Shown here: positions 1 through 64,000 of the stretch, one piece after another
Position numbering within the stretch: position 1 is the first letter of the stretch
Layout of the letters: each line of letters begins with the position of its first letter
NCBI GenBank assembly: GCA_951406725.2
Contig: OX597819.1
Coordinates: 135,408,001-135,472,000, forward strand
Reading direction: 5' to 3'
Length of the DNA: 64,000 bases
From: Octopus vulgaris
Taxonomy: Eukaryota
Position numbers and translations under genes: made by a program
Notes under the pieces: generated by a model
Told to the model about the DNA's origin: nothing
The model's database searches: none
Seen by the model: the letters and a program-made list of their open reading frames with translations, nothing else

Positions 1-55
1 TCTCTCAATAATAAAATTTAGATTGTTAATAAAGATAAAGAATTTTACTATAACA

Positions 56-436
56 CTAGCAGTATCGCCCGGTGTTGCTCGGGTTTGTTTCGACACCTTA
101 GAACTGGAATTTTTGAAAAGGAAAATTTTGGCATTATATAGCTTGTTATTCTCTTTAAGTGAACATTTTTCTGGTTGAAATACACCGAAAAATGGCGTCA
201 CAGCAGTAAAAAAAATCGTAAAAATTAGGGATTTTCATAGAAAAAAAGCAGCTTTTTGATGTATATAATTTTTGGTATTAACATGGTCCGATTTGAAAGG
301 AAGGAAGAACAAGCCTTCTTCTATCATACTCTCAATTTTGGTCAACTTGCGCCGCAGGGTCTCAGAGGAGATAATGTTAGTTGAAGGCTACCAAACCTGC
401 CATACACAGACAACTTCAGCTTTATATATAGAAAGA
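56..436 (-). mobile_element. Non-autonomous Helitron (complete short element) in the last intron of the plus-strand Death-domain gene
   Basis: On the minus strand it starts TC(TTTCTATATATAAAG) and ends with a GC hairpin (CCCGAGCAACACCGGG) about 9 nt before CTAG. It is inserted between A and T with no TSD, the canonical Helitron terminus pattern. Confidence 0.75.
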
Positions 437-479
437 TTGTTAATACTGTTACTGTTATTTCTTATTGTATCTTTTGCAG

Positions 480-685
480 GTATTTTTTTAGGAATTCCAG
501 CAATTGACCAGGATATTATCAAGAACGATTTCCCTTGTGACACAGTAAAACGGAGTTATCAAATGCTTTGTGAGTGGTTTATAAATTATAAACCAGAGGA
601 ACATACAGTTGAAACCCTCAGAAAAGCCTTTAAAGATGCTGAGTGCTTTGCTGCCCTTGAGTATCTCTCATTAGATGAACGGTGA
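480..685 (+). CDS. Terminal coding exon of a Death-domain protein (paralog A; the rest of the gene is upstream of the window)
   Basis: Acceptor tcttttgcAG at 478-479, phase 1. Reads GIFLGIPAIDQDIIKNDFPCDTVKRSYQMLCEWF...TVETLRKAFKDAECFAALEYLSLDER* (Death-fold pattern). It has the same 206-nt length as the exon at 25510-25715, with 32/68 identical residues and no gaps. Confidence 0.85.
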
Positions 686-2400
686 ATTTCTGTGTAAATT
701 CTGCTGTTGTTTACTCCAAGGTGAATGCTGACCAAAGAGAGACCTTTGACGAAAGTATAGAGAACCAAGAACCACATTCTCCAATGTGTCCTCCTTTACA
801 ATGATGAGGTGTGGAGTGCAGTGGATTTAGCTACTAATTCTAGCAGATCTATCTCTCACATAAGAGATACCCTTCACTTGTTTGGTTCTTTTGTTAGAAA
901 TTAACTTTTGAAATAAAGATAAACTTTGAAATATCCGTTCGTTGTTGTTGCCATACTTAATTGCCTCCTTAAACGCTTCCATTGTTATATCGGCAGATTT
1001 AACATCCTCCCATACGTTGATGGTTATCTACCTTCATTTATAGCTGAGAGTAGAATGCTTGGTACTTAAGGTTATCCGGAAAGTTCATGTCGATTATTTA
1101 AGGAAATTAGAAGAGAAAACAATATTATGTGATTGAATATTTATTCAACTAAATATGAACCATTTTGTTGCACAACCTTTCTCCTTTCTCCATTTTTCCT
1201 TCAACATAAAGATTCCAGCATCCCAGAATTGGCTCCTATGCCAGCTTCCAAATCCTGTTTTATGATTAGGTAATATTTGTTAAACCTTAAACCTCACTAA
1301 CCTTTTTCTGCAACTTTTCTGCAACAAATAAATAACAAAGTCATTTCAAGTTACTAAATTTGGAAATATTGACCTAGTTATACTCTCCCAAAATATGTGA
1401 CAGTAACAGGGATGTCCCCACAAAATTAGAGAGACAGACAGTTATAGGACGTGTCACACACACACACACACGTTTAAATACGTACACACAGGGAATCACG
1501 AGTTTAAAATGTTGTATAATAGACATATGCATGTACCCTGTATATATATATATTCATATGTATGCGTGTGTCTATGTGTGAGTATTTCTTTGCCGATAAA
1601 CATCAGAAAAGCCACCCACTCTGTCTCTCATGAAAGCTACGTATTCATAAAATACACCCTTCTCTGTGTATGTGTGTGTTGTATCAATGTATTTACAAAA
1701 GTATGTATGCAGCGCCGCGTGTTTATGACAGCTATATTATCATTAAAATCCCATTCTTGCTGATGTTCTCGCCTTCACTGATAGAATTCTCCCTCTCTCT
1801 TTGATACTCTCTTTCAGTCAAATTAGTACATTTTGCAACTTTATCATTTTAAAATTTTATTTGTTCCAATGCCCCTGGGTTGCACATTATAGATTTTTAT
1901 AGGAATCCAATTAGCTTATCACTTAACTGAATGTTAGTGTAACATGAACGGAAAGTTTCGTGAATATTGGTTCATTGGTTTAAACATTAAGATGGTAAAA
2001 GTCAAACAAAAATTGTCATTGATTTATGTGTGTATGTGTATGCGGGTGTGTATCAGTGGCTGATTCGGTGAATGATAAAAGTGAAAATTATAAATCATTG
2101 GGATAACTATTCGCAATTTACAACGAAAAAGCAAAAGTATTGCTAGAAATACGAGCCAAATCAACTCTTAGCCACGGGCCACTGGTTGCTTTGGTATTTC
2201 TTATAAACATACAAGGCCAGTTGAGTTTTAACCTTTGGCAACCACATGGAATGCATCACACATCCGAAATCATTGATGATCCGGCTCTGTCTTGCTTGCA
2301 CTATGGAGCTTGTATCCCTTGCTTACTGATGGATAAGAATCATTCTGACTCTTATTTCTAGCAATGTTGCTGCTGCTTACTAGCAAAATTAGTCACTTCA

Positions 2401-2459
2401 TATTATATATATATATATATGTGTATGTATGTATATATGTATGTATGTATATATATATG

Positions 2460-2490
<31 letters not shown>

Positions 2491-2539
2491 CTATGTATAT
2501 ATATATGTATGTATGTATATATGTATATATATGTGTGTG

Positions 2540-2584
<45 letters not shown>

Positions 2585-2587
2585 GTG

Positions 2588-2660
<73 letters not shown>
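2401..2660. repeat. (TA)n/(TATG)n microsatellite
   Basis: Direct reading. Similar tracts at ~3340-3560, 18420-18555, 48141-48255, 58720-58822 and 62815-62930. Confidence 0.95.
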
Positions 2661-2662
<2 letters not shown>

Positions 2663-2738
2663 ATTTAGAGGACTAGAGGACTGACCACTAAGAGTGGATA
2701 GCCTATATGCTAAACATAGACGTCAAATCGCCATTTAC

Positions 2739-2952
2739 CACGAAGAATGTGTTCTCAAGAAAAATCTCAGCAAAAAGCCAAAGTGTAAAAATAAGCGAAG
2801 ATATGAAAATATCCGAAATGAAAAACGATTCCCTATCTACCAATTGGTTTCACTTGTTAATATTTACGTATTTCGATTATTTTCATGTGTCTTTGCTTAT
2901 TTTTACACTTTGGAGTTTTGCTGAGATTTTTCTTGAGAACACATTCTTCGTG
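2739..2952. repeat. Imperfect ~80-bp inverted repeat (fold-back) between TA microsatellites
   Basis: 2739-2819 (cacgaagaatgtgttctcaagaaaaatctcagcaaaa...) is the reverse complement of 2870-2952. Confidence 0.85.
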
Positions 2953-3350
2953 AAAAACGGGATGGACGCTTCGATTTTGTTTTGGTGCCTCGCTCTGTTG
3001 TACACGACTATGAGGATTTGCATCCCCAACGTAATTCGTCTTTTTCCCAAACTAATGTAATACATGTCCTAGGAGTAGTAATTGTATGCGGCTGAAGAAG
3101 GCTATTGACATACAAATTACATCAATTATGCATTGATATAACCGTCTAATAAAAGCGGTTGGTGTTTACATAGGAAGCACACTGTCAGAGTTGGTTTGGA
3201 ACCAACTTTAAGTTTTTAGTCCAACATATCAGCTCAAGTAATATCTAAGCCCTACACTCGTTCTATCGGTACAATTTGCCGCATCGCTAGGTGAGAGGGA
3301 TGTTCACAGCGCTTGTCAAGCATCGCTGGGACAATTAATGTATGTATGTA

Positions 3351-3404
<54 letters not shown>

Positions 3405-3434
3405 CTATATATATGTATATATACGTATATATAC

Positions 3435-3517
<83 letters not shown>

Positions 3518-3893
3518 TATATACATATACGTACATACATACATATATACACACACACAAACACCCACACACAATCTCTCTCACGGATGCACGTACAAAC
3601 ACATATTCATTTACCTGCATTTATGTATGTGTGTATGTGTGTGTGTGTGTGTGTGTGAGATGGACACATACACATAACTGTGATGGTAGTCGTTCACATT
3701 TTCCGTTGTGAGGTTTTGGGTGACTTCTTGCTTAAGAGACTTTCTGTCCTCGCCTGCTGCATTTTAATTGACAATAGAGATGTTTGATCTCCGAGTCGCT
3801 GGACATTGGGGGGAAATGGTTCTCCAGCGAAACGCAACAGAACTGAAAAAACATCGATATTGTAAAATTCAAATGAAGTAGCCAGACGGGTGT

Positions 3894-3932
<39 letters not shown>

Positions 3933-4230
3933 CTCTGACGGATACACGTACAAACACATGTTTATTTGTATGCATTTATATGTTTGTGGTGGTTGCGGTT
4001 GGTGTTTCAGTGTGTGATGGACACATTCATACACCTGTGATGGTAGTCCTCGACAATCTTGGTTGAGCAGGTGTTTTGCATAAGAGACATCTTGTTCTCA
4101 CCTGCGGTCTTTAACCTGACAATGGATCCGATTGATGCCATTGGCCCTTTGTTGTTCTACTTTTCACCTCTCAGGTGATTCTATCAAATGGATATGATCT
4201 GCATAATGCCGATTGCATAATGCCAAATCT

Positions 4231-4632
4231 GCATTATGCAGTTCATATCCATTTGATAGAATCACCTGTCAAAGTAATTGTGCAATATGTTCGACAAACC
4301 CACATGTGAACAGCAAAGCCAAGGTCACCGTATACCAAATTGAGTGCCAAGAAGTAGCTTGCGCGACTAACCCAGAGTCATACATAGGTGAGACTTCTAG
4401 GAGTATCAATGATAGCTTCAAAGAACACCTGGACATCTACATTGAAAGGAAGCCAAACTCCATCTTCTACCAACATGCTGTGGACTGCCACAGGGGATCC
4501 TTAGGGAAACTTAAGTTAAACATCCTATCAACACATCCCACCGATGCAATGTTGAGACAGGTCACAGAAGCCGTTTGTATACAAGAATACAAACCTATTC
4601 TCAACCGAAAATCCAAATGGAGTAACATCTAG
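4231..4632 (+). mobile_element. 5'-truncated Penelope-like element fragment: GIY-YIG endonuclease
   Basis: CAIC...VYQIEC...YIGETSRS...FKEH...EAVCIQEYKPILN pattern typical of PLE GIY-YIG domains. A 38-bp fold-back sits at the 5' junction (4172-4268). Confidence 0.85.
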
Positions 4633-5296
4633 ATCCCATTCAGGAGGACCATTCTATAACCACCCCTCTCTCTCGTTTACATGTAATCCTTACATACACG
4701 TTGCAATGCGTGGTGCTAAAACACATATGTGCAGTTATATATAACCGTATGAGCGTACGTTGTTCGATACGTATGTGCGTGTGTGGTGCTATAAAAAATG
4801 CACATGCATGCGCATGTGAGCATGTATGGATGTATGTATGTATTGTATATGTATGCGTTTATGCTTATATAAAAAAAAGAAAAAAAAGAACAGATAGGTT
4901 AATATAATGCATGTTCGATTTTTAACTGTTGCCCTTGTATACTGTGTCGTATTTTGTATGTGTGTGTGTGTGCGTATGTATGTTTATGCATGTGTGTGCA
5001 TGTGTGTGTGCGTGTGTATGTGTGTATGTGTGTAATAGGACATATGTATGAAGAAGTGGATAAGAATATATGAGTATATAATTTAAGATTATATGTATAT
5101 TTATGAGTGTGTCTATATGATTGTGTGTGCTTGCGTATATGTATATGGTTATATGTGCACAGTTGCATCTAAACGTTGTATCCATTCACAGTTAGACGAT
5201 GATGAGAAGAACAAACACACACCCACACATATATATATGTGTGTACGTCTATACAAACATATATGTGTGTATATAGACAACCTTCAACAAAGTGAC

Positions 5297-5525
5297 GGCG
5301 AGCTGGCAGAAACGTTAGCACGCCGGGCGAAATGCGTGGCCGTATTTCGTCTGTCGTTACGTTCCGAGTTCAAATTACGCCGAGGTCGACTTTGCCTTTA
5401 ATCCTTTCGGGGTCGATAAATTAAGTACCAGTTACGCACTGAGGGTCGATGCAATCGACTTAAATCCCTTTGTCTGTCCTTGTTTGTCCCCTCTGTGTTT
5501 AGCCCCTTGTGGGTAGTAAAGAAAT
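5297..5525 (+). mobile_element. SINE (family starting GGCGAGCTGGCAGAAACGTTAG)
   Basis: tRNA-like head with a GAGTTCAAAT B-box-like motif; a close copy is at 60832-61230; the nearby sequence tatatagacaaccttcaacaa is duplicated on both sides. Confidence 0.75.
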
Positions 5526-5757
5526 ATATAGACAACCTTCAACAATATATATATGTGTGTGCGTCTATACAAACATATATGTGAATATGTATACAACCTA
5601 TTAGAAAAAATCCACCTATTATCAATTCAAAATGAACAATTAAATTACACCAGAAAATTACATATAATAGAAATATTAAATATAAAATAGCAATAATATA
5701 CCGATGATTCAGTAAATTGCAAAATAATAATAAATAAAACGTATACATTTGGTAGAA

Positions 5758-5861
5758 TAACGACACGTGTTTCGTGGCTATATTTAAGAAATGATTATAG
5801 TAAAATAATTAATAGTAGTAGTAAAACCACTTCGATATAAATATAGCCACTCATCAGGTTA
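5758..5861 (-). ncRNA. Type I hammerhead ribozyme motif (Penelope-type) with a long stem II
   Basis: Minus strand: taac-CTGATGA-GTGGCTATATTTA...TAAATATAGCCAC-GAAA-C-ACGT-GTC-gtta. Complete core, 13-bp stem II, palindromic minimal stem III, GUC site, 4-bp stem I. Confidence 0.8.
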
Positions 5862-6459
5862 AAAGTAAACTACAATAATAGAATAATTAATTAATAAATA
5901 TACGTAAATAATCTTTTAAAATATAAATATATTCTTTAAAATACATATATATATTCTTACCTTTTCGTTTCACTCTGCCTGCAATCATCACAGAGTTTGC
6001 ATCGTCGCTGAAGTGAAGGCAAGTGGGTTAGAGGTTAGGGGTATTCGGCTTAGATTTGGGGTGATATATTAAAATCGGCTGGGGTGGGAGAAATATGATT
6101 TTCTGAGTACCTTTAATTTTTATATGAGTGACAACAGACAACTTTGATATACTTGGCTATTATTTCTAGCATCACATAGGACTACCAATTGGATAATATT
6201 CCTCCGGATGCTTCTTAAAGTCTCCTTTAATCCTTCATGAAAAGCAATACAAAATATAATCTATTATTTTTAGCATATTACCCGACCACCTGTAGGACAA
6301 TATATTTGATAGACGCTTCCTCAAGTGTCCTGCTTTTATAAAAAAAAAAACTTTAGGAATTTCAAGGTGTTTGCTTGCTGTTTCACGAATGATGCGAGAC
6401 AATAGAGAGGTGAGATTCTTTTATAAAGGTCGAAATGGTTTTGGGAGGGAAACAATGAG

Positions 6460-9400
6460 ATTAAGTGAAAGAAAGAGAGTGACAGAGAGAGTAAAAAGAA
6501 GGAAAGAATGAAAGAGAGAGAGAAAGGAAGAAAGAAAAGAGAAATAAAGAAGGAATGAAAGAATAGAGGGGGGAAGGAATAAAGTAACGTGATTCTGTAA
6601 TAATGCATGAAATGAGAGAGAAAGAAAGAAAGAAAGCGAAGTGATTCCGTAATAAACAAAGAGATAAGAGTGGGGGGGAGAAAGAAGGAGAGAAAGGGAG
6701 AAAGAAAGGAAAAAGAAAGAAGGAAAAAGTACAAAGAACGAAGGAAAAAAGAAGAAATAAAGAAAGAAGGAAAATGAAAGAAAGAAGGAGAGAAATATAA
6801 GAGGAGGGCGAGAGAGAGAGAGAGAAAGGAGAAAAGGAAAGGACACGAAACAACGACAAAAAAAGGAAAGAAGAAAAAGAAAAGAAGCAAAGGAGAAGGA
6901 AAGATAAGAGCGAGGAAAGAAACAAGAATGACGGTAAGAAGAATGAAATGAAAAAAAAAGAAATAAGGAAAATGAAAGAAAGAAAGAATGAGAGAAATGA
7001 AGTAAGAAAGAAAGACCGAAAGGAAAGAAAGAAAGAAAGAAAGAAAGGAAGAAAAAAGAAAGAAAGGAAAGAAAGAAAGAAGGAAGGAAAGAAGAAAGAT
7101 AGGAAAAGGAAAGAAGGAAAGAAAAAACAAAGACAGTAAAAAGAAAGAAGCAAAGGAAAGAAGGAGAGAATGAGAGGAATGAAGGAAGAAAGAAAGAAAG
7201 ACAGAAGGGAAAGAAAGGAAGAAAAAGGAAAGAAAGGAAGAGTAAAGAAAGAAACAAAAGAGAAAGAAAGAAAGAAAGAAGGAAAGGAAATTGAAAGAAA
7301 GAAAGAAAGAACGAAAGAAAGCAAACAGAAAGAAAGGAAAAGGAAAGAAAGAAAAAGGAAGGAAAGAAAGAAAAAAGAATGAAATAAAAAAGAAAGAAAA
7401 AAGACAGGAAAAAGAAAGAAAGAAAGAAAGTAAGTAAAGGGAAACAAAAAAGAAAAAATGTAATGCAAAACAAAAAGAAAAAAAGAATGAGAGAGAGATA
7501 GAAACAATGAGATTAATGGAAAGAGAGAGAGAGAGAGAGAAAAAGAAGGAAAGAATGAAAAAGAGAGAAAGAAGGAGGAAGAAAGAAAAGAGAAAAAGAA
7601 GGAATGATAGAAGAGAGGGTGGAAGGGAAAAAGTAACGTGATTTTGTAATAATGCATGAAATAAGAGCGAAAGAAAGAAAGAAAGCGAAGTGAATCCGTA
7701 ATAAACAAAGAGATGAGAGCGGGGTGGGGAGAGAAAGAAAGAAAGAAAGGGAGAATGAAAGGTATCAAGAAAGGAAAAGGAAAGAAGGAAAGATAGAGAG
7801 AATGAAGTAAAAAAGAAGGAAAAAAGAAAGAAAAAAGGAAAAAGAAGAAAAGGAGAGAAAGATAGGAGTAGGGCGAGAGGGAGAAAAGGAAAAGAAACAA
7901 AACAACAAAAAAAATAGGAAGGAAGCAAAAGAAAAGAAGCAAAGGAGAAGGAAAGATAAAAGTGATGAAAGAAAAAAGAATGAAGGGTAAGAAGAAGGAA
8001 ATGAAAATAAGAAAGAAAAACAAAGAAGTAAGGAAAATGAAAGAAGGAAACAAAGAAAGAATGAGAGAAATGAAGGAAGAAAGAAAGAAAGACAGAAAGG
8101 AAAGAATGAAAGAAAGAAAGAAGAAAAAGAAGCAAAAGAAGAAAGAAAAAAGAATGATATAAAGAAAGAAAGAAAGAAAGAAGGAAAGAATGAGAGAAAT
8201 GAAGGAAGAAAGAGAGACAGAAAGGAAAGAAAGAAGAAAGAAAGAAAGAAAGAAAAATAAATAAGAATGAAAGAAAGAAAGAAAAAAGAAAGAAAGATGG
8301 AAAGAATGAGAGAAATGAAGGAAGAAAGAAAGAAATACAGACGGGAAAGAAAGAACGAAAGAAAGAAAAAAGAAAGAAAGAATGAATGAAAGAAAGAGAG
8401 AAGAAAGAAAGGAAAAGGAAAGAAAGAAAGAAAGAAAGAAGGAAAGGAAAAAGAAAGAAAGAAAGAAAGAAGAAAGAAAGAAAGACAGAAAGAAAGAAGA
8501 GAACGAAAGAAAGAAAGAAAAAAGAAAGTAAAAAGAAAGAAGGAAAGAAAGAAGAAGGAAACGAAAAGGAAAGAAATAAGAAAGAAAGGAAGCAAAAACA
8601 AATAAAGGAAATAAAAAAGAAAGGAAAAGAAAAGAAAGGAAGAAAGACAGGAAAAAGAAAGAAAGAAAGAATGAAAAAAACGGAAAGAAAGTAAAGGGAA
8701 ACAAAAAAGAAAGAAAGAATGAAAGAGAGATAGAGAGGAAGGCGACGTAATTCTGAAAAAAATGATGAGAAGAAAGAGGGAGAGGGAGAGAGAGAGGGGA
8801 GGAAGGAGAAGGGATTAGAGAAATAAATGTTAAGAAGAGAGGAGGAGTATGAGATGAGAGACAAAGAGTAAAAAGGCGGAGCATTAATATATAATAAGGT
8901 AATAGAGAGAGGGAGAAAGAGAGAGACAGACAAACAGAGACACGGAGACAGAGAGAGAGACATAAGAAGCGAGAGGGCGAAAGAGAGAGACTGAAATAGA
9001 GAAATCAAGAGAGCAAAGAGAGAGAAAGACAGACATAGAGAAAGAGAGGGAGATGGAATGGGAGGGAAAGAATGAGGTAAGAGAATGAGAGAATATTATA
9101 TAAGGAGGTGGAGGGAGAGAGAAAATGATACATAGGTTTAGAAAGAGAGGGAGAGTGTGACGTGGGGCGGAGCGGAAAAGAGGTAGAGGGATAGTATGAG
9201 ATATGAGGTGGTAAAGAGGGAGGGAGAGAGAGATAAAAAGTGAGGGAGGGGGAAGGAAACAGAGATGATGTATGAGATATATGCTTCATGAGAGAGGGAG
9301 AGTAAGAGTTGAGAGAAAACGAGGGATGAGGGAGGCGGGGTTAAACAATAACATAAATAAGTGACAGAGGGGGAGGGAGAGGAGTAGAGGAGGAGAGGGA

Positions 9401-9500
9401 ATGATGTGTGTGATAAGAGAGGGAGTCTATCATGTATTAGAGAAAGGAAGAGGGGAAGGATGAGGTATTAATACAGAATGAGGAAGGAGAGAGAAGAGTT
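6460..9500. repeat. ~3 kb GA-rich polypurine low-complexity tract with internal duplications
   Basis: Almost exclusively A/G on the plus strand (GAAA-like units); internal repeat of ~6445-7100 at ~7500-8200. Confidence 0.95.
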
Positions 9501-9653
9501 TCGAAGTGTCCTTCATTTTCATATGAAACACAAAACCAAACTTTAACATACTTGGCTGTTATTTCTAGCATCACATTTGATCCCCAACTGGACTATATTT
9601 CCTTAAAAGCTCCTTAAAGTGTCCTTCATGATAACAATGTAAAGTATTGTGTG

Positions 9654-10520
9654 GTGGGCTGTTATTTCTAGCAAGATAACAGACCACCAATACGTTTTAT
9701 AGACGCTTCTTCACTTGGTTTCTCATTCGAAGAAGAAGTCTGACCAGATCCGGGAAAAAGTTTTATAAATGCTTCTTAAATTGTCTTTCAATTTCGTATG
9801 AAAAACAAAGCAACTTTGAGTGTAGTGGGCTGCTATTTCTAGCAAGATACCAGACCACCAATACGTTTTATAGACGCTTCTTCACTTGGTTTCTCATTCG
9901 AAGAAGAAATCTGACCAGATCCGGGAAAAAAGTTTTATAAATGCTTCTTAAATTGTCTTTCAATTTCGTATGAAAAACAACGCAACTTTGAGTGTAGTGG
10001 GCTGCTATTTCTAGCAAGATACCAGACCACCAATACGTTTTATAGACGCTTCTTCACTTGGCTTCTCATTCGAAGAAGAAGTCTGACCAGATCCGGGAAA
10101 AAGTTTTATAAATGCTTCTTAAATTGTCTTTCAATTTCGTATGAAAACAACGCAACTTTGAGTGTAGTGGGCTGTTATTTCTAGCAAGATACCAGACCAC
10201 CAATACGTTTTATAGACGCTTCTTCACTTGGTTTCTCCTTCGAGGAAGAAGTCTGACCAGATCCGGGAAAAAGTTTTATAAATTGTGTTTCAATTTCGTA
10301 TGATAAACAAAGCAACTTTGAGTGTAGTGGGCTGTTATTTCTAGCAAGATAACAGACCACCAATACGTTTTATAGACGCTTCTTCACTTGGTTTCTCATT
10401 CGAAGAAGAAGTCTGACCAGATCCGGGAAAAAGTTTTATAAATGCTTCTTAAATTGTCTTTCAATTTCGTATGAAAAACAAAGCAACTTTGAGTGTAGTG
10501 GGCTGCTATTTCTAGCATGA
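9654..10520. repeat. ~171-bp tandem repeat, 5 units
   Basis: Unit starts (gtgggctg.tatttctagc) at 9654, 9825, 9997, 10167, 10327, 10498; units are near-identical, one with a ~11-bp deletion. Confidence 0.95.
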
Positions 10521-10729
10521 TGTCAAACCAGGTGTAGGAGGATTCTTTGAATAAATGCTTCTTAAATTGTCCGTCAATGTCTCGGCTATTTAATTTGCTC
10601 AATTAAAAACTACACGGTAATTATGTAATTAATGGTTAGTTAAATAATTAGCTTCTGGTAAAATAATTAGCGAGAGAGAAATTTGAAGGTAAATCTGAAA
10701 ATATAATTTATTTGTAAGAAAGTAAGGTT

Positions 10730-11255
10730 TCTTAGGAATAAAAGGAGAGGAAGAGGGAGAGGGTAAGATATAAGGAGGTGGGGGAGATAGAGAGAGAAAG
10801 AAAGGAAGAAAGAGTGAGAGAGAGAAAGCCTAGGGAAGGGGAGGGATATATTAATGTATGAGGAAGCAGAGAAAGCATGAGAGTGGGAGAGAGAGAGAGA
10901 GACAGAATGCGTGAGAGTGGGAGAGAGAGAGAAAGAAAGGAAGAATGAGTGAGAGAGAGAAAGCCTAGGGAAGGGGAGGGATATATTAATGTATGAGGAA
11001 GCAGAGAAAGAATGAGAGTAGAAGAGAGAGAGAGAGACAGGATGCGTGAGAGAGAGAGAGAGAGAAAGAAAGAGTGACAGTTAGTGAGGGAGAGGAAGAG
11101 GGAGAGGGTAGGATATATGGAGGTGGGGGAGATAGAGAGAGAAAGAAAGGAAGAAAGAGTGAGAGAGAGAAACCCTAGGGAAGGGGAGGGATATATTAAT
11201 GTATGAGGAAGCAGAGAAAGAATGAGAGTGGGAGAGAGAGAGAGACAGAATGCGT

Positions 11256-11289
<34 letters not shown>

Positions 11290-11430
11290 GGAAGAAAGAG
11301 TGAGAGAGAGAAACCCTAGGGAAGGGGAGGGATATATTAATGTATGAGGAAGCAAAGAAAGTGAGAGAGAGAGAGAGAGACAGAATGCGTGAGAGAGAGA
11401 GAAAGAGAGAGAAAGAGAGAAAGAGAGACA
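10730..11430. repeat. GA-rich tandem units (cctagggaaggggagggatatattaatgtatgaggaagca)
   Basis: The motif recurs four times here and about three times, inverted, at 42600-43070. Confidence 0.85.
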
Positions 11431-12699
11431 GTTAGTGAGGGAGAGGATGAGGTGAACGCTTTTGCAAGGGAGGTGGGCGGTGATTAAAATGAATATATAA
11501 TTAGGTTCTGAGAGAAAGGAGACAAAGAGGGAGAAGTGGGAGGATATGTTTTGTAGGGGAGGGAGAAAGAGTATGAAAATGCATTAAGGGTTTAGTGAGG
11601 TACAGACAGAAGGAATTAAGAGTAAAAGCAAGGGAGGGGGAAGCATTGGGTAATATATGAGGAGGTGGGAGACGGAGGCGAAGAGAAAGAGACAGACAAA
11701 GAGGGAGAGCGCGCTTATTGGACGATATATATTTAGTAATAGGGGAAGGGTATGAGTTAATAAAGAAAGCAAAATGGGCGGAGTCAGTCTACATCATACA
11801 ATGTGGTGGGAGGAGTCAACGTTGAAAGGGTAAGAACAATAACTCTTATTGAATCCCTTTTCGCTTTAAATTCTATTTTTTTCTTGCGCAGAATTTGAAG
11901 ATTTCCAAAAATAATTTAATGTAAATAATAGATCGAAGGGTTTAATATTGCAATTCTTACCCCTTAATTTCCTCCTCGTAATATTCACACTGCACCCTGC
12001 ACCTATTGTGGATGCAACTGCAAGAAATAGCAGCCTAACATCGCATACTAAATGAAACCTCTTATTTCTTCAAAGTTTATTTATTAAGTTGATGAAAAAG
12101 TTCGTGCGTTTGGTCTTTATTTTGAAGAATATTTGTTGCTTTTCAATAAATTCTTGCATAAAAAAATCATTATTTTAACACGACGCACGGACATTTCCCT
12201 CATTCTAATAGTTTCTATTTTATAATTGGCATTTGGTCAGATTACTGCAAAGATTAGCCATTGACTGTCCACTACAAAGAGAAGGGAGCAAGAATATGCA
12301 ATGAAAGTGCAGTTTAGTGCAGCCGTGCACTGGTTGTCGTCGTATTTTAAGCTGCAAAAATGTGAAAGTAGACTTCGAGAAGGAAAGGGATCAGACCGGA
12401 AGTGATGAGAATAGAACAGGAAACAAGTGAATGCCATCTAACGGAGAACAATTCAGCTCATAGTGACGACGCCTCTACCACCGAAACATCTCGACACACT
12501 GTTTTTACTCATCGCAGGCCGGTCTCATGGATGTGTGACGGAGCTGTGTTGCGGGGAAACAGCTACGAGAACGGAAATCGACGGAAATTGACGCATCTCG
12601 ATGGTTATGAAGGAGTTCAGTGTGAAGATATTAAATGCCTTTCGGTATTGCTTCAGATGTTTGACACCCGAATTTCCTGCCTCAGAGCTTCCAGAAAAT

Positions 12700-13337
12700 G
12701 GAGATTTTAAATTATATTTTCTAAAACTGAGCTTCTGATGCTGTTAATTGCGATTATATCGGAATATTTGATGAAAACATTTTTCCTACTTCGATGTGAG
12801 GACTTTTGGAAAATTCACACAAGGCGTCTGGCTTTTTTCACAACTTTCAGAAAAATTGTAAATTTTTAATGGAATTTTCTATAAATGCCTTTCAGAGTGT
12901 GTCGATTACAATTATATCGGAAATGAAGATGAGAAAATTAATTTATTGGATTATTACACATACATAGTACAACAGGTCACATATCGACAAAAGGAAACTT
13001 GAAATTTAGAAGAAAATTGTGATGTGCGTCAGTGTGTGTGTGTATGTGTGTGTGTGTGTGTGTGCTCAATATTTTTTCTTTCCAAATTAAATTCCAATAT
13101 AATCGCATTTTACACACACTGTAACGTATTTCCCTTTTACTCATTTACTTGTTTCAGTCATTAGACTGTGGCCATGCTGGAGCACCGCCTTTAGTCGAGC
13201 AACTCGATCCCGGGACTTATTCTTTTGTATGCCCAGTACTTATTCTATCGGTCTCTTTTGCCGAACCGCTAAGTAACGGGGACATAAACACACCAGCATT
13301 GGTTGTCAAGCAATGCTAGGGGGACAAACTCACACAC

Positions 13338-13380
<43 letters not shown>

Positions 13381-13740
13381 TATGACGGGCCTCTTTCATT
13401 TTCCGTCTACCAAATCCACTCACAAAGCTTTGGCCGGCCCGAGGCTATAGTAGAAGACACTTGCCCAAGGTGGCACGCAGTGGGACTGAACCTGGAACCA
13501 TGTGGTTGGTAAGTAAGCTACTTACCACACAGCCACTCTTGCGCCTGTAGAAAATTACGTTAGAAAATAACCCATTTTTGTTAAAGTTCTGAGCAAACAC
13601 AGACAATTCGTGTGAATTTTACGAAACTCATCTTTCCGCCCACAGACAAATTTGTTTCGCTACAAATTCCGATATAATCAGAATGATCACCATCTGAAGC
13701 GTATTTACAGAAAATTTAATGAAATAATGTCCGTTTGGCG
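12700..13740. mobile_element. Degenerate inverted-repeat (MITE-like) element interrupted by a SINE
   Basis: 12740-12930 (gattatatcggaa repeats) matches in reverse complement 13090-13130 plus 13546-13720 once the SINE is removed. Confidence 0.5.
13133..13546 (-). mobile_element. tRNA-derived SINE with CORE-like segment
   Basis: Minus strand: A box GTGGCTGTGTGG, B box GGTTCAGTCCC, then CACCTTGGGCAAGTGTCTTCTACTATAGC, an internal microsatellite and a (GAGTAAAA)-like tail; several copies in the window. Confidence 0.85.
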
Positions 13741-14289
13741 GGGAGTTATGAGGAAACAAATTCTGTGCGTCGCACACATCTGTGAGAATGGCTGCCTTCC
13801 CAACACGGGTCTTCTGCTGGAAATCGCTGTTCCAGTCGGAAAGCTTCTCGGATCTCCTCTCCCGCATCTGTGCGTGTCGGTGGGACATTACTGTCAAATC
13901 CAAGCACCATCTGAGTCGTCTTTTTCCTCACTAACATTTCTCTCTCTCTCACTCTCTCTCTTTCTCTAATTCTTTCTTTCTTTCTCTCTGAGGGTTATGT
14001 TGCAGCCCTACCCAACCATCAGAATCATCCTCACCTGACCTAAGACCGACAATGACAGAGAAAGTAGCTGTCCATCTGCAGCTGATATGTACCCTAAGCC
14101 TCGACTCCTTGAAGCTCCAACGGCTTAAAATGTGTAAGAAGCCGGTTCCCATTGTTAACAGCATGTAGGTCAACGGCAGAAATATCTGGTCGGTGGTGGA
14201 AAATTGAGACAGATGCACAGGTATCTCGACGAAATTCAGCTGCGGGGAAGTGGCATCTGTCTTTAAGATCAACCATGTGTTTCATTTTT

Positions 14290-15780
14290 CTTAAATGAAA
14301 GCCTGAATCTTTTATTTAAATAAGAAATTTCAGTGTTTTTCCCCTTTGTACAGACATATTACATTTATTAAGTTGTCCAAAAATGTCTGACAAATAGAAT
14401 AATTTGTATAACAAATCTTCATTGTGAAACAAATCTGAATTTAATCCCAGCAGGAATGTTATGTCTTCATTTTCTTCAAGTTCTAACAATTGGTTCAAAG
14501 CTTCTCCATTTCAGATTCATCACACTTCTGTTCTTCATAAAACTTTGCTGAAATTGGATGCCATTTTCTCAGAGAAGAGGAAACTATTGAGAACAAGAAT
14601 TTTAATAACGTTAATAATTTTAACCGCTTCTTGTAATATTGCAAAAGTATCTGGAAATATTTTCTGAGAAACAAACACCTCTCAGTGAAGATTGCAATAA
14701 GTGACAGAAATAGGGTTTTTATCTTAGAAATTTAACTTGAACCCCAATTTCCCTCATTATCATAGCTTCTGCATCTTTATTACATACTACATTACATTTA
14801 TACCATCCAAGGCCTAGTTCTATCTCCCTTTTACTCTTTTACTTGTTTCAGTCATTTGACTGCGGCCATGCTGGAGCACCGCCTTTAATCGAGCAACTCG
14901 ACCCCGGGACTTATTCTTTTGTAAGCCCAGTACTTATTCTATCGGTCTCTTTTGCTGAATCGCTAAGTTACGGGGACATAAACACACCAGCATTGGTTGT
15001 CAAGCAATGCTAGGGGGACAAACACAGACACACAAACATATACACACACATATATATGTATATATATATACGACAGGCTTCTTTCAGTTTCCGTCTACCA
15101 AATCCACTCACAAGGCATTGGTTGGCCCGGGGCTATAGTAGAAGACACTTGCCCAAGATGCCACGCAGTGGGACTGAACCCGGAACCATGTGGTTGGTTA
15201 GCAAGCTACTTACCACACAGCCACTCCTGCGCCTATCGTCTACTTTTAGCTACAAAGTCTCAATCTAACGAACCAATCTTCCTGGACCCTATTCTATATT
15301 ACTATAGTTTGTAATTTTACTTGCTTCATCTAATTGAATTGCATGTTTAGAGACGTTGTTTAAAAACCTTCGCATAATTTACTCCAATTAATCATTATTC
15401 ATTTCTGAAATACAAATACCAACATTATCATTTCGAAGACGAACTTTAATTCATCTGCATGTTATTTCAATGAAGAATTCCTGATGTTTTCATTGCTGCT
15501 GCTAATACAAGTTCTTCGCCGATGTTGTTTGGGGTTTCTTTTATCACTTGCAATTAAATAAACAGCTTCAAAAGATGCCCTTAAGTATTTCACTCTTTCT
15601 GTTGAGTGAATAACTTGCTCAAGAGATTGCTTCTGTGTACTGATAGCCTTTCAAGACAATTCTATAGTCTTATTATTATAAGGGAATTCTTGAATCAAAA
15701 CGTTTTTAATTTTTGTGGGCTTCATATTTTCAGACACCAAACAATTCTTACAAATAACGTTGACCGGAATTCTTTCAATA
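14290..15780 (-). pseudogene. hAT (Buster/Charlie/SPIN-like) transposase fossil, split by a SINE
   Basis: Fragments KLFYLSDIFGQLNKCNMSVQ and KTPNNIGEELVLAAA resemble ZBED5/8-type transposase motifs; many stops and frameshifts. Confidence 0.7.
14828..15235 (-). mobile_element. tRNA/CORE-like SINE copy
   Basis: Close match to 13133-13546. Confidence 0.85.
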
Positions 15781-16787
15781 TTTGTCCAAAGTAAAAGTAA
15801 ATCCATTATATTTCCTCTTTTGTCGTTCTGAGAGAATTACTTATTTCTGAATTCATGACACTCTTTCAAGTTTTTCACTCTCATTTATATCATCGTCGTT
15901 ACTTTCTGCAGTTTTATTCCTCGATAGATTTGACCATTTCTCTACAGATAATATATTTTGTCTTTAATTACAATATGCTAATTACTGTCACAGTTTTTGA
16001 GCAGAACAAGATGAAGATCTCACTCAATAAAAGAACTGATTCTGGGTCATCACATTTGAAAGTTATCCTTTTGGTTTCAGAGAGTCAGTGATAGAGTTCT
16101 GTTTTCTCTGTTTTTTTCAAATCGTCCTTTTTATAAATAAGTTTATTGTTACAAATTAAATTTAAATTTGAATATGTTCCTCCTAGTTTACATAATCTGT
16201 GACTTATTGTTTTGTACAACTTTCAGTAAGAAAGATCATTTTTATTATATTTTTGTTGTGTTTTTACATCACATATAATGTTTGAATATTAGTTAATTCC
16301 ACGTTTTTGGAGCCACAAATTAGTAAGATATGTCAGCAATTTATTCAAAATAATTTTATATAGAGTATGATACCATATAATTTGTTTCTAAACCAATAAT
16401 TTCTAATAGTAATTGCTTATCAATTTCTGAAATAAATTTGACGTAATTTAAATAATTTTATGTTAAATTTCAAAATAATCAGGTTTGTTCACTCGTGTCA
16501 CGTAAGAATCCAATAACAATTGGACAATACTTACGAGTTGCGTTTCACTAAATTTTCAAATTTTAAATTTATGGATTATTTTTTATATGTACAATGGTAA
16601 AGTTTGACGTTTTGCTGAAAATCTACAATAACTATTGAGTAACAATGATCATAATGGTAGAATATAAAATAAAGAACATGCAACCATTGCCACACTGGGA
16701 AAACCTGCCTTAAATCACTACAGAACAAATAGAAACATCCATAGACACATCGTATATTACATAGAAATACTATTCCTATATGATACA

Positions 16788-18185
16788 CTAGCAGAGAAAG
16801 CCGGATTTGCTCGGGATTAAAATAGCATAGTTTTTTAATTGTTTTACTTGTTTCGGTATTATGACCCGATTTCATTCGGGTCTACACGGGCCACATTTTC
16901 AAGATGAGGAATTCCCCCTAAAAAAAAAACCAAACTTTTATTAAAAATTGGAAATGTAAAAAAGCATGCCAAATGTTTAAACAGACTTTGAGAAGTGATT
17001 GAAGAAACCTCGCGGATGCAGATGTGAAGGGAAAAGAATGACGGGAAAATGCTGGAAAAATACAAAACACCAGTCTGGTCTCTGCACAAAACTGAAATAG
17101 TATAATACGACTGCACTTGCAATGTTTTGGATACAATATGTAGTCACACCCAACTTAATTTTGCGGAATCAGTGTCGGGACGTGAACCATGGATTGGGAG
17201 TTTGACTGGAAGCAGAGGTGGTCAGTTTGCAGATGTGGCCAGCAACGTGAAGAAGAAGGTCTCTGTGCCTTGTAAATTCTCATTGACGGGAAACTGCCGT
17301 CGCGTAAATTCAAATGGCACGGCCGAGGGACTAAGGCTCATGGGGCTTAATAACTTTGTTACGCCACCAGATGGTCCGCTCAGAATGATTGTCGTCAGAA
17401 TTAAGGTCCCATGTTTTTAATGATCAGACGCGTACCGTTGCATAGTTCTGGTGGTTCCACGTTTCTTAGCAGCATAACTGGAACAGCAACCTTCAGTCTA
17501 AAGTCATGAGGTGGAAGTCCGGGAGGTAGTTGGCTGTTGAGGATTTCAACAGTTGTGCAAATTTTCAGCACAAACCGACTACATTTACTAACAATTTTGC
17601 CTGCACAATTGTTATGTGAGACAACGTCTGTCATTTTCACAAATATATATTAGAATACCAGAGATACCCGGCCTTGTTCGGGATTAAAATAGTTTATTAT
17701 TATTTTACTTGCTTTAGCATTATAATCCGATTTCATTCGGTTCTACGCGGGCCACATTTAAAAGATGAGTACTTTTGCCCTAGAGGTCACGCCTTTCAAT
17801 TGAGCAAACTCAAAGTTGCCAAGCACACTCGCCAGCGCTTTTAACATAGGTGTGCATATTTTCAGCTCAATCCGACCACATTTACTAACACTTTTGCTTG
17901 CACAACTGCTTGTGAGACAACGTCCGACCTTTTCACAAATATTTGGTAGAATTACAGAGATACTCAGCCTTGCTCGGGATTAAAATGGCATAATTTTTAA
18001 TTGTTTTACTTGTTTGGTTATTATAACACGATTTCATTCGGGTCTACGCGGACCACATTTTAAAAGATGAGGAAATTTGCTCTAGAGGCCACGCCTTTCA
18101 ATTGAGCAAACTCAAATTTGCCATGCAAACTCGCCAGCACTTTTAACATAAGTGCGCATATTTTCAACTCAATCCGACCACATAT
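16788..18185 (-). mobile_element. Helitron 3' region: CTAG terminus, PIF1 helicase fragment and ~297-bp tandem repeats containing the terminal hairpin
   Basis: CTAG at 16788-16791 with hairpin ccggatttgctcgg. 17270-17555 encodes [39 protein letters not shown] and PFEFTRRQFPV (Helitron PIF1). The hairpin motif recurs at ~17665 and ~17962. Confidence 0.75.
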
Positions 18186-18323
18186 GCACACATTATATGC
18201 ACACATACATACACACACACATATATATATATATGCATTAAATATATATACTACATATATACGCATTATGTATACATATGCAATCACATTTTATATATAT
18301 ATAAACATACACACACACACACT

Positions 18324-18406
<83 letters not shown>

Positions 18407-18478
18407 GTATTTAATTTATATATAGATATTTACACTTTATATATACTTATAAAATATATATATATATATATTATATAC

Positions 18479-18557
<79 letters not shown>

Positions 18558-19429
18558 GAAGGAAGGTTTGAAAATGCAATTTAAAAGATGTTTATTTACG
18601 TAACCGGTTTCACTCTTTGGTAAAAGATTGTCAAAAGTAACATTGAATATTATGGATTCAAAAAAGTTTTTTTACATAATTGCCACATTGAATATTATGA
18701 ATTCAAAAAGGTTTTTTTACATAATTGTCACATTACATGTATAAATATAGTGTTTGGTAACAGAGATATGTTAAGAGCATAAAGAAGTTCAATAGTGTGA
18801 TGAGAATATTTGGAAAAATTGGCAGAAAGGAATAAGACAAATATATTATTGGAAATTTGGTTGCGTTAATTATTGGTTGTCGCAAATTGTCACATTACAT
18901 GTATATATATATACAGTCTTTGGTAGAAAGGACATGTTAAAGACATAAGGAAGTGCAATGGTATGGTGAGAAAATTTGTAATATTGACAGAAAAAATTAA
19001 AATGGATATTTTATACATCTCAGAATATTTTGAATTGAAGGCGAGAATTTGTTTTTACTGACCTGTTCGCTTTAGCAGAAATGTTGAATTGAGAGAAAAA
19101 ATGTGTACCCAGTTTTGTTTTGTTTATGGTCCCCCTTCAAGCATCAATGATTTTGGGGTTATCGGGAGGTGAGTATGCGAGTGTGAACAGATGTGTCCGT
19201 GTGCCTGCAGTATCTGGTCAGACGGCGTCTGTTTGTCACACACATATACACACACACACACAACACAACACACACATAATATACAAACACACAACACATA
19301 CACACAACACACACACACACACACAGAACACACACATAGACAACGCACCCACATATATAATATACACACACAGCACACAAATATAACATGTATTTATATA
19401 TAATACACACACATATATAACACACAGGC

Positions 19430-21448
19430 AAAAACAAAACCTTAGACAAATTTTGCGATTACATCTCAAACTTCCCTTATGGTGAACTCCCACAACCTAA
19501 ACTCAAACCCAACACCAGTAAAAGAGAATGGGAAATCATCCATACGCTACGAGACAATCATGACGTCACAATAAAGGAAGCTGATAAGGGTAGTACGGTC
19601 GTTGTTATGAATACTGAGCAGTATAAAAACTCTGTATCTCTCCTTTTAGAGGATACAACATACTATGAAGGAGTAGTCGACTACCAGCAATCCAAAACAA
19701 TGACCAAACTGAAGGCACTCATTTACCAACACCGGAATGACTTGACAGCAAAGGAATGCGACTACATTACTAAATTTAATTGCAAAACCAGCACACTCTA
19801 TGGGCTTCCAAAAATACACAAGAGTCAAATTATCTCAGAAGCTTGCAAAAAGTCCACTTCAACCTGCATCACTATACCACATCCCACTGATCTCAAACTG
19901 AGACCAATAGTGGCAGGCCCAAGTTGTGAAACACACAGACTTAGCAACTTTATAGATATCATCTTAAAGCCAATACTGAAACACATTCCAAGTATTGTAA
20001 GAGATGACCTGGACCTATTAAATCATCTCCCCAAACATACTGATAAAGACACTTTAATCGTTTCCTTTGATGTAATTAATCTTTACACCACAATCCCACA
20101 TGAATATGGACTGGAAGCCATTAAATTCTGGCTGGATAAATATCCCAATGAGATTCCGGAAAGAATTAAAAAAGAATTCATAATTGAGGGCCTCAAATTT
20201 ATTCTGCAAAACAACTTCATGTATTTCCACAACAACACTTACAGACAGGTCTCAGGAACTGCAATGGGTACGAAAGTTGCGCCTACCTATGCAAACCTGG
20301 TGATGGCCTACCTGGAATCACATATCTATGAAAAATCCAAATATAAGTACGGCCAGTCTTTCCACAAATACCTGTTGGAGAACTGGAAACGCTACTTAGA
20401 TGATTGCCTCATCCTATGGTCCCACACACTCGACCAACTTATAGACTTCAAAAACCTTATCAACAGTGTAAATAACAACATTCAATTCACAATGGAATAT
20501 AGTCAGGACCAACTCCCTTTTCTTGACATCCTAATCATTAAAAAAGGCGTCAACATTGAAACTGACATCCATTACAAACCCACTGACTCTAAACAATACC
20601 TTCTATTCACCTCCAATCACCCAAAACACTCAAAGACAAATATCCCCTTCAACCTAGCGAGAAGAATCTGCACTATTGTCTCAAATGACACAACACGAAA
20701 TAGAAGACTCCGGGAACTAAGGGCAATTCTTCTCGAAAGACATTACCCGGCATCACTAGTAGACAACGGAATAGAACGGGCCAAATCAATCAACACTCAA
20801 GCCCTACGAAAACACAAAAACATCCACAGTACAGTAAATAGCCTCCCCTATCTCTCAACACACAACCCAAGGAATGCAGAAGCTTACACTATTATATACA
20901 ACAACATTCCACAACTAAATCAAGACCCACGCCTGAAAAAAATACTGGCAGCTCATAAAATAATAAAAAGTAAGAGACAACCTAAATCCCTAAAAAACCT
21001 CCTCACCAACGCAAAATTACACAACACAAACCCACCGCCCACCATCAAAAAATGTGGTCGCCCCAATTGCAGGACTTGCATCCACCTCATTGAGGGATCG
21101 ACGTACAAGTTCCACTCGGGACACACATTCATCATAAAAAATAATTTCACGTGCGCATCAAAAAATTTACTCTACGTCATAAGGTGTGAAGGATGCCACG
21201 AAGACTACATAGGGCAAACGAGCCTTACCCTCAGAGAAAGAATGACAGTTCACCGACAACAACTGAGGGACCCCTCCACAAGACAGATACCACTAAGTGG
21301 ACACTTAGACCTTTGTGCACACAATAAGTCCCCCAAATTCTTAGTCTTCCCACTATACCAATGCTCGGACAACACCACAGACCAAACACGAATAAATAGG
21401 GAAAGTAATCTTATTCAAAAATACAGACCACAACTAAACATACTCTAA
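19430..21448 (+). CDS. Penelope-like RT + Zn-finger linker + GIY-YIG endonuclease (open, N-terminally truncated)
   Basis: IKEADKG motif upstream of the called ATG, LYGLPKIHK, RPIV, SFDVINLYT, GTAMG..AP, RYLDD, FLD, KCGRPNCRTC, LLYVIRC...YIGQT..LRERM..HR; no internal stop. Confidence 0.93.
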   Translation, partial: KNKTLDKFCDYISNFPYGELPQPKLKPNTSKREWEIIHTLRDNHDVTIKEADKGSTVVVMNTEQYKNSVSLLLEDTTYYEGVVDYQQSKTMTKLKALIYQHRNDLTAKECDYITKFNCKTSTLYGLPKIHKSQIISEACKKSTSTCITIPHPTDLKLRPIVAGPSCETHRLSNFIDIILKPILKHIPSIVRDDLDLLNHLPKHTDKDTLIVSFDVINLYTTIPHEYGLEAIKFWLDKYPNEIPERIKKEFIIEGLKFILQNNFMYFHNNTYRQVSGTAMGTKVAPTYANLVMAYLESHIYEKSKYKYGQSFHKYLLENWKRYLDDCLILWSHTLDQLIDFKNLINSVNNNIQFTMEYSQDQLPFLDILIIKKGVNIETDIHYKPTDSKQYLLFTSNHPKHSKTNIPFNLARRICTIVSNDTTRNRRLRELRAILLERHYPASLVDNGIERAKSINTQALRKHKNIHSTVNSLPYLSTHNPRNAEAYTIIYNNIPQLNQDPRLKKILAAHKIIKSKRQPKSLKNLLTNAKLHNTNPPPTIKKCGRPNCRTCIHLIEGSTYKFHSGHTFIIKNNFTCASKNLLYVIRCEGCHEDYIGQTSLTLRERMTVHRQQLRDPSTRQIPLSGHLDLCAHNKSPKFLVFPLYQCSDNTTDQTRINRESNLIQKYRPQLNIL

Positions 21449-21635
21449 CATACCCCCTGGGCACACATCCAGAGCAAGCACACAGGGACACGCGCACACT
21501 CACGGCATATCGTGCGGGCGGACACATGCACGCTTCGGCACGCATAGGACACACTAGCGGGCATTGACCGCACACATACGTGGCACGCACACGTATGCAT
21601 TATATATATGTAGGTTATGTATGTGTGCGAGTGTA

Positions 21636-21669
<34 letters not shown>

Positions 21670-21896
21670 TGTGTGTGTGTGTGTGCGCGCGTGTGTATAT
21701 ATGTGTGTGTGTGTGTGTGTGTGCATTGTGTGCGTGTGTATGTATTTACATGTGTATTTGTTATTTTATATATATATATATATGTGTGTGTGTGTTGTGT
21801 GTGTATATGCATGGTATGTGTGTATATGTGAGTACATTGTTTGTGTGTGTGTGCGGTATGTAGAGATATATTTGAGTGTGTACGCTATAGGTATGT

Positions 21897-21932
<36 letters not shown>

Positions 21933-21998
21933 CTTTTTATATATATATGTGTGTGTATGTATGTGAAAATATATATATGTACATGTATATATATATAT

Positions 21999-22327
21999 AC
22001 ATCATAAGCGGGAAGTGTAACCTCTCGAAAGAGCTGTTCTTCACTCCTGCTCCGGAGCGTCGGCTGCGGGGTCATTCCGAAAAGCTCTACCTGCGACGAT
22101 TTCATCTCAATCGAAGGAGAGGAGCTTTCTCCGTCCGGGTTGCGGATCCGTGGAACAAGCTGCCAGACGAGATGGTGAAGATGCCGACGACCGCTTTGTT
22201 CAAAGCCTCCCTGGACCTCAAGTGGCCTGAACTCTTTACATGAACACCACCCTGTACTTAACTCCATGTCCCCCTACATGGCCTTGCTATTTGCTTTTGA
22301 GCCAAATTAACTAACTAACTAACTAAC
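21999..22327 (+). mobile_element. Short 3' fragment of the CR1-type LINE nested in the Penelope 3' microsatellite
   Basis: Near-identical to 54403-54730, including the (CTAA)n tail; it keeps CGA where the long copy has TGA. Confidence 0.92.
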
Positions 22328-22348
22328 ATATATGTATGTATATATATG

Positions 22349-22387
<39 letters not shown>

Positions 22388-23923
22388 GTGTGTGTGTATG
22401 TATGTGTGTGTGTATGTGTGTGTGTGGATATATATTTGCATGTATATGTGTGTATAAACATGTGCATTATTTGCATGCGCATTGTGTATATGTATATTGT
22501 ATGTATGTGTATTGTATATGTATGTGTACAATTAGGTGTATATGTGTGTGTATGTGTGCATTGTATATATGTATATTGTAGGTGTGTTATATATGCATGA
22601 ATACATGTATATACATTGCATGTGTATATATATGTATGCATTGTGTATGTGTATGTTATGTGTGTGTGTATATATATGTTATATGTATGCGCACGTGTAT
22701 ATGTATACATTGTATGTATGTATATTGTGTGTATATGTGGTATATTTATGTATGTGTATGTAAACACTATTTATATGTATATATGTATATATGTATATGC
22801 ATTGTCTATATATATATATATATTATATGTATGTATTGCGTATGTATATTGCATGTATATATTGTGTATGTGTATTATATACATGCTGTGTATGTGTATC
22901 GTATGTATATATATGCTAGGTGTATTTGTGTTATATTTATATTATGTATGTATGTGTGCGTGTGTTGTGTGTGTGTGTGTGTTGTGTGTGTATGTGTGTT
23001 ATATATGTGTGTGTATTATATATAAATACATGTTATATTTGTGTGCTGTGTGTGTATATTATATATGTGGGTGCGTTGTGTATGTGTGTGTTCTGTGTGT
23101 GTGTGTGTTGTGTGTATGTGTTGTGTGTTTGTATATTATATGTGTGTGTGTGTGTGTTGTGTGTGTGTATGTGTGTATATGTGTGTGACAAACAGACGCC
23201 GTCTGACCAGATACTGCAGACACACGGACACATCTATTCACACTCGCATACTCACCTCCCGATAACCCCAAAATCATTGATGCTTGAAGGGGGACCATAA
23301 ACAAAACAAAACTGGGTACACATTTTTTTCTCTCAATTCAACATTTCTGCTAAAGCGAACAGGTCAGTAAAAACAAATTCTCGCCTTCAATTCAAAATAT
23401 TCTGAGATGTATAAAATATCCATTTTAATTTTTTCTGTCAATATTACAAATTTTCTCACCATACCATTGCACTTCCTTATGTCTTTAACATGTCCTTTCT
23501 ACCAAAGACTGTATATATATATACATGTAATGTGACAATTTGCGACAACCAATAATTAACGCAACCAAATACCCAATAATATATTTGTTTTATTCCTTTC
23601 TGCCAATTTTTCCAAATATTCTCATCACACTATTGAACTTCTTTATGCTCTTAACATATCTCTGTTACCAAACACTATATTTATACATGTAATGTGACAA
23701 TTATGTAAAAAAAAACCTTTTTTAAATTCATAATATTCAATGTGGCAATTATGTAAAAAAACTTTTTTGAATCCATAATATTCAATGTTACTTTTGACAA
23801 TCTTTTACCAAAGAGTGAAACCGGCTAAGTAAATAAACATCTTTTAAATTGCATTTTCAAACCTTCTTTCGTATATAATTCCACTCGTGCGATACTACAC
23901 AACTCAACTTTTATATATATATA

Positions 23924-23959
<36 letters not shown>

Positions 23960-23964
<5 letters not shown>

Positions 23965-24503
23965 TAACACAATAAATATCTGATCAATATCTGTTACCAC
24001 GACTATGCGGTGGTGGTGGTGGTGGTCGATAAAAATCCACCGTTGTAAAAGACCTGAGGCGGTAATATTTAAACTTTTGCGGCTGTCAACGGTTTCCTTC
24101 CTTAGATACAGACTGATGTACAGAGAGAGAGAGAGGCGATGGGAGGAAGAGTGATAGCGAGATGGCGAAGGCAGAGAGGGAAAGAGAGCGGGAGATGTCG
24201 AACGTTGATATAGAAAGAATGTGGAGGGAAGGTATGAAAGCGAGAGATCGAGGAAGACGAGTTGGTATCCGTAAGGAAGAAACGACAAAAACTTGTCAAA
24301 GTCTGGGTTTTGTTGCCCTAGAAACCACAGCCTTTGTGATGGAGATTTCTAACCTAGTCAATTCACTTTCTTGCCTCGTTGTACATGTCCCTGTAAATTA
24401 TCGCCGAAATCCGAGCACGCCTACTGCCATTGAAACCTGCATAACCACTAAATGAAACACGCAAACTTGTAACATTCGCCCATTTTACTTTTATATATAG
24501 AGA
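23960..24503 (-). mobile_element. Helitron 5' terminal region
   Basis: Minus strand begins A|TCTCTATATATAAAAG, the same terminal signature as the element at 56-436. Confidence 0.55.
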
Positions 24504-24559
24504 TAAAAAAGACATCAATATATATAATATATATAAAATATATATATATATATATATAT

Positions 24560-24650
<91 letters not shown>
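24560..24650. repeat. (GATA)n microsatellite
   Basis: Direct reading. Confidence 0.95.
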
Positions 24651-24651
24651 T

Positions 24652-24861
24652 ACTCTTTTCATCTTTTTACTTGTTTCAGCCATTTGACTGTGGTCATGCT
24701 GGAGCACTGCCTTTATTCGAGCAAATCGACGCCAGGACTTATTTTTTTGTAAGCCTAGTACTTATTCTATCTGTCTCTTATGCCGAACCGCTAAGTTTCG
24801 GGAGCGTAAACACAACAGCATCGGTTGTCAAGCAATGTTCAGGGGACAGACAGACACACAA

Positions 24862-24928
<67 letters not shown>

Positions 24929-25085
24929 CGACGGGCTTTCAGTTTCCGTTTACCAAATCCACTCACAAGGCTTTTGGCCGGGTCGAGGCTATAGTAAAAG
25001 ACACTTGCCCAAGGTGCCGCGCAGTGGGACTGAACCCGGAACCATGTTGTTGGTAAGCAAGATCCTTACCACACACCCACTACTC
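24652..25085 (-). mobile_element. tRNA/CORE-like SINE copy
   Basis: Matches 13133-13546. Confidence 0.85.
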
Positions 25086-25509
25086 TTATATATATATATA
25101 TACCAGACATTCTATTCAGGGCTAAAGATATCTATGAATATACCAGATGTTATTAAAATACTCTGTAAAGCAATGGAATTGTTTAGGGAGGTGATTCTAT
25201 GCACAACAATAACAACAACAACAATTGAATATTTCAAAGTTTATATTTGTTTCCGAATGTAATTTCTGGTTACAAGGGAGCCAAACCAGTAAAGTGGTCT
25301 CTATTTGGTTGACAGATCTGCTAGAAATAATAACCAAATTTACCAAAATTCACACTTCATCATCTTAAGGTAGGACAAGTGGGACAATGTGGTTCTGAGT
25401 TTTCTACATTAGCAATAAAGGCAGGATGGTCCCGGCTGGGAGACATTTGATCATAGATCATTGTTTGGTCATGGTTGATCTGGTGACTAAACAACATTTA
25501 CGCAACAAT

Positions 25510-25715
25510 TCACTCTTCAAGTAATGATAGACATTTGAGTGCAGTTAAGCACTCAGCTTCCGCAAGAGCTGCCCTCAATGTATCCACCGTAACTTCCTGC
25601 GGATCACAATGTGTTGACCAGTAGAGCAGCATCTGGAAGCTCTGCTCTTGAACATTACCAAAAAAGTCATGCCGGATAATTCCCAGTTGGATACTTTTAA
25701 TCCCCCAAAATATAC
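25510..25715 (-). CDS. Paralog B terminal exon: Death domain, C-terminal part
   Basis: Acceptor cttcaacAG, phase 1. Reads GIFWGIKSIQLGIIRHDFFGNVQEQSFQMLLYWSTHCDPQEVTVDTLRAALAEAECLTALKCLSLLEE*; homologous to 480-685. Confidence 0.9.
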
Positions 25716-27877
25716 CTGTTGAAGATAGAACAATAAGAAATTACAGGAAAAACATTAACAATAATATAAAAGTTGTTGTTATAAATATAACAAAAAACTA
25801 TATCGATAGAGAAATACAAAATAGTAAAGAAACCTGAAAAATATAAGACATTATTTATTTGAGAAAATTTATGGGAAATAGATTTCAGAAGTGTTTGGTT
25901 AATCAAAAGTGTATCAGAACCTAAAGATTCAACATAGACGACAAACAGACACACCACTTGGTCCATTCATCCATTCATTTTCTCAGCACAGTATTTCTAG
26001 AACGGTTACAAGGCTAGAGTTCTCAGGCACCACCCAAATAATTTCCAATCAGAAGAAACCATCTTAAGACTTTCCAGTTGGATTTTCATGTGTGACCATT
26101 TGGGTTTATCTCATTCGTGGTTTCCTCATGGTTGCTTAAGCTTGCTATCCTTTTCTGTAAAATTCTAATCGCATGTCCATCATACTAGAAAATGTGTACT
26201 TGACATGTTCAATGCTTGAAATAAGTCATTTGTAAGTGTGATGCCTCACCTGCTCTGACTAATTAATATAAACTGTTAGGTAAACAACACAAATTATGGA
26301 AGACACTGGCTTAATCTCTCTGGATGCATGACACATAATGACGATATCTTTCACTGGATCAAAGCCACAATTTATAAAGAGGTCGACGGAAAGTAGACAG
26401 AACTTGTTCAACATCTACATCATTCACTTACGGACAATTAAGCCCTACATGTGAGTGAAGTGTGATCCACATCCAGATGGACACTGGACAGTGGAGAAGC
26501 TACAGGTCACTAGAACTACAACTTGTCATCTTAAAAAGGACCATTTAAGGATGTCGTCCTATGTAAAAGACAGAGACGTCACACTTGGAACGTCTTTAAA
26601 CTTAAGTCTGCTGGATTAACACAGATATTTGACGATACTAAGTGATATGGTTCTGTTGAGTGTCCTCTATTAAGCTTCTTCTTTATATTGAAGCAATGTG
26701 GTAAGAAGTCATTCCAGTATGGTGATTTAAATTGAAATTAATTATCAGCTTCCTACACAAGAACCTATAATTGATTTCATCAGAAATCAATGTTGTTGAT
26801 TCACATCGTGTTTGGTGAATTGATTCTCTTTCTCAGAATAATCAACAACCATTCATTTTTTATGGCATTCCTTGGTAGAAACAGCAACTTGAAAAAGTCT
26901 TAATAATCTTTTCTGCCTGGAGATATCGGACTTGTAATTTGACGAATCTTCATATGATTTATTGTAACAACGAGACTTAATAGCAATAGGTTTACAGTCA
27001 CAGAGGGACATCATAAGCATTGTCCTGAAGACACAAACTGACCATAACGTGTCCACTGTTAATATCCTTAAAACTAATACATTTATTTTATCTGGAGCTG
27101 GACTTGAACCTTTTCACCAACTGAAGAAAGATGTCGAAGACTCCGTAGTTGTGGCTAAGATGAAACTTGACCCATTCGTGTTGAAAGAGATGCTTCTGGT
27201 TTTGCAATAGTTGCATCAGTAAATCAGGGAGGAAGGCCTATTGATTCTTTTCTCAAATGTCTCGCAGAATTCTGAGTTAAAACATCTTTAAATCGAGAAA
27301 GAAACTTCCCCAATCACAAAGTTAATCCGATATTAGGAGCTTTGCTTAAGTTGAAAATGATTCAACCATTTTGCTGGCGTATGTCATGTGATTAAGACGT
27401 CGTCATTCTAATATGGTGATATGAGTTGCAATTACCTGCTTCTTACACAATGGTCCTAACAATGGTTGTTTCAAGAAGAACCTAACTCAAATTCTTACGG
27501 TGGAATAAACAAAATGTATTCTGGTTATTAACTTTGCTTCCTTACAAACACCAAGCAGTAAAGTTTGTAAAAAAGTAAGACAAACAAAAACATTGTCATT
27601 AGCTCACCTGTTTACCCTTAAACAACAACCTGCTTTAGTCCACTTCTTGCCAAAGACAAAATTGATTCTATTGTGTATCATTAATTATCCATTTTACCAA
27701 TGACGCTAACCTCGATTACATTAACTTACATTAATATATTTAATAGAATTATTTTACAGATAACATTTCAAATGGAAATTAGGAATGGAACCTGTTCTCA
27801 GTCAATCTGACATACAAAAACTTTAAGTAAAACTAACATTTACAGAAATCAATTAGATATTATTATTTTCTACTCAC

Positions 27878-27949
27878 CTACTTGCCACCAATCACTTCCC
27901 AATTGCCGTGCCACTTTCAGGAGATCCTTCTCCTCCAGTTTTTTAGTAT
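27878..27949 (-). CDS. Paralog B exon (72 nt, phase 1-1): Death domain N-terminal helices
   Basis: tttcAG / GTGAGT sites. DTKKLEEKDLLKVARQLGSDWWQV-G joins the terminal exon in frame to give the VARQLGSDW..VG Death-domain signature. Confidence 0.9.
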
Positions 27950-28111
27950 CTGAAATAAATAATTCCATGTTATACATTTTATAGTAAAATTACTTAATGG
28001 GGACCACAACTGTTTTCCCCGACATTTTCAAACGTTTTACAACGGTACCATACAATAGCTCAATATCCAGCTAATCTTCCTAAATCGCTTTTATTTATTA
28101 AGGCATCCTAC

Positions 28112-29330
28112 ATATGATGGTCGGCTGAAAAGTTCATAGTCTGACAAAGATACTCTCAACGAATGTGAGCAAATGAGGGTTTTTTTTCAACACAATCCCC
28201 CTTGAGGTCCACGCAATTCTTCCGTTGGTATTTCAGTTCTTGAATCCCATTCGTGAACAAGCTTTCATCCTGTTGCTCAAAAAAGGTCAGCAACAGCAGA
28301 TATGATGACATCGTCAATGCGATGACGATTCCCAACCGAGTATTTTTGAAAGTTGATGGACAAACGATAGTCAGAAGTGGGTAAATCGAGGGAAGAAGTA
28401 AGGTGATCAACTAGTTCAAAACCAGGGCCATGCTCAACAGCCATTGATGGCAAGGACGTACGTGCTGGGGCATTGTCTTGATGATACAAAGCCCTTTGCA
28501 TTAGTTTCCGGGCATTTGGTCTCGGTAGTATTTTGTAACTGCTTCAGTAAGATGGTACAATACCCTCCATTGATGGTAGAGCCTGGCTGAAAATAATCAA
28601 TAAACACAATGCCTTTTGCATCACAAAAATCTGAGACTATCCCCTTCCATGCAGATGAAACGATGTCGGCCTTCCTTGGAACAGGTAAAGACGTGTGTTT
28701 CTACTGCATGGATTATCTTTTTGTCTGAGGCTCAAAGTGTTTAATCCAACACTCATCGTGGCTTAAGAAAGGTTCAAGGAATTCAGCTGAGTCTGCTTCA
28801 AGCAATGTCGGATTTTAGAATAATGTGATCAGTCTAGTGTGCTTTTGACCAGGTCTCAGAAGACATGGCATCCACCAAACAGAAACCATTGTCATGCCAA
28901 GTGCAGAATATTCTCAAATCTGTCACGGAAAATGCTAATACTATTGGCTATTTGATTTATAGTCAATCACCCGTCATCCATCACCATGCAGTGAAAATAT
29001 TAAATGTTTTCCTCGGTGGTGAAAGTAGCAGGACGTCCAGACATTGGGTCCTTTTCAATACTCTCTGTTCGCCTCCTAAATTCAACTGTCCACTTTTGCA
29101 CAGTTGATAAAGTTGGAGTGTCATCACCTAATATAGCAACCGTGTCAGCATGATCGCCCTTGGGGAATAAACCCTTTTTCTGCACGATGCCATATTTTGT
29201 CCATTTTCAAAAGAGGTCGCTACTAGTCACATTACAAGTCTTCTTTGAACATTCAGTTGTCAATTTACGTGGAATCAAAAAGTGCAGTTATTAATTAGAA
29301 GTGTTGAAATTAATGCATGCTAGATTTTAC
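28112..29330 (-). mobile_element. Degenerate mariner transposon (intronic)
   Basis: Fragments TVQKWTVEFRR...EKDPMSGRP (HTH), HQDNAPA and SLDLPTSDY (YSPDLAPSD-like); TIR-like tatgatggtcggctgaaaagttcatag at the left end only. Confidence 0.85.
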
Positions 29331-29439
29331 ACGCTACACTCTACATTTGCACAAACCTCATTAATTTCATATAACTAATTATCCACACGTTATGGCGGTG
29401 AAAAATATCTGAAATGATACACAAGAACGGATGCTCAAG

Positions 29440-30800
29440 AATATATACGCAAGACGGAGATATAGATCAAACTGGACGCAGCAAATCTCGTATTTTCCGA
29501 GAGGTCCTCACTTATCTATTGCTTATAACCCATCCTCGCTTTCGGCCATGATCTCAATGCCTCTATTCTTATTGGACAATGAGGTAGTGTACCATTGTCC
29601 TAAACATTTTACATGTTTCTTTTCAACATTTGACATGGTTTCACCTGCAATTTTGAACTTCATCTGATGACTTTGACAACTGACAGACTGCATTACTTAT
29701 TAGCTTTAAACCACACTCTTGACCAAGTAATTAGTCCATCCAGTCTACCCAGGACGATTTGTATATCCTTTTACTCTCTTGTTATTATTGTTATATCATC
29801 AATTAATGCCTTCTCATGTGATTTCACTTGAGCCATTTCTTCTGATCAATCTGCTGATCTAAGTAGCTTCTCCATAACAAGCTCAAATGACCGATATTGT
29901 GCAACCTACAGGTATTTCAATTTCAAGACGATCCCACTCTGTTGTGAAATTTTCTGCCATGAACTGCATTTTGAAATTGTTATAGCAGCTCTTCATCAGA
30001 TAATCTTTTCTTCCAGTATATAAAAGAAGTCCATTGCTTTCATGAACAACTGATTCGAGCTATCTACTGAGTGGTACAGAACCAGAAGCATTAGCCAGAT
30101 CAAACCATACAACATTCAACTCCTTTTTACTCTCCTGTCTGTCTTGTGTGCATCCCAGATTGAAAATGCTTGTTCCACACACCCACGAATTCCGGAGATG
30201 TCAGCCTTCTGGACATTTCCCGTCCTTTAGACATGATTTTGTAGATATGTAGCTGATTCCTTTAGCAAGTAAATCCATGTAAATCTTGTCATCTACAGTC
30301 AGGATTGAAATTGGTCTGAATTGACCCATAAATTTTACTTTAGCTTCTTTTGTTAATTAAACTATTCTGCCTTGCACCAGGCATCAACAGTTCATTTTTA
30401 TGCTATAACACTCTAACTGGAAGCTAAAGCTTATAACATAATTGCGTACAAAACTTGTACACTTTGTCTTTATATGGTATACAAACACCTTCTGGGGCGC
30501 TCTTTCCTCTTGCTGAAATCAACCAAGCTGAAATATATGATTACTGCTTTCGATGGTCATTTCAAATTGTCCACGAGTACGAATGGTTGATCTCACTTTG
30601 GGTCACTGTAGGTCTCCTGTATATGGCCGTCCAGTCCATTTTCAGTATATTTTCCCCAACCATATTTAGTATCTGCAAACGGTTTTCTAGTAACCTCATG
30701 AGGGTTCTTAAGGATCTCTTCTCTAATTTGCTTACTCTCCTTTCTTCTGCGAATGTGTCTGATATTTCTTAGCATAAGTTAGAAAGGGAAGTTTAATATT
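29440..30800 (-). pseudogene. Fossil non-LTR retrotransposon RT (RLE-type, NeSL/HERO-like)
   Basis: Minus-strand fragments KSAPEG..IPYK, QFRPISILTVDDKIY, QKADISGIRGCVEQ and ELNVVWFDLANASGSVP; many lesions. Confidence 0.7.
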
Positions 30801-32104
30801 CTTGAAGACCAAACAATCTTTCTAGGGTTTTTGGTACAATAAAATGTACCCAGGACCCTGTACAATGTGGTTGATGTTTGGAAAGACATACCACCATGGA
30901 AAAGTCGGAATATTGCAATGAGATGTGTTCCTCAACCAATGACGGTGGATAGTAATTCTGAATAAGAACTGACTTGGATAGTGACCATCCATCCATCCAT
31001 CCAATTGATAGGAGGATGGAAATCAGACGATGTCATTTATTGTATTGTATCTTGCAGCAAATATTTATCCTGAAGAGAGTGAGACAATGGTTGTCCCAGC
31101 AGGAAACCAAAGTCTTCTTCTTGGACAAAGACAACGTTTAGTGCATGTAATGCTAGATTTACTTTCAGTGAAAAAAGTATGTTCACACTTGGAACAAATT
31201 TCATTGTAACTCTGCGAGATTATGAGAGACATCTGCCTAAACAACAACAATAACAATAACTGCCTATCCATAAACAGTAAGAATGAAAAACAAACAAAAT
31301 CCTAATTCTCCTGCTTACACTTAACCCATGGCCTGCCATGAGCCCCATTTGAGAATCTAATAAAAATAGTTTCACTGCCGGTTATTCGCTGTATTTTAAG
31401 TGAATTGCTTGCGTATATTGCATTTGCAGAGGTGTGTTTAACAATATTTAGTAGTTAAAGTTTGTCATTATTAACTCTGGCTAATTCTAGAGGACATTTA
31501 TATCATAAATCGCAACTTTTGAACTACAAAAATATTGACTGTTTTGAAAAGTTTTTTTTTCTTGCACTTCCCTTCTATATCATTCATTGATATTTCATAC
31601 ACATTCGCATTTGATACTATAGTTTCTGAAAAACTAAAATCTTTATTATTGCCATTGAATAGAAAAGGATAAATATGTTTTTTGTCAGCGATTCCCATTT
31701 GGGACTTATCGAAACAATTATCATAATTTCCAAAATAATTCACATATGAAGAAAATTTAAATGCTATATATGATTTTTAACTCCTGAGACACCAGGCAAA
31801 GCCAAAAAGTATGAATAAAAGTTTGGAAGTTAAGTGTTAAACAGCATTATTAATTTCGTGATCAAATGACAGAATGAACTCTATTGTGTCTTCTAATTTG
31901 AACATTATTACCAACAGTGCTAACCTCAATGGTTATTCCATAAACTTTCAATAATATCGATATCTTTAATAGAACTATTATACAGTTACTCTTTCAATCG
32001 TAAAATCAGAATGTAACCTGTTTTCAGTTATTCTTTGAAGCACAATATGGCCAGGGGAAGTAAAACTTATAAAAATCAATTGGCAACTGTTATTTTATAC
32101 TCAC

Positions 32105-32161
32105 CAGTTTCCTGAGATGCAACCTCTGTTTGTACACACTTGTCCTCAGACTTTGGAGACT
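32105..32161 (-). CDS. Paralog B micro-exon (57 nt, phase 1-1): ESPKSEDKCVQTEVASQET
   Basis: tttcAG / GTGAGT sites, open frame, in phase with neighbouring exons. Confidence 0.8.
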
Positions 32162-32264
32162 CTGAAATATATATTTACAAGTTTTAGAATTAATAATAGA
32201 ATTTCTTTATCGTTATTTTAAATAAACTCTTTCTTGTTGTTGTGAGACATTCAATTCCTTTGAG

Positions 32265-32695
32265 TCAAGTAAAACCAACAACCAGAAATCACGAATCAAA
32301 ATCAAAACAAGATCGAAATCAAAATGGAAATTGTAATTATGGCCGATGCCAGTGCCGCCCGGCTGGCACCCGTGCCGTTGGCACGTAATAAGTAACATTC
32401 AAGCGTGGTTTGTTACAGTTCCTCCTGACTGGTTCCCTGTGCCGGTGGCACGTAAAAAGCACCATCCGAACGTGGTCGATGCCAGCCCCAACCTCAACTG
32501 GCTCCTGTGTCGGTGGCACGTAAAAGCAGCCACCACACTCTCGGAATGGTTGGTGTTAGGAATGGCATACATATGTGGAAACCTGGCCAGATCACATTGG
32601 AGCCTGGCGCAGCCTACTGCCTTGCCAGTGAAATCGTCCGACCCATGCTACTATAAAAACGGACGTTAAACGATGATGAAGATGATGATGATGAG
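32265..32695 (+). mobile_element. SINE-like interspersed repeat with internal ggcacgtaa units and a (GAT)n tail
   Basis: Three internal repeats of gccggtggcacgtaaaa; ends ggacgttaaacgatgatgaagatgatg; interrupts the duplicated exon units. Confidence 0.6.
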
Positions 32696-32945
32696 TTCCG
32701 TGACCAAATGACAAGATTAACTCTATTGTGTTTTCTAATTTGAACATTATCACCAACAGCATTAACCTCAATGGGTATTTCATAAACTCACAGTAAATCG
32801 ATATCTTTAATTCAATTATTATACAGATAATCGTTCAATTTGAAAATAGGAATGGAAGCTGTTTTCAGTTATTCTTTCAAGCACAATATACTCGGGGGAA
32901 GAAAACCTTACAGAAATCAATTGGGAACTATTATTTTATACTCAC

Positions 32946-33023
32946 CAATTGCCTGAGATGCAGCCCCTAATTCCTGACATGTAGCCTCTGTTTGTACACA
33001 CCTGTCCTCAAACTTTGGAGCCT
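32946..33023 (-). CDS. Paralog B micro-exon (78 nt, phase 1-1): KAPKFEDRCVQTEATCQELGAASQAI
   Basis: tttcAG / GTGAGT sites; a duplicate of the 57-nt exon, including the flanking intron sequence. Confidence 0.8.
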
Positions 33024-33274
33024 CTGAAATAAATATTTCCAAGTTTTACATTTAATAATAAAATTTCTTTATCTTTGAAGAAGCGGTTGCAGGCTTTTTC
33101 TTTATCTTTATTTTTATTAAACTCTATCTTGTTATTGTGAGACATTCAATTCCTGTCGTTACTTGTCAAATGTTGACCATTATGGTTTTGGTCAATATTT
33201 CTGTACTTTCTACAGTGGTCCCATGTAATAGCCCAATATGTCCACAATAAAACAGACTAACATTCCTAAATCCA

Positions 33275-33308
<34 letters not shown>

Positions 33309-34723
33309 AAGAACACATTAAATATTCCAACAATGTACCAATTATCTCATTTAATTAACACTTGATAACAGTTTTCTCTTAGCTTTGTCTTTCTTTTCTT
33401 ATAACTGTGCCAAATCTATGGCATGGCACAGCCCTGTCATCTCTAGAATTCACTAATCAACATTCCTCTCCAGTTAAGTAAAGACATGTCCTTTATGTGC
33501 ATACCCTCCACGCTGCACACAATCTGTCCCCTAAAAATCATCTCCAGAAGCCAAATTCCATACACCCTTCCCCAACATGATCCCTAACAAGATATAAAAT
33601 TTAAGGTGAGGGTACACGATGTCCCTATGAAAAAATAAGTTTACATTTCATACATACAAATGTAAGAGAGTTAATGAATTATAGCTTATTAATTATCTTG
33701 ATAATTGGGTATATATGTGATACAATGGCACTGTGCTTGACGGTGCAATATTAGATATCAATATAGATTGTATATAATCTGAGTAAAGAACGTATAACCT
33801 TCATTACAATGAATATGATTGTGTCTCAGCACAGCTAATATTATGGTAGTTCCATGAGCAAACGAAGAAAGATATAACCAAGTCCACTGCCAAATACTAA
33901 TGATTAATTCATTTCCTGGTCAAATAACAATGACTAACTTCCATTAAATAATTTGAACGCAACAATCAAGACCAAAGGGTGAAACACTCAGAAAACCGTG
34001 CCTCTTTTAGCATTAATATCATCTAAAATCTAACAAGAGTGAGAAAAAGAATGACTATATGGATGGTAAATGTTGTTCAAACAATGTAATAAGTGTATAT
34101 TATATATAGTTACAAACAAGGATTTGTGAGATCATGTCACACATGGAACTCATATTTAATTCCTATCTTTATATTTTATGTCAACACCAATATTTTGTTT
34201 AAATGTAAACAGATGTACACCGTTCAATACTAAATTTAATATTTAATCAACGTTAATGATCATTATACTTATACTCTTAGAGATTTGATTTTTAATCCTT
34301 TTAATTTATAACAAAGTTATTCTGACCTGAGACATTCAGGGTACATACCTAAACAACATATCATGACAGACATCTGGCTACATAAAAACAACAATAACCT
34401 ATTAGAAATCTTAGGAAAGACCTTAGTAGCAAAAGAAACAAAAAACTTTCTCATTACCTCACCTGTTTACAAATAAACAACGAAATGTTTTAGTTCTCTG
34501 TCCTAAAAGACATCATTAGCTCTATTGTGTCTTCTTATTTAACCATTTTACCAACCACGTTAACCTGGATTTTATGAAATTTCAGTGGAATATTTATGAG
34601 AATCATTTTACATCTAATCTTACAAATAGAAATTAAGAACGGAACTTGTTCTCGATCAGTGTGACAAGCAAAATCACTGAGGCGAAGATAAATGTTATAG
34701 AAATCTATAAAATACTGTTTGTT

Positions 34724-35040
34724 GTGGAAGCGCAACGGCCCAGTGGTTAGGGCAGTGGACTCGCGGTTGTAGGATCGCGGTTTCGATTCCCACACCGGAC
34801 GTTGTGAGAGTTCATTGAGTGAAAACTCCTAAAGTTCCACGAGGCTCCGGCTGGGGGGTTGTAGCGATCCCTGCTGTTCACTTTCTCCACAACATTATCT
34901 CACTCTTTCTTCTGTTGGCCTGCTCACTTAGCCAGCGGGGTGGCGTCATTTCAAGGCTAAAATAATGCGAAGCGCATTGTAGCCATTGATGTGTAGCAAC
35001 ATCTGATAGCCTGGTCGGTCACAGTGATAACGGTGATAAG
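34724..35040 (+). mobile_element. tRNA-derived SINE
   Basis: GGCCCAGTGGTTAG A box and GGTTTCGATTCCC B box; related minus-strand copies at ~61780-62320. Confidence 0.75.
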
Positions 35041-35089
35041 GTACTGTTAATTTATAGAAATCTGTAAGGTACTTTTAATTTATACTCAC

Positions 35090-35140
35090 TAACTGCCCCT
35101 GCCATCATCTTGGCTTCCTTCTCTTTAAAATTTTGACTCC
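35090..35140 (-). CDS. Paralog B micro-exon (51 nt, phase 1-1): GSQNFKEKEAKMMAGAV
   Basis: tctcAG / GTGAGT sites, open frame; flanks homologous to the other micro-exons. Confidence 0.7.
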
Positions 35141-36464
35141 CTGAGATATGTGTTTTCAAGTTTTATACATTATAGAAAAATCTTTATCTTTATTAATAAT
35201 CTATATTATTGTGAGCCATTCCTATCATAAATGAACAACTGGTGACCCTTATGGTTTTGGTCAACATTCTGATAGATTCAACAGTGTTACCATTTAATAG
35301 GTCAATATTTAGGTGCACAACAAAATAGCCATCTAACCTTCTTAACTCTTAAATCTCTAATCTTCTTAAATCTCCCGCTGCCTATTAAGACATCCTACAT
35401 AATCTAACAATGGCCAACTTCGATGACCAGCTTGGTTGACATTAGAATCAAGCAGAAGATAGGAAAATGTTGGTTTGGGAAGTCTAGAGTTGAGAGAACG
35501 ACGCCATGACATAGATCTGGCATAGATATAAGAAGCGAAAGAGAAAGCGGAGAGATTAACAGTGATATCAATGGAAAATTAAATGAGTAGTTGTGTGTTC
35601 GAGTCTGATATTTCAAAAGCTGAATCGAAGTTCCAGCAGCAGAATTGGGTATTATCACTCTTACAAGACAGAACAAAATAGCCATTCAATAAAAGAAATT
35701 TAATGATCAATATTCGAAAACAGAGTTAATATTTAATTTTGTTTTATTTACTTTCTACAGTATATATTCTAAGTTGAGACCTTCTGTGTATATACCGCAA
35801 GAGATGATATCTCATATCAAGCAATTATTTGAGATCTTTTATAAGATGATAGACCATTATGTATTTCCGGAGGACAACTTTATAAAATACTCATGTCGTT
35901 TTTTACAAGTTGCCAGTATTTACACCTACACAGAACAACCGATTTAACAGTCAGACTTTCTAATGTTGGTTCTCAAACTCTCACCTGAGATTTTATGATT
36001 AAATATCTTACTTCAGCAAAGCTAAAAATGATGTTCTTGGGAATATCTTTGTCTTTAATCATCACCTTCCCTAGATACTGATAAATCATTAATCAACTTT
36101 GATGACTCACAATCAATTGTTAGAAATTGGTGTTTACTGATATTTCAGTTAGTTGCAAGCTATTTTGCTATATCATTCATTAGTCTTGTGCTGCAGCATG
36201 ATTCATTAGTCTTGCGCTGCAGACAGGACCCTCTTGAAATGTGACAAGTCTTCTATTTGGATAAAGACAATGTTTAGTGGATGTAGTGAGAGATGCACTA
36301 TCACAGAGAAATGAAACCTGGAACATCTTTCAACATAAATCCGCCAGATTATGGCAGATCTGGGTCTACACGACAATTCTGAAGTACATTAAATACCATA
36401 TATACGTATTATATATCATAAAGTCAATGAGACAAACAGACAGATTATCAAATAGTTTTCTTAC

Positions 36465-36607
36465 CAAATTCTCTCACGCCACTTATTGGCTGTTGACAAG
36501 TGGGGCATAATTCAGACTTAATTTTCATATAACATTCACGACACAGGGCGGTATGTCTGCAGGGTTTGAATTCTGAAGAAGCATACGTAACTCGACAATA
36601 TGTACAT
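36465..36607 (-). CDS. Paralog B exon: RING-HC finger (C3HC4, MIB/IAP type)
   Basis: ttccacAG / GTAAGA sites, phase 2-1. CTYCRVTYASSEFKPCRHTALCRECYMKIKSELCPTCQQPI = C-x2-C-x11-C-x-H-x3-C-x2-C-x8-C-x2-C. Confidence 0.9.
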
Positions 36608-37222
36608 CTGTGGAACAAGATACAAACACATATCCCGACAATAATTTTCTTTTATAATAAAGATTACATTGTGTACCTGTTCAGAGTAGAGAATATTACG
36701 AGACATTACAATGATGAGTAAGACTACATTAGAAAGATTTCTTTTAACAATTACATTCAAACAGATTTTTGTGTATACGAACTGTGCACACATGCAAACG
36801 TTCACACACACATACGCATGCACACCCCCGCATGCACACACACACAAAATAAAAACAATAACCAGTGCAACACGCTTGACTTTCAGAAATATTTTGCCCT
36901 GCTCACAATCGTTGGCTGTCAGGACACCGCATGCTTCAGAACATTCCCTACTTCTTCAAATTCCCCAAAACTACACCTGATCTACCTATGCACCTTTTTC
37001 CTCGTTATTACTCTTTAACTGTTCTCTTTTCTGTCAGTCTCTTTCATTCTTTGTATTTTGCATGATCCAGCTTTCACTGCTGTCTTTACTTGACTAAATG
37101 CTGCTTCTTGTCCCCTCTTTAAACCTTTTCCAGTTAGTTGTAGTAGACCTGTGCTCTAAACATGATTACATGCAAAATAGAAAACATAAAGGTTTATCTT
37201 GCCATTGTCAGGAAATACGTAC

Positions 37223-37397
37223 GGTGGTGGTAAAAAGGTTTTTAATTTTTCTTTCAAATTTGTGTCCTGAATAAGGTCCAGCGGAATCACTTTCTTTCCA
37301 TTTGAGTGGTAAAAGTTGGCTCCAAAATGAAATAGGTATGTTACTATTCTACATCCACTTACAATTTTGCTTAAAAAATTGTAATGGAGTATCCTGT
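37223..37397 (-). CDS. Paralog B exon: terminal ankyrin-like repeat preceding the RING (5' boundary uncertain)
   Basis: IVTYLFHFGANFYHSNGKKVIPLDLI resembles an ankyrin repeat end. The donor CC|GTACGT is phase 2 and splices in frame to the RING exon (TFLPPP-CTYC). The frame stays open up to ~37530. Confidence 0.7.
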
Positions 37398-37537
37398 CTG
37401 TAGAAAACTTATATTGCTTTATGCATCCGCGGAAAGCGGTGTATTTCAAATTGATATAATGCATGCATTGGTTGATTAAATGGGGCTGCTTGAAACAGCC
37501 GTAGTGCACTAATGTCTGGACATCATTGTTACTTATT

Positions 37538-37572
<35 letters not shown>

Positions 37573-37719
37573 CTTAAGAAGGGAAGAAGAGAACTGAAAG
37601 AAGAAAGAAAGAAAAGACAGCTTCAGGAAGAAGAAATCAATATACTGGGAAATTTATGAAGAAATTGCTGGAAATTAAGATACGAATTAAATAGATCGAT
37701 AGTTCTTATAGATATCATC

Positions 37720-38545
37720 CTTTGATCGATATCACACCAATTGTGAAAGAAGTCGAATTGAAGAGATTATAGTATTCAGATCATATTTCTCGGAATTGTG
37801 ATTTCATAATCTCTTTTGGAGTAATTATGAGAGAGAGAAAGAGAGAGAGAGAGACATAGAAAGCGAGAGAGTAAGAGAGAGGGAAAGAGAAAGTGAGAGA
37901 GAAAGTGACAGAAAAAGCGAGAGAAAGAGAGAGAGAGAGAAATCGATAGTAAATGATATGTGTATCGAAGCGTAGGCAGAAGAGGAGTTAAAACAGAAAG
38001 TAGGAGAGGGGAAGGCTACTGTAACATGTATTGTAGGGAGTGACCAACATGAAGGGAGAGAGAGAGGGGGGAGAGATAGAAGGAGAGACAGAGGCAGAGA
38101 CTGAGATAGTTAGAGGGGGAGAGTGCGCAGAAGAGAAAGAGAAGCCGAACGATAGATATATTTACTAATAGAGGAAGGGTATGAGGTAATAATGAAAGCT
38201 GGGTGCGAGAGTCATACTGAATTATATAGCAAGATGGAAAGAGAGAAAGAAAGTAAGGATGATAACTCTTATTAGAACCCTTTTTAGTTTCAACTCCAAC
38301 ATCTTCCACATCACTGGTTTGTTTTTCGTTTGACATCTAACAATTTCACATTTTTACACTTCTGCTTCTTAAACTAGAACTTCACAATCTAGAACCCGCA
38401 ATCGTCACACAACCTCTATAGTCGAGAGACCAGCTAGAAATCACAGCCAAATCTCATATAAGAAATGATAAAGTGTAAAACTTGTTTATAATTTTTCTAT
38501 TTTCTGATTGGCATTTGGTCAGAAAACTCCAAAGATAAACCTGCA
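37720..38545 (+). repeat. Diverged partial third copy of the composite repeat
   Basis: 38160-38290 resembles 11725-11870; ttggcatttggtcag at 38508 matches 12226. Confidence 0.6.
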
Positions 38546-39679
38546 AATAAGCTGCAAAGGCTTAATGAAGAAAATGGCCATTCAATGTAATGTGAGGATT
38601 AATGAGAATTTTTATCAAACAGAATATTTTTACATAAAGAAGAAAAGAAAGGAAATAATTAAAAATACAAAAGATGAGATTAATGAGAAGGAAAAAGGCA
38701 GATTTGAAACTAATTTCGATGTTTCTTTAAAATATTTACAATTTTCGAAATATTTATGAAAACAAAATTGTGTTCGTATATTCTTTTACATATTGCATTC
38801 ATTTGGCTCGGTCATGCTGGGGCACCTCCTTAAATAGTTTCCTTAATCAGATCAACGCTTATAAGTCTATCAGTTCCTTTTACGGAAGCGACGAGTTGCG
38901 ACGGAGTAAACGAACCAACACCGGTCTTTACACGGTGATGCGAGACAACGTCAAACACGAACACAATCACACACACAACTACACAACGGGCTTCCATTCT
39001 TTCCAGAATTGGTCCATCCAAGGGTATAGTACTAAACACTGAAAAACACTTGCCTAATGTACCATGCACTGGGATTGAACTAGAAACCACTTGGTTGCGA
39101 AGCAAATTTTTTAACTGCAAAGTCACATCTTGCCTACAAAGTCTTTCCATGTTTAGAATGAAACCGTCTCCAATTTATTTCCAGTTGCGAGAATTATGTG
39201 TAACTTTGAAAGTTGTAATGTTCGCTACGTTTAGAGAAATATTAAAGTTATTTTGAGCTATTTCGAACCAGACACTCAACACCACCGCCATGTTTTTTCC
39301 CAAGTATAGAGAACCCAGAACCACCTTGTCTTTAAGATGATAAATTTTGAATGGAGTAGGATTCGGGTAATAATTATAGCAGATCTTGGTTTGGCTCCCT
39401 TTTTGCTGGAGATTAACTTTGGAAATAAAGATAAACTTTGAAATTTCATTTGTTGTTGATGTTGTTGTTGTAAGCCCCGACCTCTCCCTAAACACATCCA
39501 TTGTTACATAAACATTTTAAAAACTCTGTGGAATTTTCAAGAAAAAAAAATTAAAAATGAAATTCAATTTTGTGAAACTTACTTAAAATGCATATTTTCC
39601 TGTCAAATAGAACCTCCTTGTCGACTCGATTGTTAGTAAAATACGGTTTCTATTTCTCTCTGCCAATAATTTGCCATAA

Positions 39680-41200
39680 GGCTTCATCCAAACTCTAGAA
39701 AGTGACACTTATAGCTGAGCACGGGACAAGAATTGTGTTGGAAGATATATTCCAATTTGTTTAAATGTCTGTCCCTGTGCTTTGTTGCATGTCAAGGCAA
39801 AGAATGGTTCCACAGGAAATTGTTTGTATGGTAACTATGAACGGGAACTCCATTCCTTTAGACCCATTTGGAATCCCTGAGAATACCAACATTCATCCTA
39901 CAAAAGAACCACAAGCAACCCCAGCAGCAATAATAAGATCTTGGAAGCAGATAATAACGTAGCCTGTGTCATTGCAATGGTCTTGTTTAGCATCTAAATT
40001 CTTCAAAAACCTAATGCAGCCTCTTGTCTTTAGGGTGAGAATATGTCCATGGAAACTCTGATGGTAGGAGTTTGTTGATGAATTTGATTAGGTACAGAGC
40101 TTCGTTATCAACTGTATCTGAGCTTCTGTATATCTTTACTTCGCCAAGGATCCTGGTCAACATGAATTCGTTTACAAATTGTGATATTTCATTTGCTGGA
40201 GTAATAATGGGTCTGTTTGCAAGCCACATGGGGTCTGTGAAGTTATTTGCAAGACAACATCACATAAACTTGACAGGCCAAAGTTGTAAAGCAGGTTGAT
40301 TTTGGATGCACCTAGACTTTGTTCGACAGAAATATCACCATTTCCAGGATCAAAATGGTGATTAACAGACTCTTTTTCATCAGAATGACCTTTTGTAAGA
40401 AGTCTTAGATTGGTTCCTATCTTCACTATTTCTACTCAATCCTCAAGAAAAGATCTGCATCAACAAATTATAATCTTCCAAGATGACATAACTGCAAGAA
40501 TTTGTTTTCTATCACCAGACAGTAATATAGTAAATTCACAAACAGGTTTGTTACAGTCTCACACATCATGCAATCTCCTTTCAAGGCACTCACAGAGATG
40601 CTTAGGCCCCATCCTGGTCCCATCGATAACTAAGAGACCAGATCGAGGCACAACTTCTCTTGTGGCATCTCTCTTTGTGAGTCTTAATGTTGATTTTGTT
40701 GTCTCACTGAAAGAAATCTTGGACATAGAATGAAGAACTCTCCCTTTCAGAAGCAAAGTGGTTGCAATAGCAGACGTGGCAGTAGCAACTATCAAGTATG
40801 ATGTTGATCACATAGGTTTTCCCTGTGCCACCATTTGCATTTAAGAACAGAATTCTTCCTTCTTTTACTATTTATGGACCTGATAGCTTTATCAAAATCT
40901 AGTCGTTGTTCAATGTCTAAAGTTGGCAGAAGTTTATTAATACATTTTTTTGCCTTAAAAATGGTTTCTTCCCTAAGCCCAATTGGAATATTAGCTTCTT
41001 CAACAATTCTTGTATCTGGTCAAGGAAGACCATTGTGGCTGTAGATATCGAAGCTGTCAACTTCAAGCTTCCTTTGGATATTTATAAGAAAAATGTTCAC
41101 TTTCCGTTTAGAGACGATTTCTTCATTGTTCTGGTGCATATTTTCTTCAGCGACATAATTCTTCCAGAAAACAGGACGATCACCTGGCATGCATATTTCA
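39680..41200 (-). pseudogene. Helitron Rep/PIF1 helicase fossil
   Basis: Walker A LNANGGTGKT, ATATSAIATTLLLKGR, the WLANRPIITP..N segment, NKAQGQT and a motif VI-like SLSRV segment; frameshifted. Confidence 0.85.
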
Positions 41201-41519
41201 GTTGGGACAGAAAATCGATTTTATTTTGTCAGCGGTTTTATCGGGATTCGTGCTTTCAACCCTAGACTACTTAAAACAACACATTATCGAGATGGATGTC
41301 AGCCAAATTAAAATAAACAAACTCTCGCCCACAGCAGGAACAAACCGACCTCTTCTCTCCATAAATACACGCGGACGTTCAACTATAAGAAACATGTATT
41401 CGAGAATGTTCTTTCTTTTAAAAATGGAAATTACATTTTAAATTAAAAACATACTTTTTTTTTCCTATTACCTAAATATATTCGCAAATTTTAGGATTTA
41501 GTTCACTTTTTTTCCTATT

Positions 41520-44500
41520 CCATGGCATTCACTTCTTTCCTGTTCCATTCACATCCCTTCCGGTCTGATCCCTTTCCTCTCGTATTTGACTCTCACATTT
41601 TTGCAGCTTAAAATAGGACGACAACCGGTGCACGGCTGCACTAAACTGTACTAGCCTTGCATATTCTTGCTCTCTCCTCTTTGTATTTCTCAGGCACTGG
41701 CTTATCTTTGGAGCTTTCTGACCAAATGCTAATACGAAAAAAGAAATTTAATAAATTTCCAAGAAATTAAGAAAAAAAATGATAGAAACGTTTCATACTT
41801 TATCATGTGAGATTTGACTGTTGCTTCTAGCAGGTGCAACCACAATCGAGGCTGTGTGACGATTGCAGGGAGAAGTGAAGCTAAGGGGTTAGAATCGTAA
41901 TATTAAAAAAAGCGAAATTTTTAGATGTCAAACGAAAAACGAATTAGTGATGAGGAGAAGTGTTCGATATTTATTGATAATATATTATAAACACTTCGAT
42001 CTATTATTTGCATTAAATCATATTTGGAAATCTTCACAAACTGCGCAGAAAAACAGGTTTTATTTCGCATAAAAGAAAACAATAGAATTTAAAGTAAAAG
42101 GGATGTAATAAGAGTTATTATTCTTACCGTTTCAACGTTGACTCCTCCCACTACATCGTATACGTGTCTCCGCCCATTTTTGCTTCCTTTATTAACTCAT
42201 ACTCTTCCTCTATTGGTAAATGTATTTATTATTCTCTCGCGCTCTCTCCCTCTTTCTATGTCTCTCTCTCTCTCTTTCTCTTCTCCTCCGTCTCTCACCT
42301 CATCATAAATTGCCCAATGCTTCCCCCCTTCCCTTGCTTTCTGTCTTAACTCCCCTGCTCTCTTTCTTATTAAACACAAATAGCATTTTCTTTGTCCCGC
42401 CCTCAAAACATATCCTCCCACTTCTCCCTCTTTCTCTCCTTTCTCTCTGCACCTCATTATATATTCATGTTTAACCACCCTGCCTGCCTTACTATATCGT
42501 TCACCTCATCCTCTCCCTCACTTCCTAAACGTATATATATCAGTTCCCACTCTCTCTATCTCTGTCTCTCTCTCACGCACTCACTCACACACTCCCTCTG
42601 CTACCTCATATATTAATATATCCCTCCCCTTCCTTAGGTTTTCTCTCCTTTTTCTTTCCCTCTCAGCACCCCACACATTACTGTATCCCTCCCCCTCCCC
42701 TAGATTTCCCTATCCCTCTTTTTCCTTTCTTTCTCTCTCTCTCTCTCACGCATTCTGTCTCTCTCTCTCTCTCTCTCTCTCCCACTCTCATTCTTTCTCT
42801 GCTTCCTCATACATTAATATATCCCTCCCCTTCCCTAGGGTTTCTCTCTCTCACTCTTTCTTCCTTTCTCTCTCTCTCTCTCTCTCTCACTCTCTCACGC
42901 ATTCTGTCTCCCTCTCTCTCTCCCTCTCATTCTTTCTCTGCTTCCTCATACATTAATATATCCCTCCCCTTCCCTAGGGTTTCTCTCTCTCTCACTCTTT
43001 CTTCCTTTCTTTCTCTCTCTATCTCTCCCACCTCCTTATATCTTACCCTCTCCCTCTTCCTCTCCTTTTATCCCTAAGAAACCTTACTTTCTTACAAATA
43101 AATTATATTTTCAGATTTACCTTCAAATTTCTCTCTCGCTAATTATTTTACCAGAAGCTAATTATTTAACTAACCATTAATGACATAATTACTGTGTAGT
43201 TCTTAATTGAGCAAATTAAATAGCCGAGACATTGACGGACAATTTAAGAAGCATTTATTCAAAGAATCCTCCTACACCTGGTTTGACATCATGCTAGAAA
43301 TAACAGCCCACTACACTCAAAGTTGCTTTGTTTTTCATACGAAATTGAAAGACAATTTAAGAAGCATTTATAAAACTTTTTCCCGGATCTGGTCAGACTT
43401 CTTCCTCGAAAGAGAAACCAAATGAAGAAGCGTCTATAAAACGTATTGGTGGTCTGGTATCTTGCTAGAAATAACAGCCCACTACACTCAAAGTTGCTTT
43501 GTTTTTCATACGAAATTGAAAGACAATTTAAGAAGCATTTATAAAACTTTTTCCCGGATCTGGTCAGATTTCTTCTTCGAATGAGAAACCAAGTGAAGAA
43601 GCGTCTATAAAACGTATTGGTGGTCTGGTATCTTGCTAGAAATAACAGCCCACTACACTCAACGTTGCTTTGTTTATCATACGAAATTGAAAGACAATTT
43701 AAGAAGCATTTATAAAACTTTTTCCCGGATCTGGTCAGACTTCTTCCTCGAATGAGAAACCAAGTGAAGAAGCGTCTATAAAACGTATTGGTGGTCTGTT
43801 ATCGTGCTAGAAATAACAGCCAAGTATGTTCAAGTTTGGTTTTGTGTTTCATATGAAAATGAAGGACACTTCGAAACTCTTCTCTCTCCTTCCTCATTCT
43901 GTATTAATACCTCATCCTTCCCCTCTTCCTTTCTCTAATACATGATAAACTCCCTCTCTTATCACACACATCATTCCCTCTCCTCCTCTACTCCTCTCCC
44001 TCCCCCTCTGTCACTTATTTATGTTATTGTTTAACCCCGCCTCCCTCATCCCTCGTTTTCTCTCAACTCTTACTCTCCCTCCCTCACAAAGCATATATCT
44101 CATACATCATCTCTGTTTCCTTCCCCCTCCCTCAATTTTTGTCTCTCTCCCTCTTTATCACCTCATATCTCATACTCTCCCTCTACCTCTTTTCCGCTCC
44201 GCCCCACGTCACACTCTCCCTCTCTTTCTAAACCTATGTATCATTTTCTCTCTCCCTCCACCTTCTTATATAATATTCTCTCATTCTCTTACCTCATTCT
44301 TTCCCTCCCATTCCATCTCCCTCTCTTTCTCTATGTCTGTCTTTCTCTCTCTTTGCTCTCTTGATTTCTCTATTTCAGTCTCTCTCTTTCGCCCTCTCGC
44401 TTCTTATGTCTCTCTCTCTGTCTCCGTGTCTCTGTTTGTCTGTCTCTCTCTTTCTCCCTCTCTCTATTACCTTATTATATATTAATGCTCCGCCTTTTTA

Positions 44501-44790
44501 CTCTTTGTCTCTCATCTCATACTCCTCCTCTCTTCTTAACATTTATTTCTCTAATCCCTCCTCCTTTCTCCTCCTCTCTCTCTCTCCCTCTCTCTCTTTC
44601 TTCTCATCATTTTTACAGAATTACGTCGCCTTCCTCTCTATCTCTCTCTCATTCTTTCTTTCCTTTCTGTCTTTCTTCTTCCTTCATTTCTCTCATTCAT
44701 TCTTTCTTTCCTTCTTACTTTCTGTCTTTCTTTCTTGTTTCTTTCTTTCGTCGTTTTCTTGCTTTTTTTCTTTTTTTCTTTCTTTCTTTC

Positions 44791-44835
<45 letters not shown>

Positions 44836-46468
44836 TGTCTTTCTTTCTTTTTTCTTTCTTTCTTTCCTTTTATCTTCCTTTCTTTCTTCCCTCATTTTTC
44901 TCATTCTTTCTTTTTCCTTCTTTCATTTTCGATATTTCTTTATTTTTCTGTCTGTTTTTCATTTCCTTCTTCTTACCTTTCATTCTTTTTTCTTTCCTCG
45001 CTCTTATCTTTCCTTCTCCTTTGCTTCTTTCCTTTTTCTTTCTTCCTTCATTCTTTTTTCTTTCTTTCTTTCCTTTCTTTCTTTCTTTTTTCTTTCTGTC
45101 TTTCTTTTTTCTTTCATTTCTCTCATTCTTTCTTTTTTCTTTCCTTTCATCCTTTCTTTTTTCTTTCTGTCTTACTTTATTTCCTTTCTTCCTTTCTTTT
45201 TTCTTTCCTTCCTTTCTTCTTTCCTTTCTGTCTTTCTTTATTTCTTCCTTCATTTCTCTAATTATTTCTTTCTTTCTGTCTTTCTTTTTTCTTTCTTTCT
45301 TTCCCTTCTTTCTTTTTTTATTTATTTCGTTTCTTTCTTTCATTCTTTTTTTCTTTCTATCTTTCCTATCTGTCTTCCTTTCTTTCTTACTTCATTTTTC
45401 TCATTCTTTCTTTCTTTCCTTCTTTCATTTTCGTTATTTCTTTAATTTTCTTTCTGTTTTTCATTTCGTTCTTCTTACCCGTCATTCTTTTTCTTTCCTC
45501 GATCTTATCGTTCCTTCTCCTTTGCTTATTTCCTTCTTCCTGCATTCTTTTTTCTCTTTATTTCTTTTTGTTTCTTTCCTTTCTTTCTTTCTTCATTTCT
45601 CTCATTCTTTCTTTCTTTCCTTTCTTCCTTTCTTTTTTCTTTCTTTCCTTCCTTTTTTCTTTCTTTTTCCTTTCTTCTTTCTTTCTTTCTTCCTTCATTT
45701 TTCTCATTCTTCCTTTCTTTCCTTTCTTCCATTCTTTTTTCTTTCTTTCCTTTCTGTCTTTCTTTATTTCTTCCTCCATTTCTCTCATTCTTTCTTTCTG
45801 TCTGACTTTCTTTCTTTTTTCTTTCTTTCTTTCATTCATTTTTCTTTCTTTCTTTCTTTCCTTTTATCTTCCTTTCTTTCTTCCTTCATTTTTCTCATTC
45901 TTTTTTTCTTTCCTTCTTTCATTTTCCTTATTTCTTTGTTTTTCTTTCTGTTTTTCGTTTCCTTCTTCTTACCCCTCATTCTTTTTTCTTTCATCGCTCA
46001 TATCTTTCCTTCTCCTTTGCTTCTTTCCTCTTTCTTCCTTTCTTTTTTTGTCGTTGTTTCGTTTCCTTTCCTTTTCTCCTTTCTCTCTCTCTCCCTCTCG
46101 CCCTGCTCTTATCGTTCTTTCTATCTTTCCTTCATTTTCCTTCATTCTTTCTATCTTTCATTTTTTACCTTTCCATTTTTCTTTCTTTTCTTTCTATCTT
46201 TCCTTCTTTCCTTTTCCTTTCTTGATACTTTTCTTTCTCCCTTCCTTTCTTTCTTTCTCTCACCCCCGCTCTCTCTCTTTGTTTATTACGGAATCACTCC
46301 GCTTTCTTTCCTTCTTCTTTCTTTCTTTCTTCTTTCTTTCTTCTTTCTTTCTTTCTTTCTTTTTTCTTTCTTTCCTTCTTTCTTTCTTTTTTCTTTCGTT
46401 CTTTCTTTATTTCTTTTTTCTTTCTTTCTTTCTTTCTTTTTTGTTTCTTTCTTTCTCTTTTCTTTCGT

Positions 46469-46502
<34 letters not shown>

Positions 46503-47155
46503 GCTCTCATTTGATGCATTATTACAGAATCAAGTTACTTCATTCTTTCTTTTTTCTCTTTTCTTTCTTCCTTTTTCTCTCTCTCATTCTCTTTCATTCT
46601 TTCCTTCTTTTTACCCTCTCTCTCTCACTCTCTTTCTTTCCCTTAATCTCATTGTTTCCCTCCCAAAACCATTTCGACCTTTATAAAATAATCTCACCTC
46701 TCTATTGTCTCGCATCATTCGTGAAACAGCAAACAAACACCTTGAAATTCCATTTTTTTTATAAAAGCAGGACACTTGAGGAAGCGTCTATCAAATATAT
46801 TGTCCTACAGGTGGTCGGGTAATATGCTAGAAATAACAGTTCAATACACTATATTCTGCATTGTTTTTCATGAAAGATTGAAGGAGACTTTAAGAAGCAT
46901 CCGGAGGAATATTATCCAATTGGTGGTCCTACGTGATGCTAGAAATAACAGCCAAATACATAAAAGTTTTGTGTTGTCACTCATATAAAAATTAAGGATA
47001 CTTAGAAAATGCTCTCTCTCCCATCTCAGCATGTATTAATATATCCCCCCAAATCTTACCCGAATACCCCTAATCTCTAAGCCACTTGCCTTCACTCCAG
47101 CGACCATGCAAACTGTGTGATGATTGCAGGCAGAGTGAAAGGAAATGTAAAGAAT
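41520..47155 (-). repeat. Composite repeat, right (inverted) copy with polypyrimidine tract and 3 units of the 171-bp repeat
   Basis: Reverse complement of 5950-12440; 171-bp units at ~43294, 43465, 43636; CT tract at 43870-46660. Confidence 0.9.
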
Positions 47156-47550
47156 TGGAAATGTGAAAAAGCGAAGTAAAAAACGAATCAGTGACGTGGA
47201 GTCGCAATCTGTACTAATTCCATTGATCAATGTTCGATATTTATCGATAATGTGTTATAAACACTATTTTATATTATTCTCTCTCTTTTTAATAATAGGC
47301 ATCATTCGCCGTCGCTCCTCCCCTTTCTCTCCCTCCACACACCGCACGATGCTCTCTGAAGCGGTGTTCCATCCAGATGTCCTCACATCCGTTTCTCTCA
47401 TCAATAGGCGAACCGTTGTTCCATCCGTCTCTTTGCCATTGTCGGCCGACCTGTGTATATGTGTATGTGTGTGTGTGTGTGTGTTTGTGCGTCCATATAT
47501 TGGGTTGGTCCTTTGGGTCTTATCGACACCATTACCTCTCATAACCTCAA

Positions 47551-47670
<120 letters not shown>

Positions 47671-47680
47671 ATATATATAA

Positions 47681-47907
47681 TTTATTTAAAGCTGCAGAAA
47701 ATTCAATAAAACCTGTTACTCTGAGTTTCCCGTTGCCGGTCATCGGACAGTTTTTTCTAGCAAAAACTGTCCGATGAACGGCAACGGAAACTCAGAGTAA
47801 CAGGTTTTATTGAATTTTTTTCTGCTTTAAATAAAGCATATTACTCTTCTACTGGTATTTGAATGCTCTTTTTTCCACCTTATTTCACATTTATGTGTTT
47901 ACTCCGG
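47681..47907. mobile_element. Fold-back mini-element with two divergent hammerhead motifs, between TA tracts
   Basis: Arms 47681-47756 and 47761-47835 around a CTAG centre. Minus arm reads ctgt-CCGATGA-CCG-GCAA-CGG-GAAA-CTCAGA-GTA-acag; ~70-nt unpaired tail on the right. Confidence 0.75.
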
Positions 47908-47940
47908 TGTGTGTATATATATATACATATATATATATAT

Positions 47941-48257
<317 letters not shown>

Positions 48258-48807
48258 TATATTTGTGTGCAAGTGTTTATGTGTGTGCATCCAACTATGA
48301 ATGTATGTATACATATATGTAGGGATATATTTATTTACAAATATATATTCATGTATGTGTGTGTTCCTGTGTATTACTTTCGCCTAATTTGCGGTGGGTT
48401 ATGATTATAGCCATTACTTAACAAATAATCATTAATTCTTTAGTCTGCAATAAAAAGAAGGGACACAAAACATATATAATAACGTATGATTTTTACATCT
48501 CATCACATTTATAGATTGTCATTTAAGCCCAACTCTTCGGTTGCCTTAATTTCGGGACATACTCTCCATTCTCTCTCACACCTTCTATATACATATATAC
48601 ATACACACTGACAGAGACTCACTCACGCGCACACACACACTGATATTTTATCTACTCTATTTCTCAAACTGTTAAGTTACAGGTTATAAAAAGACAAAAC
48701 GTAAACAGCACCACCAGTTTTTCCAACTAATGTAAGCATAAAATCTAATACACATACATGTGTATGTATGTACGTGAATATGTACGTATGTAGATATACA
48801 CTTTTAA

Positions 48808-49029
48808 CCCTTTCGTTACTGTATTTATTTTGAGATGCTCTGAGTTTCTTTCAATTAATTTTAAATATAACAAAGAATTTAGTAAAATAACTTAGTCATC
48901 ATTAAGCTAGTGTTAGGAATATAAATTGTGACTAAGGTTTGGTGGAAGATTTTAATTCAAAACTTATAAAAACAAGACATTTGTATGACAGAGGCGGAGG
49001 CGTTTTCTGCTAGGTTGGTAACGAAAGGG
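48808..49029. mobile_element. piggyBac-type MITE
   Basis: TIR CCCTTTCGTTAC...GTAACGAAAGGG with TTAA on both sides (48804-48807, 49030-49033). Confidence 0.85.
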
Positions 49030-49124
49030 TTAAGGTGACTCGAGTGCTGAGAGCTTCATAAAGATATATACACTAATACTTTGATATAACAAAAATACAG
49101 ACAGGGAAAATTACATCTTTAATT

Positions 49125-49292
49125 ACTCTTACTCTTTTAATTGTTTTAGTCATTTGACTGCGGCCATGCTGGAGCACCGTCTTTAGTCGAGCAAATCGGC
49201 CCCCAGGACTTATTCTTTGTAAGCCTAGTACTTATTTTATTGGTCTCTTTTGCCGAACTGCTAAGTCACAGGGACGTAAACACACCAGCATC
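49125..49292 (-). mobile_element. 3' half of the tRNA/CORE-like SINE
   Basis: Matches 14830-14995. Confidence 0.8.
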
Positions 49293-50612
49293 AACTACTC
49301 CAGCATCAACACACCAGCATCAACTACTCCAGCCTTCAGCTGAGGCTGACGTGTTTTCGCTAATCCGACCTGTCAGCGGCCAAAGACACAGAAGACACAG
49401 AAAAACAAATACAACCCAGCAGGACTACTGATAAACAACTGTAATTACTGGAAGATCTACTATTTTCTGTGAGTAATTTGAATTTCCCTCAAAATAAGTT
49501 AAAGAGTTCCAAACCTACAGTTTGGGACAAAAATTTTAGAATCATAAATATCTCCATTTTTTGTGTGAACATTTTGCCGTCATCTCTTCCTTGAGTATCA
49601 GATTATGTAAAAATGCCTTTATTGTAACAACACAATTAAATGCACGCTAAAAGTATGGACGTAAACACCAGCTAACCTTTATTTTCTTCTTGACTACCCG
49701 AAATATGCAGACATACCTTTTATTGCAATCACAGTATTAAACACGTGGAAAATAAGAAAAAAAAAGAAAAGAAAAAATACTCTTTATAGTTTCGCTCTGC
49801 TCGTACACGACTCTATTCACAAGTACTGTTTATAGTCGGCCCCTCCTTGATTTTTCTCAAAGTCAAGGTCACTGTTCGCAAGTTCCATCAACACTATTGC
49901 AGACAATTTGAACTCTCTTTGACCGATCGTTCTTCATCTCACTTTATGAACTATTGCTACTGCTGCTATCAGAATTTACTGCTGTTACTACTATCGCTAC
50001 AATTAGAAACATACAAGTTGACGATGACACCGAGATGTCTTTCCCCGTGTCTGAATTATACCTGTGGCACCAACGAAAAATCCCTTTCTTTCTCTGTGTT
50101 GGGAGAAAAGAGAATTTACAATAAAAACAAACCCTCAGCCCTCCCTCCAACGTATAAATTACTTTAAAAATAAATACTTTAAAATGGAAAAACGTGAGAA
50201 AAAAAGAAGAAAAAATTAATAATCTAAATTAACGATAGACAACAACATGTGCCTTCTCGCACATAAACACATTATTCACACATATACAAACATGCGCAGA
50301 CGCAATTATTGAAGTACTAAATGGCACGTCAAATGATATTTAATCGTGTGGAACATTTTACATGCATATCAATATTCTAAAGTTGGACCTACTATCCCTT
50401 ATCCTAAAGCTGCTTCAGACAATTAGGAAGGGTTCCCGACTCGTTTCACCGTCTGCTTTCAATCTTGGATTGTGATTCGGCTCAGCCCAAACTCTCTCAG
50501 ATTTTGTCTGCTGTTGCCTACTCCTACAAGGATTGCAGCTGTTTTTTGTTCCTGATTTAACTCAGATTTATCCTAGAGCCCATAGAAGATTGTTTTTAGT
50601 CAACCATCTATC

Positions 50613-51763
50613 ATGTCAGCTACCTACAGATCGAAACTGAGATCTGCAAGAAGGGCTTCTCATCAAGATGATGGTCCTACCAATAGTCAGCTCAACGAGC
50701 AGTTGCTGTTGCTCAAACAAGAGGTCGAGCACCTAAAGTCTGTTGTTGCTCTTTTACTGAATAAACAGTCTCCTATTAACGCAGAGTCACCCTTGATTTC
50801 TTCCCTGGAGACGTCCAAACCGAAGGGAACAAAATCGAAGCGGCCAAAGAAGACGAAGGAACCGGCGGTCGTTTCTGCACATGATCGTTCCTGTGCGGAT
50901 TCTTCCTCATCTGCCTTTTCGGTCCCGGAGGTTCTCCAACCTAATTTGAGGAGCGTAGACTCAAACCCACCTGAAGACCGTTGTTCTCCCCAAAAGAAGA
51001 AACGTAGTCAAAACTCCAGTGGGGCAGATTTAGGCTATGAAACCTGATCACGATAAAATCTGTTTGGATTCTCCCTCACTTGTCCTTCCCATTAATGCCA
51101 TTGCTCAACCAATTCTGAACGATCTCGATGTGAGTTCATCTGGGGAAGAAGAGGCAGTGCAGTTCCAAACCAGGCGGGAAAATTATGACCACTAAACCCA
51201 TTCCGATCGACCCCACAGGCCGACATAAGTCTGATGGCTATGAAACCACCCTTTCGAAATCATCCAATTAAGAATCGAATACCGCAGCTCATAGTAGAGA
51301 ACATTTTGCCCACTCAAGATCAGCAATAATTTATGGTAAAGCTGAATCCACCTGTGATACAGGCATAAACCGCCTAAAAGAAGACATTAATTTTGTTTCC
51401 ATTTTAGTTGGAGAATTGTTCTCTGTGAACGAAAATGTCAGTATCCATAAGGTCGCTCGGCTAGGAAGATTCCAAGCGAACCCAACCTCAGATACTAGAC
51501 CACGCCCAATAAGGGTAATCTTTTCTTCCGATCGGGAGGCTTCAACCTTTCTGAACAGAGCTCAGACGCATGCCTGGGAGGACCCCAATATGGGTTTTCG
51601 CGAGGAATACTCACTGAGAGAGAGAATTCGCCGGAGAAACCTAATATCCGAAATAAAGATGAGGAAACAGATGGGAGAGAAGGGTTTACGCATCCAAGAT
51701 GGACAAATAATCAAGTCCTACCTCTGGTCGCATGCTGTAGTGCTGACAGGGAAAGTGAAGTGA
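50613..51763 (+). pseudogene. LINE ORF1 (coiled coil + RRM-like), disrupted
   Basis: LNEQLLLLKQEVEHLK coiled coil; VARLGR...PRPIRVIF typical of CR1 ORF1; stop and frame change after 51047. Confidence 0.75.
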
Positions 51764-54647
51764 GGGCAAATCGAAGTGAAGTTGATACCCCCGTCAACGA
51801 TGCTATCTCTGATACCCCTTATTCTGCTTGTTCCCCAACTCCCGCCCCTCAAACTGCACAGCTCAGCATCATCTATACGAACTTGTGCTCCTTATTTCCA
51901 AAGTTCAGCGAATTATTTACACTGGCCATACGTGACTCCCCTGATGTGATAGCTATCACCGAGACTTGGCTGACTCCAGCAGTAAAGGACTCAGAAATCC
52001 ACCTGCAGGGCTACGTCCTTTTCAGATGTGACAGAGAAAAAAGGCGAGGTGGAGGTGTTGCTGTGTATGTTAAGTCTGAGCACAGTCCGTCCAGCGGTAT
52101 TCTACCCACTAATGCTCAACCTACAACAAAATTCGATGCCGTCTATTGCAAGCTGAGCCTATCCGAGTTTTGCCTGCCCGTGTTAGCTGTCTACAGGCCG
52201 CCTCTTGCCGACCCCCAGGACGATGCTCATTTGCTCGAAGCGATAAGATTCGTTTCAGCTTCGCATGACTGTTTGGTACTAGGAGACTTCAACGCTCCCA
52301 CGATCGATTGGCCCGCATCAATTTGTACATCATCTTCCCGGTTCGGCCAGGCCCTTCTTGACGTGGCTGAAGATTGTTTTCTATCGCAACATGTTGAATA
52401 TCCGACAAGGCATCGGTCTGGGCAGCAGCCATCTATGCTGGATCTGGTATTCTCCCGCTATCCAAGATCAGTGTCAGACGTATCTGTGTGCGCCCCTCTT
52501 GCCAAGAGTGAACATGCGGTCCTGAAGTTCGTCATGCACACAACTTTTTCTACACCCACGACTACTTCGCTGCCACGTAGAGTCTTCTCTGCAATTAATC
52601 TTGAAATTCTAACCGAGGCTTCCGCGCTTCTGGACTGGCGATCCCTGATGACGCTGTCCTCAGTTGACGAACTATGGTCATCCCTCAAAGCATATGTAAT
52701 CTGGTTGACTGACCAGGCAGTTCCCGTTGGGCTTCCCAAGAAGAAAAAACACAAGCCCTGGGTGACGAAGAAGGTTAAACGAGAACGTCGACTCAGAGAT
52801 ATTGCTTGGGCTGAATTCAAAAATCTGGATTCGACTGCAGCTTTTGAGGTGTACAAAACTCAACGAGACCGAGCCGTGAAAATTGAAAAGGAAGAACGCT
52901 TCAGTTATGAATACAAAATCGCGGCAAATGCCAGTAGCAATCCAAAAACCTTCTTTGCCCATGTCCAACGGAATTCCCGCTTGAACAACCAGATTGCAAC
53001 GTTGGTAGACTCAACAGGCGTATCGATTGAGGACTCTTATCAACAGAGTCAATTATTTGCCGAGGCTTTTTCAACTATTTTCAAACAAGATGATGTCGTG
53101 AACGCCCTCCATTTGATAGATCGGTACCTCCAATGCTTCGATTGGTCATCACGCGGGACGAAGTCAAACGTGTTATTCAAGGCCTCGATGTCAACAAGGG
53201 TCACGGGCCTGACGGCATACACCCACGGGTTATCGAATCGTTGGCTCCGGTCATCTGCGAGGCCTTAACACGTCTATTCAATATGTCATTGGCGACGGGT
53301 GTTATACCTGCGGACTGGAGAACAGCGATAATCTGCCCAATTTTCAAGAAAGGGAGCCGCGAAGACCCGCTTAACTACCGACCGGTTTCCCTTACATCAA
53401 TAATCAGCAAGATGTTCGAAACCATCCTTAAGAAAAGTATGATGCTCCACCTCCAAAACACAGCCTCTATCTCTGATTCCCAACACGGCTTCGTGCCGAA
53501 GAGATCATGCTTGACCAACTTACTGGTAATGGAAGAATTGGTGACGCGCATCCTCGATGATAGTGATGCTGTTGACATCGTTTTATTGGACTTTGCCAAA
53601 GCTTTTGACTCGGTAAACCACCGCCTATTACTTGTCAAGCTTCAAGCATATAGTTTCCATCCGAATATTATACGATGGGTTGGTGTCTTCCTCTCAGATC
53701 GCTCCTTTCAAGTCCAAGTTAATGGTTCGCGGTCCGACGTTTCCAGTGCGAGCAGTGGCGTGCCTCAAGGTTCAGTGCTTGGGCCCTTATTGTTCTTAGT
53801 CTTCATAAATGACTTGCCCGACGACCTCACGCAACACACCCTTCTATTTGCCGACGATATCAAACTGGTCGCTCCTCGCGGTGATATAGAGGATCTTCGT
53901 CGATGCCTCCACCAAATTTGGAAGTGGTCTAACGAATGGGACCTGTGTCCGAACGTGTCAAAGTGCTGTCATCTGCCTGTTGGCTCTCCTCCTGCAACTC
54001 AACTTGATTTCGAACCGGGTCGTCTGCTGCTGGAGAGGACCAATCAGGTAAAGGACCTGGGTATCTTGGTGGATTCCTCCTTTTCGCCTTCGGCCCAGTG
54101 CGTCCATGCTGCCAACAAAGCACGCGGAATTCTGTTCTTGATTCGACGGTCATTCGGAATGCTCACAGCAGCCATATTCCTACCACTCTATGTCACGCTG
54201 GTGAGACCCATATTGGAGTACGGGATTCAAGCCTCTTCTCCTTATCTCCTCAAAGACATACAGCATCTCGAAAGAGTCCAGAAGCTGGCTACCCGCATGG
54301 TTCATGGTCTCAAAAATTTGTCCTATGAAGAAAGGCTGAGGACGCTCGACCTTTGTTCTCTTGAAAAACGCCGCCGCCGTGGTGATCTCATTCTCGCCCA
54401 CAACATCATAAGCGGAAAGTGTAACCTCTCGAAAGAGCTGTTCTTCACTCCTGCTCCAGAGCGTCGGCTGCGGGGTCATTCCGAAAAGCTCTACCTGCGA
54501 TGATTTCATCTCAATCGAAGGAGAGGAGCTTTCTCCGTCTGGGTTGCGGATCCGTGGAACAAGCTGCCAGACGAGATGGTGAAGATGCCGACGACCGCTT
54601 TGTTCAAAGCCTCCCTTGACCTCAAGTGGCCTGAACTCTTTACATGA
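51760..54647 (+). pseudogene. LINE ORF2: APE endonuclease + reverse transcriptase
   Basis: ITETWL, GGGVAVYV, VYRPP, GDFN, LDLVF, SEH (usually SDH); NYRPVSLTS, QHGF, LDFAKAFD, GVPQGSVLGP, FADD, RRRRGDLI. Frameshift near 53100 and premature TGA at 54501. Confidence 0.92.
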
Positions 54648-54711
54648 ACACCACCCTGTACATAACTCCATGTCCCCCTACATGGCCTTGCTATTTGCTT
54701 TTGAGCCAAAT

Positions 54712-54743
<32 letters not shown>

Positions 54744-55094
54744 ACACGCATATATACATACATATATATATATAATTAAATGTTCATCAGTATTTTGTTT
54801 CTTTCTATTTACATATATAAATATTTTATATATCACTCCCAAGAAGTCCTATTTTTTTATTTTTCATCTTTCCTGTTTCTCTCCTTCTCTTCTGCCCTCT
54901 CTCACTTTCTTCATTTATACAAATCATATACATACATAGAAATATACATAATTACATGTATACACAATAAGAAACATATATATATATATCGTACATACAT
55001 ACACAGAAACATATATACATACGTCATACATACATACATACATACATACACGCATACATACATACATACATACATACATACATACATACATACA

Positions 55095-55125
<31 letters not shown>

Positions 55126-56288
55126 GCATCACAAAATTTCAATTTATCAGTTTTCCGATTCAGTATTTTGTCTGAGATTTCAAATTTTTATTTTATCCAG
55201 TTTCATCACACGGGCTGTGGCCATGCGGCGGCATGGATAAAATTTCTTGAAATATTTTAAACGAACACAAAATAAAGAAATGGGTTCGAAATTGATTGTT
55301 GCATAACAAAATATGATATCAGAGTGTAAACCAATATTATATTGAATGAAATCACAGTGACAACGTGACTGACATCTCAGGTGTGGCGGTATTAGATGAC
55401 GATATCAAATTACCTCAGGTATGTCTTTTATTCACTACCCATTTTTTAAAGAAAACTGATCCTGTCTAAAATTAACGATAGTTATCTTGATATATCTTGG
55501 TGGTGTTTTGCGTGTGTGATGTTGTTGGCGTTGTCATTGTTGCTATCATCCCTCCCATTTAGCTGATCAAATGACAGTATTGCAGCCACAGATATATTGT
55601 CCCGGATATTTTATGACTTCATCGAGCTGCAACCATACTGAACTGGTTAGATGTGTGGTGGGTGAAATGAGGCCACGTCACCTCTTGCGCTAATTCTTGT
55701 GAACACTTGCTTTGTAGAAGTGAGTTCTAATCTTAGGTGGTGCTCTGAAATAATCTCTAATGTAGAAAACATTCTAGCCATTACCATCCAGTCTTTTGGG
55801 TGAGGGTCAAGATAAAATCACATAGTTCACAATATCCTTTAATTCTTATGATATCAAGGTGTGAGTTGAGTGAGGTTCAGCTGCTTTTTCGACCGGGTAA
55901 TCACGGTGGCCAATTGACAACTTTGAATTAATTGCTCCGGCTCTCTCTGTTCTGAGATCAAATCCAACTGAAATTAAATTCTTTGAGGGTCAATAAATAA
56001 ACTAGTAGAAAAATCTTCCCCACCACGCTATTGCACTGATTCCATTAAGGGCCCAAGGCGAAGCATTCGAATAAAACGTAGAGTTGGACTGATCAGAAAT
56101 ATGTAGGGTGCTGGTAGTTGGGGCTGTGGTAGTGTTGATGATAAGGGCAGTGTCGGTGGTATAGGTACTAGTGGTGGTGTTGGTAGTGTAGTTTTGTGGA
56201 AGTGATGATGGTTGTGGTTATGGTGACAGTGGTGATGGCTTTTGCAGACGAAGGGTGGTATTGGTGTAGTTGTAGCTGTTTAATTTCA

Positions 56289-56338
<50 letters not shown>

Positions 56339-56363
56339 TGTATGTATATATATATATACACAC

Positions 56364-56534
56364 ACGTGTGTATATTAAGGTCTAAAAACCACCATGTGGA
56401 CAGCCATAAGCTAGAAATAGATCACCTACAATCAAACTAGAAAGAAAGAATGTTCACTAGGGAACATTTGCAGTGATCTATTTCTAGTATATGGCTGTCC
56501 ACATAGTGGTTTTTAGCTCTTAAAATACACATGT
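56364..56534. repeat. Imperfect ~60-bp inverted repeat between TA tracts
   Basis: 56364-56424 pairs with 56473-56534; the aaccac.atgtggacagcc...gctagaaatag motif resembles 2684-2720. Confidence 0.8.
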
Positions 56535-56631
56535 ATTAGAATTCTCTCGGATGTTTCAGACTTTTGTATGCTAGGCTACTGATTTTAAATTGATATTAAT
56601 TAAATTAATATTCAATTTATCTCCTCATTGT

Positions 56632-56712
<81 letters not shown>

Positions 56713-56887
56713 TGTATGTATGTATGTATGTATGTGTTTGTGTGTGTATGTATGAATTTAAATATTAAGGTTTGAACATCTTCTGTATAAAAAATTGAAA
56801 AAAAAAACATTTGTTTACGAAGATGAAATGTTTGTGTGGAAATGGGCGGACTGATTGTGGTTGGTAGTGGCTACGTTGGTGATGACG

Positions 56888-56948
<61 letters not shown>

Positions 56949-58658
56949 AGAGAAAGAAAGAATGTAGCAATGAATAGGAGTTGCGGGAGAGATATTATTC
57001 AGTGTGTTGTTATTTGAGACAGGTAGTCTCTGCCTACTCGCTAACACACACGCTACAATATGCACACATATATCTTTAATCAAACATACATTCACACTAC
57101 ACACATATATACACACACACATCATATACCATGACAGTACAACATACATACTTACACATAAAGACGTTTAAACAAAGATACACGCACAGGACAAAGTAAC
57201 ACCCACGCGTTTATAATCTCCGTCCTGGCATTTCATAATTGCGTAGCGACCGTTGCAGAAGTCAAATATCTCTCTGCTGTTTGGATACTCTGAACATTCA
57301 AGAGACAGAAAAAGCCTGAATTCGAAACACTTTCAATTTGGTGAATATTATTTCATAATTACTCTAACTAACAACATACTAACACATTTACATTGCAAAA
57401 CATTTATTAGAGCTATTTCAAACCTAAATATATCTCTATAATAAATTGTTTATATTCCGGCAGTATTTTATAGAATTAAACTTTTAAAACATTTTAGAAG
57501 CATTAAAATACAAGTATAACAATTTTAGTAAAATATAGTCCAGTTATAACTATGGGAAAAAAATTTCGATGGAAATTAAAGAAATGAAAATATTTCTCTA
57601 ATTATACACTATTTTATGTAGTTTCCAGTGAATTTCTAATTCTGAAGTGAAATTCTAAATTTGTTTAACGACTCATTTAATTGATCTTTTCCTTCATTTT
57701 TTAAAATGATTTCTGTTTTAATATTCATTTAATTTTGCATGTAAATGTAATTGCTCTGGTAATTTAAATAACATTTACATCTTGTAGAAAACAGTATGAA
57801 TTGTTTAAACATTTAAAAAGTGGTTGACAGCATACATTTCTCTCTCCACATCTTTATACTATGTTAACATTTTAATGTAGAATGCATTAAATATGTTTTC
57901 TCATAATCTTAAACATTATTTATCAGATGGATGGGTTCTGAGAATTCCATCACATTGTCTGGAATTATTATAAACTCTATTATTAACGCACAGCAGAGTT
58001 TCTAATCTGCTGCGTGAATTAAACCAGTTAGACAATGACAAGTTATGGGACGGTCATGGCAAGAGCGTCTTAGTCCAAAGGGTTACAAGACGAGAATTAA
58101 ACCTCAACAACAGAAACCATATCTTTAATATATTTTAAACTAATATAATTGTTAAATTTGAAATATATTTATTGATTATAAAATTACGGCAATGTTTCAA
58201 TATTTCAATTTCATAAATTGTATCCTGACATTCCAAGACTTACAAATTCTCTGAAGTCTTAAAAGATTAGATTTTAAATATATTTTTACAGGTTATATTT
58301 ATATATTGTATTTGAAACAATAGTCGATGTAATAACTTGTTAAATTTTGAAAATGTTGTTACTTTCTCTGGAATTACCAGCAGAATTGATGACGAAATAA
58401 AATGATTATATAAAAGTGTAGATTTGTAAAGGATTAAGAGGTGATATAATAACTGAAAAGTTGGTGTGCTGTTTATAGATAGATAGATAGAGAGAGAGAG
58501 ATTAAGAGATTAGCCATTAATTTATAAAGCTTTATTATTTCTTTAGTCTGCAATAAAAAGAAGGGACTCAAAACTTTTATAATGATGTATGATTTTTACA
58601 TCTCATCACATTTATAGTCATTTAAGCCCGAATCTTCGGCTGGTTTAATTTCGGAACA

Positions 58659-58713
<55 letters not shown>

Positions 58714-58737
58714 TATATATGTATATATATATATATT

Positions 58738-58823
<86 letters not shown>

Positions 58824-59021
58824 CATGATGCTATCTCTTAGGTACCCTTAATTATAATTTTAAGAATAATTATTATCTATGAAGTTTTCATCCCCATGCA
58901 GGCCATTAACCTTATTTATATATACATAGATACGTGCATTTACATATACATAGATACGTGCATAGATGAATACATATATATATATGCATACATACATACA
59001 TACACACATAATATTTATATC

Positions 59022-59067
<46 letters not shown>

Positions 59068-59084
59068 TGTATATCTATACATCC

Positions 59085-59128
<44 letters not shown>

Positions 59129-59135
59129 ATCTATG

Positions 59136-59180
<45 letters not shown>

Positions 59181-59814
59181 GCATATATACAATTTAGAAA
59201 TAGTATAAAATCTTTATAAGGATTTATCAAGTTGTTAGCGTGAAAAGCCTCATAAGAGAAAAATCCACCATTTTTTTCATTTAAATGTATTTGTTTATAT
59301 TATATAGAGGACATTTCTATACATAAATGCCACACGCTAGGAGCGTCTCATAAAGTCAGAACTACCAAAGTAAATAAATACATCGTAAAAGAAATATTTA
59401 TTGCTGAATGTTCTTCTTGACACTAATAAACCTAACAACAGTCATCGTGTTGTGTCTCTAGGTTAGCTACATTCCTCTGCTTACATTTTGAGCTATAAAT
59501 CTGTGGATCATACCCCAGCTAGGGTGGAGGCACTTTATATGAAAAATAAATTGATTCTCTAAAGAAAGGTAGATTTATGAAACCTACTAAAAGAATCAAT
59601 GACACAGAGTTTGTACAATAAAACCTCAGTATTGATCTTTGGTTTGATCTCACCTACTTTGCTAATATTTCGACAAACACTATCAACAAGTGCTTACTTA
59701 ATAAATTTTTGTAAATATCTTTATGACTATTTCACAATTAATTAATAAATTTCTATTATATATATGTATGTATGTGTATATGTATGTATGTGTATATATA
59801 TATATATATTGACG

Positions 59815-59870
<56 letters not shown>

Positions 59871-59941
59871 CCGTGCATGTGTGTGGGCGACTACTTCGAT
59901 TTTGTTATGTTTGTGATTGTGTATATATCTGTGCATGTATG

Positions 59942-59990
<49 letters not shown>

Positions 59991-60067
59991 ATTTCTCTAT
60001 ATACTTTTTGCTCATAACAATATTTTTATATATACAAATATACACATTCATATATAGAAAGTTGAAA

Positions 60068-60360
60068 AGTGCTACGTGGCTGTGTGGTGAGAAGCTTGCT
60101 TACTACCACATTGTTCTGAGTTCAGTCTCACTGCGTGGCACCTTTGGCGAGTGTCTTATGCTATAGCCAAGGGCTGACCCAATCCTTGTGAGTAGATTAG
60201 GTGGACGGAAAATGAAAGAAGCCCATCGGCTGTATATATATGTGTTTGTGTTAGTGTTTGTCACCGCACCATCGCTTCACAACCAATGCTGTTGTGTTTA
60301 CGTCCCCGTAACTTTGCGGTTCGGCAAAAGATACCGATAGAATAACTACTAGACTTAAAA
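60068..60360 (+). mobile_element. tRNA/CORE-like SINE copy (3' truncated)
   Basis: GTGGCTGTGTGG A box and GAGTTCAGTCTC B box; matches the reverse complement of 13230-13540. Confidence 0.8.
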
Positions 60361-60589
60361 AGCAAGCAAATACATACATATATACGCACATATACATATA
60401 TACGCACATATACATACAGATATATATACATATATAAATAGTAAATAAAGTTACTTCTGTTGGCAGCTAGACGCATAGGAACAGTCTACCTTGGCATATA
60501 TATTCCGCATATGGACGGGACAACAGTCCATCGCAGGGTGAGTCATTCTTGTCAAGGAATGTGAAATGAAGTCCAACTCGTCGCAAGTG

Positions 60590-61230
60590 TTCATTAAACT
60601 AAAACACCTAAAGCTCTACGAGGCTCCAGCAAGGGCTGGTGTCGAACCCTGCTGTATTATTTCACCACAACTTCTCTCATTCTGTCTTCCTGTTTCTGTT
60701 GTACCTGTATTTCAGAGGGGCCAGCCATGTCACACTCTGTGTCACGCTGAATCTCACCGAGAACTACGTTAAGGGTACATGTGTCTCTGGAGTGCTCAGC
60801 TACTTGCATATTAATTTCACGAAACGTCTAAGGCGGCGAACTGGCAGAAACGTTAGCACGCCGGGCGAAATGCTTAGCAGTATTCCGTCTGCTGCGACGT
60901 TCTGAGTTCAAATTCCGCAGAGGTCGACTTTGCCTTTCATCGTTTCGAGGTCGATTAAATAAGGACCAGTTATGCACTGGGGTCGTTATAATCGACTTAA
61001 TCCGTTTGTCCGTCCTTATTCGTCCCCTCTGTGTTTAGCCCCCTGTGGGTAGTAAAGAAATAGGTATTTCGTCTGTCTTTACTTTCTGAGTTCAAATTCC
61101 ACCGAGGTCGACTTTGCCTTTCATCCTTTCGGGGTGGATAAATCAAGTACAAGTTTCGATCTGATGTAGATCTAATCGATGGCCGCCTCCCTTAAAATTT
61201 CGGACCTTCTGCCTAGAGTTGAAAAGAATT
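60590..61230 (+). mobile_element. Cluster of SINE fragments, including a copy of the 5297-5525 family
   Basis: 60832-61042 matches 5297-5525, followed by an internal partial duplication. Confidence 0.7.
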
Positions 61231-61774
61231 TCACGAGTAGTCTTCCGTTGACTGGATCAACTGGAAACCTCTTCGTCTTAACCGACGGAGTGCCATAGCA
61301 TTATATATGTACACGCACACACATATATCTATATATATATACAAGACATATAAATATTATTAAAGATAATGTTACTATCTAACAAGAATAAATGTTGATG
61401 ACGAAGCTGTTTTGGTTGAAAGGATCTGAAGAATTAGTAAGGAAGAAGATAGCGTGTTACCATGGTGGAAATGACCATAACTGATTTGACGGAAGTAAAA
61501 CAGAAATACTATAGGGTGCAACCCGTGCAAGGAATAGATACAGAGGTATGGAAGTTAAGAGAGAAGTGGGCTCCAGATGCGGAAGTTGGACGGGAGCACA
61601 TGTGAAATTAACTTCCCATAATCTCCAAGAGGACGTGTAGAAGTAACTCATACATTCTGTTCCTTGGGAGTGGGATTTATGAGATTGTTTTGCCCACACT
61701 CAAACTCTCCCTCTCTTCATTCACACTCGTTCTCTCTGTTCCATTCTCTGTTCGTATCTTTTTATGCGCCCTTT

Positions 61775-62320
61775 TCAAGCCTAGTCAGGGCTCATGGGCC
61801 CGGTTTCCCGGTTTATGTGGCGTATGTGTTCCCCAAGTGGAAGAGACGCCAGTCCATCACAGCGTTACCCAAGAAACAGGAAGTAAGTATGAGAGAAATT
61901 TGGGGCGAAAGAGTAGAACAGGGGGTCGCCAGCAACCCCTGCCTGAGCTCGTGGAGCATTAGGTGTTTTCGCTCAATAAACACACACAACACGCGGTCTG
62001 GGAATCGAAACCGCCATCCTCCGACCGCGAGGCCGCTCCCCTAACCACAGAGCCATTGCGCTTCCACAAAATGAATTCGCCCTTTTAAAGCCTAACCAGG
62101 CTCATGGGCCCGGTTTCCCGGTTTCAGTGGCGTATGTGTTCCCCAGCTGGAGGGGACGCCAGTCCATCGCAGCGTTACTCATTTTAGCCAGCTGAGTGGA
62201 CTGGAGCAACGTGAAATGAAGTGTTTTGCTCAAGAACCCAACGCGTCGCCCCGTCCAGGAATCGAAACCACAATCATACGATCATGATGCTGACACCCTA
62301 ACCACTAAGCCACGCGCCTA
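61775..62320 (-). mobile_element. Two adjacent tRNA-derived SINEs
   Basis: Shared ggctcatgggcccggtttcccggttt block at 61789 and 62099; minus-strand heads with GTGGTTAG and GGTTTCGATTCC boxes. Confidence 0.7.
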
Positions 62321-62811
62321 CACCCTACGTCATTATATAAATAGAATAATCATCTACAAGGTGCACTTCGAGCTACAAATAATTCTGCCTGCTACAATTA
62401 TAAGGTTTTAACTTTTGCTAATTAATTACATCGACGCCGAAGTTAATCTAGAGAGAATTGTATCGACCCTTGAAATGAAAAAAAGTGACGGGATTCGAAC
62501 CCAGAATGTAAATTACCAAGGAATAGTTATAAATATTACTAACAAGTCATTGAGTGTATCTCTCGTGTAGTAATTGTTAGTATGAAACAGGTGTGCCTGT
62601 TTGTGTGCGTATCGAAGAAAAGGTGTTTGTGTGACTTATCATACAATAAGCGAAGAGTGTTGTTACACTTGACTTAACATTAACAACTGAAGTCGCTTTT
62701 ATAAAAAAAAATTATACTTCTATCCCAGTAAACAACTCTCATTATTATCAAGGCTATATACACCCACATGTGGGTGGTAAGCAAGCTAATTACCACACAG
62801 CCACTCCTGCG

Positions 62812-62932
<121 letters not shown>

Positions 62933-62980
62933 TTGCAGGGGAAAATTAGATTTAGCATTAAATCCAGTTTTATAGTATAA

Positions 62981-63145
62981 ATATATTATATTATATTATA
63001 TTAAATTAGAGATAAAACCACTATTAGGCAAATCAAACAGTGAAAAACATAAGCCATTACATAAAGTTAATTTAAAAATATAAAAGTTAAAATTTTAAAA
63101 ATTATTTAAATAATTTAAACTTATAAATTTTAAATATATATATAT

Positions 63146-63189
<44 letters not shown>

Positions 63190-63598
63190 ATGTATGTATA
63201 TTTTTATATTTATATATTATTTTATTTAATAATTTATTTATTATTTAATTTATTTAATTATTTATTTATTAATTTTTTTTTTATTATCATATAAATATCA
63301 AAAGTATTACAACTTTTAATACTTTTGATATTTATATAATGAAAATAAAATAAATAAATTAATAAATAAAATAATTAATTAATAAATTAATAAATAAAAT
63401 AATATATAAATATAAAAATATACATACATACACACACACATGTATATATATATATTTAAAATTTATAAGTTTAAATTATTTAAATAATTTTTAAAATTTT
63501 AACTTTTATATTTTAAAATTAATTTTACGTATTGGCTAATGTTTTTTCACGGTTTGATTTGCCTAATAGTGGTTTTATCTCTAATATAATATAATATA

Positions 63599-63610
<12 letters not shown>
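62981..63610. repeat. ~630-bp AT-rich fold-back between TA tracts
   Basis: 62981-63309 pairs with 63317-63610 around a ~7-nt loop; ~50-nt unpaired tail on the left. Confidence 0.88.
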
Positions 63611-63651
<41 letters not shown>

Positions 63652-64000
63652 GCAGCTTGTTAAAAAGGTTCTGAAAACAATTACAGTACGGACATTTGAT
63701 AAGAAACATAGAAGCAACTTAGATGAGGTTTTCTTTCCTTTTATATCGACCTCCATATTCAAAAGGTCCTTATTTAATCGACCCTAAAAGCATAAAAGTC
63801 AAAGTTGACATTGGTGGAGTTCGAACGCGGAATGTGAAGCTCCTGGGCAGAGCTCTAAACATTAGTAACAAGTTATTAGCTGGATGAGTGTGTGTGTGTA
63901 AAATTGTTAGGTGTGTCACTTATGTTGAATAGTGTTTCTCGCCTGCTGACTTTAAACCTGACTTGACAAAATTTGTTTTGCCAAACAAAAGGTCGATTGT

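Follow-up and report, generated by a model that had tools for sequence, protein, structure and literature searches.

A 64,000-nucleotide stretch of Octopus vulgaris DNA (hereafter the window) carries a spliced gene that a sequence-only reading had taken for a hidden, Mind bomb (MIB)-derived ubiquitin ligase with ankyrin repeats, a RING, CVQT repeats and a Death domain (DD). We asked what this locus encodes and what its intact relatives do. Our answer, held with as much doubt as confidence, is that the window contains the last seven exons of a truncated, likely dead ankyrin-RING-linker-Death gene, and that intact members of the family are predicted ankyrin sensors signalling via the DD, not active ligases. 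The gene is not hidden, as the family already has NCBI models named 'MIB2-like' and similar. The linker origin, the LC8-type motifs, the reshuffling and the kinship of the DD are new relative to this annotation.

The exon chain itself was confirmed. The gene comprises seven minus-strand exons separated by six introns of 615, 1324, 2066, 784, 4155 and 2162 nt (5' to 3'), with GT-AG borders at 6/6 and compatible phases (2,1,1,1,1,1), and 241 codons can be read from 37341 with no internal stop (Table 1). We compared these junctions with contigs from a related organism, assembled from runs presumed to be RNA and approximately 2-4% divergent from the window allele. In these contigs, intron 4 (32161-32946, CT..AC) was joined exactly (runs X3 and X4) and introns 1 and 6 were joined with a few letters changed; joins of introns 2, 3 and 5 were absent among the matches listed. 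Exon 3 was skipped in X1 and X3, where exon 2 is joined to exon 4 (33023-36465), and an X4 contig covers 25266-25713, running from exon 7 into the 3' untranslated region, with 7 differences. Exon 4 is identical to that of family member P0026 (25/25), and exon 7 matches P0001 and P0002 at 62/67 positions and is 93% identical to the C terminus of Octopus 'MIB2-like' proteins.

Table 1. Features located in the window
Feature	Position	Strand	Remarks
Last (DD) exon, second family member	480-685	+	family HMM E 6.5e-20; 99% to P0038 over 68 columns
3' UTR	25509-25171	-	common to paralogue at window start: 71% over 238 nt to 758-984
Exon 7	25715-25510	-	DD helices 2-6 and stop codon
Exon 6	27949-27878	-	DD helices 1-2; family HMM E 3e-8
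Exon 5	32161-32105	-	linker cassette copy; motif DKCVQTE (exact LC8 consensus)
Exon 4	33023-32946	-	linker cassette copy; motif DRCVQTE (LC8-type, K->R)
Exon 3	35140-35090	-	degenerate copy of DD first-exon cassette, without LC8 motif; skipped in related contigs
Exon 2	36607-36465	-	C3HC4 RING, 8/8 zinc ligands, MIB RING1 equivalent; PF13920 E 5.4e-10
Exon 1 remnant (3' part)	37341-37223	-	tail of last MIB-type ankyrin repeat and helix preceding RING; cut at 37341
Repeat end fused to exon 1 (putatively Helitron-like)	37342-37535	-	hairpin 37391-37350; in-frame ATG 37464
PIF1 helicase remnant (putatively Helitron-type)	40562-40807	-	PF05970 E 1.2e-11; 3.2 kb upstream of break, same strand

The window copy is 5'-truncated at 37341. 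Identity to the closest intact relative, P0111, was 36/39 below this position and 1/40 above it, where the open frame is repeat DNA. The ankyrin repeats of the sequence-only reading were not confirmed: all that is left of them is the tail of the last one. The 20-nt continuation was missing from the whole window, and a family HMM detected no ankyrin exon elsewhere in these 64 kb. Ankyrin exons upstream (37.5-64 kb) were ruled out by the family HMM together with tblastn. A second ankyrin repeat in the frame above 37341 was discarded because the tblastn extensions were chance matches, given the identity to P0111 there, and a frameshift or a change in (AT)n length was rejected as an explanation of exon 1. 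The repeat at the break matches a repeat beside a Pif1 remnant at 17.6 kb (79% over 38 nt, E 0.002). Among Helitron hallmarks, a hairpin (-9.1 kcal/mol) and a PIF1 remnant are present; the end does not read CTRR, and a 5' end was not located. With its front end missing, this copy is likely dead, and it probably does not function as a gene.

We considered whether the break could be an assembly error, i.e., a chimeric join at the repeat, with the gene intact in the animal. No contig bridged 37341 among the matches listed for two sets of 4 runs each. Contigs left the window at 37341 in all 4 runs of one set as well as in X1 and X9, separate contigs began at 37340 in 3/3 large runs, and many contigs covered the adjoining repeat. 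An intact continuation past the break point is present in three organisms, and the exons below the break contain no stop, frameshift or damaged splice site, which would also fit an assembly error. However, the runs compared all come from animals other than the source, and the join coincides with the end of a repeat that bears a hairpin, a PIF1 remnant lying upstream of it. Moreover, other database members (P0111 and P0038) are also fragments or frameshifted, in agreement with fast birth and death. We thus consider an assembly error improbable. It seems to us very improbable that expression of the truncated copy starts within repeat-derived sequence, at the in-frame ATG, and yields a RING-linker-DD decoy or a constitutive DD seed without ankyrins. 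The frame is open from 37464 to the stop, and short DD-only or RING-DD family models exist (P0007 and P0039), but the first 41 codons would be repeat DNA, and exon 7 carries a Trp at a position that is Leu in the remaining rows of alignment A2.

Exon 2, a C3HC4 RING, matches zf-C3HC4_3, and all its zinc ligands are present. Octopus sister genes are of the type ANK-RING1-RING2, RING2 being present only in P0015 and P0176-8. All RINGs of DD-type rows (29/29) were closer to RING1 than to RING2 of these sister genes, and the terminal catalytic RING, equivalent to MIB1 RING3 or MIB2 RING2, was absent from DD-type rows, where the DD stands at its place. The family keeps RING1, with a DD substituted for the terminal RING. 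According to published work, only the terminal RING of MIB1 and MIB2 is active, MIB1 RING1-2 having been tried with one E2 only, and MIB2 with a mutated RING1 remains able to ubiquitylate cFLIP-L (PMC7815719). As the family keeps the equivalent of RING1 but has a DD in place of the catalytic RING, the designation as an E3 ubiquitin ligase is weakened and appears doubtful. The first E2-contact position of the 29 DD-type RINGs is occupied by Y (9), W (8), F (6) or L (6), never by I or V, versus I in 4/4 RING2s. The window RING harbors Y, P, T and Q at the four contact positions that would correspond to MIB1 V965, P993, I994 and R996, and, with positions matched in this way, it would not have the set of E2-contact residues and linchpin of MIB1 RING3.

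Intact members could nevertheless be active E3 ligases, RING1 having gained or regained activity and LC8 or the DD providing the dimer. As part of the same reading, the DD would replace the MZM as a dock for RIPK1-like substrates and hard-wire the MIB2-RIPK1 brake on cell death. This would be in line with the eight zinc ligands retained in most members across three Octopus species, with the linchpin Arg in 11/29 DD-type RINGs, with the lack of the MZM in the family members scanned and with a family DD most like those of RIPK1 and PIDD1. In addition, human MIB2 binds oligomeric RIPK1 via its MZM and inhibits it (PMC5912950). Nevertheless, we find this joint reading doubtful: the retained RING is dispensable in MIB1 and MIB2, the E2-contact positions are degenerate, and the His zinc ligand was lost in P0001, P0013 and P0180. 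Judging from their sequences, intact members are likely mix-and-match sensors or adaptors rather than ordinary ligases, and the family offers a natural test of the role of MIB RING1 without the catalytic RING.

For the DD, exon 7 alone gave no Pfam match. A family profile including exon 7 (A2) matched the DDs of PIDD1 (1.1e-10) and RIPK1 (1.6e-10), the top Foldseek rows of the P0011 DD model were DDs (TM 0.65-0.84, best E 0.002), and Pfam Death scored above cutoff in P0007, P0011, P0012, P0014 and P0035. Profiles and models thus support a true Death fold in the family, as originally proposed. RIPK1-like DDs scored 78-95 bits, compared to 27-48 for 16 multi-DD outsiders. An octopus adhesion GPCR also carries a DD of this clade, whose nearest relatives are the DDs of octopod RIPK1-like adaptors, with weak support for the grouping (85/88). 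RIPK1, PIDD1 and these kinase-less adaptors (XP_052833014.1 and GAB1602126.1) provide the best DD sequence matches and share the fold; unlike them, the family carries its DD fused behind ankyrin-RING and lacks kinase, LRR and ZU5. Nor does the family have an NTPase domain.

The origin and motifs of the linker had been missed in the sequence-only reading. The first DD exon was copied in tandem to give the 'CVQT' exons, whose flanking introns are homologous as well: the upstream flank of exon 3 matches those of exons 4-6 (z 5-6), and the intron downstream of exon 6 matches those of exons 4 and 5 (z 20-22). Exon 6 would accordingly be the template of the cassettes. Even though the window copy is probably broken, its value lies in these introns, which record how the linker arose. 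Each motif occupies a separate phase 1-1 exon, and the exons spell putative binding motifs for the dynein light chain LC8, the consensus being [D/S]-K-x-[T/V/I]-Q-[T/V]-[D/E] (PMC3078936). The predicted sites are exact in exon 5 and have R for K in exon 4. The strict motif occurs in 5/32 linkers and the relaxed one in 16/32 (shuffle mean 0.55, max 4), a shuffle that overstates significance since paralogues are not independent. In the model of a relative, P0012, the linker is disordered (pLDDT <50 at 376-409). LC8 binding is not essential, as the linker is missing from 7/32 members, two carry a PSTSQ repeat and the motifs of several have drifted. An LC8 study found that an abundance of similar charges works against binding and that, of 19 predicted sites, only 7 bound (PMC6607443).

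It is a serious possibility, although we lean against it, that unequal crossing-over produced the cassettes as neutral by-products and that the LC8-like motif arose by chance from DD helix-1 sequence. Members have anywhere from 0 to 5 or more linkers, drift is seen in many copies (VKT, VQA, VKK), and D/E and K/R at -4 and -3 are present in the DD exon to begin with. On the other hand, Q0 is conserved in 19 and T+1 in 17 of the 22 distinct units, whereas -2 is free to vary, as is typical of LC8 sites; positions -3 and -1, used for picking the units, were left out of this argument. Furthermore, separate lineages show KETQT, KGVQT and KEVQT. We therefore favor putative LC8-type sites. Multivalent LC8 clients such as ASCIZ likewise carry tandem D-K/R-x-V/T-Q-T motifs in a disordered linker; the motifs of the family differ in that each lies on an exon copied from a DD exon and is predicted from sequence. 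The family thus presents a clear case of a folded-domain exon copied into a would-be linear binding motif.

Derivation from MIB is supported by sequence and model comparisons. Full-length models (390-730 aa) start with ankyrin repeats, and in intact relatives the ankyrin array ends in MIB-type repeats that immediately precede the first RING. The P0012 model matched the MIB1 ANK region (8v0e_B) with Z 29.5 (296 residues aligned, rmsd 2.8), its residues 1-324 aligning to MIB1 460-794, in a tie with ankyrin-1 and a DARPin. P0170 15-58 matched 8v0e 338-381 (E 0.0037), and an Atlas search reached 0.98 to mib1-like clusters; with the RING-DD part, all leads were under 0.9. Generic ankyrins dominated the PDB sequence matches of P0013 and P0111, and P0011 harbors invariant-framework ankyrin repeats. 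As in MIB1 and MIB2, the array ends in register with the MIB1 ANK C terminus and is followed by a C3HC4_3 RING, and Octopus sister genes keep a second RING. Unlike MIB1 and MIB2, the family has no MZM/REP region (no Pfam match in any member scanned), and linker cassettes and a DD take the place of the terminal catalytic RING. In addition, MIB1/MIB2 are one or two conserved genes, whereas the family consists of dozens of shuffled paralogues.

We propose that a MIB gene would first have lost MZM/REP, giving ANK-RING1-RING2, and that two DD exons with kinship to octopod RIPK1-like adaptors would then have taken the place of RING2. Copying of DD exon 1 would have yielded LC8-binding linker exons, restoring the dimerisation for which MIB relies on its terminal coiled-coil RING. 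Through ankyrin binding the DDs would be clustered, and they would then either seed or block the formation of assemblies with RIPK1-like adaptors or with receptors that carry a DD. A more far-reaching reading, which we find rather unlikely, is that Mind bomb was turned into a combinatorial intracellular receptor system in octopus. Variable ankyrin arrays, RING1 types, numbers of LC8 exons and DD types would be recombined among dozens of paralogues, the DD clade shared with RIPK1-like adaptors and the adhesion GPCR would form an octopus-specific DD network, and LC8 valency, adjustable by skipping exons born from a DD exon, would set the activation threshold.

Ankyrin repeats and a DD are combined in ankyrins, ANKDD1A/B and NF-kB p105/p100. 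These likewise couple an ankyrin sensor to a signalling or death module but have neither RING1 nor an LC8 linker. Mollusc BIR-DD-RING IAPs (oyster 'BIRC11' type, PMC8917759) also unite RING and DD in one chain and form an expanded family; they differ in having BIR in place of ankyrin and the DD before a terminal RING, the reverse order, and are probably of separate origin. No BIR domain was matched in the family members scanned. IAPs are least expanded in Octopus (PMC8917759). Little has been mapped of intracellular immune sensing in cephalopods, and one concrete candidate for this function is the large ankyrin-RING-DD family, with its reshuffled modules, that goes under the 'MIB2-like' label.

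RING and DD modules were reshuffled among paralogues: rho between the two is -0.03 over 23 members, and AU tests rejected in 4/4 cases (p 3e-5 or lower). The DD clade comprises 54 database rows, and all 29 named ones are from Octopus, in good agreement with a lineage-specific multigene family. Literature searches, with subscription journals and supplements outside their scope, found no description of it, and a term search found no mention in PMC11463336, PMC13230822 or PMC4199593. Tandem clusters may have led to chimeric annotation in some of the database models. The second family member, at the window start, lies tail to tail with the window gene.

The sequence-only reading had described a spliced minus-strand gene, and all seven of its coding stretches were found on that strand at 37341-37223, 36607-36465, 35140-35090, 33023-32946, 32161-32105, 27949-27878 and 25715-25510. 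Its stop-free chain was confirmed: all six introns have GT-AG borders, and 241 uninterrupted codons run from 37341 to the stop at 25510. The Pfam matches expected were obtained in part, with a zf-C3HC4_3 RING in exon 2 (E 5.4e-10) but no match for exon 1 alone or exon 7 alone. The C termini of four Octopus proteins share 78-93% identity with exon 7; three of these proteins are annotated as MIB2 or MIB2-like and carry ankyrin and RING domains. Such matches, together with DNA rich in repeats, indicate that the window probably comes from Octopus. Furthermore, the family Death domain (DD) profile matches the DDs of PIDD1 and RIPK1 at ~1e-10, and the predicted structure of a family DD fits solved DDs with TM 0.65-0.84, in good agreement with the proposed Death domain. 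At 25705-25707 (minus strand), exon 7 has a Trp in the DD core, compared to Leu in the other rows of the family DD alignment.

Splicing was analyzed on contigs from four runs presumed to be RNA, from a related organism ~2-4% divergent from the window; one of these runs was aligned again, within a separate set of four runs, to exons 1-2. The predicted junctions were recovered only partially. In two runs a join (32161-32946) corresponds exactly to intron 4, and in two runs exon 2 was joined to exon 4 (33023-36465), skipping exon 3. The joins 36607-37225 and 25713-27881 correspond to introns 1 and 6 apart from some altered letters, while introns 2, 3 and 5 had no contig join among the matches listed. 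These contigs report the splicing of an orthologue or close paralogues, not expression of the window allele.

In contrast to the earlier claim, the window gene retains no more than the tail of one ankyrin repeat. Its match to P0111 (CAJ1099217.1), the closest relative with an intact front, ends at 37341 (36/39 identical below, 1/40 above), and neither the family HMM nor tblastn found an ankyrin exon elsewhere in the whole 64 kb. Contigs depart from the window at 37341 in all four runs aligned to exons 1-2 and in runs X1 and X9 of the whole-locus set; their loose ends, identical among the matches listed, encode the continuation present in P0111. Separate contigs start at 37340 in all three large runs, and among the matches listed none bridges 37341. 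We consider it improbable that this break is an assembly error. The DNA above it can form a hairpin and weakly resembles a repeat that adjoins a Pif1 remnant. Since a PIF1 remnant also lies further up, at 40562-40807, the end of a Helitron-like element is likely here. The window copy is probably a front-truncated, dead fragment, although a chimeric reading starting in the DNA above the break is possible, an ATG at 37464 being in frame. The nearest relatives whose front is intact, P0111 and P0109, have frameshifts within the last DD exon, and thus both near copies of this gene type look broken, at different places.

The intron DNA around exons 3, 4, 5 and 6 is homologous (68-80%, blastn), the alignment crossing both splice sites. 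Comparison of the flanks gave z 5-13 upstream of exons 3-6 and z 20-45 downstream of exons 4-6, but under 3 for exons 2 and 7. Because of this homology, and because exon 6 encodes DD helices 1-2 aligning with PIDD1 and RIPK1, the linker exons probably arose, on the simplest view, as copies of exon 6. DKCVQTE in exon 5 is the exact LC8 consensus in the accessible text of PMC3078936, and exon 4 has an LC8-type motif with R in place of K. Across 32 linkers, one mis-cut and several from rows without a RING, the relaxed motif occurs in 16, compared to a mean of 0.55 and a maximum of 4 in 2000 shuffles, and the strict one in 5; the paralogues do not count as independent cases. A linker is absent from seven members, and in others the motifs have drifted. 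Excerpts of PMC6607443 support D at -4, K/R at -3 and E at +2 in LC8 motifs, but caution that peptides rich in charge are poor binders and that 12 of 19 predicted sites failed. The linker motifs are putative LC8 binding sites. In a sub-branch (P0003, P0005 and P0009), a 7-residue PSTSQ-type repeat linker replaces these cassettes.

Across 23 members, last-ANK/RING identity and DD identity were uncorrelated (rho -0.03). The window shares 39% of the former and 93% of the latter with P0001, 71% and 41% with P0010; for P0013 and P0026 the values are 39% and 99%. AU tests on groups drawn from the other module's tree rejected each module's clades on the other's data (4/4, p 3e-5 to 1e-81), indicating by sequence that RING and DD modules are reshuffled among paralogues. 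Chimeric gene models could contribute to this pattern; however, the window's combination comes from contiguous DNA and recurs in P0111. In P0011, the framework of the internal ankyrin repeats is nearly invariant, and most changes cluster near the TPLH helix.

From a DD profile search over 1.84 billion representatives, plus word searches, a DD clade with 56 rows was assembled (support 95/93), two of them being the window exons. Among its 54 database rows, the 29 whose names were looked up are all Octopus (O. vulgaris, O. sinensis and O. bimaculoides), and the named O. vulgaris members are spread over 7 contigs of differing length, in line with the proposed multigene family. One clade member, P0047 from O. 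bimaculoides (1283 aa), is an adhesion GPCR of LRR-GPS-7TM layout that ends in a DD. RIPK1-like adaptors from Octopus and Argonauta that have a DD but no kinase (P0063, P0064, P0073 and P0055) adjoin the clade with weak support (85/88), scoring 78-95 bits versus 27-48 for 16 multi-DD outsiders. N-terminal to the DD, P0063 and P0064 have N/I/G-rich stretches with no Pfam match, which we take to resemble RHIM motifs. The component domains are established ones, and NCBI already lists the proteins under generic names; we found no description of the ankyrin-RING-linker-DD architecture in the open-access literature.

Descent from Mind bomb, also suggested earlier, gained support. The P0012 model superimposes on the crystal structure of the MIB1 ANK region across 296 residues, reaching the ANK C-terminal end (Z 29.5, rmsd 2.8), although ankyrin-1 and a DARPin tie with it. 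ANK-RING1-RING2 sister genes also exist in Octopus (P0015, P0176-8), and P0015 grouped with mib1-like clusters in Atlas at 0.98. Unlike MIB, with its N-terminal MZM/REP region, no family member scanned had an MZM/REP match. The RINGs of all 29 DD-type rows are nearer RING1 than RING2, and the DD therefore occupies the former terminal-RING position. In the passages available from PMC7815719 (see also Cao et al. on MIB RINGs, likewise in excerpt), MIB2 needs RING2 but not RING1. The first E2-contact position is I or V in 0/29 DD-type RINGs versus 4/4 RING2s; the linchpin Arg is kept in 11/29, two rows mis-parsed at that end showing Lys; and the window RING has Y, P, T and Q at positions mapped by inference onto MIB1 E2-contact/linchpin residues. 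Taken together, RING1 identity, RING1 dispensability in MIB2 and these residues make the proposed ubiquitin ligase activity doubtful. That the DD instead replaces MZM, docking an active RING onto RIPK1-like substrates, is consistent with the accessible part of PMC5912950, but we regard it as rather unlikely. For the intact members we infer, at every functional step, a scheme with about an even chance of being correct: ankyrins would bind ligands, LC8 would pair members whose linkers carry motifs, the signal would be relayed through DD-DD assembly, either RIPK1-like adaptors or receptors with a DD being the partners, and RING1 would serve as a structural or weak module.

Further features of the window
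Feature	Position	Strand	Remarks
Last DD exon of second family member	480-685	+	tail to tail with window gene, ~50% protein identity
Large inverted duplication	5955-12437 and 41522-47153		77-99% in pieces; contains 171-bp satellite, long AG/TC tracts
Inverted repeats flanking RT ORF	18557-19236 and 23188-23871		684-bp, 97.8% identity
Intact reverse-transcriptase ORF	19421-21448	+	675 codons; RVT_1 E 9e-8
PIF1 remnant	40562-40807		
LINE	50586-54503	+	endonuclease and RT in different frames

The upstream exons of the second family member lie beyond the window edge. Positions 39389-39461 (+) match the 3' UTR of this second member (880-950) at 82%, possibly the remnant of a further family copy in opposite orientation. 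The intact RT ORF is, by appearance, presumably Penelope-like. The 3' end of the LINE recurs at 22000-22327 (328 bp, 98% identity). Intron 5 contains a mariner-type transposase remnant at 28280-29300 (minus strand; Transposase_1 E 2.6e-5), and apparent RT remnants were spotted by eye near 29.5-30.7 kb.
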